Shown piece after piece: positions 1 to 64,000 of a stretch of 64,000 bases of DNA. The number at the start of each line of letters is the position of its first letter. The first letter of the stretch is position 1. A program made the position numbers and the translations under genes. This DNA is from Vitrella brassicaformis CCMP3155. Lineage: Eukaryota > Protista > Chromerida. The stretch spans positions 62,001 to 126,000 of the forward strand of contig CDMY01000198.1 in assembly GCA_001179505.1 (NCBI GenBank). The letters are read 5' to 3'. Below the pieces are notes generated by a model, which did no database searches, had not been told where the DNA came from, and saw nothing but the letters and a program-made list of their open reading frames with translations.

Positions 1-52
1 ACGGCTCGTTCTCAATGTGCTGCGAAATTTGATTTGGGAGGGGGGGGGGGGG

Positions 53-351
53 NNNNNNNNNNNNNNNNNNNNNNNNNNNNNNNNNNNNNNNNNNNNNNNN
101 NNNNNNNNNNNNNNNNNNNNNNNNNNNNNNNNNNNNNNNNNNNNNNNNNNNNNNNNNNNNNNNNNNNNNNNNNNNNNNNNNNNNNNNNNNNNNNNNNNNN
201 NNNNNNNNNNNNNNNNNNNNNNNNNNNNNNNNNNNNNNNNNNNNNNNNNNNNNNNNNNNNNNNNNNNNNNNNNNNNNNNNNNNNNNNNNNNNNNNNNNNN
301 NNNNNNNNNNNNNNNNNNNNNNNNNNNNNNNNNNNNNNNNNNNNNNNNNNN
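53..351. other. Assembly gap (others at 6751-7050, 17917-18216, 22628-22927, 54549-54848, 63664-63963)
   Basis: Uniform ~300-N placeholders. Three are flanked by poly-G or poly-C runs. Confidence 0.98.
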
Positions 352-416
352 NGGGGGGGGGGGGGAGACATGACCCGAGCGGCGTGCTGAATGCCTCGGT
401 CTTGTCCGTTGCTTAC

Positions 417-1239
417 CGCCAGCAGGTGTGCTGTGGCGTCGTCGATGGTGTCGAGCTCAACAGTGCGAATCTCATTGATGTACCTGATATGGGGGAAAGG
501 GAGAGGAGCATGCAGGCACCGAAGGGACGGCAAAACCGCTGCCCGTCCTGATTTACTTGAGGCAGAATTGCTGCCGTGGCGTCAGCCCACCCTCGGCGGC
601 GCGACACCACTCCCGCAGAATGTCAGAAACCACCTCCTCTGACACAATGCAACACACGAACACACACACACACTGACATTTCTGCCGTCCGTCCATGTCT
701 CACCCACCAGCATAGACACACTTCTCCAGCGCACACGTCATGGGGCTCTTGACGACAGCCCCGCCCTTGAGGCCCTCCACACCCCCATAGCCCTCCTCCT
801 CACGCCAGATGGTCAGAAACGCCGTCAGGTCGCTCTCGTTGCGGGGATCGGGCAGCGAGTAGCACTGCTGGAAGCGGACCCACTCCTTCTGCTGCTTCTT
901 GGCCCGCTGCTGCTCCTCCAGGTGCTGCTGGCGGTCCCTGTCGGCCTCCATGACTCTGGGCGCCTCCTCCTCGAGACGCGCCGCTTCCTCTGCCCGCATC
1001 TTCTCGAGCATCTCCTGGCGGAGGCGCTCCTCCTGCATGCGACACACACATGCAGCGTATAGATGTGTGAGACCTTAAGGCCGTCGTGCATCTATCTATC
1101 TGTCACATTCACTGACCTCTTCCTTTCGCTTCTTGTCTTCCTCGGCTTTGATTCGGTCCTCTTCCTCCTTTTTCTTGCGCTCCTCCTCCTGCCGCCGCAT
1201 CTCCTCCTCAATGGCCTTCTTGCTGCGCTTCGGAGCCAT
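417..1239 (-). CDS. CASC1/IC97 (DNAI7)-like axonemal dynein intermediate chain, 5' part (continues into the gap)
   Basis: GT-AG exons 1239-1117, 1032-704, 638-557, 483-417. Lys/Glu-rich coiled coil followed by EWVRFQQCYSLPDPRNESDLTAFLTIWREE, resembling the Casc1 N-terminal motif (recalled, not searched). Confidence 0.6.
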
Positions 1240-1825
1240 CTTGCATGGCCGCTCTCCGCAGAGACAGCGAGCTCGGTGGGGGTCCGAGGGGGCCTGTCCA
1301 GAGCGAGCTTCTGACAGACCGAGAAAGTGCTGACGAATCGCTATCGGTGTTTCAGCTTCGATTTGGCTGCATTCAGAAGGCGGCGGTCCGCACGCGAAGG
1401 GTTAGGGCCGCAGTTCCTCTCAAACACGACGTCAAAGGAATCGAATCGGGGTGGACGTCTTGGAGGGAGTTTTAAGCTGTTTTGGGTAGCTGGGCGCGTC
1501 CAGGGCGATATCTGAGTGTGTATGGCCCATTTCGAGAACTTTTCTCGCAGTGTTGGTTGGTGGCCTGTCGGCGCTGGACATCCCACCCTGACAAGGGAGG
1601 CTGCAGCAGCTGCTGATCTTGCGGGGATCTCGGCTGAGCGTCCCCTGTGATCGCCAGAAGGCGCCCTTCTTGTGTTTCAAGAGGCGCTGCATCCATCTCG
1701 AGTCGCTGGTGTGGAGGTCCCCTCTCTCTGCGGAGCCAAGGCGCTTACGGACGGCCTTTTAGTGGGCGTGTTGGTTTCATATTGGTGACCCCCGTGGCGC
1801 CCCGTGGCGTGTCTCTGGGATCAAG

Positions 1826-4800
1826 ATGGACAGCGACGAGGCTCTGTTTCAGCCTCTAGCCAGGCCGGGGCATGTGGGAGACATCGACTACGACAAGGAC
1901 TGCCAGATCTGCTTCGAGCCCTTCATCTCGGGGCACTTCTTCGACATCCGGCACCCGACCCGCGTCAAGATCGAGACGCTCTGCTGCCGCCAGTCCATCT
2001 GTGGCGTCTGTGTGGCCGATTTAAAGAAGTCTAGGGGGGCCTGTCCATTTTGTCGCAAGGGACAGAAGAAGTCGAGCTCGTCCCGGCAGCAGGGCGCCGA
2101 CGGGACGACAGGGGCAGCTGACGATGACGCGGCGCCGGCCAACCAGACACCCACTGCTGCAGCCGACGGAGCCCTCCCCGCTGCTGCTGCAGCAGCGGTG
2201 GCAGCTGTCGCACCCACACCCCCCCTCCCCGCCCAACCCTCCCCCGCATCCTCATCAGGCCTCCTGAGCCAGCCGGGTATGAACGCGCCGATTGGCGGCT
2301 ACGCGCCCGTCGCCACGTACGCGAGCGCACTGGCAAACGGGCTGAACGGATTGGGGTCATCTGCGGCAGCGCCGGCTCCACCACCGTCGGGGATTGGGAG
2401 TGGTATTGGGGGTGGCAATGGTGGCGGGTTGCTGGATGACAATGCGGCGTTGCGGGCGTACATCTTCCAGGTGACTGAGCAGGAGGGCAGACAGATGGAG
2501 ACCACCATCCCGGCTGCCATCGCCCAGCGCGTCAGCGAGATGTCGGGCTTCGGCCCTTACGCGCCGACATCGGAACCAAGCGCCCCCAGCGCACCATCAC
2601 CCGCACCTACACCTGCAGCGGCCGCAGCGGCCGCGTCGTCGTCCGTGGATGCGTTGTTCCGGCCGTCCAGCAGCCCCTATGGCCGAGTCGACCTGGAGAG
2701 CTCCCCTCTGCAGTCGTCCCCCGAGGATTCCCGCCGCGACTGGCTGCTCGGAGGGGGCACCGCTATGACGACCGTGCCGTCGGCTTCGCCCGGCTCGTCG
2801 TCGACGTCGAGTGCGCTGCCGGGGGTGGCGTCGTCGTTTATGCCATCGCCATCCGCCATGGCGGCGGGTTCTGCAGCCGGGGGGGAAATTGGGGTCGGGG
2901 GTGTGGTGCAGCGGATGATGCAGCAGTGGGGGCTGAGCGAGGCCGACCTGGAGCAATACTTGTCGATTGGCATGCAGACAGTCATGTCCAACCAACAGCA
3001 GCAGGCAGCCGCCGCCCCTTCCCAGGCAATGCCGCCCGGCCTCCAGGCCTTCCTCGACATAGCTCAACCATCATCACATGGTCATGACCATGGCCATGGC
3101 CAGCAGGAGCCCTCAAGGAGCTCATCAGACCCGCCCTTCTTCGACACCATCGGCCACCCGCATCAGGGAGTTGATCTGGGCCACCACTCGTCTGATGCAT
3201 TGCTTGGTGGGGATGTTGGCGAGTATGGGGGCGGGGCTGCGGCCGCTGCAGCTGCAGCTGCTGCGTCATCTGCGTCAGGTTACGGCGGTCTGCACAACGG
3301 TTATGGTGGTGGGTGGGATGGGGGGCTGGAGGGTGACGATGAGGAGGAGTTTGACGAGTCCCAGATACCCGAGCCGCCACCCATATTCGAGGTGACCAAC
3401 AGACAAAAGACAATCACTCACTCACAGCACAGCACAGGTTCTCATTATCACTTCTGTGTCTGTGTGTCTGTTGGTGTCTTTCAGGATGATGAATTCCAGA
3501 GCACACAGCCACCCGAGTCTGTGCCAGGACCATCGACAGTCTCTGCACCCCTCCCTCCCACACTCCCCATCCCCGCCAAGCCGGCCGACCCCGTCCCCAC
3601 CTCCACCCCACCCATCGCCATCGCCGCATCAGCGTCAGGCGCGTCATCTTCCGACTCCCTCAAACAGCCCAAAGACACATCATTCCCGCCGCCCCGCATC
3701 CTCACCCCCCCATCGGTGGCCGTCGGCAGCCGAGCCAATTGGGGGTCTCCGCACGAGCCCTCCACCACAGTATCCGCCAAGACTGCTGACCGGCCGGCCG
3801 CCAGTGCTGGCGGCAAGCCGACGATCATCGGCCGAGGAGTGGGCGAGAGTGGCAAGAAGGGCAAGGGGCAGCAAGGGGGGCAGCAGGGCGGCGGTGCCAA
3901 GGACAAGGGCGCTGTCGAGGAGAAGGAGAAGGAGAAATCCAAGGAGAAGGACAAGGATGGCAAGAAGGCGGTGAAGCGGTCGGCCAGCGACGTCATCCCC
4001 GAAAAGAAGAAGCCGCAGCAGCCAGATGAGAAGAAGAGTGTGCTCGAGAAGCCCACTATTCCCGAGAGGCGGCCCAAGAAGGAGCCCGCGCGCCCCAAGA
4101 CCACCCTGTCCGACTTGCGCAACGACCCCATGCGCAACACCTTCGCCCACATCGCCGAGTCGGACACCGAGTCAGAGCAGGAGCAGGATGACACCAGCAA
4201 GGAGGAGGAGGCCACCCCCGAGCCCGCCGTCGCCGAGACCGCCCCCGAGGCGGCGGCCACCGGCAAGAAAAAGAAGAAAGACAAGAAGAAGCAAAAGGAC
4301 AAGGCGGCGAGCGAGACTCTGCCGTCCGAGGACCCCGCTGCTGTCCCGGCCAAGACGTCGTCATCCCCTGCCCTGACCCTCGAGCCCATCGCAGAGGAGG
4401 GCAAGGACGCCAGGAAGGGCAAGAAGAAGCCGCCTACGCCCACAGCCAACGGCACCGCCACGGACAAGACCGGCAGGGGCGCCACGGGGGTGTCGAGCAC
4501 GGCTGCGAGCACACCCAACGGCACCGATGCGACGGCGGGCGGGGGGCTACGTGATGGAGAGGGCGGGGGAGGGAGTGGTGATGTGGCGGCGTCGCGGATG
4601 GATAGCTCTGCGTTCAAGACGCTGTGTGTCAGGGCCGCCGAGACCAAGAAGAGGGGCGACGGCTTCTGGCAGATCAACAGCATCCGGTAGGCAGGGCAGG
4701 CACGACAAAATGACCCACCACAGACCAATCGACACATTCACGCATCTATGTGTGGTCTCTTGTCTGTCACGGTGTGTGGTGTGTGTCAGCGATGCGGTGG

Positions 4801-5625
4801 CCAAGTGGGAGGCGGCGCTGAAGCTGCTGGAGTCCCTGCCGTGCGCGTCGCTTCCGCCCCCCAAGGACACTGACGAGCTGGCCAAGGCGGCGGCTGCACC
4901 GATCAACGGCGTGGTCGACCTCACAGCGTTCAACAAGACCGTCTCAGACCTGGTGGGCAGGAGACAGACAGACCGACCGACAGACAGTGAGATATTCGGA
5001 CCCGATCGATGAATGGAATGCGTGTGTGTGTGTCTCATATATGCAGTTCATTGCGTGCAACTCCAACTGCGCCGAGGGCTACAACCGCCTCAAGGTATGT
5101 ACGTAAGGGCACCCACCCACCAGCACACACAGCAATGCATGCATCAAGGGGAACTCGTGTCTGTGTGTTTAGGATTGGAAGCGTGCCGAGGAGAAGTCGA
5201 GCGTCGTGTTGGGTGTGGTGGACGACAACATCAAGGCGCTCTTCAGGCGGGCCGTGGCGCGCGAGCAGCTCGGCAACGACTACTTCGGCGGGAGAGACGA
5301 CATCGAAAAGGCCATAGGTACGGGCGTCTCGCACACCGACCGACATACTTACGCGCCATGTGTTCTGTGTGTGTGTGTGTGTGATATCGTCCAAAGCGAT
5401 GTGGGAGGAGAAGGGCGTCGACACGGAGCAGAAGCGGGAGGCCATCGACCTGCGATCGCGACTAGACATTCAGTGCGAGGTGGGGGATACCGAACAGACA
5501 ACACACAACACACATACACACACACATCTGTGAAATCGTTGCGTGTGGTGTTTGGTCAGTTGTGTGGCGGCGGCAAGGGCGGCAAGTCTGCTGACAAGGG
5601 CCCCAAGGCCAGCCGCAAGAAGTGA
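1826..5625 (+). CDS. N-terminal RING finger, long low-complexity linker and C-terminal TPR domain protein
   Basis: CQIC...CCRQSICGVC...CPFC at the N-terminus. Spliced C-terminal exons give AETKKRGDGFW...DAVAKWEAAL, NCAEGYNRLKDWKRAEE and NIKALFRRAVAREQLG (TPR helices). Stop TGA at 5623-5625. Confidence 0.75.
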
Positions 5626-6211
5626 CCTCAACTGCGACGGCCACACGGGCCACCGACAGGTCAGCAATACGACACTCCCACTCACCAGCTCAGCACGCAC
5701 AGCCGACGGGAACTTTCTGTCTCTCTGGTGCTGTCCCTCCTGTGTGATGTGTTGTATTGTGTTGTGTGCAGCATTGCTAGGTTCTAACCGTAGTGGGGTG
5801 AGGGGGAGGGGGAGGGAGGGAGAGGCTTGGGCTGACTTGCTCCTTCGCTGATTGATTGGTGCCATCATCACGCATTCACCGGTTTGCCATCCATCCATCC
5901 ATCCATTGTTGTGCTCGCGTGTTTGGAGGGCTCGCCCGGGTGGCCGGGGGAACCCAAGGGATGGGCGCACTGGATGCCGGTCATTGCTGGGGGCGCTTTG
6001 GGGGTGTGTAATGTGTGTGTGGATACGGGCTTGCTTGTCTGGCTGCGGACAGTTCACTCACCATGGACTGTTGCATTATTGAGTGACACAGCCATGCAGA
6101 CGATGTGTGTGTGTGGACCCGTTTACTGCTTAATCACTGACTGACTGAATGAGCAGGCGTGTGTGTGTCCAGGTTGTTGCTTGCTGATCCACTCACTGCG
6201 TGGCGGCATTA

Positions 6212-6246
<35 letters not shown>

Positions 6247-7360
6247 GGAGGGAGAGCAGAGAGAGCACGGCGCTTGGGGACAAAAGGGGTCTCTGTTTTG
6301 AGTGCATAATCGGCTGAAGAGAATTGCGGCTCTCTTTCTGTTTTGCGATTTGGTGTTGCCGCCGCTTGCTTCGGTGCTCGCGTGTTTGTGGAGGGGTATC
6401 GCCTCATCTGCTGTCTTCTCATTCAGTCCCCACTTGGGCTGGATTGAATGAGAAGACCGAGGAAGGGGCAGAACCCAGCACCAGAAACAATCAGGGGTTC
6501 TTCGTGGATAAGGGAAGGACAGGGAGAGATGGATGGCTCAGCAGGTCGATTCATTGGCCGATTGGTTAATCTACGTGGACGATCTCGCTGCGACTGAGTG
6601 TCCTGTTCATCCCGCTGAATGGTCTGAATCTACTTGTGGAGAGAGGGGAGGGGGAGTGTATGTGGTTAATCCGTTTCTCGTGCCTAAGGGGCACTGGGGG
6701 TTGCTGTGTGTGCTGCGTGTGTCGTGCCGCTTGTCGGGTGTGTAGTGGGTNNNNNNNNNNNNNNNNNNNNNNNNNNNNNNNNNNNNNNNNNNNNNNNNNN
6801 NNNNNNNNNNNNNNNNNNNNNNNNNNNNNNNNNNNNNNNNNNNNNNNNNNNNNNNNNNNNNNNNNNNNNNNNNNNNNNNNNNNNNNNNNNNNNNNNNNNN
6901 NNNNNNNNNNNNNNNNNNNNNNNNNNNNNNNNNNNNNNNNNNNNNNNNNNNNNNNNNNNNNNNNNNNNNNNNNNNNNNNNNNNNNNNNNNNNNNNNNNNN
7001 NNNNNNNNNNNNNNNNNNNNNNNNNNNNNNNNNNNNNNNNNNNNNNNNNNGGGTCAGCTGACTGAAGGACTTGTTATGCATTCGCCGTTTTACGAGCGGC
7101 CTCACGTCAACCGATGGCATGCATTGGGTCTATAGGCCACCGAACCGTTGCTGTCGCGACAGCAACCAACCGGTCAATCAATCAATTACATACCTCCATC
7201 CGTCCGTGTCATCACACCACCGACGTGCACGCACAGGCAGAAGCAATCGATACATATAAACACCACCCGCCCCACCCTCAGCAAGTCCCTCCCTCTACAC
7301 ACATGATGGTGCGCAGCGCACTGCAGTCACTGCACAAACAGCCGGGCTGCCCTGGCTGGC

Positions 7361-10300
7361 CTATGGCGAGTCCTCGTCGGCATCCTCGTCCTCATCTTTC
7401 TCTGGTGGTGGCCTGGTGCAGCTGCAGAGGCCCCGCCGTTGCTTGGGCGGCTGCTGCTTGTTCTTTTTGTCCTGTTTCTTCTTCCGCCGACGCTCCTGCT
7501 CCTCGCGACGCTCCCTCTCTCGGTCCTCAGCCTGCACCAAGGAGATGGGATGCTTTGGTTTGGTGTGGTGTGGTGTGGTGTGTTGTATTCTGTTGTCCGC
7601 GGGTGGTTTGGTGGATAGGCACCTGTTTTTGCATTTCTTGTCGCATCATTTCAACCTGCTGCGCGAGCACCTGCACTGTCGCCTCGGTCTGCTGCCGCTC
7701 CTGACTGCACTCATTTACCACAGGGAACCATACCCAGAGAGGAGGGGGTCGTTGTCCATGCCACACGTGGATGGATGTGTGGGTGTGATTCGGGGCTTCA
7801 CTTACGCTTGTGCCTCGATCTTCTGCTGCAGCTCCGCCTCAACCCGTTCCTTCTCTTGTGTCTGTTTCTCGAGCTGCTGGATGTACTCATCCACCTTGCC
7901 CTGCCTCTCGGCCGCCGCCGTCTCGGCCTCCCTCAGCCTCTCCTGCTGACGACGGTAGTCCGCGTCAGCTGCCGCACGCGCCTCTGCCTCGGCACGCTCT
8001 CGCTGATCATAGCCCACACACACACACATACACATACATGCCGCAAGGTGGTTGCGATGCACGTCTGCGGGCATACCTACCTCTTTTTGCAGAATTTCCT
8101 CTCTCTCCTTCTCCCGCTGCGCGTCCTCCAGGCACCGCTGAGCCCCCCTGACGACCCGCTCGAGGTACTCGCGCAGGGCCTCGTCCAACACCTGCTGGGG
8201 TCCCTTGGCAATGCCCGCATACCTGAGGACGGCGCAAGACAACGACAACAACGGCAAATGGATGAGTGGATGAGTGGATGGATGGATGGACGGATGGCAC
8301 TCGGTGGATGGGAGGGGTTACTTACCTTCTCTTGGCTTCGTCGATTTGGTGCGATAGGTCCTCCATGGACGAGAACTGCTTGCTACTGACGGTCTGCCAC
8401 ACCTGCTGGAAACTCGCCTCAAGCCACTCATGCACCTGACGACGCGCACCGTCCTGACCACACAAACACACGCGAATGATGTGTGTCATCACCTAGATCG
8501 CGGTGCATCGTCACCTCGTTAGCGGCGTTGGTCCGCCTGAGAGCGTGCTGAATGGTCTGGTCCAGCTCATTGGCGTAGGAGGCCACCACATGGTCCTCGC
8601 CCAGCGCGTCACGCTTGAAGGTCTCCTGCACCTCGGCCCTCAGACGCGACACGATGGCCTCGATCTCGCTCTCGGGCATCGGCGTGCGGCCCTGCACAGC
8701 CTCATCCAGTCGCTGCACAAACTGCTGGCCCAGACGCTCACACAACTTGGAACACTCCTGGTGGCAAGGCAAGGGACACAGCAGTGGGTGGTGTGTTTGT
8801 GTGTCTTTTGTGTTGCGTACGTCGTGTTGGATGGCGTTCCAGGTAGAGACGACGGGGGGGATGCCGCCGGCGTTGATGGCCTCTACGTAGGCCTTCAGCA
8901 GGCGCGCAAACGACTTGCCTGACCACACACGGAGACACAAGTGCGGTTGCCGTATGTGTGTCGGTACCATTGAGGGGCAGCCCCTGGACGGCCTTCTTGT
9001 GCGTCTCGGTGAACACCTTCTGCCGAATCGCCGTCACCTGCTGACGAAACTGGCACACACATGGATGGACACATAGACACACTCGATGAATGGGCGGATG
9101 GGTGGCTGGCCCGATGACGTGTGGTCAGTGACGAGGTACCTCAGGTCTGAGTTGGGAGAACGGGATCTTGTGCAGGTTCTGCAGCTGGTCTTCCTCTATC
9201 AGCGGCTGCACCAGCGTCATGCAGTCGCGCTCACGGAAAAAGTCAACCAGACACTCACGGACCTTCCTGCACACACAATGACATCACACGCTGCCCGATG
9301 CATCTCTCCTACCCCCTCTGTGTCGTCACCCTCACCGTGTGTCTTCTCGTTTGAACGCGGCGAATGTCTTGTCAGCGAGTGCCATTTCTAGGTACTGAGT
9401 GGCGCTGATGGGGTTGTCCTGCTGGTCGCGCAGCTCGAGGATGAAGTCGCGGAGGACCCATAGGAAGATGGGAGGCGTCCACATGGGCCCGCCGCCACCC
9501 AGCCCCGCCCCGCCCTTGTCGCCCATCTGCTTGCGAAGGTGCTGCACCAGCTGAGTTATCTGGCAGAGAGCAGAAAGGGAAATCGGTGCTGATGGGTGTG
9601 GTTGTCTTCTGACCATTGAGAGCCCCTGGATGGCCTGTTCGTCGATGATGCCCTTGCTGTTGTAGATGAAGTAGGTCGACACCAACACAGCCTTCACGCA
9701 GAAAGGACGATCAGAGAGCTGCATGTATAGTGTGCTGACGTTGGTTGCTGGCTCACCAGTGAGAAGAGCCTCGCGTCGTGCTGCTTGTCCTTCCGAGTGT
9801 CGCTGAAGGAACAATACCCACATTCATCCATCCATCCACTAATCTGTTCTCCATGCAGATTCTGGCTGTCTGCAGTGTAGTGTGTGTGTGTGTGTGGTGG
9901 TCATTTACCCGGTGCCCTCGCAGTCGAGTAGTATGTATACGCAGTCCTCATCCTCCAAGGCACCCCACATCCATATTCCCTGCACACCACACGTACAGCG
10001 GCATTCCATTCTGGTGGCGCATCCATGATGTTTTGATTGTGTTGTGGTGCCATTGGGTGGGCTCACGTACGTCGGTGCAGGCGTGGACGGTGTCGCCAAC
10101 TCTGAAGGCACTCCCGCTCTCACCCACACTGACACACACACACAGGCAGCTGGGTCTGACTGTCCCTTGTTTGGTCGATATATCGTCTTCAGTTCACTCA
10201 CGTGTCCATGAAGAGGTTGAGCAGGTAGCTCTTGCCCGTCCTATAGAGGCCGCACACACTGATGATGCCAACCTTCTTGCCCCCCAATCCCTCCAAATGA

Positions 10301-10913
10301 CGCAGCGCCTCCTCCCCTATAATACAGCCCACACCGCGCACACAAGTGGCAAGCTCCACCTCGTGTGTATCTTCGTTGTCGCCCTCTCAGACGTACGTAC
10401 CGATTTCGAAGACCTCCTTGCTCCCCCGCTTCACCACGTCAATCAGCCGGAGAGGCTGCCTTTGCTGATCCAACCAGATAGACAGACAGACACCAAGATG
10501 GTTGGTTCGGTTCTAGTGCTGTGCGGCTTACCGTCTTGGTGTTCTTCGGCGGCCGCCATGAGCTACCTCCGCGCTGAGGAATGGACACACTGACCGCACC
10601 ACTGGCACCACTATATGCAGCACCTGCACACACACACACACACAACAGTGCATCCCGTCACGTCAAGCAAGCTTGACTGACTGGCTGCCCCTCTTCCCTT
10701 TTTCTCACCTCCAGAATATGCAGCTTGTGTGTATGGGCTCGCAGTGGTCTGTGTGTTGGCAGTAGCACCATAGGCATACCCTCCCGTCGTCGTGCGTGAG
10801 TATGCTTGCGGCATCTGCGATGGCGGGTCGAGTGTGGTTCTGGTGGCCACGGGGGCGGCCTCTGACGCCCCGAATCCCCATCCCCTGAACCAGCTGGAGG
10901 GGCTGAACGCCAT
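7361..10913 (-). CDS. Guanylate-binding protein (GBP/atlastin, GB1/RHD3 family) large GTPase
   Basis: Multi-exon. P-loop CGLYRTGKSYLLN, G2 region RVGDTVHACT, GIWMWG, G3 LLDCEG, STYFIYNSKGIIDEQAI, PIFLWVLRDFILEL, then a helical/coiled-coil C-terminus. Stop TAG at 7363-7361. Confidence 0.9.
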
Positions 10914-11278
10914 CGGGTCACTCAGCCCTCACGGAAATGGAACAGCAGCATCGCCTGGGGCACGAGCTTCAAGGGAGATCAAGGTCACTGTCTGCCAGTG
11001 GTTTCTTGTTGTTATGCTGAGAACGTAACCAAACACGTTTCTCTATGCGCAGCTTCGTCGCCTTTCCCTTTTTCGCTTGAAAGCTCGCTGCGAGCTGTCC
11101 ATGATCGCGGCAGGAAAAGGCGAGAAAGAGGCGGAGAGGCGGTCGCTGAGTTGAGGCGGCACACACAAGAGCCGTATCAGCTTGCAAGAGCCGGCAGATA
11201 ATCATAAGAATTGGGTCGACATCCCTTCGTCGGTTCGTCGGCACACGTCGAGGGCTGTTCGCCTCGAGGACTTCTCCT

Positions 11279-12124
11279 GTGGCTGACCAGGCCATCGAGG
11301 AGAAGTCCCTGCCGCCACTTGCAGCAGCGGCCCTGTTGGCGGTCCCTCTCGTCTCTTCCACTGCCCTCGGCACGTGCTGCAGCAAGATGGCCTTCACGGC
11401 AAAGCGGCTGGGCATCACGGTGTTCAATCCACAGTTCCCGCCCACCATCAACGTGCAGGGTATCATCCCCTGTTCGAAGATCCGCGAGGACAAGGGGCTG
11501 GTCGGCTTCACCAAGCAGCCCGCCAAGACGACCATCCGTGACCCGCCTCAATTCTCCAAGAGCGTGAAGCTGCAGCTGGCTGACGGTGGTGAGGGGGGGC
11601 GGCAGCGATGCCGGCGTCGACACGGCAGAGGCGCAGCTGTATGAGCACATCAAGGACAACGAGGGTGACATGGAGCTCAATCTCACATACGCCAACCAGC
11701 CCATCGGGTAAGATATGCTCAGCCTCACACAAGCATACACGTGCCCATTGTGTGTGTGGCTGTGTGTGGCTGAATGGGGTGCCTTCCGTTCAGGCTGGTG
11801 GCTCGTTCTGGCAGTCCCCAGCTGTTTGACCTCGCCATCAACAAGGACGACCTGTTCGTGACCGACGGCATCATCAGCCGCTCGCCCGACTTCGCCATCT
11901 GGGTGGGGGTGAATGTGGCAGAGTTGGTGGTCGAGTCGGTGTCGGAGGGCACCTTCCAGCAGCATCCCGGCCAGGCGGTGTGGACCATGCCGTACAGCAG
12001 CATCAAGGGCCAGGTGGTGTCGTTCTGCTTCCGCAAGGTCGAGCGGCAGGGGGGCGTCAATGGCCCGACTGCTGCTTTCCCTGCTGTGGCGGCGAATGAG
12101 CCCACGCTGTTGCCGGATGATTGA
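11279..12124 (+). CDS. PhIL1-like (alveolate pellicle/IMC protein), 3 exons
   Basis: KRLGITVFNPQFP, LNLTYANQPIG and IWVGVNVAELVVESVSEGTFQQHPGQAVWTMP resemble apicomplexan PhIL1 motifs as I recall them. The coding structure is clear; the family name is less certain. Confidence 0.55.
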
Positions 12125-12558
12125 TGGTGCGGCTGTGTGTTTTGACGTGTGATGTGATTGGCTGGGTGTGCGCTTCTTGTGTTTTTTGTCGTGTGTGGCT
12201 GGCTGCTGTCTTTTCCTTGCCTTACTCGGGGTGCGTGTGGAGGGGGAGGGGGAGGGGGGCTGCGTCCATGTACACCCTGTGGACGCAGCCCGACGTATGG
12301 TGATCGTATGTATGTATCCCTTTATACGTATGTACACACGTAGCTGGCATTGGTTGTGAGGGGCATGCGTGTCTGAAGCTGCCACAGTGGTGTATGTGCA
12401 CATGCCTCCTGACTCTTTTGCCTTGTGCGTACTCTCCATCTTGTCATGGTGCATGTCTGCAATGAATGCAATGAATCCCACCTGCATCTGGGGGTAGCTG
12501 GGGGCCCAATTGTGGGGGCCAATATCTGAGACGCTTCCGCAAGATCTGTGTGAAAAAC

Positions 12559-15500
12559 ATGAGCTTGAAGATGAGTCAACAGACCGCCTTGCTGTGCCCT
12601 GATGGGCGAACGATGCCCCTCGAGCTCGTGCACCATCGGGGGCTTGACGGTGTTTGTGCCGTTTTTCGTGGCCGGTGGCGGCCAGCCGGAGCGGAGCAGG
12701 GGGACGAGGGCCAGTTGGCAGCCTTCAAGCTGCTCAAGATGCCCTCGGCCGCTGCCCTGGAGAAGGAGTCCGTGGTCAAGACCCGCTACCAGAAGTCCCT
12801 GGCGGGGCTGAAGAGGGAGCATGCCAAGATGATGGAGGACGGTGGGAGGGGGCCGTTTCTGCCCTGCTTTGAGGGCCAACTGGATGTGGAGGCTCCTGCC
12901 CGCCTTAGAGACGGAGACGAGGAGAAGCTCTGCATCTTTGTGGCTTTCCCATGGCTGCCAGGCAAGTCGCACGGAAGGTCAAGCTTTTCATTTCATGCCT
13001 CTGTCCCGTCTGTCCGCTGCAATGCTTTTAATGCAGAGGACTTCGTTAAGGCATCCGTGTTCTTCACGAAGAACAACATCGCCCGGGCGGTCAAGGAGTT
13101 CGCAGAGGCTGCGGCCTCTCCGTTCGTGGAGCCAGTGTTCGCCGAGGCTGCGCTGTTACAGCTGACTCTCGCCGTCCGCACGGCAATCAGGGGCCTCATT
13201 CAACATCTGCAAGTGCACAAGACAGCCATGCAGCACAATGTCCTCGCTCAGGACAATCTAGTGGCGGATATCTTCATCAATACGGCCATCAGCAACCCTC
13301 ACAGTGGCCCCCTCTCTTCCCCCCTCAACACGCCAACCAGTGGTCGTATGATCGACCTAGCGGATGCACAGACGACAGAAGAAGGCTGGGTTCTTGTCCC
13401 GCACAAGCCAGAAGTCCGCCAGCACCCCTATGCCGTCAGCCCATTTGCACAGTCGCCTGAGATGGCGTTCATCGACAACCCAGAGCATGAAGCGGCAGGA
13501 GACGTCCGGCAGATCTTGCAAGATCGAGGACTACTCGGTGTGGCGGGTGGTGGTGGTGGTGGTGTATGGCTGGGAGAGTTTGTGCTGTCGTTTGCTGTCG
13601 GCCTGGCCATAGACATCGTGTTGAGGGGCGAGACACAGCGCTCATTCGCCGTCAGGGGAGATCCTGATTTGTCGAAAGCGGAGGGGGAGATGCCGAAAGA
13701 GGAGTTCTCAAGAGTGCTCCGTGAGAGGAGCCTTCAGCGAGCGCTGAAGTGGAAGGAGACCCTCTGCATCCTATACGATGCAGACACCGGCCTGCCATCT
13801 GTCCGCCACGGGCTTCACTACATGCTCATGCTGCAAGGGCACAAACAGCTGGGCTGGGTGTTGGAATGCGTAAGAGGGCTGAGTGACCTAGCACGAAGGG
13901 CACTCAGCGACGATCCCACAAAGCGGCCGTGTCTCAACGAGCTGGAGGCATCGCTGTCAAAAGTGGAACAGCAGCTGAACAGTAACGAGCATTGGGATCT
14001 CATCGACTCATTGGTGCAGGTATGCAGCAAGAAAATGGTCTGTAATTCATGTGATCTATCTTGTGCTATCCTTGTGTGTGCAGGAAATGGATGCACTGAA
14101 TGCTTCCAGTATGGCCAAGGCTCCCTCTGTACACGTCACCAACCCCAACGCCAACACACACACGCCTTCATCAGATTCGTCAATGGTTCGCCCATCGGCT
14201 GCCCCCATACCTGAGACCGCCCAGCCGTCGGCAGTGCAGAGTACCGCAGCCGCCGAATCGCCGCCAGAAGAGGGACAAGGCAATGGTGGTGCACCGCCGC
14301 CAACCGACTCGCCCAGACCGACATCCAGAGATGAGGGGGGAGAGATGGCAGGGTCGAGAGAGATGCCGGCTTCCCTACGTGAGGGCAGAGGTGCGAGGGA
14401 AGGGCAGTTTGTTGGTTACCAGCCGGCCACAATGGTTCCTCAGCCCTACATGCAGCATCCCGTTTCATCGACCTTTACCGCTACCCAGCAAAGTCACCTG
14501 CATGAACGACAGCACCAGCTGTTGCCATTAGTCCACCCCCCTCCCTCAACGGCGTATTCTCAACACGGAGGTAACCAAACAAAAGTGAGACAAGAGCGAA
14601 ATATTTGGAAACATCACTCCATTGTGTGCGAATGTGGGTGTGTGCAGGTGGTTGTGCAACATCTGCAATCGGTGGTGGTATTGCCCCGGTGCATCTACAG
14701 CAACGGATGAGTGAGATAGGCAGCCAAAGGCGGCAGGAGACAGCGTCATCGATGAGGAAGCAAGCGGCCAATCCAGCGGCCAATGAGAGCCCAGCCGAAC
14801 CACCGCCCTCTTCACCCTCATCTCACGTCGCGTCATGTGTGACAAAGCCGCTGCTGAACCCCTTCAATAGTCTCTCACCCGGCAGCGCCGTCTCAACCGA
14901 CATGCGAGCACCACGACTGATGGCAGGAAGGTTATGCGTACCAGGGGTGAGTCGGGGGGACCCAACCAACGTTGCCCAGTCTCATGGGCTGGTGCGGGTG
15001 CCGCCTCCTTTGTGCGGCATGCCGCTAGTCCCGCTGCAGTATGTCCCGCCGCAACATGTCCCGCCGCAACATGTCCCGCCGCAATATGGAGGTACGCAGA
15101 GGCGAGAGAAGGCAAAATGGCAGAATACAGAATACATGAGGATGTGTTGTGTGGATGTGGGTGTGAGCAGGCGGTCATGATAATCGCGTCGTATTCCAGC
15201 CATACTCTCTGCATTTTCGACCGCCCACGTGTCATCCGCAGCCCCACCTGTCATTTGCAGCTAGGGCCGATACGTACGGCTGCTCCTCAGGCCCCCAACA
15301 GCCGCCACAACCGCTCAAATTGCCCTATCCCCCGCCGCCGGCAATCGCTTTGTGTCCACCGGGCCGTTTGGGTGGTAGTGTGATGCCCCGTCGCGTGCCC
15401 ATGACGGCTGCCTCACCGCACAAACAACCCCCTCGGCCGAACGCTATTGCCCCATCGGTGACGGAGGAGGCCCCAAGCAAGAGTGAGGAGAGGGGAGGGA

Positions 15501-15628
15501 ACAAGGAGAGGACCTGGGCAGAGTTTTTCTTCGGGCGAGGGAAAGGGGACAATCGCAGTAAGGTGCACGCCAAGAGCGACAGGAGGAATGGCGGGCGGAG
15601 GAAAAGTGTTGCTGCTAGAGAGGGCTAG
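12559..15628 (+). CDS. Divergent protein-kinase-like protein (probable pseudokinase) with low-complexity C-terminal tail
   Basis: Subdomains in order: GLDGVCAVF (I), LAAFK (II), IRGLIQHL/HNVLAQDN (VI), MIDLA (VII), FAQSPE (VIII), EFVLSFAVG (IX), DDPTKRP (XI). The 3' exon structure beyond about 15150 is uncertain. Confidence 0.7.
15041..15084 (+). repeat. 15-bp coding tandem repeat x3 (ATGTCCCGCCGCAAC; (Y/H)VPPQ)
   Basis: Read directly from the sequence. Confidence 0.9.
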
Positions 15629-15719
15629 TGAGGGCATGGGAGAGAGTGTTGCGTGCACTGCGTCACGCGCTGCACGCGTGGTGGTGGTGTTCTGCTTAGG
15701 AGTTCTGCTTAGAATTCGT

Positions 15720-16132
15720 GTGGACGTGGTGTAGTGATCATGTGTGGTGTGTATGCATGTGACGATTGTCAGCTTTCAGACATCCGTGTCAATATAGACA
15801 CACACATGAAGTCAAATGCGGACAAAACACATGCAAAACAAACGAGACACAGACCACGTAGCGCCACACCAACACAGACAGACACACACCAACTAGGCAT
15901 ACAAATGCACATTCATTGGAATCGCTGCCTGCCACCCATAAACGGCTTTCAGAAAGAGTCTCAACTCGTACGCTATATTTGAATCTCCTCGCCTTTTCCT
16001 ATCCATCCCTGCCCTCCGTGCGTCCATGCATTTTCTGCACAACCATCATCGAAGCCGCCGCCACAATCAGCAGGGCACCACACAGACTCCATTGGTCGAG
16101 TGCACGACCCAGCACACACACCTGCACACGCA
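15720..16132. repeat. 413-bp direct repeat, copy 1 (duplicate of the EamA gene's last exon and 3' UTR)
   Basis: Matches 18966-19378 with one mismatch seen (atatttgaat vs atatttaaat). Confidence 0.95.
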
Positions 16133-16403
16133 CAGAGAAGGTGGAAACGTTTGGAGTGTCCGGGTCACTGAATCGGCAATGCGCCATGCCTTTGCACAAT
16201 GCAAATTGCAATGAATCATCCCCTTGTCATCGTCGACGATCGCAAGATGAGCCGGAAATGAAAAGATCCGGTGGAGGCAGCGAAGATTGAAAACCTTCGT
16301 GGGAGACGGCGAGACATTTAAAGAGAGACAGGCAGATGAAAAAGTACAGGATGATCAGACACTTTTTCACGCTGAGCCTCCAGCACACTGTGTGCTCCTC
16401 AGG

Positions 16404-17879
16404 ATGTTCTTGAGAGCTGCCTCGACAGTGAAAATGTGCGGTAAGATCGCCAACTGGAGAGCGGCGATGTGAAAAATGCGGTTTGAAACCGTTGCGTGTC
16501 AGGGGGGTACCTGCAGCTCGTCGAGCGAGGAGTCGACGGTATGGTGGCCGTCTTTCGTGGCCGGTGGCGGCCGAAGGGAGAGGAGGAGAACGGCGATGCA
16601 CGGCTGGCGGCCTTCAAGATCCTCAAGATACTGCCGCCTGATGCGCTAGAAGGCGACCCCGTCCTCAAGAGCCGCTACGAGAAGAGCCTGCTGGGGCTGA
16701 GGCGAGAGGACTCCATGATGACGGAGCATGGCGGGAAGGGGCCCTTCCTGAGGCGTTTTGAGGCTGAACTGGATGCAGAGGCACCTGCCTTCTTGGAGGA
16801 GGGAGACGCAGAGAAGGCGTGCATCTTTGTGGCGTTCCCCTGGCTGTCTGGTATGCCAACAATAAGACACTTACTTGGCATGCAAACCGCCTGTCTGTCC
16901 ATTGGTAACGATTCCTTTTGGTGCAGAAAACTACAGCAACGCGTCTACCTTCTTTGCCGAGCACAGCATCCCCCGCATCATCAAGGAGACTTGGATCCCA
17001 CTGGACCCAATGCTCGCCGAGGCTGGGCTGAGGGACCTTACCTACAGCATCCGCATGGCCATCAGGGGCCTGCTCCACCATTTGCGAGTGCACAAGACAG
17101 CCTTCCACGACTTCAACAGCCTCGCTCAGGACAATCTCGTCAAGGATATCTTTACCGACGAGCAGATCGCCAATCCAACTGCCGGCCCCCTCCCTCCCCC
17201 TTCCTTACCCTTCAGCGCAATGGCCGGCGGTCGGATGATCGACCTGGCCATGGACATTGTGCTGAGGGGCGAGACACAGCGGTCATTTACCGTCAGGGGG
17301 GATCCTGCTTTGTCCGCAGCGAAGGAGGAGATGCCAAAAGAAGACTTCTCAAGACTGCTGCGTAAGAGGAGCCTCGAGCGAGCCGTCAGGTGGCAAAAGG
17401 CCCTTTGCAGCCTCTACGACATAGACACCAGCCTGCCTGTGGTGCGCAAGGACTTCGAGTACATCAGCACCCTTGAAGGACACAAGCTGATGGGCTGGGT
17501 CTTGGAGTAGGTGAAGAAGCTGAGTGGGTTGGCGCTGCAGTGTTTGAGAGAGGACCCGATGGAGCGGCCACCTTTGGCTGATATCGAGACGGTGCTGGTA
17601 GAGATGCAGCGCCACCTCTCCAGCAGTTCGCACTGGGACTTCATCGAAGAGATCGCACAAGTATGCGGGGAGGTGTGGTCGATAATCGCACTATGCCAAT
17701 CTGTCTTTGGTGCGTGCAGAGTGTTGAGTTGTGTGAGGTGGAGCCACCTGAGGACGAGGTGAGACAGACGAGAGACGACAAAGTTGAGATACTCACAGCT
17801 GATCCCTTTGTCAGGTGGCTGGTGTCGCAACGGCTCAAGCCAACCCAACAGCTCATCCGCCGCGACACTTTGGTCCATT

Positions 17880-17916
<37 letters not shown>

Positions 17917-18423
17917 NNNNNNNNNNNNNNNNNNNNNNNNNNNNNNNNNNNNNNNNNNNNNNNNNNNNNNNNNNNNNNNNNNNNNNNNNNNNNNNNNNNN
18001 NNNNNNNNNNNNNNNNNNNNNNNNNNNNNNNNNNNNNNNNNNNNNNNNNNNNNNNNNNNNNNNNNNNNNNNNNNNNNNNNNNNNNNNNNNNNNNNNNNNN
18101 NNNNNNNNNNNNNNNNNNNNNNNNNNNNNNNNNNNNNNNNNNNNNNNNNNNNNNNNNNNNNNNNNNNNNNNNNNNNNNNNNNNNNNNNNNNNNNNNNNNN
18201 NNNNNNNNNNNNNNNNTTCCCCCCCCCCCCCCCCCCTCCAACGATTCCGGAGCCCCACATGCAGCCTCACGTTTCGTCCCCCTCAGCTGGAGGCCTCGAA
18301 GCACACAGAGGTGGCGATGAACTATCGCTGTGTACATTTTATATTTGTCTGGAGCGTTTCAACCCAAACTCATGTGCAGCACCCAACATCCATCTCGGCG
18401 TTCATCTGGTAATGGCCCGTTGA
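16404..18423 (+). pseudogene. Paralog of the 12559 pseudokinase, degraded (spans a gap)
   Basis: Collinear homology (VAVFRGRWRP, LAAFK, CIFVAFPWL, LAQDNLV, DIVLRGETQRSF) and same intron position (16851-16926). Has a 246-nt in-frame deletion and a premature TAG at 17508-17510 where the paralog has TGC. Confidence 0.8.
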
Positions 18424-18965
18424 CAAGAAGACATGCGCAGACTGTCGTGCATTCGATTTGTACGTTCAGGTGTAGGATCCCTGTGTGTCACCATTGTATC
18501 GACCCGGGGTGGTCGACCCTGAACAAGAAGGGAACCAAGCCGACGTGAGAAAACACGAAGGCTTTCGGCCAAGGTGGGCATCACACGAGCGCTGCGAAGA
18601 ATGATGATGAATGCGCTGCGTGCGTGCGTTTCTCGTTTGTTGGCTGCAGGGAGAAAGAGGTGTGTGCTGACACTCATCCATTGAGCTCGGTGTCTCTGTT
18701 TCGTGCAATGGCTTGCTCTTGTTTGTCCGCATGCCATGCTGGCTGTGTGCGGCTGGAAGGCAGAAGGGTGTTCGCAGCCGTCTGTTAGATAAGACGGCCA
18801 GCCAGAGGGCGCGCGAGGCGGAGATCACAGCTTATCAAGCGGAAACCCGCAGAAAATGCTCGTACCGGCACTGCCGGATCCACTGACCAAGGTGGGTGGG
18901 TTCAAGCGTGGGTTTGGTCTCTGTTGCCATCTCCGTGGCGAAATCCGTGTGTCGGCCACTGACTC

Positions 18966-19378
18966 GTGGACGTGGTGTAGTGATCATGTGTGGTGTGTAT
19001 GCATGTGACGATTGTCAGCTTTCAGACATCCGTGTCAATATAGACACACACATGAAGTCAAATGCGGACAAAACACATGCAAAACAAACGAGACACAGAC
19101 CACGTAGCGCCACACCAACACAGACAGACACACACCAACTAGGCATACAAATGCACATTCATTGGAATCGCTGCCTGCCACCCATAAACGGCTTTCAGAA
19201 AGAGTCTCAACTCGTACGCTATATTTAAATCTCCTCGCCTTTTCCTATCCATCCCTGCCCTCCGTGCGTCCATGCATTTTCTGCACAACCATCATCGAAG
19301 CCGCCGCCACAATCAGCAGGGCACCACACAGACTCCATTGGTCGAGTGCACGACCCAGCACACACACCTGCACACGCA
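18966..19378. repeat. 413-bp direct repeat, copy 2 (native EamA 3' end)
   Basis: Matches 15720-16132. Confidence 0.95.
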
Positions 19379-20892
19379 TACACACACAGACATGGAGAGG
19401 ACAGACAGTGGACACACTCCATGGCATATCTTACTTGGATGACGTAGGCGAAGGCCACATCCAGATTGATCACAAACGCTGAATGAAACCCACACGACAA
19501 TGCCATCCACGACACGACAGACACACACACACAGACACACACACACACAACTGCCCGCACACACACCGCCTCCCCTCACCCCACATACCTCCCGGCCCGG
19601 CCTGTCCGATTTGCAGCCCGCGATTGAGACACCAGTGTGAGGCGAAGCCCACCACACCAACAGCAGCCAGCCACCCGAACAACCCAATACCGCCACTACT
19701 GCTGACATGGCCGTGGTCGTGGGGGGCCAGTGTGGCGATGAGCACGAGGCTGATGAGGATTATTGACGTGTTGATGAACAGGACGTGCACCACCGGCCGC
19801 ACTCGGGGGCCGATGCAACGCACCAACGTGAAGGCAATCCCACCTGCAGATGCATGTGACACACACCGACTGAATGCCGTGGTATTCCATCAAGTGCAGG
19901 TCCCCACCCACCTTCAAGCGCGCCAGCGAGCGCCAACAGGACAGCAACCACACGAGAAGCGACCACAGGGGTCGCCGAGCCGGCGATGCTGCCATGTGGC
20001 TGGATGCCGTCGTGGCGGAACAGGACCTCTGGCTGAGCGATGCATACGACGCCGGCAAGAGAGCACAGGGCCGCCAAAGTGCACATGGCCGTCCACGGCT
20101 CACCCAGCACAAAGGTGGCAAGCTGATATGACCGACATACCGCAGAGCAGGCAGGTATGTATCGTCTCTCGCTTCATGTCAGATGCTGACCACGGCGGTG
20201 AATATGGGGGTTGTGAAGAAGGCAGCCGACGCGTCCCCGAGGGGCAGCTGCGATATGCAGAAGAAAAAGAGGCCGACGCCCACAGACCCGCACACAGCCC
20301 TGACCAACCAAAGAGAGCGGTGGGCGTCGAGAGAAAGGAAGTAGGCTCCCTCCCCTCCCCTCTCCCCTCGCCCCTCGCCCCTTCCAACAGCTCACCTGGC
20401 AACAAGTAGGTGCCTGACATCGGCAGGACCAAATGGCGATATCCACCGCCTCTCCACCACCATTTGCATCACCAGACACACACTGCCAACCAGCAGCTCC
20501 GTCACTCCCCTCGCGAGCAGCACATAGAACACGCTTGTCTTGCCGGCAGTCACCTTGACCAGCGTAGACGAGATCGAAATCAGCACGGCCGACGCGGCAC
20601 ACAGAAGGAGGCCGGCGGCCCTGCTCCAGCGGCCCTCGCGTTTTGGTGGAGCATCTGATAAATGGATGAAGAAGGACGACAGCTCAGCGGGGAGGGGTGC
20701 GAACTCCGGCAGGCTGCGCGATGAAACACCGGTCGGGAGCCTCGAGCAGGCGGGGTCTTGGGCGCTGGTGATGATTCGGTAGCCTGCCGCGCTCCCGCTG
20801 TGTCCATCATTTTGTTCAGCAGGAATGGCGGGGTGAAACGATGTCTTCCTTCCACAGACAGGAGTGTGCACATCGTCATGGAGCAGCAGCAT
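19245..20892 (-). CDS. EamA/DMT (SLC35G-like) membrane transporter
   Basis: Multi-exon with many hydrophobic helices: AAGLLLCAASAVLISISSTLVKV, VLLARGVTELL, LGEPWTAMCTLAALCSLAGVVCIAQP, WSLCGALLIVAAASMM. Confidence 0.8.
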
Positions 20893-20975
20893 CTTGCACT
20901 CGCCGAGAGATCTGCGAACTGAGATTCGAGCTTGAAGGGAGATCTCGCGCCGGAAAAAGTGGTGGTGGTTAATGC

Positions 20976-22136
20976 ATGGAGGTTGTGCAGTCGCTGTACG
21001 TTGTGACGGGCGCGAATGGCTTCATCGGCTCCCACATGGTGGACTATCTTTTGGCGGAGGGCCACAGAGTGAGGGCCCTGACGCACAAGAACAGGGAGAG
21101 GCTGCAGCATCTCATCGACGCGCCACACGACTCATTTGAGTGCTTGCAGGTGCGTGTGTGTCGAGAGAGAAAGAAAGAGATGGACAGATGTACTCATTCA
21201 TCTGGTTCTACCGCAGGGTGATCTGAGTGACTATGCCTTTGTGCGTGAGGCAGTCGAGGGGGCAGATGGCGTCTTTCACTTCGCAGCACTCAGCAGGGCG
21301 ACCTCTCCGCTTCCTGAATGCACAGATGCGAACGTCGTCGGCACTCAGAATGTCCTCAGAGCCCTTGCAGACGTCACCAGTGCATCACCCGCATCGGCAG
21401 ACGGCAACAGTGCATCACCCGCATCGGCAGACGGCAAGAACGGCACCCTTCGACGCCCAAAAATGGTGTTTGCGTCGTCTGCTCTCATCTATGGCAATGC
21501 CGCAGCGCCGCAGAGCGAAGATGCACCTCACGATTTAAGGACGCCTTATGCGTTGACCAAGTTTGTGGCTGAGAAGTACTGTGAGTACTTCAGCGAGCAT
21601 CAGGGCGTGCCGACGGTGCGGCTGCGGATCTTCTTGGTGTATGGCGAGAGGGAGAGCGGCACGCTGGTCGCCATATTCAGGCGACTCAAGAGAGAGGGGT
21701 AAGAAAGGGGAGAAGAGGAGGGAACGAACGCATCTCAAACCATCCGTTGGGGGTGTCTGTCTGTCTGTACTGCAGGAAGCCTGTGACGATTTTTGGTGAT
21801 GGTTCGACAACTCGCGACTTCGTCCATGTGTCCGATGTGTGTGAGGCCGCCTATCGCAGCATGATGCTCATGTGCGAAGGGTCGCTGCCATCCAGTTCCT
21901 CCCTCGCTCTCAACGTGGGCACAGGAGTCGAGACGAGTATCAAGCAGGTGGCCGACATCATCTCGCCCGACGCACAGACACATCAGCCTCCGCGACCCAA
22001 CGACTGTGAGAGGATGTGTGCTGACGTAAGCAGGATGGAGAGGGTGCTCAAGTGGAGGCCGCAGACAGACTTTGTGGCGTGGCTGAGGGAGACTGTCATG
22101 AGAGACCAGGAGAAAGAGGCAGGGGATCAGACGTGA
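20976..22136 (+). CDS. NAD-dependent nucleotide-sugar epimerase/dehydratase (extended SDR, GalE/WcaG-like)
   Basis: VTGANGFIGSH (Rossmann fold), FHFAA, FASSALIYG, catalytic YALTK, FLVYG, GDGSTTRDFVHVSD, NVGTG. Two GT-AG introns. Confidence 0.92.
21378..21437 (+). repeat. 30-bp coding tandem duplication (SASPASADG(N/K) x2) in the epimerase
   Basis: CAGTGCATCACCCGCATCGGCAGACGGCAA occurs twice in tandem. Confidence 0.9.
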
Positions 22137-22590
22137 TTCCTGAGGGCTTATGGATGTCGGGGTTAATTGTATAAGTGTCGCTTGTCTCGGTGCGTGTGGC
22201 GTGACACTGTTGGTTCGGCCGGCCGTGCAAATGCAAATGCAGCAGCGTAGCCAACAGAAGAAGAAGAACCATGCGAACCAAGAAAATGTCCTTCCGTCAG
22301 TCCATTCATCCATCAACAGCGATGTACACGTTTGTTTGACAAGAGTCAGTCGCACTGTTAACGCATACATAAATTACTCACACGTGTGTTTAGGGAATGT
22401 GTAGTATATATGTGTAGCCATCCCATCGACAGACAGACACGAATGAATGCACATCATGTCATGTCATGTAATGTCGTGTGTGTGTGTACCTGTACGCACC
22501 GATCGATCAATCAACTATAGACAAATACACCTACGCATCGCTCACTGCTCTCACACATAATATATAGACGCTATGTACAAGATGCCCAAC

Positions 22591-22627
<37 letters not shown>

Positions 22628-22970
22628 NNNNNNNNNNNNNNNNNNNNNNNNNNNNNNNNNNNNNNNNNNNNNNNNNNNNNNNNNNNNNNNNNNNNNNNNN
22701 NNNNNNNNNNNNNNNNNNNNNNNNNNNNNNNNNNNNNNNNNNNNNNNNNNNNNNNNNNNNNNNNNNNNNNNNNNNNNNNNNNNNNNNNNNNNNNNNNNNN
22801 NNNNNNNNNNNNNNNNNNNNNNNNNNNNNNNNNNNNNNNNNNNNNNNNNNNNNNNNNNNNNNNNNNNNNNNNNNNNNNNNNNNNNNNNNNNNNNNNNNNN
22901 NNNNNNNNNNNNNNNNNNNNNNNNNNNCCCCCTCCCCCCCGCCCCCCCCCCCCTCGCTCTGCTCTGCCCC

Positions 22971-25315
22971 CTAGAAAAAGCGCCCCGGTCTCCCGACCGA
23001 TGTGACGGTGACAGCGGCATCGTCAGAGCCCTCTTGGTACGTGGCCATGAGTGCCGCTGGCGGGACGCTCACCTCTCGGTCGGGAAACAGCTTAAAGGTA
23101 AACATTCTGTCCTGTTCAACACACACGCACAGCAGTCACCATCACCTGTTGGTCTGTATGTCTCTCTGTGTGGCTGCACGTGTCTCACTCACCAGCCTGC
23201 CTCGTCTCCTCCCTCCGCCAATGATGGCCAGGCCGTTGCCAGGCGCCCGTTGCCGCACGGTCGCAAACTGCTCCGACGCAGCCCCCGGTTGACACGACTG
23301 CCCGTCGCCCGTCCAGCCATACAGACAGCGGCAGACAAAGCTTCGCACCGAAACCAGGGATTGCTGCTGCCACCCTGTGACCTTGGACAGCTCCGCCGCT
23401 ATCGGGCGCCGTGCTGGGGCGGTGTTGACGGGGTAGGCACGGTTGTGGTCGACCTCAAGAAGGCATCGCGCGTTGGGGTCGCAGATCTGCGATCCGCATG
23501 GCTGGCCGGCAGCAGCAGCAGCTGGGGCGCTGAAGGGAGGCGGGGACCGGATCCCCAAAAGACCTGAGTGGGGACTGGGGGGGAGCTGGTGCACCACATT
23601 GGGAGGGGTCTGAGGGGTCTGAGGGGCATTGCTGCCGCCGCCTTGTTGTTGTGACTGTGACGACGTCGCGTTGATTTTGGCGTCGTTGACAATCTTGGTT
23701 CTCTTCTCGTCGGCTGGCGAGGGGTCCTCGACGGCCTGCTTGTCACCCCCTCCCACCATCATTTCGGCGTCATCGTCCTCGGCTCCATCATCGCTCGTCT
23801 CATCCGCGTCTTGGGCGGTGTCGACGGCACCAATCAGCGATTGAGACGCCTTCTTGTTGACGACTTGGTCGGCGCTGTCCCTCAAGTCGTCAACCGATAT
23901 CTTGTGCTCCCCATCCCCGGCGCCGCCGAGAGAAATGATGGATGAAGACGGCTTGCCGTCGTCAGCAGCAGATGGCTCCAAAAAGGAGTCTGATTTCTCC
24001 TTGGTTCCCTCATCTGTGCCCTGGCTCTGTGTGCTGTCTGTGTCGTCATCGATCTGCTCTTCGGTGGCGAGCAGAGCGCTGAGGAGGTCGACTGGCGGGG
24101 ATGAGTCGGAGATGCGGCTGATGATGCCGTTGATCTCGTTCTTCTTTTTCTCGGCAGCCTTGGTATCCGTGTGCGGGCCCGCGGCCTTTGCCTGCGACCC
24201 GTGGCTGTCAATGCCTCCCTGCAGAATCGCCAAGGCCTCCGCAAGCGCATCCATGTCCACATCGAGGGCATCTCCCAGCGAAGGACCGCCGTCGTCGGCT
24301 ATCTCATCCTTCTTCTCCTGCTTGTCGTCTCGCTTCTTGCTGCTGGCGTCTTTGTCCTCCTGCTTGTCGTCTCGCTTCTTGCTGCTGGCGTCTTTGTCGT
24401 CATTGTCGTCTCGCTTCTTGCTGCTGGCGTCTTTGTCCGTGCCGGAGTCGTCCGCGCAGTTTGGGCCTTTAATGACAAAGGGGATCATGGCCGTCATCGG
24501 CTGTTCCTTCTCGCCGCTGTCAGACGTGTTGGCCACACCGGACACAGTGAGGAGGGAGTTGACGTTCGACACAGACACGGGACCTGACAACCAAAGATGC
24601 ACAGACAGACAGACAGACAGACAGCAAACAAGTGTGAATGTGTGGTCTGCATGATCGACATGAATCCCTCAATCCATCTCTCTGACTGACCTTCGACGGT
24701 GATTGCGAAGACGGCCTCCTTCAAGCTCTCGCCGTCATTGTCAGGCACGAGCAGCTCGATGCCCCCCACGTCCTCGGTCTCGCTGTCGACTTCCCAGTCC
24801 AGCCCCCCGTCCAGCCCCTTGACAGGCGGGGTGGACTCAAAATGCACACTCTTGATGTGCTCGCTTGAGCACCCGCACACGCCCAGCGTCACGCTGTTGA
24901 AGGGCAGGCCTTCCGCCGACCTGAAGCGGTACCTGAAGGTGGAGGTGTCCTTCTTCATGTCGTAGGCCACATCCACATCGGGATAGTCCCCCAGCAGCGG
25001 ATCAAACACGCCCATCACGTACTCGCTGTCCTCCTTCTCCGTCAGAAGGGAGAACGGCGCGTTGCAGGCACACTTGTTCCGGGCGTAAGGGCCAAACCCG
25101 CAGAACCTGCAGCATTCCTCCCCCCTGGCCTGGCAGCCGAGCCCGTCGGTCTTGCCGAACTTGCAGCTGGGGTCGTACATGATCGGCTCTTCCGTCGTCG
25201 ACTTGAGTAGGCAGCTCTCGGGACTGCATAAGGACTGCAGCTGCGCATGGGCGGCCGGGAGGAAAAACGGGACAGTCAGCAGAAAAACCACGATGGGATC
25301 AACAACCATCGGCAT
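22971..25315 (-). CDS. Secreted protein with Cys-rich N-terminal module, acidic linker and EGF-like domain
   Basis: Signal peptide (PIVVFLLTVPFFLPAAHA), DPSCKFGKTDGLGCQARGEECCRFCGFGPY, EGF-like CDPNARC...CRCLYGWTGDGQSC. Introns 24690-24584 and about 23190-23112; stop TAG at 22973-22971. Confidence 0.75.
24322..24437 (-). repeat. Three near-tandem 35-bp coding repeats (DKDASSKKRDD)
   Basis: Units start at 24322, 24364 and 24403. Confidence 0.9.
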
Positions 25316-25546
25316 AATCGGGACGCGGGGGGTTTCAGTCGGCCTGACAAGACTTGGACCAAAGCACAGGACGCGTCAGCTTCGAATTACATTTACAACT
25401 GTACACCACCCTAAGCCACTGGCCGTTGGTACCGTGTTCACCGCTTCCCAAACGCGCTGTTCCCCGTGTGTTCTCGACTCCTTCCTCCCTCATTTTCCCC
25501 CCTCCCCGCGTCCCTCGACCCCACGACGCGAGAAGTTTGCACAGCG

Positions 25547-25651
25547 ATGCTGGAGTGGGTGCTACCCGCAGCGATGGGCATCGAGAGCCTGCAGCTGATC
25601 CTCGGCTCTCTCGTCTGCCTGCCCGTCCTCTGCGTCATCCTGCTGGCCTGA
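25547..25651 (+). CDS. Putative 34-aa hydrophobic small ORF
   Basis: MLEWVLPAAMGIESLQLILGSLVCLPVLCVILLA; nearly all codons end in G/C like neighbouring genes. No homology evidence. Confidence 0.3.
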   Translation: MLEWVLPAAMGIESLQLILGSLVCLPVLCVILLA

Positions 25652-26135
25652 CGGACGGACTCCCCGCCGACCACAACGACCCGCCGGCTGTATAACTATT
25701 GTGGAACTCTGACTGACCTCTTTTCTCCTGTCTGTCTATCTGTCTGTCCGTGCCGTCCCGCTGAGGGCGGCTAATTAAGGCACCAGGGCCTGTTTCAGCG
25801 GCCTGCCTGGGTCTTCCTTCCTCCTCTACTGTCCCCCTTGTCTAACCCCTCTCTCCACCCCTCTTCTCTCCCTTCAGCGCGCCAGCCATCTCTTTACGTA
25901 TCGGATGCTGCGTATTCCACCCCCAATTAGCAAGGCCGCCAGTACTGTCGCTCCCACAACTGCCGAGCCGACAGACGGCGCCGTCACCAGACCAACGACG
26001 CCATCGCACAGCGATCTATATCCACCATCGTCAACAGCACCATCACAGCGTGTGAGTCTGTCCCTCTCCCCTCAAAGCAGCCCCCTCCGTCCAAGCCAGC
26101 CGCGACGAGGCGATCGGAGGGAGGGCGGGGGAGGG

Positions 26136-29100
26136 ATGGTCAACAGGACTTCCACATCCATAGTCAACGACAGACAGGGCAGGAGGGCGCTGCTGGGCCT
26201 CGTGTGCCTGGCCGCCCTCGCCCTTCTCACCCATATCCACGGAGCCGACGCGAAAATATCTAACACAGGTTGGTACTCGTTGGGGAATACGTGTGGGCGC
26301 TTGTATGCATCTCGTGGTGTGTGTTTCTGTTCCACTGTCTTTCTTCAGCAGCCCACAACGGTCGTCTGATCCTTCGGTTCACAGAGCGGTCCGAAGGCCA
26401 CCACTCCCGTCTGCAGCGGCACCTGACCGCCCAGGGCGTCCCCCTCCGAACCCCCGCGCACATCCAGCACAGGCGGCGGCACCTCTCCGCGGACACTGAC
26501 GACCCCTCGGCCCTCGAGTACCTGCCCAACGTCGACCTGGAGATCCTCCACATCGACCCCACCGCTGAGAAGGCCGACGTCTGCGCCATGGTGCAGCAGC
26601 AGTACGGTCAGGTGCTCGACCTGTGCGAGGCCGACCACCGCATCTTCGGCAGCCCCGACCAGCGGTCGGAGCCATTCCAGCTCTTCGCGGTGGATGACGA
26701 CGACGTGACCACGCCACCGCCCGCCAGTGAGGATGCAGACGAGGACGGCGTGCACGCCACTCACGGCGACGAGGGGCTCCCCAACGACCCCGGCTTCACC
26801 GAGCAGTGGGCGCTGTTCAACTCCTTGTATGACGGCTTCGACATCCACGCCCAGGAGGCGTGGAAGCTGATACAGTCACGGATCGTCAGCGGCCAGGCCA
26901 CACTTACTGAGTCAGCCGGCGGGGGCACCCTGAGCGCCAGCTCGCTCGACGAGCCGTCGGACGCGGTGAATGAGGACGGCGGCGAGAGCTTCAGGCCGAT
27001 CATTGCCGTGATTGACAGTGGGTCCGACTACACCCACCAGGACCTCGACGGCGCCCTGTGGATCAACCAAGCCGAGTTCCACGGCCAGGAGGGGCACGAT
27101 GACGACGGTGAGTGGAGGAGATTGATGCCATCAATCTCAATCCACACACGGACCACATGCGTGGGTGTGTGTGTCTCAGGGAACGGGTTTGTGGACGACA
27201 TCTACGGCTATGATTTCCGCAACGACGACGGCGACCCGATGGATGACGACGGGCACGGGACACACGTGACGGGCATCATCGCCGCGGGGGGCAACAACGG
27301 CAAGGGCATTGCGGGCGTCGCATGGGCCGCCAGACCGCAGATCATGGCACTCAAGTTCATGGGCAGGGACGCTGCTGACCCCACCACCACTACGGTCAGG
27401 GAGGGCAGACACCGGTGTGGGCACTGCGTATGGCAAATGGATGGACTGTGTTGTTGGTTGTTTCAGGGTTGGACATCTGATGCCATCCGTGCGCTGGACT
27501 ATGCCATCCAGATGGGGGCTCACGTGACCTGCAACTCCTGGGGAGGCGGCCCTTACGACTGGGTAATAAACAACCAAGACACGAGAACAGACTCCATTCC
27601 CCAGAACGTTGCTCTCGCCTTGTTCCCCCGTCTCTCCCACCCAGGGTCTCGAGCGTGCCATTCAGAAATCGGCCGACAACCAGCAGCTGTTCGTGGTGGC
27701 CGCAGGCAACGAGCAGCTGGACCTCGACGCGAGCCCCCAGTTCCCCGCGGGCTTCGCCGAGAAGATCCGCAACGTTATCAACGTGGCCAGCACGGACAAG
27801 CAGGGCGGCCTGCTGTACGACAGCAACTACGGCAAGGGGACGGTCCACCTTGGCGCGCCGGGGGAGAGGATCCTTTCCACGGTTCTGGACGGCAAATACG
27901 CCTACTATAGCGGGACTTCAATGGCCGCTCCCTTTGTCGCCGGTAAGCAGACGCATGGGCGATGGATGGTTTGGATGAGCGAGGGCAGTGTGTGTACCAT
28001 CTGTGTTTCGTGTGCAGGTGTGGCGGCCATGGCGCTGAGTCTGCAGCCGTCTCTAGCGTTTGACTTTGAGTCTCTCCGTAAGATGCTGCTGGGCACAGTC
28101 AACCCTCTGGATGGCCTGAAGGGCGTCACCATCACCGCCGGACAGCTCAACGCCAAGGGAGCTCTCGAGGTACACACCCCTCTCTCCCCTGTGTGTGTCC
28201 CCTCAGTGACAGTTTGTCTTTGCTGGCTGTGTCTGTCATCAGGAGGCCATCATAGCGTCGGACAGCGCGTCCATAATCGTCAAGAAGCACTCGTCCTGCT
28301 TCCAGACGGACACCGACTTCCACGGCCACGACATCCTCGGGCCCCTCACCACCACCTCGCCCCTCACTCTCAACGGCCGGCGGGTGCAGCCTCTGGCCGC
28401 CAGCACCCCCGAGGCCTGTCAGGAGGCCTGCCAGGCGCTGAGCACCTGTGCCTACTGGACCTTCAACAAGGCCAAGCAGTGCTGGCTTAAGAGGAAGGAT
28501 GCCGTCAGGGGCGCCAGCCTCGCGGAAGGGGCCGTCTCGGGACCAAAACGATGCAGACCTAAGCGGCAAGGTAAGAGAGAAATCGGCGGGAAGAGCTAGA
28601 GCTGAGCATTGACTTTTCTCTGTCTGCCACTCACTCAGACGAGCGCCACAAAAGCATGGCCACCAGTGGGTGTTTCGAGCACGACACTGCCCTGGCCAGC
28701 GTCAGCAAAACCGCCAAAAACACATCCGACCCCGTGCGTGTGGCGACCAACGTGACGTCGGCCATCAGCTGCCAGGCCGCCTGCCTGCTCGTGGGCGACT
28801 GCCTCTCCTGGACCTTCTATCCCCCCACCACAACCGTCCGCACCGAGGGCGTCATGGCCCCCATTGACAGGACCGAGGCGTTCACACACATCAAAAACAT
28901 CTCCAAGACTATCACCAACAAGAACACCACCAAGGCGGCTGAGAATGGCACAGCTGATGCTGATGCTGATGCCACGGGGGGGTGCTATCTGCAGCGAACC
29001 ACGGAATTTTCGCGCAGACGTGTGGTGGGGGCGGTCTCTGGGTCGAGGGCGTCACGAGAGTGCTCAGGTGGGTGCAGGCATTCACACCTGACTGCTGAGA

Positions 29101-30319
29101 CGATGGAGGCCCGCGGTGATGCTGCACTCTCTCTGTTTCGCTCCGTTGCAGAAGCATCGTCGGCTAATGTGACTGTCACGGCCACCGCCTCCGAGGCCAG
29201 CCCCGCCGTCGAATCGCACACCCTCCTCTCCTGGCTCATCTGCAAGGTCGACTCATCCCAGCCATCGTGCGCCGGCAACAACACCACAGCCACCAAGACA
29301 CAGCAACACTGGGACACCACCACGACCAACAGCAGCACCAGCAACGTCGGCAGCGGCAATCTCGTGCGCATCCGCAATGCGGCCGAGCCCGACCCGCCGA
29401 TGGGCGAGGATGCGCTCAAGGAGGCCCTCAGAATGCGGCGCGACATGCGGGACAGAATGGGAGCTGTGAAGGAGACCAGCACGGGGGCTGGGGCGATGAT
29501 GGGGCCTGGGTTGGGGGAGGGGGAGGACTACGATTGGATGGGCGTGTACACGGCAGCCGTTGGCAGCAGCCTCATGCTCGGTGCTATCGTGGTCTTCGTC
29601 TGTGTGCGGAGGGCACAAGGTACGTCGCTGCCACATTTGTAGACGTCACGGTGGAATGATTCTCTCTGTCTGCCGCTTGTGATTGGTCGGGTGCAGTGTT
29701 CAGTTTGGTTCGCGAGCAGACGGGCAAGACGACCCCCGGCAGCCCCCTGTGCATCCCCAAGATCGCCATATCCGGCACCCCACCCACCACACTCGCAGCA
29801 GCAGCGGCCTCGTCCGCCTCCCCCTCATGGGCGCCATCGCACCCCACCGCCCTCCACCAGTCAGCCTTCTTCTTCTTCCCATTCAGGACACATACACGCG
29901 ACCACTCCACCCGATCTGAGCCGCCACCCGGACAGAGCCTTTCCCTCACGCTGCCCGCACAGACGGCCGTCGATGCATCTCTGGGTGGGGCCGACAAGAG
30001 GGCCAGCAATGGCGGCTCACAGACGTCGCGAGAGAGCGAGAAACGGGCGAAGAGTGTCGGCAAACACGGGCACAAGAAGACCCGGGCGGCTGGTGGTGGT
30101 GGTGGTGTGGATTCCGGTCCTGAGGAGAGCGAGATGCCGCACAAGCCGACGGATGGAGAGGGCAGCGGCAGCGGGAGGGCAGCGGTGGGCATGTACACCC
30201 CGGCCCATTTGGCGTCGAGGAGCGGCCGCACGCCCCAGACGGCCCCCACACACACGACGGGGTGCGGGAGGAAGGTGGCCACGCTGCCTATTAAGTCGAA
30301 GCGGACCAGACACAAGTAA
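26136..30319 (+). CDS. Subtilisin-like S8 serine protease with two PAN/Apple domains and a C-terminal TM helix
   Basis: Signal/anchor RALLGLVCLAALALL. Triad AVIDSG (D), GHGTHVTG (H), SGTSMAAP (S); oxyanion AAGN. PAN motifs TPEACQEACQALSTCAYWTF...CWLK and SAISCQAACLLVGDCLSWTF...CYL. TM AAVGSSLMLGAIVVFVCV. An in-frame upstream ATG exists at 25905. Confidence 0.9.
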
Positions 30320-30502
30320 CGATGATAGATCGGATGGGATGGGCGCATCAAAGGAACGGATGGATGGATGGATTCCGCGAGCGGGTGGAATGGGTACCGT
30401 ATGATGAATGGCTCCGTGTGTGTGTGTGTGTGTGTGTACGCTTCCGATTAATGGTCATCTAGTTTTGGTTGTGTGTGTGTGTGTGCTTGAGTGTGTGTGT
30501 GT

Positions 30503-30539
<37 letters not shown>

Positions 30540-32289
30540 GCATGTCTATTTAAAACGTCCGTCCCCTGTACATACATACCGACAGAGTGTCTGTCTGTCT
30601 GTCTGTCTGTGTCTCCCTCCCTCTCTGTCTGTCTGTCTGTCCGCCTCTCTGCTGCCTGCTGCATGCGCTGCACACGTGGTGCAGATTTTCACCAGCCACT
30701 CTCTCTCCCAGAAAGGAAAGGAAGAAAGCAAACAAAAGGAATTAGCTCCTACATACCAAAGACACATGTAGGTATCGCACACATACCACACCACACCACA
30801 CCATACACACACAGCGGTGCACCGATCCCCCCAGCCACGCCACGCCACTCGCCGCCCTTTTAGCTAGGTAGATATTTTACCTACCGGTCACTGCTTGCTG
30901 TGGTGGGTGGGTGGGCGAGTGTTCCCATTCACCGCCACACCCACCTTCAGGCTGTGAATGGGTGTCATTTTGTCGGTATTTCCATTCATTCATTCATCCC
31001 ATTTCATCCCGATTCATTCCATCGCACCCCCCCGCCCACCCACACCACACTAATACTAGATACACACTCGATACGATACACACACTGTGTTGGTCATTCT
31101 CGCTTCTTCCTTCTGCCCACCATGTGCGCGTGTGCTCTCTCTCTCTCTCTCTCTCTCGCCCTCTGTCTCCGTCTCGTGTGTCTGTCTGTCTGTCTGTGTG
31201 TGTGTGTGTCTATCTGTGTGGTGTGTATGGGTCTTCCTGTCTTCCTGACTGCACGAAATCTGTATTATCAAGTGAGCGTGTGTCTGCCTTGCCTTGCTTG
31301 TGGTCGGCCGAGGCAGACACACCTCTGCAGTCAGGTGCACCCCATCCCGTCCCATGTATCCCACCCATGTCAATGATATATAGATAACATTGATATATTT
31401 GTTTACGCTCGAGTACTGACTGATTGGTTGCTTGTTGAGGGAGGGACACTCGTTGGTTGGTTGGTTGGTTGGTTGGTTGGTCGCCCTTCTCTCCCTTCCC
31501 CCTCCCCCTCTGCTTACACACGGAAGTCCGTTCGGTCCCCCTTGTATAGGTCGATGATGATGGATGGCGCTTTTGTAAGTTCAGTAAGTGCGCTGGCTGC
31601 TCCCTTTTCCCGCTCTCCTCCACGCCACGCCCGTCTGCCCGCCTTCTCTCAGAGCTGAGCGTTTTGTCTCTCTGCCTGTCTCCCTGCCTGCATACACTCA
31701 CATACAAATGGCGATCGAGGCTTGTCCCCACACTACCTACACTCCTTTCTACTCTACACACAGACACACCACTGCCCTGCCTACCTGGATTTTCCCAGCC
31801 ACACATATCCATGCAGTCCCGTCAGTCAGTGAGTGGAGTCAGGCCACCTTTTGAACGGCGCCAGCCAGGTCAAGCTGCTGAGCTCAGTCACCAACCGCCA
31901 TCGATCGCCTGAAGCGAGCACTAGTGCATGGTTTTGTGCTGCATGCCCTTGGTGGGGTGGGTCAGGTGAGTGAGGCCCGGGCCTCCGCCGTACACGTGAC
32001 GCAGGGGATGGGTGGGTAGGTGGGGATGGACGAAACGGATCATGATAAAACGGACACACAGGGGCGGCAGGAGCAGGGACGGACGGACGTACATGGGGGT
32101 GACGTAAGACACTAGGTCGATTGCTTGCAATGAGTGCTATCAAGTGGAATGTTTTCAGAGTGCATCTCCCGGCCACATTCGGCCAGGAGCCGCGAGTTCA
32201 AACATCCTGTCACGGTGCTCAAAGGTGGACGAGGGCGAAGGATGAAGAGGAGTTGATCATTATCCATCACCCTCCTGCCTCCGTTGCTC

Positions 32290-34680
32290 ATGATCTTTCG
32301 ATTGGGAAGGCTGATGAGTCTCTCGAACACGGTTGCTCTGCCTGCGTTGCTGTTTTGCCAGCTACAAAGCATAAACTGCCTCACCACCCCTCCGTCTGCC
32401 TCTTCCCTGGACCCCCGAGGCAAGAGATCTGCGTCCACGGCACACGGCCACAGCCTGTCTGCGCATGAAGGCTACTGGTTCAGCAGCAAGGCGGCGTCCT
32501 CGACGCCTCCCTTCCTTCTGGAGCGCATTCGCTCATCGCCGCCGCACTCCCTCATCGCTGGAGGGTTTGAGCCTCTCGAGGATCACGACCTGTGAGTGAA
32601 CCGCGGGAATAGAAAGCGTCTATGGGACACAGACGTGGTGTTTGTGGTGTGTGTGTGTGTGTGTCGAAGGTATGAGGTCCCTCCCGAGAGCATAACGGGC
32701 GAGCTGCCATCAGGGCTGAGAGGCACGCACTTTGTCAACGGGGCGGGCAGGATCAGGTATGCACACGCACAGAGATCCACCCCACTGAGCATTGCTGATT
32801 GTTTTCCTGCATCTCCACTGTCAGGGTGGGCAACACGTTCTACGGCCACTGGTTTGACGGCGACGGCTTCATCGCTGCGCTCAGCCTGACGGGCGACGGG
32901 AGGGCGTTCTTCCAATCCAAATACATCAGGACGAAGAGGTACCTGGCACAGGAGAAGATTGGTGCGTCGAAGCTGGCCATGAGAGGGGCGTGGACCAACA
33001 AGCCGGGGGGCGTGTTCGGCAACATGTGAGCAGCTGACGCACACCCACACACACCGAGGCGCACCTGATGATCACTTGTGCAGGTTTCGCATCCCGACCA
33101 ACCCGAGCAACACGGCCGTCCTGTACTATGACAACAAGCTGCTGGCCTTGTGCGAGGGCGGTGTGCCCTATCAGGTGGACCCGTACACCCTGCGGTCAAG
33201 CGGCAAGGGCACAGGCGACTACACCTTCGGCGGAGCCGTCACACAGACATTCGGGTACACAGACACATACGCTTGGCATGATGTAAGCTGACACTTCGCT
33301 GGGTCACTCCTATCTGTGTGGTGTGTGCATCTTGGACACAGCGCCCACCTCAAGCGCGACCCGACCACCGACGTCATCTACAACTTTGGCGTCGAATTGA
33401 GCGGGAGCAAACTCATCATCTTCAAGATCTTCCCGCCTCTCACCCCAGGCACCCCCGGACACACCGACACCGCGTCCATCGGGCTGCGGGGCTTTGTGCC
33501 GTTCACGCACGACTTCGCCATCACTGAGAACTACATAGTGGTGGTGTTTTCGGCGTATGTGCTGGAGCAGACGAGGTCGCTCGGCGTGCTGCTGGGGAGA
33601 GGGACGATTGGGGGCGGCTATGAGTGGAGGGAAGACAAAGGTGCGGCCCATCCCCCCCAGGACGTGCTGTCCTCACACCACACCCATTGAAGGCATCATG
33701 TGTGGTGTGCATGGTTGTCCACGCTTGGTGTGTGTGTGTCAGGTAGTCGTGTTGTGGTATTGAAGAAGAGCGACCTGTCCTGCGTGGCTGACTTCAAGAC
33801 GCCCGCCATCTCTTTTTATCACGTGGCCAATGCGTTCGAGGACCCCAAGGACAACAGCACCATCAGGTTACACATCGCAAGGCACGCGAGAGCCAACAGA
33901 GAAGAGGTAGGTATACAGACACAGACAGACACGCATAGCATAAGCCCACATGCCATGAGAGACCTAATCCCTCTCTTTGCGTGTGTGTGATCCATCGATC
34001 AGGTTGAGAAGTTCTTGTCGAGTCCGCAGCTGGTGCCCAACACGCTCGATCGCATGCCCGACCTTCACGAGCTCGAGATCAGCCTCAAGGACAAGCGAAT
34101 CGTCCGCAACGTGCCTCTTGCCACGCCTTCAGGGGCCGTCAAGGGCTGCGCCGGAGAGTTCCCAATCATCAACCCCAAGATGACCGGCAAACAAAACAGG
34201 TACACACATACACAGCCACAGACAAACAGTGCCGCTCTCTCAACAGCATGAGGCTCCTCTCTGTCTCCTTGCCTCTGCAGGTATATCTATCAGACGTGCC
34301 TCGACACGACGTCGGCACCTGATAACCAAGACTCGCAGTACTTCAATGCGATCCAGAAGGTCGACCTGCGCGGCGAATCCTGGCCCATCTACAGCTTCTC
34401 CCCTTACAGAGCGCCGAATGAGGCCTACTTCATCGCACGGGAGGGCTCCAAGGCTGAGGACGACGGCTGGCTGCTGGTGCCCGTGTACAACGCGTACCAG
34501 CACATCAGCGAGTACTGGATATTCGAGGCGGCCGACATCGCCAAGGGACCGATCTCGGTGATATCGCTGCCGCACCACTTTCCCTTCACCTTCCACGGCA
34601 CGTTTGTGCGCGGCCCCAAAGTCCCCGATGGCATGCTCAAGAACAGGGGGAGGGCAGCTGCGGCACCAGTGGCGAGATGA
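32290..34680 (+). CDS. Carotenoid cleavage oxygenase (CCD/ACO/RPE65 family)
   Basis: GELPSGLRG..FVNGAG, HWFDGDG, NPSNTAV, LLALCEGG.PY, four Fe-ligand His (SAHLK, FTHDF, FYHVANA, TFHGTF), EFPIIN, EDDGWLL. Hydrophobic N-terminus. Confidence 0.92.
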
Positions 34681-35242
34681 GTGAATGAATGATGGAGTGG
34701 GCGAGAGAGGGGGGTGTTGGTGGCTAGGCTATGCTATTTGTGTATGTCGATATGTAATCTATATCGTCTTATCGGTTTGGTGGTGTGGTGTGGTGTGGGG
34801 GGTGTGAAGAGCGTCCCAGCTAGGCTGGACAGACCAAGTGGTGGGCAGTGTTTGTGCAGTGGGCCGAGAGCGTCGGATGACGCTATCTAGAGAGTCATTT
34901 TGTGACCTGTATGGACCTTTTTATGGGTTGGCGTCTCAGCACATAAACGTCCCCCTGCACGCGCCTCACGTCGCCTTGAGGTCGAGCACGGCACGGCACC
35001 ACTCTCGATGCTGAGGCCATCAAGAGCGATTCCGTGACGAAGCTCTCACCAACACCACATGAGACACGAAGAGTTCACGACCCTATCGCAACTCTCTCCA
35101 AGAGACAAGACGACTACAAAACACACGATACAGCGAAAAATGTGTGTTGTCAATCCGACACATGCAGATATGTATCCAGAAACGGCAAGTGCGATATCGC
35201 CACACGCAAGCCATTCACATAAACGGCATCCCATGCACGGCA

Positions 35243-36939
35243 TCACTCAATGGCCATCGATACGAAGCAGCCCTTCTTGTCACAGTAGCCCAGCTGCGGC
35301 CACTCGAACACGCAGTCGCCAGCCAGATGCTCGTTGAAGCCCTTCGTGATGCCCGTGATCCCATACTTGGAGGCCTCGTCCATGCGCGCTTTGTGCACCA
35401 CCTCACGCAGGCCGATCTCCCTCTTGCTGCCGCCCTCGGAGACCGCGAAGCACTGCAGCGGTGGGATGCTCACCGTCTGGCCCCGCACCTCCATGACCCC
35501 GCCCACCACCTCCTTGTTGCTCGCCGTCTTGGTCGCAGCACATGTCACGAAATGCGACATGGCCTTGTGGATGCGCTTGCCCAGTGCGAAGTGGGAGCGC
35601 AGCGCGATGGAGTTGAGGGCGGTCTGTGCCGTCTCGCCGTCGAAGTTGAATGCCGCGATCCGCCAGGCGAGCAGCGCCGCCTCGTGTGGGCCGAGGGAGA
35701 GGCTGGAGGGGGACGGATCATCGCCGTCGTGATGGGGAGCCAGCGGCAGCAGATGGGTGAGGAGGGCCGCGAGGTCTCGGTGTGGCTTGAGGGCCTTGTT
35801 GACGGCGTCCATGACGTCACGGGCCAGCAGATGCAGCACGCTCGCGTACTCGTGCAGCACCACACGTCGCTCCTTCTGGAGGCTGTCCTGATCGAAGTCA
35901 GGGGGGCGCATGGTGTCGATGCACGCCCCGGCCCGCAGGAGGGCCCGGATGATGAGCTTCTGTGTCTTGATGATGGTCTCCTCGTCGCGGACGTCCTTCT
36001 GGATGCAGCCGTGCTGGAGGTCGTCGGCCAGAAGGCCCGATATGGTGGCGAGATGGGAGTGCGGCTTTCGATCCAGCTGTGCGAGGGTGAGATGCCGACA
36101 GAGGTACTCGGCCACAACGAGGGAGCAGTGGCCGGCCATGGTGATGGCGTCAGTCATCGGCGTGCCGTGGGTGAAGTTTTCCTCGTTGAGCGACGCGCCG
36201 TGGGCCACCAGCAGGTCAAGGTAGGCGATGATGAAGCTGGTGGAGTACTCGGGCCAGCAGTCTTGAGCGATGTGGTGCACGGCGGTCGTGCCAGCGATGT
36301 CTTCATTGGTGCCGTCATACGCGATGCTCTCGGCTGCGAGGGTCGAGTCGATGGCCAGGAGCCGACCAATGGTGGCCATGAGGTTCTCTTCGTATTGCCG
36401 GCTGGTGGGGGTGGGGCAGGGACGGAAGGGCACGAAGATGAGCTGCTGGCCTTGGAGGCTGGCGCCGTGCTTGACGAACACCTCGAACGCCTCCATGTTG
36501 GCTCTGCGGATGGCCAGCTTGATGGGCGAGAGGACGGTGTCATCGGGCCAGACGCCTGTGACGGGATTTTTTGAGCCTCTCGGGCCTCTCACCCCCAGCC
36601 CCTCGATCAATGCGCCCTTCTGAATCAGCGCCTCGAGAACGGCTGCCTGCATCTCGCGGCTGGGCCACGTGGGTAGATCGATCTCCGGCACCTCACCCCA
36701 GACCATCAGGGAAGAGCAGCCCGTCACGTCGTCAATGGCCAGGCCGAGAATGCTCACAGTGGTGGTGGTGCGCTCGCCGTCTTTGTCGCGGCTGGGGACA
36801 GATACGTGCAGGTTGGCATCGGCGCCGTCTGGTCCGTCGAAGAGACGGCCCAGGTCGGCCACTGTGACGGTCCGCTGCTGGATGCCGCTGCAAAGCTGCT
36901 CACTCGCGGGGCTGGTGCCGGCAGGGAGGCGGTAGAGAC
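35243..36939 (-). CDS. Ankyrin-repeat protein, long single exon (lineage-expanded type)
   Basis: LSPIKLAIRRANMEAFEVFVKHGASL, GTTAVHHIAQ, YLDLLVAHGASLNE, GTPMTDAI, IIRALLRAGACI. No in-frame ATG near the 5' end; probably spliced to upstream exons. Confidence 0.75.
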
Positions 36940-37029
36940 CTGCCAGCCCGAGCAAAAGATGATGAAGCTGGCGTTGTGTGCGCCTGTGTGGTGTGCAGGA
37001 ACATACCGGTCTGCAGGTGATCTTCTTCC

Positions 37030-37943
37030 TCACTCGTGCCGCCAGATGCTCTCGCCTTGGCTGCACCAACACACACAGACAGTACAGCACCTTTGTGCTT
37101 GAACCGACGCCTTCTCACCATCGTGCTCCTTGGCCTTCTTCAGCTCCCTCAAACCAAACATACACATGGCGTCCATGGGGTGCGCTTGCGGCTTCTTGCC
37201 GCCATCGCCGCCCTCGCCCCTCATGGTCCCTCGCTGCTGGGTGCTGGGATGGTGACGGCGACGACCTCCTGATAGACCACCACCCACCCACTCATCATCC
37301 ACCTACCACACACACGAGGGACGGGTCGAGGCTGAGGGCCTTGGCGAAGTCCATCTCGGCCTCTTCCAACTTGCCCAGTCGACCGTACACGCGACCACGA
37401 CGCAACAAACCCTGAACACACCAACCAACCAACACACACACACAGACAGATGGATTTCACGCGCGGACGTCGTCGTCTGCTCACCTTGATGTGTGTGCCG
37501 TTTTCGCTGAGAAGCAGGGTGGCGGCGTTGATGGCGCTCTCGTCGTCTCGCAGGTGGTCGTAAGCCAGTGTCAGGTTGGCCAGCAGGGCCTCGCGCACCC
37601 CACGCACGAGCGGATGGTATCGAACAGGGTCGGTCCTCCTGAGCCCCTCTCTGTAGCTCGGGACTGCGAGGAAGTTCTTGCCTTGTTTCATCTCGTTGTT
37701 GCCGTCATCCTTGCAATACGTTGCACTGAACAACAGCAGCCACACACACACAGCGACAACAACGGCACACCCACGGACAAGTGGCACGACCCACGCACGG
37801 GTGCCTCTCTGATCCCGCGTACTAAGAGACGATGGCCTGGACTTCCTGGAGATCATGCGCAGGCGGCGCCTGCTCGTGGACGGCGGCGTGAGGGGAAGAA
37901 GGGCTGAGGAACCGGAGTTCCGCCTCCGCCTGAAAGAGTTCAT
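37030..37943 (-). CDS. TPR-repeat protein (possibly the 5' part of the ankyrin gene)
   Basis: YCKDDGNNEMKQGK...SYREGL, LLANLTLAYDHL, IKGLLRRGRVYGRLGKLEEAEMDFAKALSLDP. Confidence 0.7.
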
Positions 37944-38225
37944 CAAGCTTGGCACGGTCCGACTCTGGCTGGGACGACATTGGCTGGTCCGAAGCAGCTT
38001 CGGAGAAAGGAAGGGCGGAGATCTGCTTCAAGCTGGCAGATTCTGACCGTGAGACCTTGCCCATCGCTTTGTGCTCTACTGCGGGTGGTAGTGACAGGTA
38101 TTGCCATCTGCATTGCCGCCACCGCTGCTTTATCATCCTTTCATCAGCTGCCTGTCCGACAGCAGAAGATCCTGAAGGCGCCGACGAGGCCAGCGCTGTT
38201 CACGAAGCAGCAGCAAGCCGTGAAG

Positions 38226-39517
38226 ATGTCGCTGCTGCTCATCGACGTAAGCCGATTGATGGAAACACATAACATGCGAAAACTCGCGCCTGTGCTGCCG
38301 TTGGTCAGGTGTACTCTGATTTTTGCTGCCCATGGTGTTATGTGGGGGAGAGAAGGCTGCGTAAGCAACGCTGAGGCCAGTGCACCGTCCATGCTCGTCA
38401 TTCCTCTAGTGCTTGTGTGTGTTTGCAGTGTCCGCCGTTGAGTCGTTTGCCGCTGAAAGTGGCCGACGCATTGAGCTGACATTCCACCCATACATGATCG
38501 ACCCGGTATCACGAGCAGCGAGAAGAGGATGCGGATCCACTGCGTGTGGTCTGGACGTCTCCTGGGTGTGGTGTGCCTTGTGTGTATGTCTGCAGCGCAT
38601 CCATAAGGACGGCGAAGAATACATGGTGGGCGAAGAACAAAACAGCAGACTCTGACGTACTTGTCCCACGGGTGGTCCTGTCTGTGCACCACTGGCGTCA
38701 GGACTACTGCCGCAAGCGGTGGGGAGGCGATGGACGGACGAGCGGGCTGAAACAGGAGGGTATCTGTAGCACACACACCAGCAACATGGTGCACATCTGT
38801 ATGTATGTGCGATGGTTTGGGTGTGGGTGTGTCCGTGTCTTCAGGTCGGCAAGACGGCTGCGCCTTTGGCGGCTGGAAGGTTTGGGCGAACACGCTCAAC
38901 GCCCACATGCTGGTGGACTTCGCGCAAAGACAACACCAGCGGCAGATGAAGGAGGCGCAAGACACACAGACGCCTGAACAGATCGCAGGTACTCACGGCC
39001 CGGATGGATTGAACACTAGAGCAAAGTCAATTTCCTTGTGTGTGCGATTCGTTTGTCAGCCTTGAAGGAGGCCCATCAGCAGCGCCTTGTGAGGCTGGTT
39101 GATCTCTTGTTCACAAGGTAGGTACGCCGACAGAAACACGCATGCATGCCCATCTGTCTCTCTGTCATGGTATTTGTTTGGTGCAGGGCCTATGAGGAGG
39201 GCAAGAACATATCCCTCCCAGCGGAGCTTGATACGGTGGCCGCAGAGCTGGGGGACATCGATGCCAGCGAATTCCGAAAGCACCTCAGCGACCCGACTGG
39301 TACACAAGCACACACAACCAGAATCGAACTGTTGATCTGCCTTCCTGTGTCTGCAGCTGTTGCCTCCGTCAAGGAGGAGGATGCAGAGGCGAAGGGCGGC
39401 CTCAGCATCAGGGGAGTGCCGTACTTCATTGTAAGGGAGAGCGGCAAGACCCCCGTAGCACTTTCTGGCGCACAGCCAAAACAGGCTTTCCTTGAATTAT
39501 TCAAGAAGATGCGGTAG
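38226..39517 (+). CDS. DsbA-family (FrnE-like) thioredoxin-fold oxidoreductase
   Basis: Spliced MSLLLID|VYSDFCCPWCYVGERRL (CxxC), FHPYMIDP, ANTLNAHML, AYEEGKNIS, IRGVPYFIV, LSGAQP. Confidence 0.85.
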
Positions 39518-39804
39518 ATGGACAGATGACCAGGGAGGGGGGCGAGAGCTGAGTTGTACTGAATGGTCGCATCTTTGCGACACGTCGGTTTGTCTGCAGG
39601 CGATAGATCTGCACTGGATATTTGCATGCATGCGCAAGGATGGGGGTAAGACTGGGGGCTCCCCAGTCTTCTTGTCAAGTCCTCTCCTTTCGTGTGCATC
39701 CCGTCATTCCATCCATCCATCCGTTTCATCCCCCTCCAAGACAGCCCGCCATCCCTTGAGCAGCGTGCCGCCTGTCATCCCGTCCATCCTCTCTCTCTCT
39801 CACC

Positions 39805-41528
39805 ATGCAGCATCTCTCCGCCTGTGTCCTTCTCCTACTCACAACGTCATCAGCCGCCTCCCTCCTGGCCCATGACTTCGACAGAACGCATGACATTCTC
39901 TCGTCGGCCTTCACTGAGATGAGCAATCATCTGGAGCAGTCGGGGCTCAGTGTCGACCCCGCATTCCTCCACGAGTCGGCCCACAATGCCGCCAAGGACG
40001 TCCTGCACGTGCTGGAGACCCACAGACAGACACCAGCAGCAGGAGCACCGGACAGAAATGGGACGGCCGTCTCCATGCTGGCCATGCAGCAGCCAGGAAG
40101 TTACGACCTCGGTAAGGAACGCAGAGAAAGGAGAGAAAGGATACGTCCTTGCCTTACTGTCATTTGCTCTCTACGGTGCAGTGCATCAGGTGCAGACGCT
40201 CGTCGAGAAGCACCTGGTCGGTGAGAGCCCCAACAAGCAGACAGACAGACAGGCAGGCAAAGCATCAGTCTTCTGTGTGTGTTCGTCAGCTGTTGTGTGC
40301 GGAGACGGCTCTCCGCAAGGCCACGGCCCGCTGCGACGCTGCAGTGGCACACATCCAGAAGATACTCGCCACATCTCAGAGGAAAGTCGCCACAGACGCA
40401 CACGTAAGCAGGGCAGGATGGGCATGATCCCCAGGACAGCGGGCCACAAGACCACTTTGTGTGCGTGCAGGAGATCTTGACGATGTCGGCTTTGGCCACG
40501 ATGGAGGCCAACCTGCGGAAGGCCATCCAGCGGTGCCACGACGCCCTGACCAAAATCCACAGAGACACCGTAGGGGGCAAAACGGTTCGAGAGCCCATCA
40601 TCCCCCGTGTGCGTCTTACTGCTTGCAGCAACAGCACGAGAGAGAGGCCGCCGCCCAGCAGAACGCCATCAAAGCCGAGATTGTCAGATATTTCAGGAGC
40701 GCACCATAGATAGATGGTGCAGATGTGACTGTGCCATGCTTTGCTCAGGAGAGTCGTCGCAATCAGCTGCTCCAGATCAAGGCGACGCTAAGTGCGGCCT
40801 TCCAGGGAGGCACCTTCTCCTCATCTGTACGCAGCTGGCGCCACACAGCGCCGCTGAGAGCATGTACGTGTCGCGCCTTTGTGTACTGTGTCGGCCAGGG
40901 CAGTCCAGGTGACTCGGGGTGCTGCAGCCAGGACAAGCTGACCGACTGTTTGCTGCCCGCCGTGGACGCCGCACCCAACCCCCTCATGCAGTGTGTGGCC
41001 ACACACATGTGTGTCGGAAGCGGCTCATCCCTCGTCCAGACCAGCGCCGCAGCTGCCAATGGTCACGAGACATACACATGTCGATTGCCTTGTCGTGTCT
41101 TGGCGACATGGTGTGTGTGTCGGTTCAGGCAGCAGCACGATTCAGATGGCCAACGAGAACCAGGCAGCTTTCCCACAGCTGAGCAACGGTATGGGCATTA
41201 CGACACCAGCGAGCTGATGGCAACAGCTGCTTGTGGACGTGTGTATCTCGCTCAGATGAGGATTTCGTTTTCGGCCTGCCGGCGAACAACCCGAGCACTG
41301 ACGGCCATTACTACCCCTCACTCATGCAAATGAAGACAAGTGCGCAGACACATGTACATCGATTCATGTGACTGTCTGCTGTGCGTCGTTTCTCTCTGCA
41401 GAGTCCGTCCTGGCTCACCGGCAGACGGCCACAAGAGAAGACGAGACCATTTGAAGGCCGTGTGTGTGTGCGATCAGCTAGTGGACTGCGGTGTGCCTCT
41501 GTCTGTGACTCTGTCGTTTGGCAAATAG
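39805..41528 (+). CDS. Secreted coiled-coil protein of unknown function
   Basis: Signal peptide MQHLSACVLLLLTTSSAA and a chain of short GT-AG exons with coiled-coil character. 3' exons are uncertain. Confidence 0.55.
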
Positions 41529-42978
41529 GCAGACAGAGACAAACGGAGTAAGTGTTGTGTCTGTGACCTTTGAGTTAATGCATTGAAGTATGAGCGATTT
41601 CCCCCGCCTCCTCCGCTCTATTATCCATGGCAGCGATTAGAGACTGCACACCGGTGAGGAAAGCGACGAGCTGCGATCTGCATGTCGTGCTCTCTTCACT
41701 CAGATCAACGAGCGGCAGAGTTCATTCTGCACAGAAAAAGTGAGCGGTCAAAACTGACAGATTCTCACACAGCTCAAGCGCCCTTATACCCTTGTGTCTT
41801 CTGCCATCCTGCCGTCCTATTCACGGCTTCAGATCTTTTCCACCGAACGGCGAGATTTTCGCGACGGGAGACGGACGAAACCCCGCAAACCCTGATTTAC
41901 AGTTTTGGAATTCATTTCTCATGATTCTCTGCCGGATTCGGCTTTCCAGCCTTCTTTCAGCCACATTTCCTCCGCTTGTTTTCCTTTTAACTTGGTTGTT
42001 GACTTGTGTGGCCCGCCTCATCCTCCTCTACCCCTCCCAACTCGTCCGGACGTCATCCGTCACTTCGTTCCTCCAACCCTGTGGCCCGGGCTGAGTGTCA
42101 GCTGGCGGCGCTCTTGTCCTATCGGGCTGTTGGCGAGTACCTGGCGCCACTGCAGCGTGAGCGCGCACCTTCTCTCTCTTTCAGGACGATCCCATCAGGT
42201 GAGTGCATACGCGTGCAATGTTATATGTTAACAGCTCCTGGCTTTGGTGATGGCGTGGGATATGGATGATATGGGAGGGGGCGGGCCCGGCCAGCACAAC
42301 ACTGGCGAGGACAACACCCCCAGCAACAACAACCAAGACATCTAGACCAACGATAAGGTGAACAGGGGACCAAATGACTCGAACATTACACCACGCCATA
42401 CCACACCACACCAAAATGTGTGTGCCCTTGTCTGTGTGGCGTCGTCAGGGTGACTAAGAAACGGACAGTAGATGTAGCTGGCGAGAAGGGTTGAAGGATA
42501 GCTATGCCGTGAGTGTCTGAGAGCGGACAGAGAGAGGGGGAGAGAGGTGTGAGTGAGAGGCCTTATGCGTAGCCTTTCAGACGTGTTGGTTTCGACCGAT
42601 AGCCAGCCGGGATGCCACTCTCCAGTGCGCCGTTGGTTCAGTGGATGACGCATCAAGGGGAGGCGCCCGGCACACACACGTCTGACTGATAGCCTTCATG
42701 CTGCTGCCAGGTGTTCTCGATTTGTGTGTGCACAAGGGTAGACGAAGTAGATTGGATGGATGAGTGATGAGTGAGTGGCTGCCTGGTTGTGTGTCCGTGG
42801 TGCGCCCTGCCTGTGTTGCGTTTGGTCGGTGTGGATGGTGTCATCTCGCTGGTGTTGGCATTGCTTATGCCTTCACGAGTGGCTGACACCTCCTCACCTC
42901 ACTGGGCCGCGACACAGGGCGGGCACACACCTGTCGACAGCCATTGGTGAATCGCCGTCTGGCCGTCTTGATTAGCCG

Positions 42979-44190
42979 GTGGATCTGACACACATTGAGG
43001 TGGTAGAGGTAATGCAAAAGACTAGAGTTGTGGAGGTGGTGAGCCATAACACCGTCTTACATGGCTTCTCTGTCTGTCTGTCTGTCTGTCTGACTATCTG
43101 CAGAAATGGGAGACGAAAGTGGCCGAGAGGGACGTGGAGGTCAGTGACCGGGCAAGCTGTGCAGACCCATGCAGGCAGCCCTCACACTATCTGTGTCTCA
43201 CTGCTTGCTGTCTGCTGTCTGATGTCTGCAGCGGGCCTTACATGATTTGTATGGCCTGCGTGTGGAGGGGAAATTGGGCTACGGGGGCCAGGCGGAGCTG
43301 TGGCGGCTGTCGAGGGGCAAGGTGGTCAAGGTGCTCGACAAAAACTACTCCGTCGGCGGCGTAAGCACGACTTAGACCACAGCGACAAGGACCACAAGAG
43401 ACCATCATCCTTGCCTGTGTGTGTTGGTGTCTTGCGCAGCCCAACCACAAGCCGACATTTCAGCTTCACCACGAGAAGGGGCTGGCCAAATGCCCCCAGC
43501 TGGTGCGGCTGCACGGCGCCTTCACCGTCACGAGGTGCCACCGCACCTGTGTGTTGATGGAGTTCGTCGACGGTGGGCGAATGAGTAACACACACAAAGC
43601 ACGGGATGCTGCAGAGCTTGTGGATGTGTGTGTGTGTGCAGGGCAGCCGGTGTGGGAGCTGTGCGGCGGTGTGGGGGGAGGGAGACGCGAAGACCATCAC
43701 CCGAGATCTCCCCCTCCGCCGGCTGGCCCACCTCGACGTCAAGCCCGACAACCTTATCCGGCGAGGGGACGGGTCGAGTGTGCTGATAGATCTCGACTTC
43801 ATGGCTAGATATGAGGTGAGACATGGACATAAAAAGGGAGCAACCGATGGCAATGGCTGGGTGGATGGCTGCGTGTGTGTTGTCTGTGGTTGACATGCAG
43901 ACGGGCGATGGGAGACGGAAAGACATGAGGGATACAGGTAGGTGTGCCTGCCTGTTCTCGGCCGATGTATCGGGACTGTCATCTCTCTCTCACTCTGTGT
44001 GCGTGTGTGTGTCTGTCTGTGATGCTGCAGTCAGCACGCTGTTGATGTTGCTTGGGGTGGACAGCGAAACAGTCAACACGGTCCTTGCAGCCGACACGGT
44101 CCGGGAGAGAACCTATCAGTTGATCTTGACACACATAACTCTGACGCCTCTGCTTTGCCCCTCATTGGAATGCAGCCAACGGAAGAGGAC
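42979..44190 (+). pseudogene. Small-kinase family member K-A (frameshifted)
   Basis: GKLGYGGQAELWRL, VVKVL, VLMEFVDG, HLDVKPDN, VLIDLD. Extra G in the run at 43673-43678 and a deletion in the LKALAYLH helix relative to K-C. Broken off at 44190. Confidence 0.8.
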
Positions 44191-46160
44191 ATCGTTGTCT
44201 ACGTTTTATATTTGACGGAGGTGTTTCCAACGGCGCTGCGAAGCCTCCCGAAGAGAGATGACCCGATGGGGTGGCAGGGGATTCTCAGCCCGCTCCAGGT
44301 GTATGCACTGAGTACTCCCGACACAAGTTCTACGGCCATCTCAAGCTCAGTCTGCTTCGCCTGGGCTCTTCGGGCGCGTACAAGAACTGAGCGACTTATA
44401 CAGGGCCGAGAACATTTGGTGAGCGGCGGACAAGCTGGAGCCTGCGTCTGTGCACTGCGGCGTGTTTCTTGTCGTCCGCACACAACGATGATCGCCTCTG
44501 AAGTACTCACGGCTATTCGGTTCAGAGCGCAGAGATGCTTGAAGAGATTCCTCAACAACAGGGTAAGTGAGAAAAGTGGATGGATGGATGGGAAACGATG
44601 CGTCGGTTTCGCATTGCCTTCCCTGCGTCCGCAAGAATACGCTGTTCCACGCGATGTGGTCTCTGAGGGCGATTTGGTGTACGGCGGACGGGCGCTCCAC
44701 TCCCGACACAAGTTCTACGCCCATCTCAAGCTGAGCGTGCTTCGCCTGGGCTCTTCGGGCGCCTACAAGAACATGGCGGCCCTCTGCCGCAAGCTGACCG
44801 ACTTGTGCAAGGACGAGAACATCACTGTGAGCGTGTTGTCCTGGGTGAGCCAAACGTGACACCAGTAAGCTGAGCTCTTCTTTCTGCATGCGTCGTGTGC
44901 TGTGACCCTGCCCTCCTCATTCAGGACGATGGAGCCGAGAGTCTGCCGGTAGCGAAGGTATGTATCCCCCGCACACGTCTGAAGAGCCATACCTATCCAC
45001 CACACCACAGGTTCTCTCCGCCTGCTTGTTGCCTGCAGGGGACGGCTCCACACTCACCTCCTCAGCCCAAGTGGCTGCGTCGAGTGAGCCACGTGCACCC
45101 ATCCATCCATCCATCCATCCATCCACCACACTCTTTTCTGTCCCCTCTATCTTGCTTGCAGTTCTGGTGCGCGTCAAACCCTGCAGTCGTAACGATCCTG
45201 CGTTTGTTGGGGGAAGACCTGCAAAAGGAACCAGTACAAGAGGACCAATGAAATGATCGTCACAGACAGGCATTCTCTCCCACTCTGTCTGTGTCTGTGA
45301 TGCTGCAGTGACGACAATGTTGAAATTACTTGGTGTTGACACGGGGGCGGGTAACACGATCCTCACGGCCGCCACGGTATGAGAGACAACGTTATCAGTT
45401 GATCTCCAAATACATGACTCCCTCTCTGCTTTGCCTCTCATTCCAATGCAGCCGACAGAGGAGGCCATTCGTCAGGCCCTGTATCCATTCGCCCCCTCCA
45501 CCGAAGTGGTCGACTTCATCGCCAAACTTCTCAAGGGCATGAGCGCTCAGGAGGTCAGTTAGCCAGGGAAAAACAAGGACACTTCTCCCATGTCAGATTC
45601 GTGGACGTCTTGTGTGCTGTGTGTCGCCTGTCTCTCCCCCGCTCCTTCGGTCGTGCAGGCCCTCCACCACCCGTGGCTTGCTAATTCCCCACCACAGCCA
45701 CCAGCTGCTGCCGCTACTGTTGATGTCTATGCACCTCCTGCTGCCACCGGTGAGTGGGGGAGAGACACAACTGACATCCATTGCAATCAGAGCGCCTCAT
45801 CTCTGACATTGTATTGGATTGTTCGTCTCTTGACAGAACGACCGTATGTGCCGCCTGTGTATCGGCTGCCGCCACCACCGCCCCGACGAGTCCCTGCCGG
45901 TGAGTGGACAAGAGACACAATTTATTCAGTTCATTGCCATTGATTCTCTCCTGACGCACCTGCCCAAGCACTACTTCCATTCAGCATTGGAGGGCCCTTT
46001 TGCTGCTATGCTGTGTCCCTGCCAGCCAGCAATGCGCCACGAGGAGAGGCGGTGCGGAAGGCACCTATCGTTGTCTACATTTTATATTTCCAAGGCACTT
46101 TTCATTCGTCAAAACTGTGCATCGTTGGACTGTCAACGTCATGGAGCTGCTCAAGGGTAC
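44191..46160 (+). pseudogene. Scrambled relics: duplicated unknown exon fragments plus kinase C-lobe and N-lobe fragments
   Basis: HKFYxHLKLSxLRLGSSGAYKN occurs twice (about 44315-44390 and 44700-44770). 45290-45690 resembles 44010-44190 and ends ALHHPWL. 45950-46155 encodes HLPKHYF and VMELLKG, like K-B. Confidence 0.6.
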
Positions 46161-46292
46161 ACACGTCACGCCACTCCATGCCAGGGCACACACATTGCCT
46201 TTGTCGCCCGTCTGTGTCTCGTATGTGTATCTGTCTGGGTAGGGCGAATCGTGCGGCGGACCCCGCCTCTCTCTCTGGAAGCGTAATCCACG

Positions 46293-46345
46293 AAACGCTG
46301 AAGGCAAGTGCCTTCAGCGTTTAACTCGAGTGCCTTCAGCGTTTA
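46293..46345. repeat. Perfect 14-bp inverted repeat (2-nt loop) followed by a direct copy of the right arm
   Basis: AAACGCTGAAGGCA-AG-TGCCTTCAGCGTTT, then TGCCTTCAGCGTTT again at 46331-46344. Confidence 0.9.
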
Positions 46346-47018
46346 CTCCACTTTGCAGGAGGGATGGCGCGCTGTCTGCCTGACAGCAAGGGCACAGTTT
46401 AGATAGTCAACGACATCCTTTGGTCAGAATCGCAGCCGGCGCCACTGCGGTTCACAAACACAGGTGAGAGCCAGCCGCTCATCCATCGACGTATACGCAC
46501 ACAATCTCCTGTGCTGACGTTCGGGATGGCTGAGCAAATTCGATATCGTAGACGTGTGGGTCGTCGTCAGATTTCGGCGCGGCTCTCGGGAAGCAAGCAA
46601 TCGTGAGGCCCGGCGTGTCATAGAAAAGCTGATGCGAGATCAGGTGAGCAGAGAGAAGAGGCAGTCAGGAAGCCGGAAGACCATCCACGCACCTTGGTTG
46701 CGTTGTTCTCTTGTTTTCCGGTCGTCGGGCAGCGTCCCAAGGCGGTGCGTCTGAAGGTGCACGACCACCCGTCGGCGTGGCGCTGTGGATGGGTGGATTG
46801 GACAGAGGCGGGGCTGCCTGCAACGGTATTCCGTGTAGGTATTGACAACAACACACTGACACAGCTCTGCAGCGAGTACGGAGGGATGCATGAGGACATC
46901 ATACACATCAGGGTGGTCGAGCAGGTCGGTCGGTTGACACATGCACATGACACTCGTCAGCCTGTGCCACCGCCGCACACACACACAGAATTCCCATGTC
47001 TGTTCTTTCAGGAGCACG

Positions 47019-48439
47019 ATGAGCAGCGCAATGGAGAAGGTTCTTGTTTATGCGCCAATAAGCAAAGATCCCGATGCCTTTGAGCCCCTGCCCTCCCTCG
47101 AGGAGGCGGCCCGTCGGCGCAGGTGGCAGCACCACCCAGAAAGGGCGGAGAAGATAATCGCCAGGAGGAGGAAGTACAAGGAGAAGATAATCGCCAGGAG
47201 GAGGAAGTACAAGGAGACGGAGCGGGTGAGCTGGGCTGCACTGCGTGACATGGCTGCATGGGATAAATCAGGCACACACGCGGTCTCCGTTTGTGTCAAT
47301 CACATCATTCCCTGTCTGTCTGTCTGTCTGCACCGCAGAAGTGGCAGAACGACGTGGGCGAGAGGGCAGTGGCCGTAAGCAAGACAGATCACAGCGACAA
47401 GACCTGCAATCGGCTCACCAGCTGCTGCTGTGTCGTTTGTGTGCAGGAGTACCTATATTACCGGTACGGCATCAAGGCCGACAAGAAGCTCGGCTTCGGC
47501 GGCCAGGGGTCTGTGTGGCGGGCGGGGCAGTATGCGGTCAAAGTCCTCGACCCGAACATGTCTGCCGGCGGGGTACGTGTGTGAGACGCATAGACAGAGA
47601 ACACACAGGTCTGTCATCAACGGCTTGTCTCTGTCTCTCTGTCTGTCTATGTGCGTGTTGTGTGTAGGAGAATGAGGGTCTATGTACGTCAAGAGGGGGC
47701 TGTCCGACTGTCCGCACCTGCCGAAGCACTACTTCTCATTTACCGTCGAAGGGCGGACAGTCTACGTCATGGAGTTCTTAAGGGGTACTTCTCGTAATTA
47801 GACGAACGACTTCATGAGACAGACACTTCATGAGACCTCAAGGGTACGCGCACCACGCCCTTCAGGAGTTGCGCATGTCTCACCTCCCCGGCTGTGATTG
47901 TCTCTCTGTGCAGGCCGAACCGTGTGGGCAAGGAACGTCATTCGAGACACTCTCTCAAGGCCCTGCGCTTCCTCCACAGCAGGCGGCTCTCACACGAAGA
48001 CGTCAAGGCCAACAATGTCATGGCCTCGTGCTGTCTGACTACGTGCTGTTCTGATTGACCTGGACCACATGTTCGTCGACGACTTGTCGGTAAGGAGGGA
48101 GGGAGGGAGGGAGAGGGATATGAGACACACATGGAATGGTATGTCTGTGTCTTACTGCATTTTGATGCCGGCAGGGCTCAGGGGTGGCCGACGACAGACA
48201 AAAGACAGGTATGCACAAACACACAGGCACAAGCCGAGATGGTCGGCATTGGGTGCGGATGGAGATGGAGGATAGAGGGGAAACGAGGCGTCAAGATGGA
48301 AGACGTGTGCCTGTCTATCTGTCTCTCCCTCGCTCCCTCGGCCATGCAGGCGCTTCAGCACTCATGGCTGACACCGTCGGCACTGCCGTCTCGACCGGCT
48401 GGTGCTCAGTCGCTGCTGTCCATTCGTCGCGTGTGTTGA
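47019..48439 (+). pseudogene. Small-kinase family member K-B (frameshifted)
   Basis: KKLGFGGQGSVW, YAVKVL, VYVMEFL, LKALRFLHSRRLSHEDVKANN, LIDLD, ALQHSWL. The motifs fall in different frames, implying frameshifts. Confidence 0.75.
47148..47213 (+). repeat. 33-bp perfect tandem duplication (EKIIARRRKYK x2)
   Basis: Read directly from the sequence. Confidence 0.95.
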
Positions 48440-48498
48440 ATGAAACGCTTGCGGGTACTCATTGCTGCTTACATTTTATATTTGACTGTCACATTCAT

Positions 48499-51201
48499 TC
48501 ATTGGACATGCCATGTGGTCCGTGACACGAGAGTGGGATGAGAGCATTGTTTCCATGCGACGAGTAGTCTTTCCACACGAACAGTGTTAACAAGCCGTCC
48601 ACACACCGTCAGCAACTCCGACGTACCCAGCGACTTGGACTGCCGCAGAGTGGCCGAGTGGAGGGAAAGGCCAGGCCGGTCGGAAATGGGTGTGGGAGTC
48701 TTTGGCCGGGTCATGTTTTCGATCTCATTGACGAGGCAGCGTGTCTGCTCGAGGACGGTCGTGGTGGGCATGATGTCCACAGGCAGGGGAGGGGGGCAGG
48801 GGAGGCGGGAGGGTGACTGCCAGTGGGATCGGCGCCTGGGACGCCTGTGACTCCACCTGCTGTGCCTGTGTCTCTTCCGGCGGCTGTTGCTCTTTGAGAC
48901 TCTCTGCTGTCGGCTGGTCTCTAATCGCCAGCACAGCGGCACCACCAGCTGTAGCGGCAGCGTCCTTGCCTTTGCTCCTCACACCAACGCCACTCTTGGC
49001 CTTGCCCAGCACCCCCAGGCCCTTGTGCTCCCTCTCCCTCTTGGCGTCAACACGCTTCAGCCCCTTCCTCACACCCACACCGCCCCAGCCACTCCCCTTC
49101 ACATAGCTGTCCGTCAGCAACGGGTCCGGCGGCCAATACGTTCACATTCACGTCCATCTCTCCACTCTGCTGCCCGTGCCGATGCTTCTTCGGCTGCACA
49201 GCCGCCATGACTTTCCCCCTCTTCCCCCCCCTCCCTCCCCTGACCCCGTCAGCCTGCCTGTGTCCGCAGCGGTCCGTCGCGCCTTCCCTTCTCGTCTCGG
49301 AAGCGGGACTGACGAGGGACCGACACGGCTCAGACAGGCCTCAGCGGGCCAGGATGGGCGGTGGGTGGTAAGGCGGTGGGGGCTGCAGCATGACGGGCAG
49401 CATCCTGGGCACCATAAGGGGGGCGGGTGGCAGCAGTGGTGGTGGCATCAGTGGTCGGTGTGGCGGTGGGGGCAGCACAAAATGTGCTCCTGTCAAGAGA
49501 CGAAAGCCCATGACACCGTCAGAGATCAGCCCGCGTCATTGCGATGGATCTTGGTTGTGTCTCTGCTTCACTCACCGGCAGCGGTTGGATGAGGCGCATG
49601 CATGCCAGCAGCGGCAGCAGGGGCAGCTAGGAAGGGTGCCGATGGGGCCAGCCAGGGGAGTTTGAGAGCCTGCATGACCGACCGACACACAACATGTGAT
49701 TGACATTGTGCCGCTTTTCGCCTGTGTGCTGACTGGCTGACCTCCTCTGCTGATGCGCCCTCGAAGATTGCAACCAAAAGGCTGACGAGGTCCCTCGATG
49801 GCGGCTCGGGCAGCTCCCTCGATAGAGCAGCGCGGAGGCCGGTCTCGGTGTCCTGCATTTCGAAAAAAAGGGCAAGTAAAGTGAATGTCTCTCAGACAAG
49901 TGTCTGGTTAATGCTCTCCTACATAATTGGCGACGATGTCCGCGGCCTTGTCGGCGTCGACGCCCATCAAACGCAGTATAGCGACCCATGGCAGACAGAC
50001 ACGTGAAGCGTCCACTGTGCGTGGTTTAGTGAGCAGACGTACCTGCCCACATCATGTCCTCGGCGGCCCCCTCGCCCGTCTGCACACACATCAATAGCAC
50101 CAAAGAGGGACAATGGTGAGCCAGGCAGCCATCCAGGCGGCTATCCATCAATCGATGTCGTCGGTGTGTCTCACCAGGTCCTCCTTCATAAGATCCAGGT
50201 CGATCAACACCGTAGAGCCGTCGGCCCGTCGCATGAGGTTTTCGGGTTTGACGTCGTGGTGGGCAAGGTGGCGGCGGTGGAGGTACGCGAGGGCTTTGAG
50301 TAGGTCTTTTGTGATCGTCCTCGCCTCGCCCTCCCCCACGCAGCCACCAAGCTCCCACACACCCTGACCTGCACACACACATGGACACATACATGGACAC
50401 ATACATGGACACACACAGAGAGAGAGAGATGGATAAACGAGTTGGTCAACAAGTCTTCTTGCCTTCCTCTTCAGTTACCCTCTATATATTCCACCAATAT
50501 ACACGTCCGACCGGCGCTCGCCACATCAAAACTCTCGAGGAGCCGCACGATGTTGGGGCAGCTGGCCAGGCCCTTCTCCGCGTAAAGGCGGTAGGTCGGC
50601 TGGAAGTGTCGCTGTTCAACACAGAGACACACAGATAGTGTCGTGTGTGTGCTGTGGTCTGCATGTTGCTTACCCCGCCTCTCGAGTAGTTCTCCTCGAG
50701 GACCTTGACCGCTTTTCCGCCCGACAATTTCCATATCTCGGCCTGGCCGCCCCTCGTCAGCTTCCCCTCCACCTCCAACCCATGAATATCATGTAACACC
50801 CCCTGCACACGTCAGCCAGCGGACAGCACACAATGAGGTATACATCTCAGTGAGCCACGGTGAGTCTGCTGACCTGGATGTCCCTCTCTGCCCTGGTCTC
50901 CCTCCAGTCCTGCAGCCACGCACACAACCGGAGACCCGGAGACGGCAGGTGAGACAGCGAGGTGGCTTGTGACAGCACTCACTGATGGCTGGCTCACCTC
51001 CTCGACTGTGCCGCTCTCCCGCATGATTTCCACCCTCTCCCTCGCCGCCGCCTCGCCCACTCTGGCTTTGGTGCCCTCGTAGGCGGCCGCCTCTTGAAGC
51101 CGCCTGTACTCGGCGGGCGGGTGGAGGGGCAGGGGCGGGTACTTGAGGCGGTGCAGGGGCACAGGTGAGTGCACACGTGTGTGCTGTGTCCTGGCGCTCA
51201 T
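48499..51201 (-). CDS. Small-kinase family member K-C (most intact copy; one splice acceptor looks mutated)
   Basis: GKLTRGGQAEIWKL, KAVKVL, ILVEYIEG, LKALAYLHRRHLAHHDVKPEN, VLIDLD, DMMWAG, QALKLPWL. The acceptor before VAILRLMG reads CAT instead of CAG (about 49988). The 3' end is uncertain. Confidence 0.7.
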
Positions 51202-51290
51202 TAGCGAAAAAAGAAAAATATCGCGCCCAACGGTCTCATGCATTCAGTGAGACTGGGGGCATCTCGCAGAGAGAGACCATCGTAAGAACC

Positions 51291-51686
51291 ATGATGAGCG
51301 CCACGATGACACAGCACACACGTGTGCACCCACCTGTGCCCCTGCACCGCCTCAAGTACCCGCCCCTGCCCCTCCACCTGCCAGCCGAGTACAGGCGGCA
51401 ACAGGAGGCCGCCACCTACCAGGAGGACCTCGCGGCACTGGGCGAGGAGGCGGCGAGGGAGAGCGTGGAGATCCTTCGGGCGAGCGGCGTGATCGATAGG
51501 GTGAGCCAGCCATCAGTGAGTGCTGTCGCCAGCCACCTTGTCTCACCTGCCGTCTCCGGTTGTCTGCGTGGCTGCAGGACTGGAAGGGGATGAGGGTGCA
51601 GAGGGACATCCAGGTCGGCAGACTCACCGCAGCTCACTGAGATGTATATCTCATTGTGTGCTGTCCGCTGGCTGACGTGTGCAGGG
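51291..51686 (+). pseudogene. K-D: inverted 5' duplicate of K-C, frameshifted and truncated by the retroelement
   Basis: Exon 1 TQHTRVHPPVPLHRLKYPPLPLH... matches K-C. Exon 2 is 35 nt instead of 36 (TGA at 51591-51593). Homology stops 2 nt into exon 3. Confidence 0.85.
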
Positions 51687-51896
51687 TCTGATGCTCGTAA
51701 GGCCAATCTGTTGTATGGTCATCTGCTGCGTGTGATTGATTTTACAATGCACGAATGCCAGGAGTCTCTTGTGTTTGGTCTGTCTCGGTGTGTCGATGAG
51801 TTGACTCGATTTGGTTTTTCACGACCATTCATCCATCGCCAACTGACTCGTGTTGCCCGTTACTTCCCCTCACTGCTGCGTGCCCTGCGTGAGTGA
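51687..51896 (+). mobile_element. Putative pseudo-LTR: 3' end of an element ORF (post-RT helical region)
   Basis: SDARKANLLYGHLLRVIDFTMHECQESLVFGLSRCVDELTRFGFSRPFIHRQL...* begins abruptly inside K-D exon 3. It resembles the G.L.R...........l...l...GY....l C-terminus of PLE-type RT proteins (recalled). Confidence 0.5.
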
Positions 51897-52234
51897 AGCA
51901 CACTATGATCTGCCTGCCCGTTGTTGTTGTATCACCGCATCCCGCGAGACGAACACCGCTGCGGTTTTTGCTGCCCCGAACTCTTTACATGCGAATGGCC
52001 AGTAGGCGTGCGCGCTTCATGTAAGTGGCAGTGACTTGATACATCAATCGACGTGTGAGCGGTTAGAAGCACGTCCACACACAGATCTACGTCTGTAAGG
52101 AGGAGATCCAGCCATTGGTGTTCCTTCTGAAACGTCCCTCGCTCCGTCTCCGTCTTCTCACAGCTAATCTCCTGCCCCCTTGCTGAATCCCCTCCGTGAC
52201 CCACGCGCGCACTAGCGCACCTTGCGCGTATCCG

Positions 52235-53548
52235 ATGTCGTCCCACCGTAACACTGATTCCTTGGCAGATCTCAGGAGATCTACCAATCTCGGCAGCACG
52301 GCTACTCGCTTTGGATTCCCGCCCTTCGGCAGCACCAACCGCGACCCACCCACCCCTCCCACCGTCCCGGGATGCGGGACGTGTCAGCATATCCGATTCA
52401 TCAACAACCCGCTCAACCCCTTCCGCGTCGGATACAAGAAGGACGGCCGTTTCATAGGATGCGTCGCCATGACACCCGGCATCGAGAGTGCTATCACCAG
52501 CGGCACCAAGCAATTCAAGCTCGTCGACAACGACTACGTCCCGCTCGTTGACGAACTCACCAAGCCAGGCATGCTCATCGGCCTCCAACACCATGAGGCC
52601 GGCGTTCGCGGTCTCAGCAGCGACATACTCCTCCTCAGCGCCATCATGGTCAAGAAACTCTGCAACAAGCACGGCTACGACACCCCCCTCTCCCGTGGCG
52701 CCGGCGACGCTGCTGCCGCCGATCGGTACATCCACAACCCGATGAATCGAGCGGATGTCCGCAATCCACTCGCCAACGACCTGACAGCCGCCACCCACTG
52801 CCTCGCGAAGATCAGCGACTTCATATGCGACCACGACGGCAACACGCCGATTGAGCTCATGAACGCCCTCCCTCGCCTTCTTCAGGATTTCGCCACTCAG
52901 CCCGGCCCTTCTTCGAGTCGCCGCCGCAAGACATCATCCAACGCAGCTGCCGCGGCCGCCTCTCCGGCAGACGACGAAGACTCAATCCATGCTGAGCAAG
53001 ACGACTTCTTCAACGCCAACGACATGGAGCAAGACAACAAGGACGACGACTTCGACATGTACGACGATGACGCTGCCATTGCCCGTCGAGACGTCATTCC
53101 CATGGTCCGATTCAAGACACTCATCGGCCTCCAAACTCACCTCTCGGACATCCCCGACGACATCCAGCAGTTCATGGGCGCTGTCGTCACACCCACGGCC
53201 GCCATCGTCCAACTTGGTGGCCTGCTCAACAGCGACGACTGCGTGATCGACGCCCCCAACGTCATCGACGACTTCACCCTGCAGCAAGCCGCATTCTTCG
53301 CCAACCACATCGCCTCCATGCTTCCCCCGGCCAAGGCATCCCGCGCCAAGACCGCTCAGGAGCTCCTCAGTTGGGGCAAGCGCATCGACGCCAACGTCCA
53401 CCTGTCGGTCAAGCAAGTCATCAACTATGTCGCCATCAAATACGCCATCAGCCTACGCGCCAAAGGTCCCAGCAATGCGTCACAGGGATCGTCACAGGGA
53501 TCGTCAGTCAACACCCGCGGTCGTGCATCCACAAAAAAGACTGACTGA
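52235..53548 (+). CDS. Intronless 437-aa ORF of unknown function, inside the putative retroelement (ORF1)
   Basis: Long open frame with C-ending codon bias and no introns, unlike all host genes nearby. It ends about 50 bp before ORF2. Confidence 0.7.
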   Translation: MSSHRNTDSLADLRRSTNLGSTATRFGFPPFGSTNRDPPTPPTVPGCGTCQHIRFINNPLNPFRVGYKKDGRFIGCVAMTPGIESAITSGTKQFKLVDNDYVPLVDELTKPGMLIGLQHHEAGVRGLSSDILLLSAIMVKKLCNKHGYDTPLSRGAGDAAAADRYIHNPMNRADVRNPLANDLTAATHCLAKISDFICDHDGNTPIELMNALPRLLQDFATQPGPSSSRRRKTSSNAAAAAASPADDEDSIHAEQDDFFNANDMEQDNKDDDFDMYDDDAAIARRDVIPMVRFKTLIGLQTHLSDIPDDIQQFMGAVVTPTAAIVQLGGLLNSDDCVIDAPNVIDDFTLQQAAFFANHIASMLPPAKASRAKTAQELLSWGKRIDANVHLSVKQVINYVAIKYAISLRAKGPSNASQGSSQGSSVNTRGRASTKKTD

Positions 53549-53599
53549 TGTAAGGCGCCACTGGAGCTTCGCCCCCAGTGGCAACACCGAAATCGACCG

Positions 53600-55576
53600 G
53601 TGCTTCCTGCCAATCCGTTTTCCTCGTCTGTTATGTCTGTCCCTTATAGATCAGACTCTGTACGGTCAGTGGTTGGATCTCCAGACGCGTCATCGCCCTC
53701 CTTTTCCAGCTGCGCGTGCTGTACTACTGGGCAACACTCACTCACTCACGTACCCGAACAAGGCGCTGCAATTCATCCATCTGAGCATGCTATCTCGTTG
53801 CTTTTGACTGCGTGTAAGAATGAATCTGTGAAGCTCTCGAGTACTCGTCAGGTGTTTCGTTTTCTTCGCTTTTTGTCACGGGTGCGCCATCTACTCCACC
53901 ACCTTCGTACACACACCCGCTGTTCCCACTGTAGATGCACGTGGCGTATGTGCCGTTGTGAGTGGCTTTTCATTTTGCAACCCACACACCGTGAGCCGTT
54001 TCGCGCCGTCCGTCTGGATGGTCTACGTGATTTTGCCTCACCATGTGTCCAACATCGCCTGACACCCTCGTCAATTAAGACTCTCTGTACGCGTCTCTTT
54101 TCTATCCAGTCTCGCGCGATGTGTGCCCTTGTGTCACGTACCCCTACCCCTTTCCTGCGTAAGATCCATGCATTGAGAGAGCGACTGGGTGCTCTTTTTG
54201 CGCCTGGTGTACACGACATGAAGCATGGCCTCTATCTGCTGTGTTCCCCTTGGTCCACTCAGTCTTATCTCGGTTTCACGACACGTGGTTATGTTGTGCG
54301 TTGGGATGAGCATGTCAGTCACGCTTTTCGTCATGGCACTCGCTCCCACTCCCCACAGCAGCACTTATACGGCTCTCTGTCGCGAAATGATGTATGTGCG
54401 TATGCATGCGTCCCTCTGTGTTCATTTGACGCGTTGGGTCTCACTATACATCAAATGAAGTCGATTGAAGTACAGGCCATTGACGCTTTTCAACCCTCAC
54501 TCAACACACATTCGTCCTCTCGTCATGATTTGCATGCACTGCATCGCCNNNNNNNNNNNNNNNNNNNNNNNNNNNNNNNNNNNNNNNNNNNNNNNNNNNN
54601 NNNNNNNNNNNNNNNNNNNNNNNNNNNNNNNNNNNNNNNNNNNNNNNNNNNNNNNNNNNNNNNNNNNNNNNNNNNNNNNNNNNNNNNNNNNNNNNNNNNN
54701 NNNNNNNNNNNNNNNNNNNNNNNNNNNNNNNNNNNNNNNNNNNNNNNNNNNNNNNNNNNNNNNNNNNNNNNNNNNNNNNNNNNNNNNNNNNNNNNNNNNN
54801 NNNNNNNNNNNNNNNNNNNNNNNNNNNNNNNNNNNNNNNNNNNNNNNNACTCACCTGCTTTGCCTTTTCGTGCCTTTTCCCCCATCCATCCATCTGCTGA
54901 CTCGCTCCCGTCTGCATTGATCAACCCATCTGTGCCCCCACCCACCCTTTGTGCCACTGCTGCGCTGCTTGCTCGTCGTCCGTCACCCAGCCAGGCCACC
55001 CTTGCTGCGATTCGTGGATTGTCTGACACTGACAAGTGCCGTCTGTATGTATGCGGTCTGCGTGTGTTGTCCGGTGTGCATTGGGAATGGTTCGAATCTG
55101 CCTTTCGTCGTGCTATTCGTGTTCGGGACCAATTTCGACTATGGCGGCCACGGCTACTTGTCCGTTTGCATGTTCCTCTTATGTTGAATGATGTGTCGTG
55201 TTTCCGCCAGGCCGCGATTCATACCATACGTCACCTCCTGTCCGGTGTTGCGTCATCGTCACTGTTCCATGTGCAGGCAGCGTTCATTCCATCTGCGTGT
55301 CCATCCCTGACCACCTTGTACTATAATGCTAAGCGAATGGCGTCACAGACCCTCTCACAAGTGGTCTGTCCATGCCACCTGCCTCATTTTACGCAATGGC
55401 CACGCATCGATGGGCATGTCTGTGTGCGCCTGAGTGATCCATTCATGCGCGATGTCTTGCGCGTCCGCCTTTATGCCATGTTTTGGGCAGTGCATGCTGC
55501 GTTCGGATGCCGCTGTATCAACCAATCACTATGGGCGTACACTGCGCGTACATCACAGTCGCGATTTGCAGTGTGA
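53600..55576 (+). CDS. ORF2: GIY-YIG endonuclease plus CxC linker (gap inside; RT missing)
   Basis: HGLYLLCSPWSTQSYLGFT...VRWDEH...SIEVQAIDAFQPSLN, then LYYNAKRMA...VVCPCHLPHFTQWPRIDGHVCVRLSD. Residues after 55460 derive from an unrelated repeat. First ATG at about 53633. Frame continuity across the placeholder gap is not guaranteed. Confidence 0.75.
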   Translation: MLPANPFSSSVMSVPYRSDSVRSVVGSPDASSPSFSSCACCTTGQHSLTHVPEQGAAIHPSEHAISLLLTACKNESVKLSSTRQVFRFLRFLSRVRHLLHHLRTHTRCSHCRCTWRMCRCEWLFILQPTHREPFRAVRLDGLRDFASPCVQHRLTPSSIKTLCTRLFSIQSRAMCALVSRTPTPFLRKIHALRERLGALFAPGVHDMKHGLYLLCSPWSTQSYLGFTTRGYVVRWDEHVSHAFRHGTRSHSPQQHLYGSLSRNDVCAYACVPLCSFDALGLTIHQMKSIEVQAIDAFQPSLNTHSSSRHDLHALHRXXXXXXXXXXXXXXXXXXXXXXXXXXXXXXXXXXXXXXXXXXXXXXXXXXXXXXXXXXXXXXXXXXXXXXXXXXXXXXXXXXXXXXXXXXXXXXXXXXXXXSPALPFRAFSPIHPSADSLPSALINPSVPPPTLCATAALLARRPSPSQATLAAIRGLSDTDKCRLYVCGLRVLSGVHWEWFESAFRRAIRVRDQFRLWRPRLLVRLHVPLMLNDVSCFRQAAIHTIRHLLSGVASSSLFHVQAAFIPSACPSLTTLYYNAKRMASQTLSQVVCPCHLPHFTQWPRIDGHVCVRLSDPFMRDVLRVRLYAMFWAVHAAFGCRCINQSLWAYTARTSQSRFAV

Positions 55577-55818
55577 CTGACAAATCTGTGCGGACTGTGC
55601 GGACCAGGCACCATCCAGACAAAAAGACGTTAACAAAGTGATGGATGGATGGATGGATGGACAGGCAGACAGACAGACGGGCCAGCCGATACAGACAGCC
55701 ACACACAGACGAGTATCAAGACTGGTGCACGTGATGGTGAGTGCGGCTGGCTGCCCAATGAATGGCGTGATCAATCAATGACAGACACTTCAGTCGTCGG
55801 TCGATTCATGTACAAGTG
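55461..55818. repeat. ~350-bp diverged direct repeat, copy 1
   Basis: Homologous to 60702-61050; the 65-bp core 55522-55586 is identical to 60752-60816. Confidence 0.9.
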
Positions 55819-56253
55819 GAGGCTCTTTTGGCATGTCCACTTTGTCCTTAGCGCCGTGAGTCGTGTATGCATGTATGATATGCATCCATAGGTAGGGAGT
55901 ATGTTGGATGGATATCGTCGCTTTGGTTGATGCATCGCATGCAGAGGTGCATTGCATGCGCGTGTTGTGCGCGCGGTGACGTGAAGTGACGTGATGTGGT
56001 GTGATGTGGTACACATACAGACAGACGGTCAGCTACAGACACACGTACAATACTACCCACCCTCACGCACTAACAGACCTCACATGCCATGACATCTGCC
56101 TGTCTCTATCTTCCTTCCTGTGCTTACCACGTGTGTTCGTTCGCTGACATGCCTGTGCACGTGCACGCGCTCTGTTTTTCGGTGGGGTGGCCCTCCTTGG
56201 CTGTGTGCCCACAGGGCTCACTCACTCACTGCATGTTAATTGAGTCCGATGCA

Positions 56254-58561
56254 TCATATGATGAGGGGTAGGTAAATGACTTGGCTTTCAACCGACATAC
56301 GTACGTGTCCCGCGTGCAACCTGTACAAGTCAGTCACCACCACTACCGTCCGTCTAAGCATTCGCATCACTCTCGCTACCGATCGATGATAGCCGCAGAA
56401 CAGCCGCCAGCCAGCCAGATCACTCGCTGGCCCCGTGCTGTCTGTGTCCGACTCTCCTCCCTGGCCGTCTGCGGTCTTCTTGTCATGCGCGTCGCCCTCG
56501 GTGGCGTCTGCCTGGCGCTTGCTGTGCTCGTAGCAGGCCTGTGGTGCCAGCACAGGTCCATAAGCGGCCTCCTTCTTGAGCTGGGCAAGTGTTGGGCGGC
56601 TTTGGACGCGCCTTTTGGTGAGGGGGCGAGCGGCAGGGAGCTGGCCGTTGTTGTAGGCCTCGACGTCCACGTTCGGTGGCACGCCGAGGCCGAGCACCTG
56701 TGAGTGCTTTGTGAGCCGCTCCCAGAACTCCTCGCCCAGCACCTCCTTGACGAACCGCTCGTCGATGGGCAGCAGCGGCTTGATGAAATTCTTGCCCGCA
56801 GACACCGGTGTGAACAGAAGTGCGAGCACTTCGTCCAGAAGCAGCAAGTAGTAGTCCACCGGTAGGTGTCTGCCTTTCTCGGCCTCTGCTCCGCTGCGAC
56901 TGCCTCAGCCACCTGCAGTCACACACAACACAACACGCATGTGTATGGACATTCATGAGGAAGTGTGTACCACCCACTGACTGACTGACCGACTGACCTT
57001 TTTTGGATCCTGGTCGCATTTAAGGACCAGCTTGATGGCTGCGTCCCACGAATATTTGACTGCTGGGGCATTGGCGAGTCCTTGGAGGATGGCGGCGAGG
57101 AGAAAGCCCACTGCGCACACGACACGACACGCACACACGACACGAGTCACCCATCTCATGGCACACCGATAGGTGTGTGTGTGTGTATGTTACTTACGTG
57201 GCTTGAGGTCAGGGTATGTGTCGCGGATGTATCTAAACACCAGGTAGGGGTCTGTCATGTCCACCTTGCCGCTGTTGGCGGGCTGGGTGGCGAGCTGCAA
57301 AGCATCCACACGCACGTACACATATGTGAATGACGTCATGTAGGTGGTGGGTGAGGTGTGGCGGTCATGTCTCACTCACTCACTCACCCTGATGTACTGG
57401 GCCACTTCATATCCGGGGAGGTAGCCCATCTCGTTGGCCATCAGGATGAATACGATGATGATGATGATTATGACCCCGTTGCAGCACCAAATTATCTGCA
57501 CGATACACAACCAACACGCATCACAACACAACACACACCCATCCACAATCCACATGCGTGTCCACCTGACTCACTATGGTTCTTGATCTTCTTCTTGAGC
57601 TTCAGGTAGGCCTCGCTCGTGAGGTCCTGCAGGGCCTGGGACAGCATCTCGAACTCAGCGTACCCTCCCGCAAAGGCACACTTGATGCTGCCCCAAAGCC
57701 CTGCCAACCCGACCGTCTGACACACATACACACACATACACACACACGCACAGGCAGACCGTCATGGGTGTATACGTCCGTCTTCAGGTCAGTTGAGTGC
57801 AGCTTTTGGCGTACCAGCTGCAGATTGAAGAATTTGCTGTATTTGAATGGCCTCCGCAGCCATATGTACAGCCTCTCTCCCGTGGTGTACAGGCGGTCCT
57901 TCAGGGCCTTGGCGCCCCTGTCGCAGAACACGTACTGCACACACACACACACACACACACATGCAAACATCAGGTCGTCTGTATCCGTTGTGTTTTCTCT
58001 CCTTCGGGCGCTTACCAACGAGTTGGAGGTCCCCGTGACGAAGGAACCGAACAACGCCAAGAAGAAAGAACCGAACCATGTGTTGGTCTCGGAGTTCTTC
58101 CAATGCTTGGCGTGTTCGTCCTTCTTGAACCCAAACGAGTCGACCTGGAATACACGTACAGCAACACACACACATCCATTCACTCATTCATTCGCCCATC
58201 CATCCCCCCAGCCACTACCCCTAGAGCCACTGACCTCTGCGTAGGCCTTTGGGAAGACGGCGCACGAGCAGCCAGCGGCGTACTCCTGCACCGTAGCCCA
58301 GTGGGTCTTAGCCTTGGCAACCTCGAAGAGGTCATGGCGGACCACGCCGCCCTTCTTGTGCTTGTGGTCGCTTTTGATCTTCTCGGCCTCCAGCTGGGCT
58401 TCGGTCCTGGCCAGCTCGGCCTCAAGGTCAGCGACCCTCTTGGACAGCTCGTTTAACTCGGCCTGGTGGTCCGCCTTCTCTCGCTCAAGCCTTGCAAGGC
58501 ACCGCTTGAGGTAGCGGTTCTCGCGTTAGAGGCCGTCGAGACTGGGATACGGCTGCGGCAT
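56254..58561 (-). pseudogene. Multi-exon gene of unknown family, apparently disabled
   Basis: Coiled-coil exon 1 with in-frame TAA at 58528-58526 after MPQPYPSLDGL. Further G/C-biased exons (VDSFGFKKDEH, YVFCDRGAKAL, GLWGSIKCAF, LATQPANSG, MDYYLLLLDE) whose splice phases I could not fully reconcile. Confidence 0.5.
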
Positions 58562-60701
58562 GCCGGCCGTGATGTCCTTATTCACAATAGCAAGCAATGG
58601 AGGGAGGGGATGCGGGAATAGGGATAAGCGGGATGGCCTCAGTGCCGAGCAAAAGACCCTCAATGGGTCAAATCAGAAGCTCCAGGAGCCAGCTGGTCCT
58701 CACTGGGCGAATGCGTTGGATTGATGGAGTGCCGATTAATGCTGGCTGGCGCACGGCACTCGGGCACACACAAACCGTCGTCTGCACGATGGCGTTGTTG
58801 TGTGTACGTGTTGTTCGTCGTTTCGCGATTGCGAGCTTAAACGCTCAGGAACTGACAAACAACAAACAAACAGCAATTTTGAAACGAGTGAAGCGATCGG
58901 CTGTTTCACTTATCTTTCCTTCACGTGCTCGACTCATCTGAGTGTGCATTCATGTGCTGCTGCCTCTCCCCGCCCCTCCCTCCTTTGTGGCGCATGAGCA
59001 GTCACTCGAGAGCGTCGATGACACTCACTCACTTCAGTCAGTCACCCATCGCAGAGCGTAGGCAAAGCAGTGCAGGGCAGGCAGCAAGGCAGTGAGTGAG
59101 ATGGCCAGGCAAGCAGACACCGCACCCAAGCAGCCGAGCAGTCAGCCAGGAAAACGACGAGAAAAACCATTGCAAACGGACACGGGTCAGGCAGGGTGGG
59201 TCAGACACGATGGGTCATGCCGAGAGGAAGAGGAAACTCCGCCAGAGAGGTCTTCCATGCTTCATTCGCTTCGTCGAACTTGCCTCGAGTGGGTCCATCA
59301 TTGTTCTCTGCTTTCCTGGATGCAGGTGGCACGAGAACGCCGATGGCATCAGCATGAGGGCAGCCGCACCACAAGCCGACCAGCAAGAGTGCTGCGGCAT
59401 GATGCCGAGGGAAATGGCGAAGATCTTTGCTGCCGAGAGGAAAGGGTGCTGAGGAAGCAAGATCTGATGAGCAACATGCCTCTCAGGACCTTCAGGGCCT
59501 CTTCGCGGCTGCGCGTTGACAAAGTGATGGGGATGATCTTGCAGATGATCTTGGTCTTGGGGGTTCGGGGATGCATCCGTGTTTTCATGCCTATGTGTGT
59601 GCCATCAGGTGAGATACATCCATCGTCTGGGCGTTTGCTCGAGCGCGAGGCATGGGGGCTTATGCCGCGGCATTGGTTCATCGTTGTGCCCATCATCATG
59701 AGCTATCTTCCGTTGGCCGCATCCGGCAAGGAGGGTTTCATCGTGATGGAGGAAGGCGAAGCGACTGGACGGCATCCTCATTCGACCACCCGCGTCCTTG
59801 GCAAAGTGCCGCAGCGGCTTATTCGATGGCGTGAAAACGCGACCGTCATCTGGACGTGAAATCGCGAGGGATGAAGTCACGTCCACAATCAGGTACACGC
59901 ACAGACACTCAGGCTATACATTTGCGCGCATCTATGTTGTTGTTTCCTGTGGGTCATGCATTCACCTTCATCGTGTAGGGCGGTTTATCCACGACTGCGA
60001 TGAAGGTGCCAACCCCGCTGCAGCGGGGCGTGCTGAGAAGGCCACTTTGGACGAAACAAAACGTTTGAAACAACGTGTGTGCGATTGTGTGTAGGTGAAG
60101 CGTGATGTGCTGCTGAAGGGTCTCTTGTCTGTGGGAGCAAGGTGTGCCCACACATAGACTAACATGTGTGGGCACATGTGTGAATGTGTCGTATGGTGTG
60201 TGAATGTGTCTTTATGTGAAGGTATCGAGGTGAAACACGTGGGGGTCGCATGCGTACCAGGTGAGTATGTGGGCGTGGGATGCGTGTGTGTGCATGGTCA
60301 TCTGTGTGTGTAGGCGACAGTTTCTACGGCGTGCCGGTGGAGGGATGCGGGGATGCGTAAAAGGCGGAAAAGGCGGATCGATGTGTATGTCCAGCTATTG
60401 TATGTATGTGTGAGTGAGTGTGTCGTTAGGCCTTTCTAAGTTAACGGGGGGTGGCCTTGATAAGTAATCTCTCACGGTTTTGCTGGCGTGAACGGGGGAA
60501 GGGTCAGAAAGCAGGCCCATGGCCGTCTGCCTGCCTGCCGGTCTATGTGTCTGTGTGTCTGTGTGTCTGTCTGTGTGTCTGTCTGTCTGTCTGTCTGGCG
60601 ACAGACAACCAGCTAAACCGACCAGTGGTTCATTTCGCCGTCTGCATATCTGTGGAAGTGTGTCTTCCTTGTTGCTTTTCCCGCTTTGTTCACGTGAGTA
60701 T

Positions 60702-61050
60702 GCGTCCGCTTTTATGCCATGTACGTGCAGTGTACGCCATGTTTTGTATGTCCAATCACTATGGGCGTACACTGCGCGTACATCACAGTCGCGATTTGCA
60801 GTGTGACTGACAAATCACTTGACTGATCATCTCATGACGTGTCTGTGCAGAAAGACGTTTACAAAGTGATGGATGGATGGATGGGCAAGGCAGACAAGGA
60901 GGAAGACAGGCGGGCCAGCCGATACAGACAGCCACACACAGACGAGTATCAAGACTGGTGCACGTGATGGTGAGTGCGGCTGGCTGCCCAATGAGTGGTG
61001 TGATCAATCAATGCAGACACTTCAGTCGTCGGTCGGTTCATGTACAAGTG
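60702..61050. repeat. ~350-bp diverged direct repeat, copy 2
   Basis: Homologous to 55461-55818. Confidence 0.9.
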
Positions 61051-61196
61051 TGTTGTGTTCAACACGAGTCAGTCATGGGCAAAACCGGATGGACACAACG
61101 AATATACAGACGTACAGCTGCAAAGCGCTACTATACAACGCACTCACACTCACACACACACACACACACATACACACATACACACGCAACAGCGTC

Positions 61197-61452
61197 TCAC
61201 TTGCTGCTCTTCCTCTGCTGCAGCATGTAGAACCGACCTATGCTGACAGGCTCCAGCGAACCAGTCATGATCCAGCCCTCAATCTGCCAGGTCACACCGC
61301 CCGGCCCCCCTCCCTCTCCAGCCCCTCCGTCGCTGTCGTCAGCTGCTGATGACATCGGTGCGGCGCTCACTTTGCCGAAATAGTACTGGTCGGCGTTCAT
61401 ATTGGTGCCCTGGCTCTTCATCCTCGATACCTGACAGACAGACCACCCATAT

Positions 61453-61505
<53 letters not shown>

Positions 61506-62581
61506 CCGGTCGACCTCAGTCCCTGTGCGTGTCCATCTCCCTGGTACTCACCTTCAGCCAGACTTTGCGGTCGTCATCGGTGCCGAGTATCCTCTCATGT
61601 GACGTCAGGTGGGGCCAGCCCAACACCCAGGAGCCTCGCAGCACTTTCCTCAGGGGCGGCCTCGACCCATCAGGCGGCACATCGGTGGCCATGGGATCTG
61701 CGAGTGGGACAGCCTCGAAGGTGCCGTTGGAATGGAGCTGCATCGTGTAGAGGGCGGCGGAGGATTCCCTCGACAGCCGCTCGTCTGACCGCCTCGTTAG
61801 CGTCCACAAACCTGAAGGACAGACACACACATACTCAATGCATGCATCGCATCAATCAGTGAGTCGGTGAGTTGGTTATACCTGCCAGGCTGTCCCGGCT
61901 GATCGCGGGCCTCATTTGTTTCTCCAGCCGCCTCTTCATCCATTTCAGCCCCTCAGCTCCGCCAAATTGCTGCGACGAGAGGATCTTCTGCATCGAGAAG
62001 TCACCCACGTAAGTCGGGTCCATCGATCCCGCCGACACGTAGCCGTCCACGCGACTCGTCTTCTCCGCCCCGTCGGGGATGGGCCCCTCAAGAAGGTCAA
62101 AACCGATCTGGTTGCTCAGAGATCGGTCCACCCAGACGGACAGACGCTGACCGTCTGTGTCCCACTGCCCCGATAGCTGAGCGGCCTCGCGGCGCCGCCT
62201 TGACAGATAGCTCACGCTCTCCTCGTCTTCGCTCTCCGCCGTGGCCGCTGCGGGCCCAATAGCCGCCGACCTCAGGCCGCCGAACTGATTGAGGACCACA
62301 TAAAACTCTCTGCAATCTCCCTCCACGAGTGTCCTGAGCCGCCAGGTGCCGCTCAGCAACCAATGGTCCTCTGTCGGCACGAACTGGGTGCGGGAATAAA
62401 GAGGTGGTGTCCTCATCCACCGTCTTGGAAGGGCTGGCTGGATAAAAGCTGAAAGAGCTGATGCGCGTCCATCAGGGTCTCTCAGAGCCCTCCAGCGATG
62501 CATGGTGCCGCCTGCTTCGCAGCAAATGGAGCAAACGAGGCTCGCTACGAGAGGCGCCGAAGATGACAATGACAACAACAT
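61197..62581 (-). CDS. Probable plastid-targeted protein of unknown function with two internally similar beta-rich halves
   Basis: Signal-like MLLSLSSSAPLVASLVCSICC, then a transit-like segment (SALSAFIQPALPRRW). LSGTWRL...G.W...G(Y/W)(V/I)..GS.(D/E)P..(V/I)G.F.M occurs twice. 3 exons. Confidence 0.6.
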
Positions 62582-62789
62582 GATCACAGATCTTGACAGA
62601 TGCTGATCTTCACTGCATGGCGCTCGCTGCATGGAGCTTCCCCTGCGACGGCCGAACTGCGAGCTCAGCCAGCGGATCGGCGTGCGAAGATCTTGCCGCT
62701 TGTGCTTGGCGTCTTGTGTTGCGACGGCATCACTGCCCTGAAGGATCCGTCCATCGTTTGTTTGATCATCCCCCGACGTTGCCGTCATC

Positions 62790-63663
62790 ATGTCGAGTGT
62801 GGAGGGCGAGGAGCGTTTTGACAGCTTCTTCATGAAGGTGGCGGAGGAGGCCCGCGGCATCGACAACCTGATGGACTACTTCTTCAGCTTCCTGGAGCGC
62901 AAGACCGACTTCTTCACCGGCGTGCAGGACAGCAAGATGGCGGAGCAGACCGTCATGAAGGCCTTCCACAAGCACCAGAAAAGGGCCATCAAGCGCAGGG
63001 AGGACGAGAAGCGTCGGCATGCCGCCGAGGACGAGGAGAGACGCAAGAAGCTCGCTGCGCAGCGCGAGAAGGACAAGGCCGAGTACGAGAAGCTGCAGGC
63101 CGAGCGCCGCAAGCAGCAGGAGGACCTGTCCAAGCGACCCAAGATCGAGGAGATCACCGAGGAAGAAGACCACCAGCAGGACCACCCGATGAAAGACCGG
63201 CAGCCGACCACCAACGGCGCCCACGCTGCCGCAGGCAAGGACCAGCCGTCGTCGTCATCTTCTGCCAGCCAGGCGGCCAACGGCACTACTGAGGACAAGG
63301 AGATCAAGGACAAGGCCGAGGAGGTGGTCATCGGCGAGGATGACGACGAGGCCGACGACGGCGCCCCCAACCCCGCCAAGTACGGCAACGGCGGCAAGAC
63401 GGACCGCTACACCTGGACACAGACACTGGGCACCGTGGAGGTGCTCATCCCAGTGCCGCCCGGCACCAAGTCGTCGCAGCTGAGTGTGGTGATGACTGCC
63501 GACCGGCTCAAGGTGGGGCTCAAGGGCCAGACGCCCATCGTCGACGGCAAGCTGCACCAGAAGATCAAGCCCGACGACTGCATGTGGACCTTGGTGGACA
63601 ACAAGCTGGTGCAGATCAACATCGACAAGTACGACGCCATGCGGTGGTGGAGCTGTGTGCTGG
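62790..63663 (+). CDS. nudC: Nuclear distribution protein C (NudC), 3' end lost in the gap
   Basis: MSSVEGEERFDSFFMKVAEEARGIDNLMDYFFSFLERKTDFF (NudC N-terminus) and GNGGKTDRYTWTQTLGTVEV...LKVGLKG...DGKLHQKIKPDDCMWTL...RWWSCV (CS domain). Absent from the ORF track because there is no stop before the gap. Confidence 0.93.
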
Positions 63664-64000
63664 NNNNNNNNNNNNNNNNNNNNNNNNNNNNNNNNNNNNN
63701 NNNNNNNNNNNNNNNNNNNNNNNNNNNNNNNNNNNNNNNNNNNNNNNNNNNNNNNNNNNNNNNNNNNNNNNNNNNNNNNNNNNNNNNNNNNNNNNNNNNN
63801 NNNNNNNNNNNNNNNNNNNNNNNNNNNNNNNNNNNNNNNNNNNNNNNNNNNNNNNNNNNNNNNNNNNNNNNNNNNNNNNNNNNNNNNNNNNNNNNNNNNN
63901 NNNNNNNNNNNNNNNNNNNNNNNNNNNNNNNNNNNNNNNNNNNNNNNNNNNNNNNNNNNNNNNGCGGGTGTCTTTTTGGTCGGGTCTGGCTGGGAGGGAG

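What the first reader, a model, noticed from the sequence alone, without database searches (positions are those of the whole stretch)
51687..55460. Permuted Penelope-like retroelement (N-terminal GIY-YIG plus CxC linker) in an alveolate genome
Seen in the sequence: a GIY-YIG nuclease (GLY 54227, YLG 54266, R..EH, E, QPSLN 54491) followed downstream by N....CPCH.....PRIDGHVCVRLSD (55367-55430). Established: the Naiad/Chlamys clade of PLEs has the endonuclease N-terminal, joined to a C-terminal RT by a CxC domain. Chlamys lack the CCHH motif, as here (no CxxC between GLY and YLG), and form pseudo-LTRs by partial tandem insertion. To my knowledge Chlamys were described mainly from green algae, spike mosses and slime moulds, so a chromerid/alveolate lineage may be new; this needs a literature check. 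The RT is cut off at 55460 by another repeat.
Basis: partly seen in the sequence, partly recalled or inferred. Interest (0 to 1): 0.85.

Follow-up and report, generated by a model that had tools for sequence, protein, structure and literature searches.

The report
Chlamys-type Penelope-like retrotransposon in Vitrella
This is a broken copy of a Penelope-like retrotransposon with its nuclease in front of its reverse transcriptase, found in the chromerid alga Vitrella brassicaformis; it takes a known transposon type into alveolates, where I found no earlier report.

Summary
Window 51687-~55468 (Vitrella brassicaformis scaffold CDMY01000198.1) is a 3'-truncated copy of a Penelope-like element (PLE) with an N-terminal GIY-YIG endonuclease, a CxC/GH linker motif and no CCHH motif.

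- **Relatives:** Two full-length relatives from the same organism carry a C-terminal reverse transcriptase (RT). One is an intact 1136-aa ORF in a transcript; the other is a 4897-nt genomic unit. The RT's closest solved structures are telomerase RTs.
- **Named homologues:** These include Chara braunii GIY-YIG/RT proteins. Chara is a published Chlamys host.
- **Pseudo-LTR:** 51687-52089 is a head-to-tail, 5'-truncated partial copy of 403 nt. The other genomic copy has only 137 nt, with the same junction.
- **Assembly gap:** The 300-N run is a placeholder for about 75 nt. It is in frame and encodes the arginine-rich block.
ORF1 (437 aa, no known domain) belongs to the element. A 100-nt GT-AG intron follows its stop codon. 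In unspliced DNA, ORF1 and the EN-RT ORF share one frame across a single TGA. A Cys cluster lies upstream of the nuclease.
- **Hammerhead ribozyme:** None was found.

Verdict: a new member of a known kind in a new host lineage. Its placement against named PLE clades by phylogeny is untested.

The parts
51687..52089 (+). Upstream 5'-truncated partial copy (pseudo-LTR). It holds the last 69 codons and stop of the RT ORF (51687-51896) and the 3' UTR (51897-52089), and joins head-to-tail to the main unit at 52089|52090.
   Evidence: tblastn of P0001 residues 1064-1126. It is 85% identical to L002 14340-14744. The same junction (...CACAGATCTA|CGTCTGTAAGG...) is seen in L002, where the upstream repeat is only 137 nt.
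52090..52234 (+). Start of the main unit and 5' UTR. RNA contigs begin at 52106.
   Evidence: Three RNA contigs of this copy (L007-L009) start at 52106. Three RNA contigs of the L002 copy start at the homologous base.
52235..53548 (+). ORF1, 437 aa (P0002), with no recognisable domain and an acidic stretch. Its stop codon TGA is at 53546-53548.
   Evidence: A 59% identical paralogue (P0003) sits directly upstream of the EN-RT ORF in L002. dN/dS is 0.36 over 426 codons. There is no Pfam or PDB match.
53550..53649 (+). 100-nt GT-AG intron that starts one base after the ORF1 stop codon.
   Evidence: RNA contig L003 lacks exactly the homologous 100 nt of L002 (GTAAGG...polypyrimidine-TAG). Unspliced RNA contigs also exist (L005, L007, L008). 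The intron has the same length and position in both genomic copies.
53651..54548 (+). N-terminal part of the EN-RT ORF. It has a Cys cluster CxxCxCx4CxC (53921-53959) and a GIY-YIG endonuclease (54227-54505) with R, H, E and N residues and no CCHH motif.
   Evidence: It is 54% identical to P0001 180-341. The family profile gives E=2.9e-30. Pfam GIY-YIG hits 13 of 31 relatives. The AF2 model's best match is the I-TevI catalytic domain. dN/dS is 0.11.
54549..54848 (.). Assembly gap of 300 N, a placeholder for about 75 nt. The missing stretch encodes the arginine-rich block between EN and CxC.
   Evidence: Offsets against L002 give 306-81=225=3x75. L013 bridges the gap with 78 nt. All N runs in the window are 300 nt.
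54849..55468 (+). Linker and CxC motif (CPC...P..DGHVC, 55367-55438). The copy is cut off here, before the RT.
   Evidence: It is 58% identical to P0001 379-573. The family profile gives E=8.9e-16. The CxC..GH block is conserved across the family. The three-way alignment defines the breakpoint.

Best explanation
Window 51687-~55468 is a dead, 3'-truncated copy of a two-ORF Penelope-like retrotransposon of the N-terminal-endonuclease (Naiad/Chlamys) type, Chlamys-like in structure, in Vitrella brassicaformis.

Shown:
- The full unit is about 4.9 kb: 5' UTR, ORF1 (437-439 aa), a 100-nt intron, a roughly 1130-aa ORF (Cys cluster, GIY-YIG nuclease, Arg-rich block, CxC motif, telomerase-like RT with a long motif A-to-C spacing, thumb) and a roughly 200-nt 3' UTR.
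- Copies are preceded head-to-tail by a 5'-truncated copy of variable length, the pseudo-LTR.
- RNA starts 17 nt inside the unit and is found both spliced and unspliced.
- Both ORFs evolved under purifying selection.

Inferred:
- The promoter lies in the pseudo-LTR.
- The GIY-YIG domain nicks the target and the RT copies the element RNA from that nick, as in target-primed reverse transcription shown in vitro for another PLE (PMC11167929). Template continuation onto a second RNA or tandem transcript would give the partial tandem.
- The EN-RT protein has no conserved start codon of its own, so it is probably made by read-through of the in-frame TGA on unspliced RNA or by reinitiation.

This copy lacks the RT and cannot move on its own.
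For: - **Full-length relatives:** P0001 (1136 aa, intact, in a transcript) and genomic L002 are colinear with all three window pieces.
- **Domain order:** The nuclease is N-terminal to the RT in every one of 36 homologues that match both domains.
- **GIY-YIG:** Supported by Pfam in relatives and by fold. The best matches are I-TevI, UvrC and Eco29kI, with probability 0.98 and TM-score on the target (TMt) up to 0.75.
- **CxC..P..GHV block:** Conserved family-wide.
- **RT:** The AF2 model has pLDDT 88.9. The top 14 PDB matches are all TERT, at 5e-10 to 1e-6, against group II RT 1e-6, LINE-1 3e-5 and R2 4e-4. TERT is also the best sequence-profile hit.
- **Motif A-to-C spacing:** 157 aa in P0001 and a family median of 150.
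- **Pseudo-LTR:** 403 nt here against 137 nt in L002, with an identical junction.
- **Intron:** Retained in two diverged copies.
- **Hammerhead:** None, even at E<=1.
- **Named homologues:** Six Chara braunii proteins.
Against: - No tree with named Naiad, canonical PLE or TERT references could be built, so clade membership rests on architecture, motifs, fold and homology to Chara proteins.
- The window's own Pfam GIY-YIG hit is not significant (E=0.23).
- The nuclease profile finds nothing in PDB by sequence, and its Foldseek E-values are weak (0.29) although the probability is high.
- In the unrooted RT tree the Vitrella pair is a long separate branch outside the starred clade that holds the Chara sequences.
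- The upstream Cys cluster and ORF1 are not part of the minimal Chlamys plan.
- No intact genomic copy was seen. L002 has a frameshift and a 49-aa deletion.
- Target preference and the 'tail' could not be assessed.
Confidence: 0.87

Rival explanations
1. It is an N-terminal-EN PLE, but from a separate deep lineage that is sister to the described Naiad and Chlamys groups, not a Chlamys proper.
For: The Vitrella pair sits on a long branch (1.16) outside the 38-row starred clade (96) that contains all six Chara sequences. Identity to any non-Vitrella relative is only 24-29%. The upstream CxxCxCx4CxC cluster and a domain-less ORF1 are not in the published minimal Chlamys plan (PMC8557442). The host is an alveolate.
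Against: Chlamys is defined structurally and was itself paraphyletic in the RT tree of PMC8557442. The defining features are all present: N-terminal EN, no CCHH, CxC, DK and a long A-B' insert. Two-ORF Chlamys are already described in Chara. The tree here has no outgroup.
Confidence: 0.2
2. It is a host gene or a domesticated RT-nuclease gene, not a mobile element.
For: ORF1 is annotated as an ordinary gene and is expressed as a roughly 1.5-kb RNA. Both ORFs show purifying selection.
Against: There are at least two diverged genomic copies at unrelated loci plus a third family in transcripts. The copies are truncated, frameshifted or deleted. They carry head-to-tail partial copies of different length at a precise junction. 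132 homologue clusters share the same architecture, and one cluster has 20 members on many contigs.
Confidence: 0.03
3. It is an LTR or non-LTR retrotransposon that happens to carry a nuclease-like N-terminus, and the repeat at 51687-52089 is a true LTR.
For: A direct repeat flanks the L002 unit. The Pfam RVT_1 hit is generic.
Against: The repeat is 403 nt here and 137 nt in L002, and here it includes 69 codons of the RT ORF, which a true LTR would not. No protease, RNase H, integrase or AP-endonuclease domain was detected. Solved retroviral/LTR-type RTs are absent from the top 50 structural matches, and non-LTR RTs rank below every TERT.
Confidence: 0.02

Closest known systems
Chlamys PLEs (Craig, Yushenova, Rodriguez, Arkhipova 2021, PMC8557442), especially the two-ORF Chlamys-2 type of Chara braunii
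   Same: Both have an N-terminal GIY-YIG nuclease without CCHH and with R/H/E/N kept, a CxC (zf-CDGSH-like) motif before the RT, and a DK motif. Both also have a long motif A-B' insert (IFD position), pseudo-LTRs from partial tandems, no hammerhead, an upstream extra ORF in some families, and intron retention. There is direct sequence homology to six Chara braunii GIY-YIG/RT proteins.
   Different: The host is an alveolate (chromerid), not the green lineage or Physarum. ORF1 has no zinc knuckle or any known domain. The intron lies between the two ORFs rather than in the 5' UTR. The RNA 5' end is 17 nt inside the unit, not in the pseudo-LTR. A CxxCxCx4CxC cluster lies about 90 aa upstream of GIY. 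The RT branches separately from the Chara clade.
Naiad PLEs of invertebrates
   Same: Both have an N-terminal EN, a basic (KR-rich) block, a CxC motif, an RT with an IFD, pseudo-LTRs and no hammerhead.
   Different: Naiads keep the CCHH motif inside the GIY-YIG core and a CX2-5CxxC linker next to it, and they have DKA. Here there is no Cys pair in the core, and the Cys cluster has another pattern and position.
Canonical Penelope/Poseidon, Neptune and Nematis PLEs
   Same: They share a GIY-YIG nuclease, a TERT-related RT, pseudo-LTRs, intron retention and frequent truncation.
   Different: In those elements the EN is C-terminal with CCHH, hammerhead ribozymes lie in the pseudo-LTRs, and there is no CxC and no IFD.
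Telomerase reverse transcriptase (TERT)
   Same: TERTs are the closest solved structures to the RT half (the top 14 Foldseek matches). The motif A-to-C spacing of 157 aa matches TERTs (from memory: human D712 to D868, yeast Est2 D530 to D670). The profile alignment to yeast TERT runs through the A-B' region without large gaps.
   Different: This protein has no TEN or telomerase RNA-binding signature, carries a nuclease, and is encoded by a dispersed, multicopy and decaying element.

Membership tests
Penelope-like elements (general) | RT most closely related to telomerase RTs | tested here: met
   The top 14 Foldseek PDB matches are all TERT, and TERT is the top profile hit. No phylogeny was done.
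Penelope-like elements (general) | GIY-YIG endonuclease fused to the RT | tested here: met
   Pfam GIY-YIG hits 13 of 31 relatives, and two relatives pass the curated cut-off. The fold matches I-TevI, UvrC and Eco29kI. EN and RT lie in one ORF in P0001.
Penelope-like elements (general) | Pseudo-LTR formed by a head-to-tail, 5'-truncated partial copy of variable length | tested here: met
   The partial copy is 403 nt in the window (including RT codons) and 137 nt in L002, with an identical junction.
Penelope-like elements (general) | Introns retained through retrotransposition | tested here: met
   The same 100-nt GT-AG intron is present in two copies that have diverged to dS 0.5-0.8. It is absent from RNA contig L003.
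Penelope-like elements (general) | 30-40 bp 'tail' at one end of insertions | not tested
   Only one complete 3' end (L002) was available, with no empty site to compare.
Naiad/Chlamys (N-terminal EN+ PLEs) | EN N-terminal to the RT | tested here: met
   This holds in P0001, L002 and all 36 homologues that match both domains.
Naiad/Chlamys (N-terminal EN+ PLEs) | CxC (zf-CDGSH-like) motif between EN and RT | tested here: met
   The window has CPC...P..DGHVC at 55367-55438. The N...CxC...P...GHV block is conserved across the family.
Naiad/Chlamys (N-terminal EN+ PLEs) | Insertion at the IFD position between RT motifs A and B' | tested here: met
   A-to-B' spacing is 112 aa in P0001 and the family median is 107. 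A-to-C spacing is 157 aa and the median is 150. The region aligns colinearly with yeast TERT. No canonical PLE was available as a short-spacing comparator.
Naiad/Chlamys (N-terminal EN+ PLEs) | No canonical hammerhead ribozyme | tested here: met
   Rfam finds nothing at gathering score or at E<=1 in the window element and L002; L001 was scanned at gathering score only.
Naiad/Chlamys (N-terminal EN+ PLEs) | RT/EN phylogeny groups it with curated Naiad and Chlamys sequences | not testable with these tools
   No named Naiad, canonical PLE or TERT sequences could be brought in. The only named relatives are Chara braunii proteins, and the tree is unrooted.
Chlamys | CCHH motif absent from the GIY-YIG core | tested here: met
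   There is one Cys between GIY and YIG in the window, L002 and P0001. The family consensus VYxxxSPxxxxxYIG has no conserved Cys pair.
Chlamys | CX2-5CxxC linker upstream of GIY-YIG absent | tested here: inconclusive
   No such motif lies next to GIY. However, a CxxCxCx4CxC cluster lies about 90 aa upstream (53921-53959). P0026 shares it, and five other relatives have looser versions.
Chlamys | DK motif without a fixed third residue | tested here: met
   P0001 and L002 have (L/V)DKSKG, and the D is invariant in the family. This region is missing from the truncated window copy.
Chlamys | Insertion bias for (CA)n or (C)n | tested here: inconclusive
   In L002, a short (GT)5 run lies 15 nt beyond the 3' end. 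That is one site only, and the window copy has lost its 3' end.
Chlamys | Known hosts: green algae, spike mosses, Physarum | tested here: not met
   The host is Vitrella brassicaformis CCMP3155, an alveolate. This is the taxonomic novelty and is not a structural criterion.
Naiad | CCHH inside the GIY-YIG core, plus an adjacent CX2-5CxxC linker | tested here: not met
LTR retrotransposons | Equal-length LTRs with protease, RNase H and integrase | tested here: not met
   Repeat lengths differ (403 against 137 nt) and the repeat includes RT coding sequence. No such domains were found.

The most novel reading that the evidence does not exclude
The element may use a retrovirus-like expression switch that has not been described for PLEs. 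On unspliced RNA, ORF1 and the EN-RT ORF are in one frame separated by a single UGA, so read-through would give a fusion protein. Splicing of the 100-nt intron that begins one base after the UGA puts the EN-RT ORF out of frame, which would give an ORF1-only message. The EN-RT ORF has no conserved start codon in this family. The ORF1-less sister family (P0001) starts at an ATG homologous to the TGATG at the ORF1 stop. On this reading the Vitrella elements would be a separate two-ORF alveolate PLE lineage.
Probability: 0.2. Interest if true: 0.6.

Novelty: new member of a known kind. Interest (0 to 1): 0.45.

Why it matters
N-terminal-EN PLEs were described in 2021 from animals (Naiad) and from the green lineage plus a slime mould (Chlamys).

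- **Host range:** A chromerid copy places this architecture in Alveolata, next to the apicomplexan parasites. That supports an ancient, pan-eukaryotic distribution of the permuted PLE clade.
- **Annotation:** The 2015 chromerid genome paper has no PLE class in its transposon table, so these copies were probably filed as genes or unclassified repeats. ORF1 is annotated as an ordinary gene.
- **Unnamed diversity:** The 132 mostly unnamed homologue clusters from metagenomes and transcriptomes suggest much more uncharacterised diversity.
- **Expression:** The arrangement of ORF1, stop codon, intron and EN-RT ORF gives a testable case for how PLEs express a second protein and why they keep introns.

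Tried and rejected
- **Word-indexed protein search with the 32-sequence family alignment:** It returned only P0001 and one Sparganum fragment, so it gave no named references.
- **Cluster look-ups for 20 top hits:** They gave no names. One NCBI-sourced member, on a short contig of a very large assembly (probably a metagenome), gave no organism either. The third look-up gave the Chara names.
- **PDB sequence searches:** P0001 as a single sequence, the N-terminal profile and ORF1 all found nothing.
- **Supplement of PMC8557442:** It is not held as text, so no curated Chlamys or Naiad sequences were available.
- **The gene downstream of the PLE in L001 (TPR-like):** It is unrelated to ORF1, and the 5' end of L001 is not a copy of its 3' UTR.
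- **Selenocysteine reading of the in-frame TGA:** It is not supported, because Rfam finds no SECIS or any other RNA family.
- **-1 frameshifting on spliced RNA:** It is unlikely, because the EN-RT frame is closed by a TGA two codons before the splice junction, from the sequence.
- **Other PLE pieces in the window:** None were found.


Full report
**Observation.** GLY is at 54227, YLG at 54266, RWDEH at 54299, the conserved E within 54464-54481, PSLN at 54494-54505, and CPCH...PRIDGHVCVRLSD at 55367-55438. Alone, the nuclease piece scores only E=0.23 against Pfam GIY-YIG. A profile built from 29 distant relatives, with all Vitrella sequences left out, scores the pre-gap piece at 2.9e-30 and the post-gap piece at 8.9e-16.

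**The assembly gap.**
- All six N runs in the window are exactly 300 nt, so the length is a placeholder.
- The flanks match residues 180-341 and 379-573 of one uninterrupted relative, P0001.
- The flanks also match positions 12317 and 12398 of genomic locus L002. The offsets differ by 225 = 3 x 75 nt.
- A transcript contig from the same organism (L013) matches both flanks almost exactly: 135 of 136 nt before the gap, and two differences in about 460 nt after it. It bridges the gap with 78 nt.
- About 75 nt are therefore missing and the frame is kept. The hidden stretch encodes the arginine-rich block that lies between nuclease and CxC in relatives.
- L013 carries one extra CCAT in a short (CCAT)n run compared with the window.

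**Source.** ORF1 of the window is an exact match to a gene on scaffold CDMY01000198.1 of Vitrella brassicaformis CCMP3155 (GCA_001179505.1).

**Full-length relatives.**
- P0001 (1136 aa, an intact ORF on a 5-kb transcript contig, L001) is 53-58% identical to the window's two EN-side ORF pieces (49% over the RT C-terminal fragment) and continues into an RT.
- Locus L002, on another Vitrella scaffold, holds a 4897-nt unit with ORF1, an intron and the whole EN-CxC-RT ORF. It is damaged by one frameshift and a 49-aa in-frame deletion.
- The window copy stops at about 55466-55472, at residue ~573 of P0001 and before the RT. There an unrelated repeat begins, which recurs at about 60700-61050.

**Domains.**
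- *Nuclease.* Of 31 relatives, 13 hit Pfam GIY-YIG (best 3.4e-7), and two pass the curated cut-off. The AF2 model of the N-terminal half has a confident beta-beta-alpha-alpha-beta-alpha core. Its best PDB matches are the I-TevI catalytic domain (probability 0.98, TMt 0.67-0.75), then UvrC and R.Eco29kI GIY-YIG domains. The R, H, E and N residues are nearly invariant. No Cys pair lies between GIY and YIG, so CCHH is absent.
- *Linker.* The block N...CxC...P...(D)GHV..RL is conserved across the family.
- *RT.* The AF2 model has pLDDT 88.9. Its top 14 PDB matches are all telomerase RTs (5e-10 to 1e-6). They are followed by a group II intron RT (1e-6), LINE-1 ORF2p (3e-5) and R2 (4e-4). TERT is also the best profile hit by sequence, though group II maturase is close behind.
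- *Spacing.* Motif A-to-C spacing is 157 aa in P0001 and the family median is 150. That is TERT-like, so an insert sits at the IFD position.
- *Hammerhead.* No hammerhead or other Rfam family is present, even at E<=1.

**Family.** An exhaustive HMMER search with P0001 found 132 clusters at E<=1e-3. In every one of 36 proteins that match both domains, the nuclease comes first. Most hits are unnamed metagenome or transcriptome proteins. Six, however, are Chara braunii proteins annotated as CCHC, GIY-YIG or RT domain proteins. Chara braunii is a named Chlamys host, including a type with an upstream zinc-knuckle ORF (PMC8557442). In an unrooted RT tree the Chara sequences lie within one starred 18-row clade (support 100) that also holds 12 unnamed sequences. 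The two Vitrella sequences form a long separate branch outside a starred 38-row clade that includes them.

**Anatomy of the insertion.**
- *Partial upstream copy.* Window 51687-52089 is the last 69 codons of the RT ORF plus the 3' UTR of a second copy. It joins head-to-tail to the unit at 52089|52090.
- *Variable length.* L002 has the identical junction but only 137 nt of upstream copy. That is the variable-length pseudo-LTR of PLEs, not a true LTR.
- *RNA start.* Six RNA contigs from several runs start 17 nt inside the unit, at 52106 here.
- *ORF1.* It spans 52235-53548 and belongs to the element. It precedes the EN-RT ORF in both genomic copies and has dN/dS 0.36, against 0.09-0.13 for the EN, linker and RT parts. 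It has no relatives elsewhere and no recognised domain.
- *Intron.* A 100-nt GT-AG intron (53550-53649) begins one base after the ORF1 stop. One RNA contig lacks it and others retain it.
- *Intron retention.* Keeping the intron in two copies that have diverged to dS 0.5-0.8 fits the known habit of PLEs to retain introns (PMC8557442).

**Mechanism.**
- *Shown:* the architecture, the transcription, the splicing and the purifying selection.
- *Inferred from the family:* the GIY-YIG domain nicks the target and the RT primes on the nick. Internal initiation and template continuation would give tails and partial tandems (PMC11167929; PMC8557442). The pseudo-LTR probably supplies the promoter.
- *Translation of the EN-RT ORF.* It has no conserved start codon. 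On unspliced RNA it is in frame with ORF1 across one TGA in both copies. After splicing it is out of frame and closed two codons upstream of the junction. Read-through or reinitiation is therefore likely but untested.
- *ORF1-less family.* This family (P0001) starts at an ATG homologous to the TGATG at the ORF1 stop.

**Novelty.** Craig et al. 2021 list green algae, Chara, Selaginella and Physarum as Chlamys hosts and never mention alveolates. The chromerid genome paper's transposon table has no PLE class. Full-text searches found no report of such elements in alveolates. This is a new member of a known kind in a new host lineage, with some variant features: ORF1, the intron position and the upstream Cys cluster.

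**Limits.** No named Naiad, canonical PLE or TERT sequences were available, so clade placement is untested. Copy number, target preference and tails could not be assessed. I did not build, search or fold a joined ORF1-EN-RT model; the pieces were handled separately by reference.

Noticed in passing
window 50801-51190 and 51308-51686: This is a near-complete inverted duplication (85-92% complementary, 117-nt spacer) of host sequence. The left arm is the 5' part of an annotated protein-kinase gene on the minus strand. The outer end of the right arm abuts the first base of the truncated PLE copy (51686|51687), and the palindrome does not extend into the element. It may be a fold-back repair product made when the element inserted.
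   Followed up: partly
window 53542-53650 (and L002 11314-11422): ORF1 and the EN-RT ORF are in the same frame, separated by one TGA, in both diverged copies. The 100-nt intron starts one base after the stop (TGAT|GTAAG). This stretch is much less diverged (dS 0.22) than the flanking coding sequence (0.54-0.77). How the EN-RT protein is translated is unexplained.
   Followed up: partly
window 55470-55820 and 60700-61050: This roughly 350-nt repeat (94-100% identical in parts, with GATG and CAGA microsatellites) replaces the rest of the PLE copy. It is absent from L002 and its nature is unknown.
   Followed up: partly
L013 (JGI 3300017148 contig Ga0186167_102679): The first ~675 nt of this transcript contig match the window copy almost exactly (135/136 nt before the gap; two differences in ~460 nt after it). 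The rest matches the L002 copy at 99.2%. It is either a chimeric assembly or a third, recombinant copy.
   Followed up: partly
L001 3972-4781: The intact P0001 element is on one polyadenylated transcript contig together with a downstream TPR-like gene. That suggests read-through or an insertion just upstream of a host gene.
   Followed up: partly
window 12637-19265: Several direct repeats are spaced 3.2-3.9 kb apart: 70-76% identical blocks and one 300-nt block at 100% (15720-16019 = 18966-19265). They lie around an N gap at 17917-18216. This is either a tandem gene duplication or an assembly artefact.
   Followed up: no
window 44008-45390: Internal direct repeats are present here: 105 nt at 72% identity with 1278-nt spacing, and 74 nt at 93% identity with 385-nt spacing. 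The gene is probably repeat-containing.
   Followed up: no
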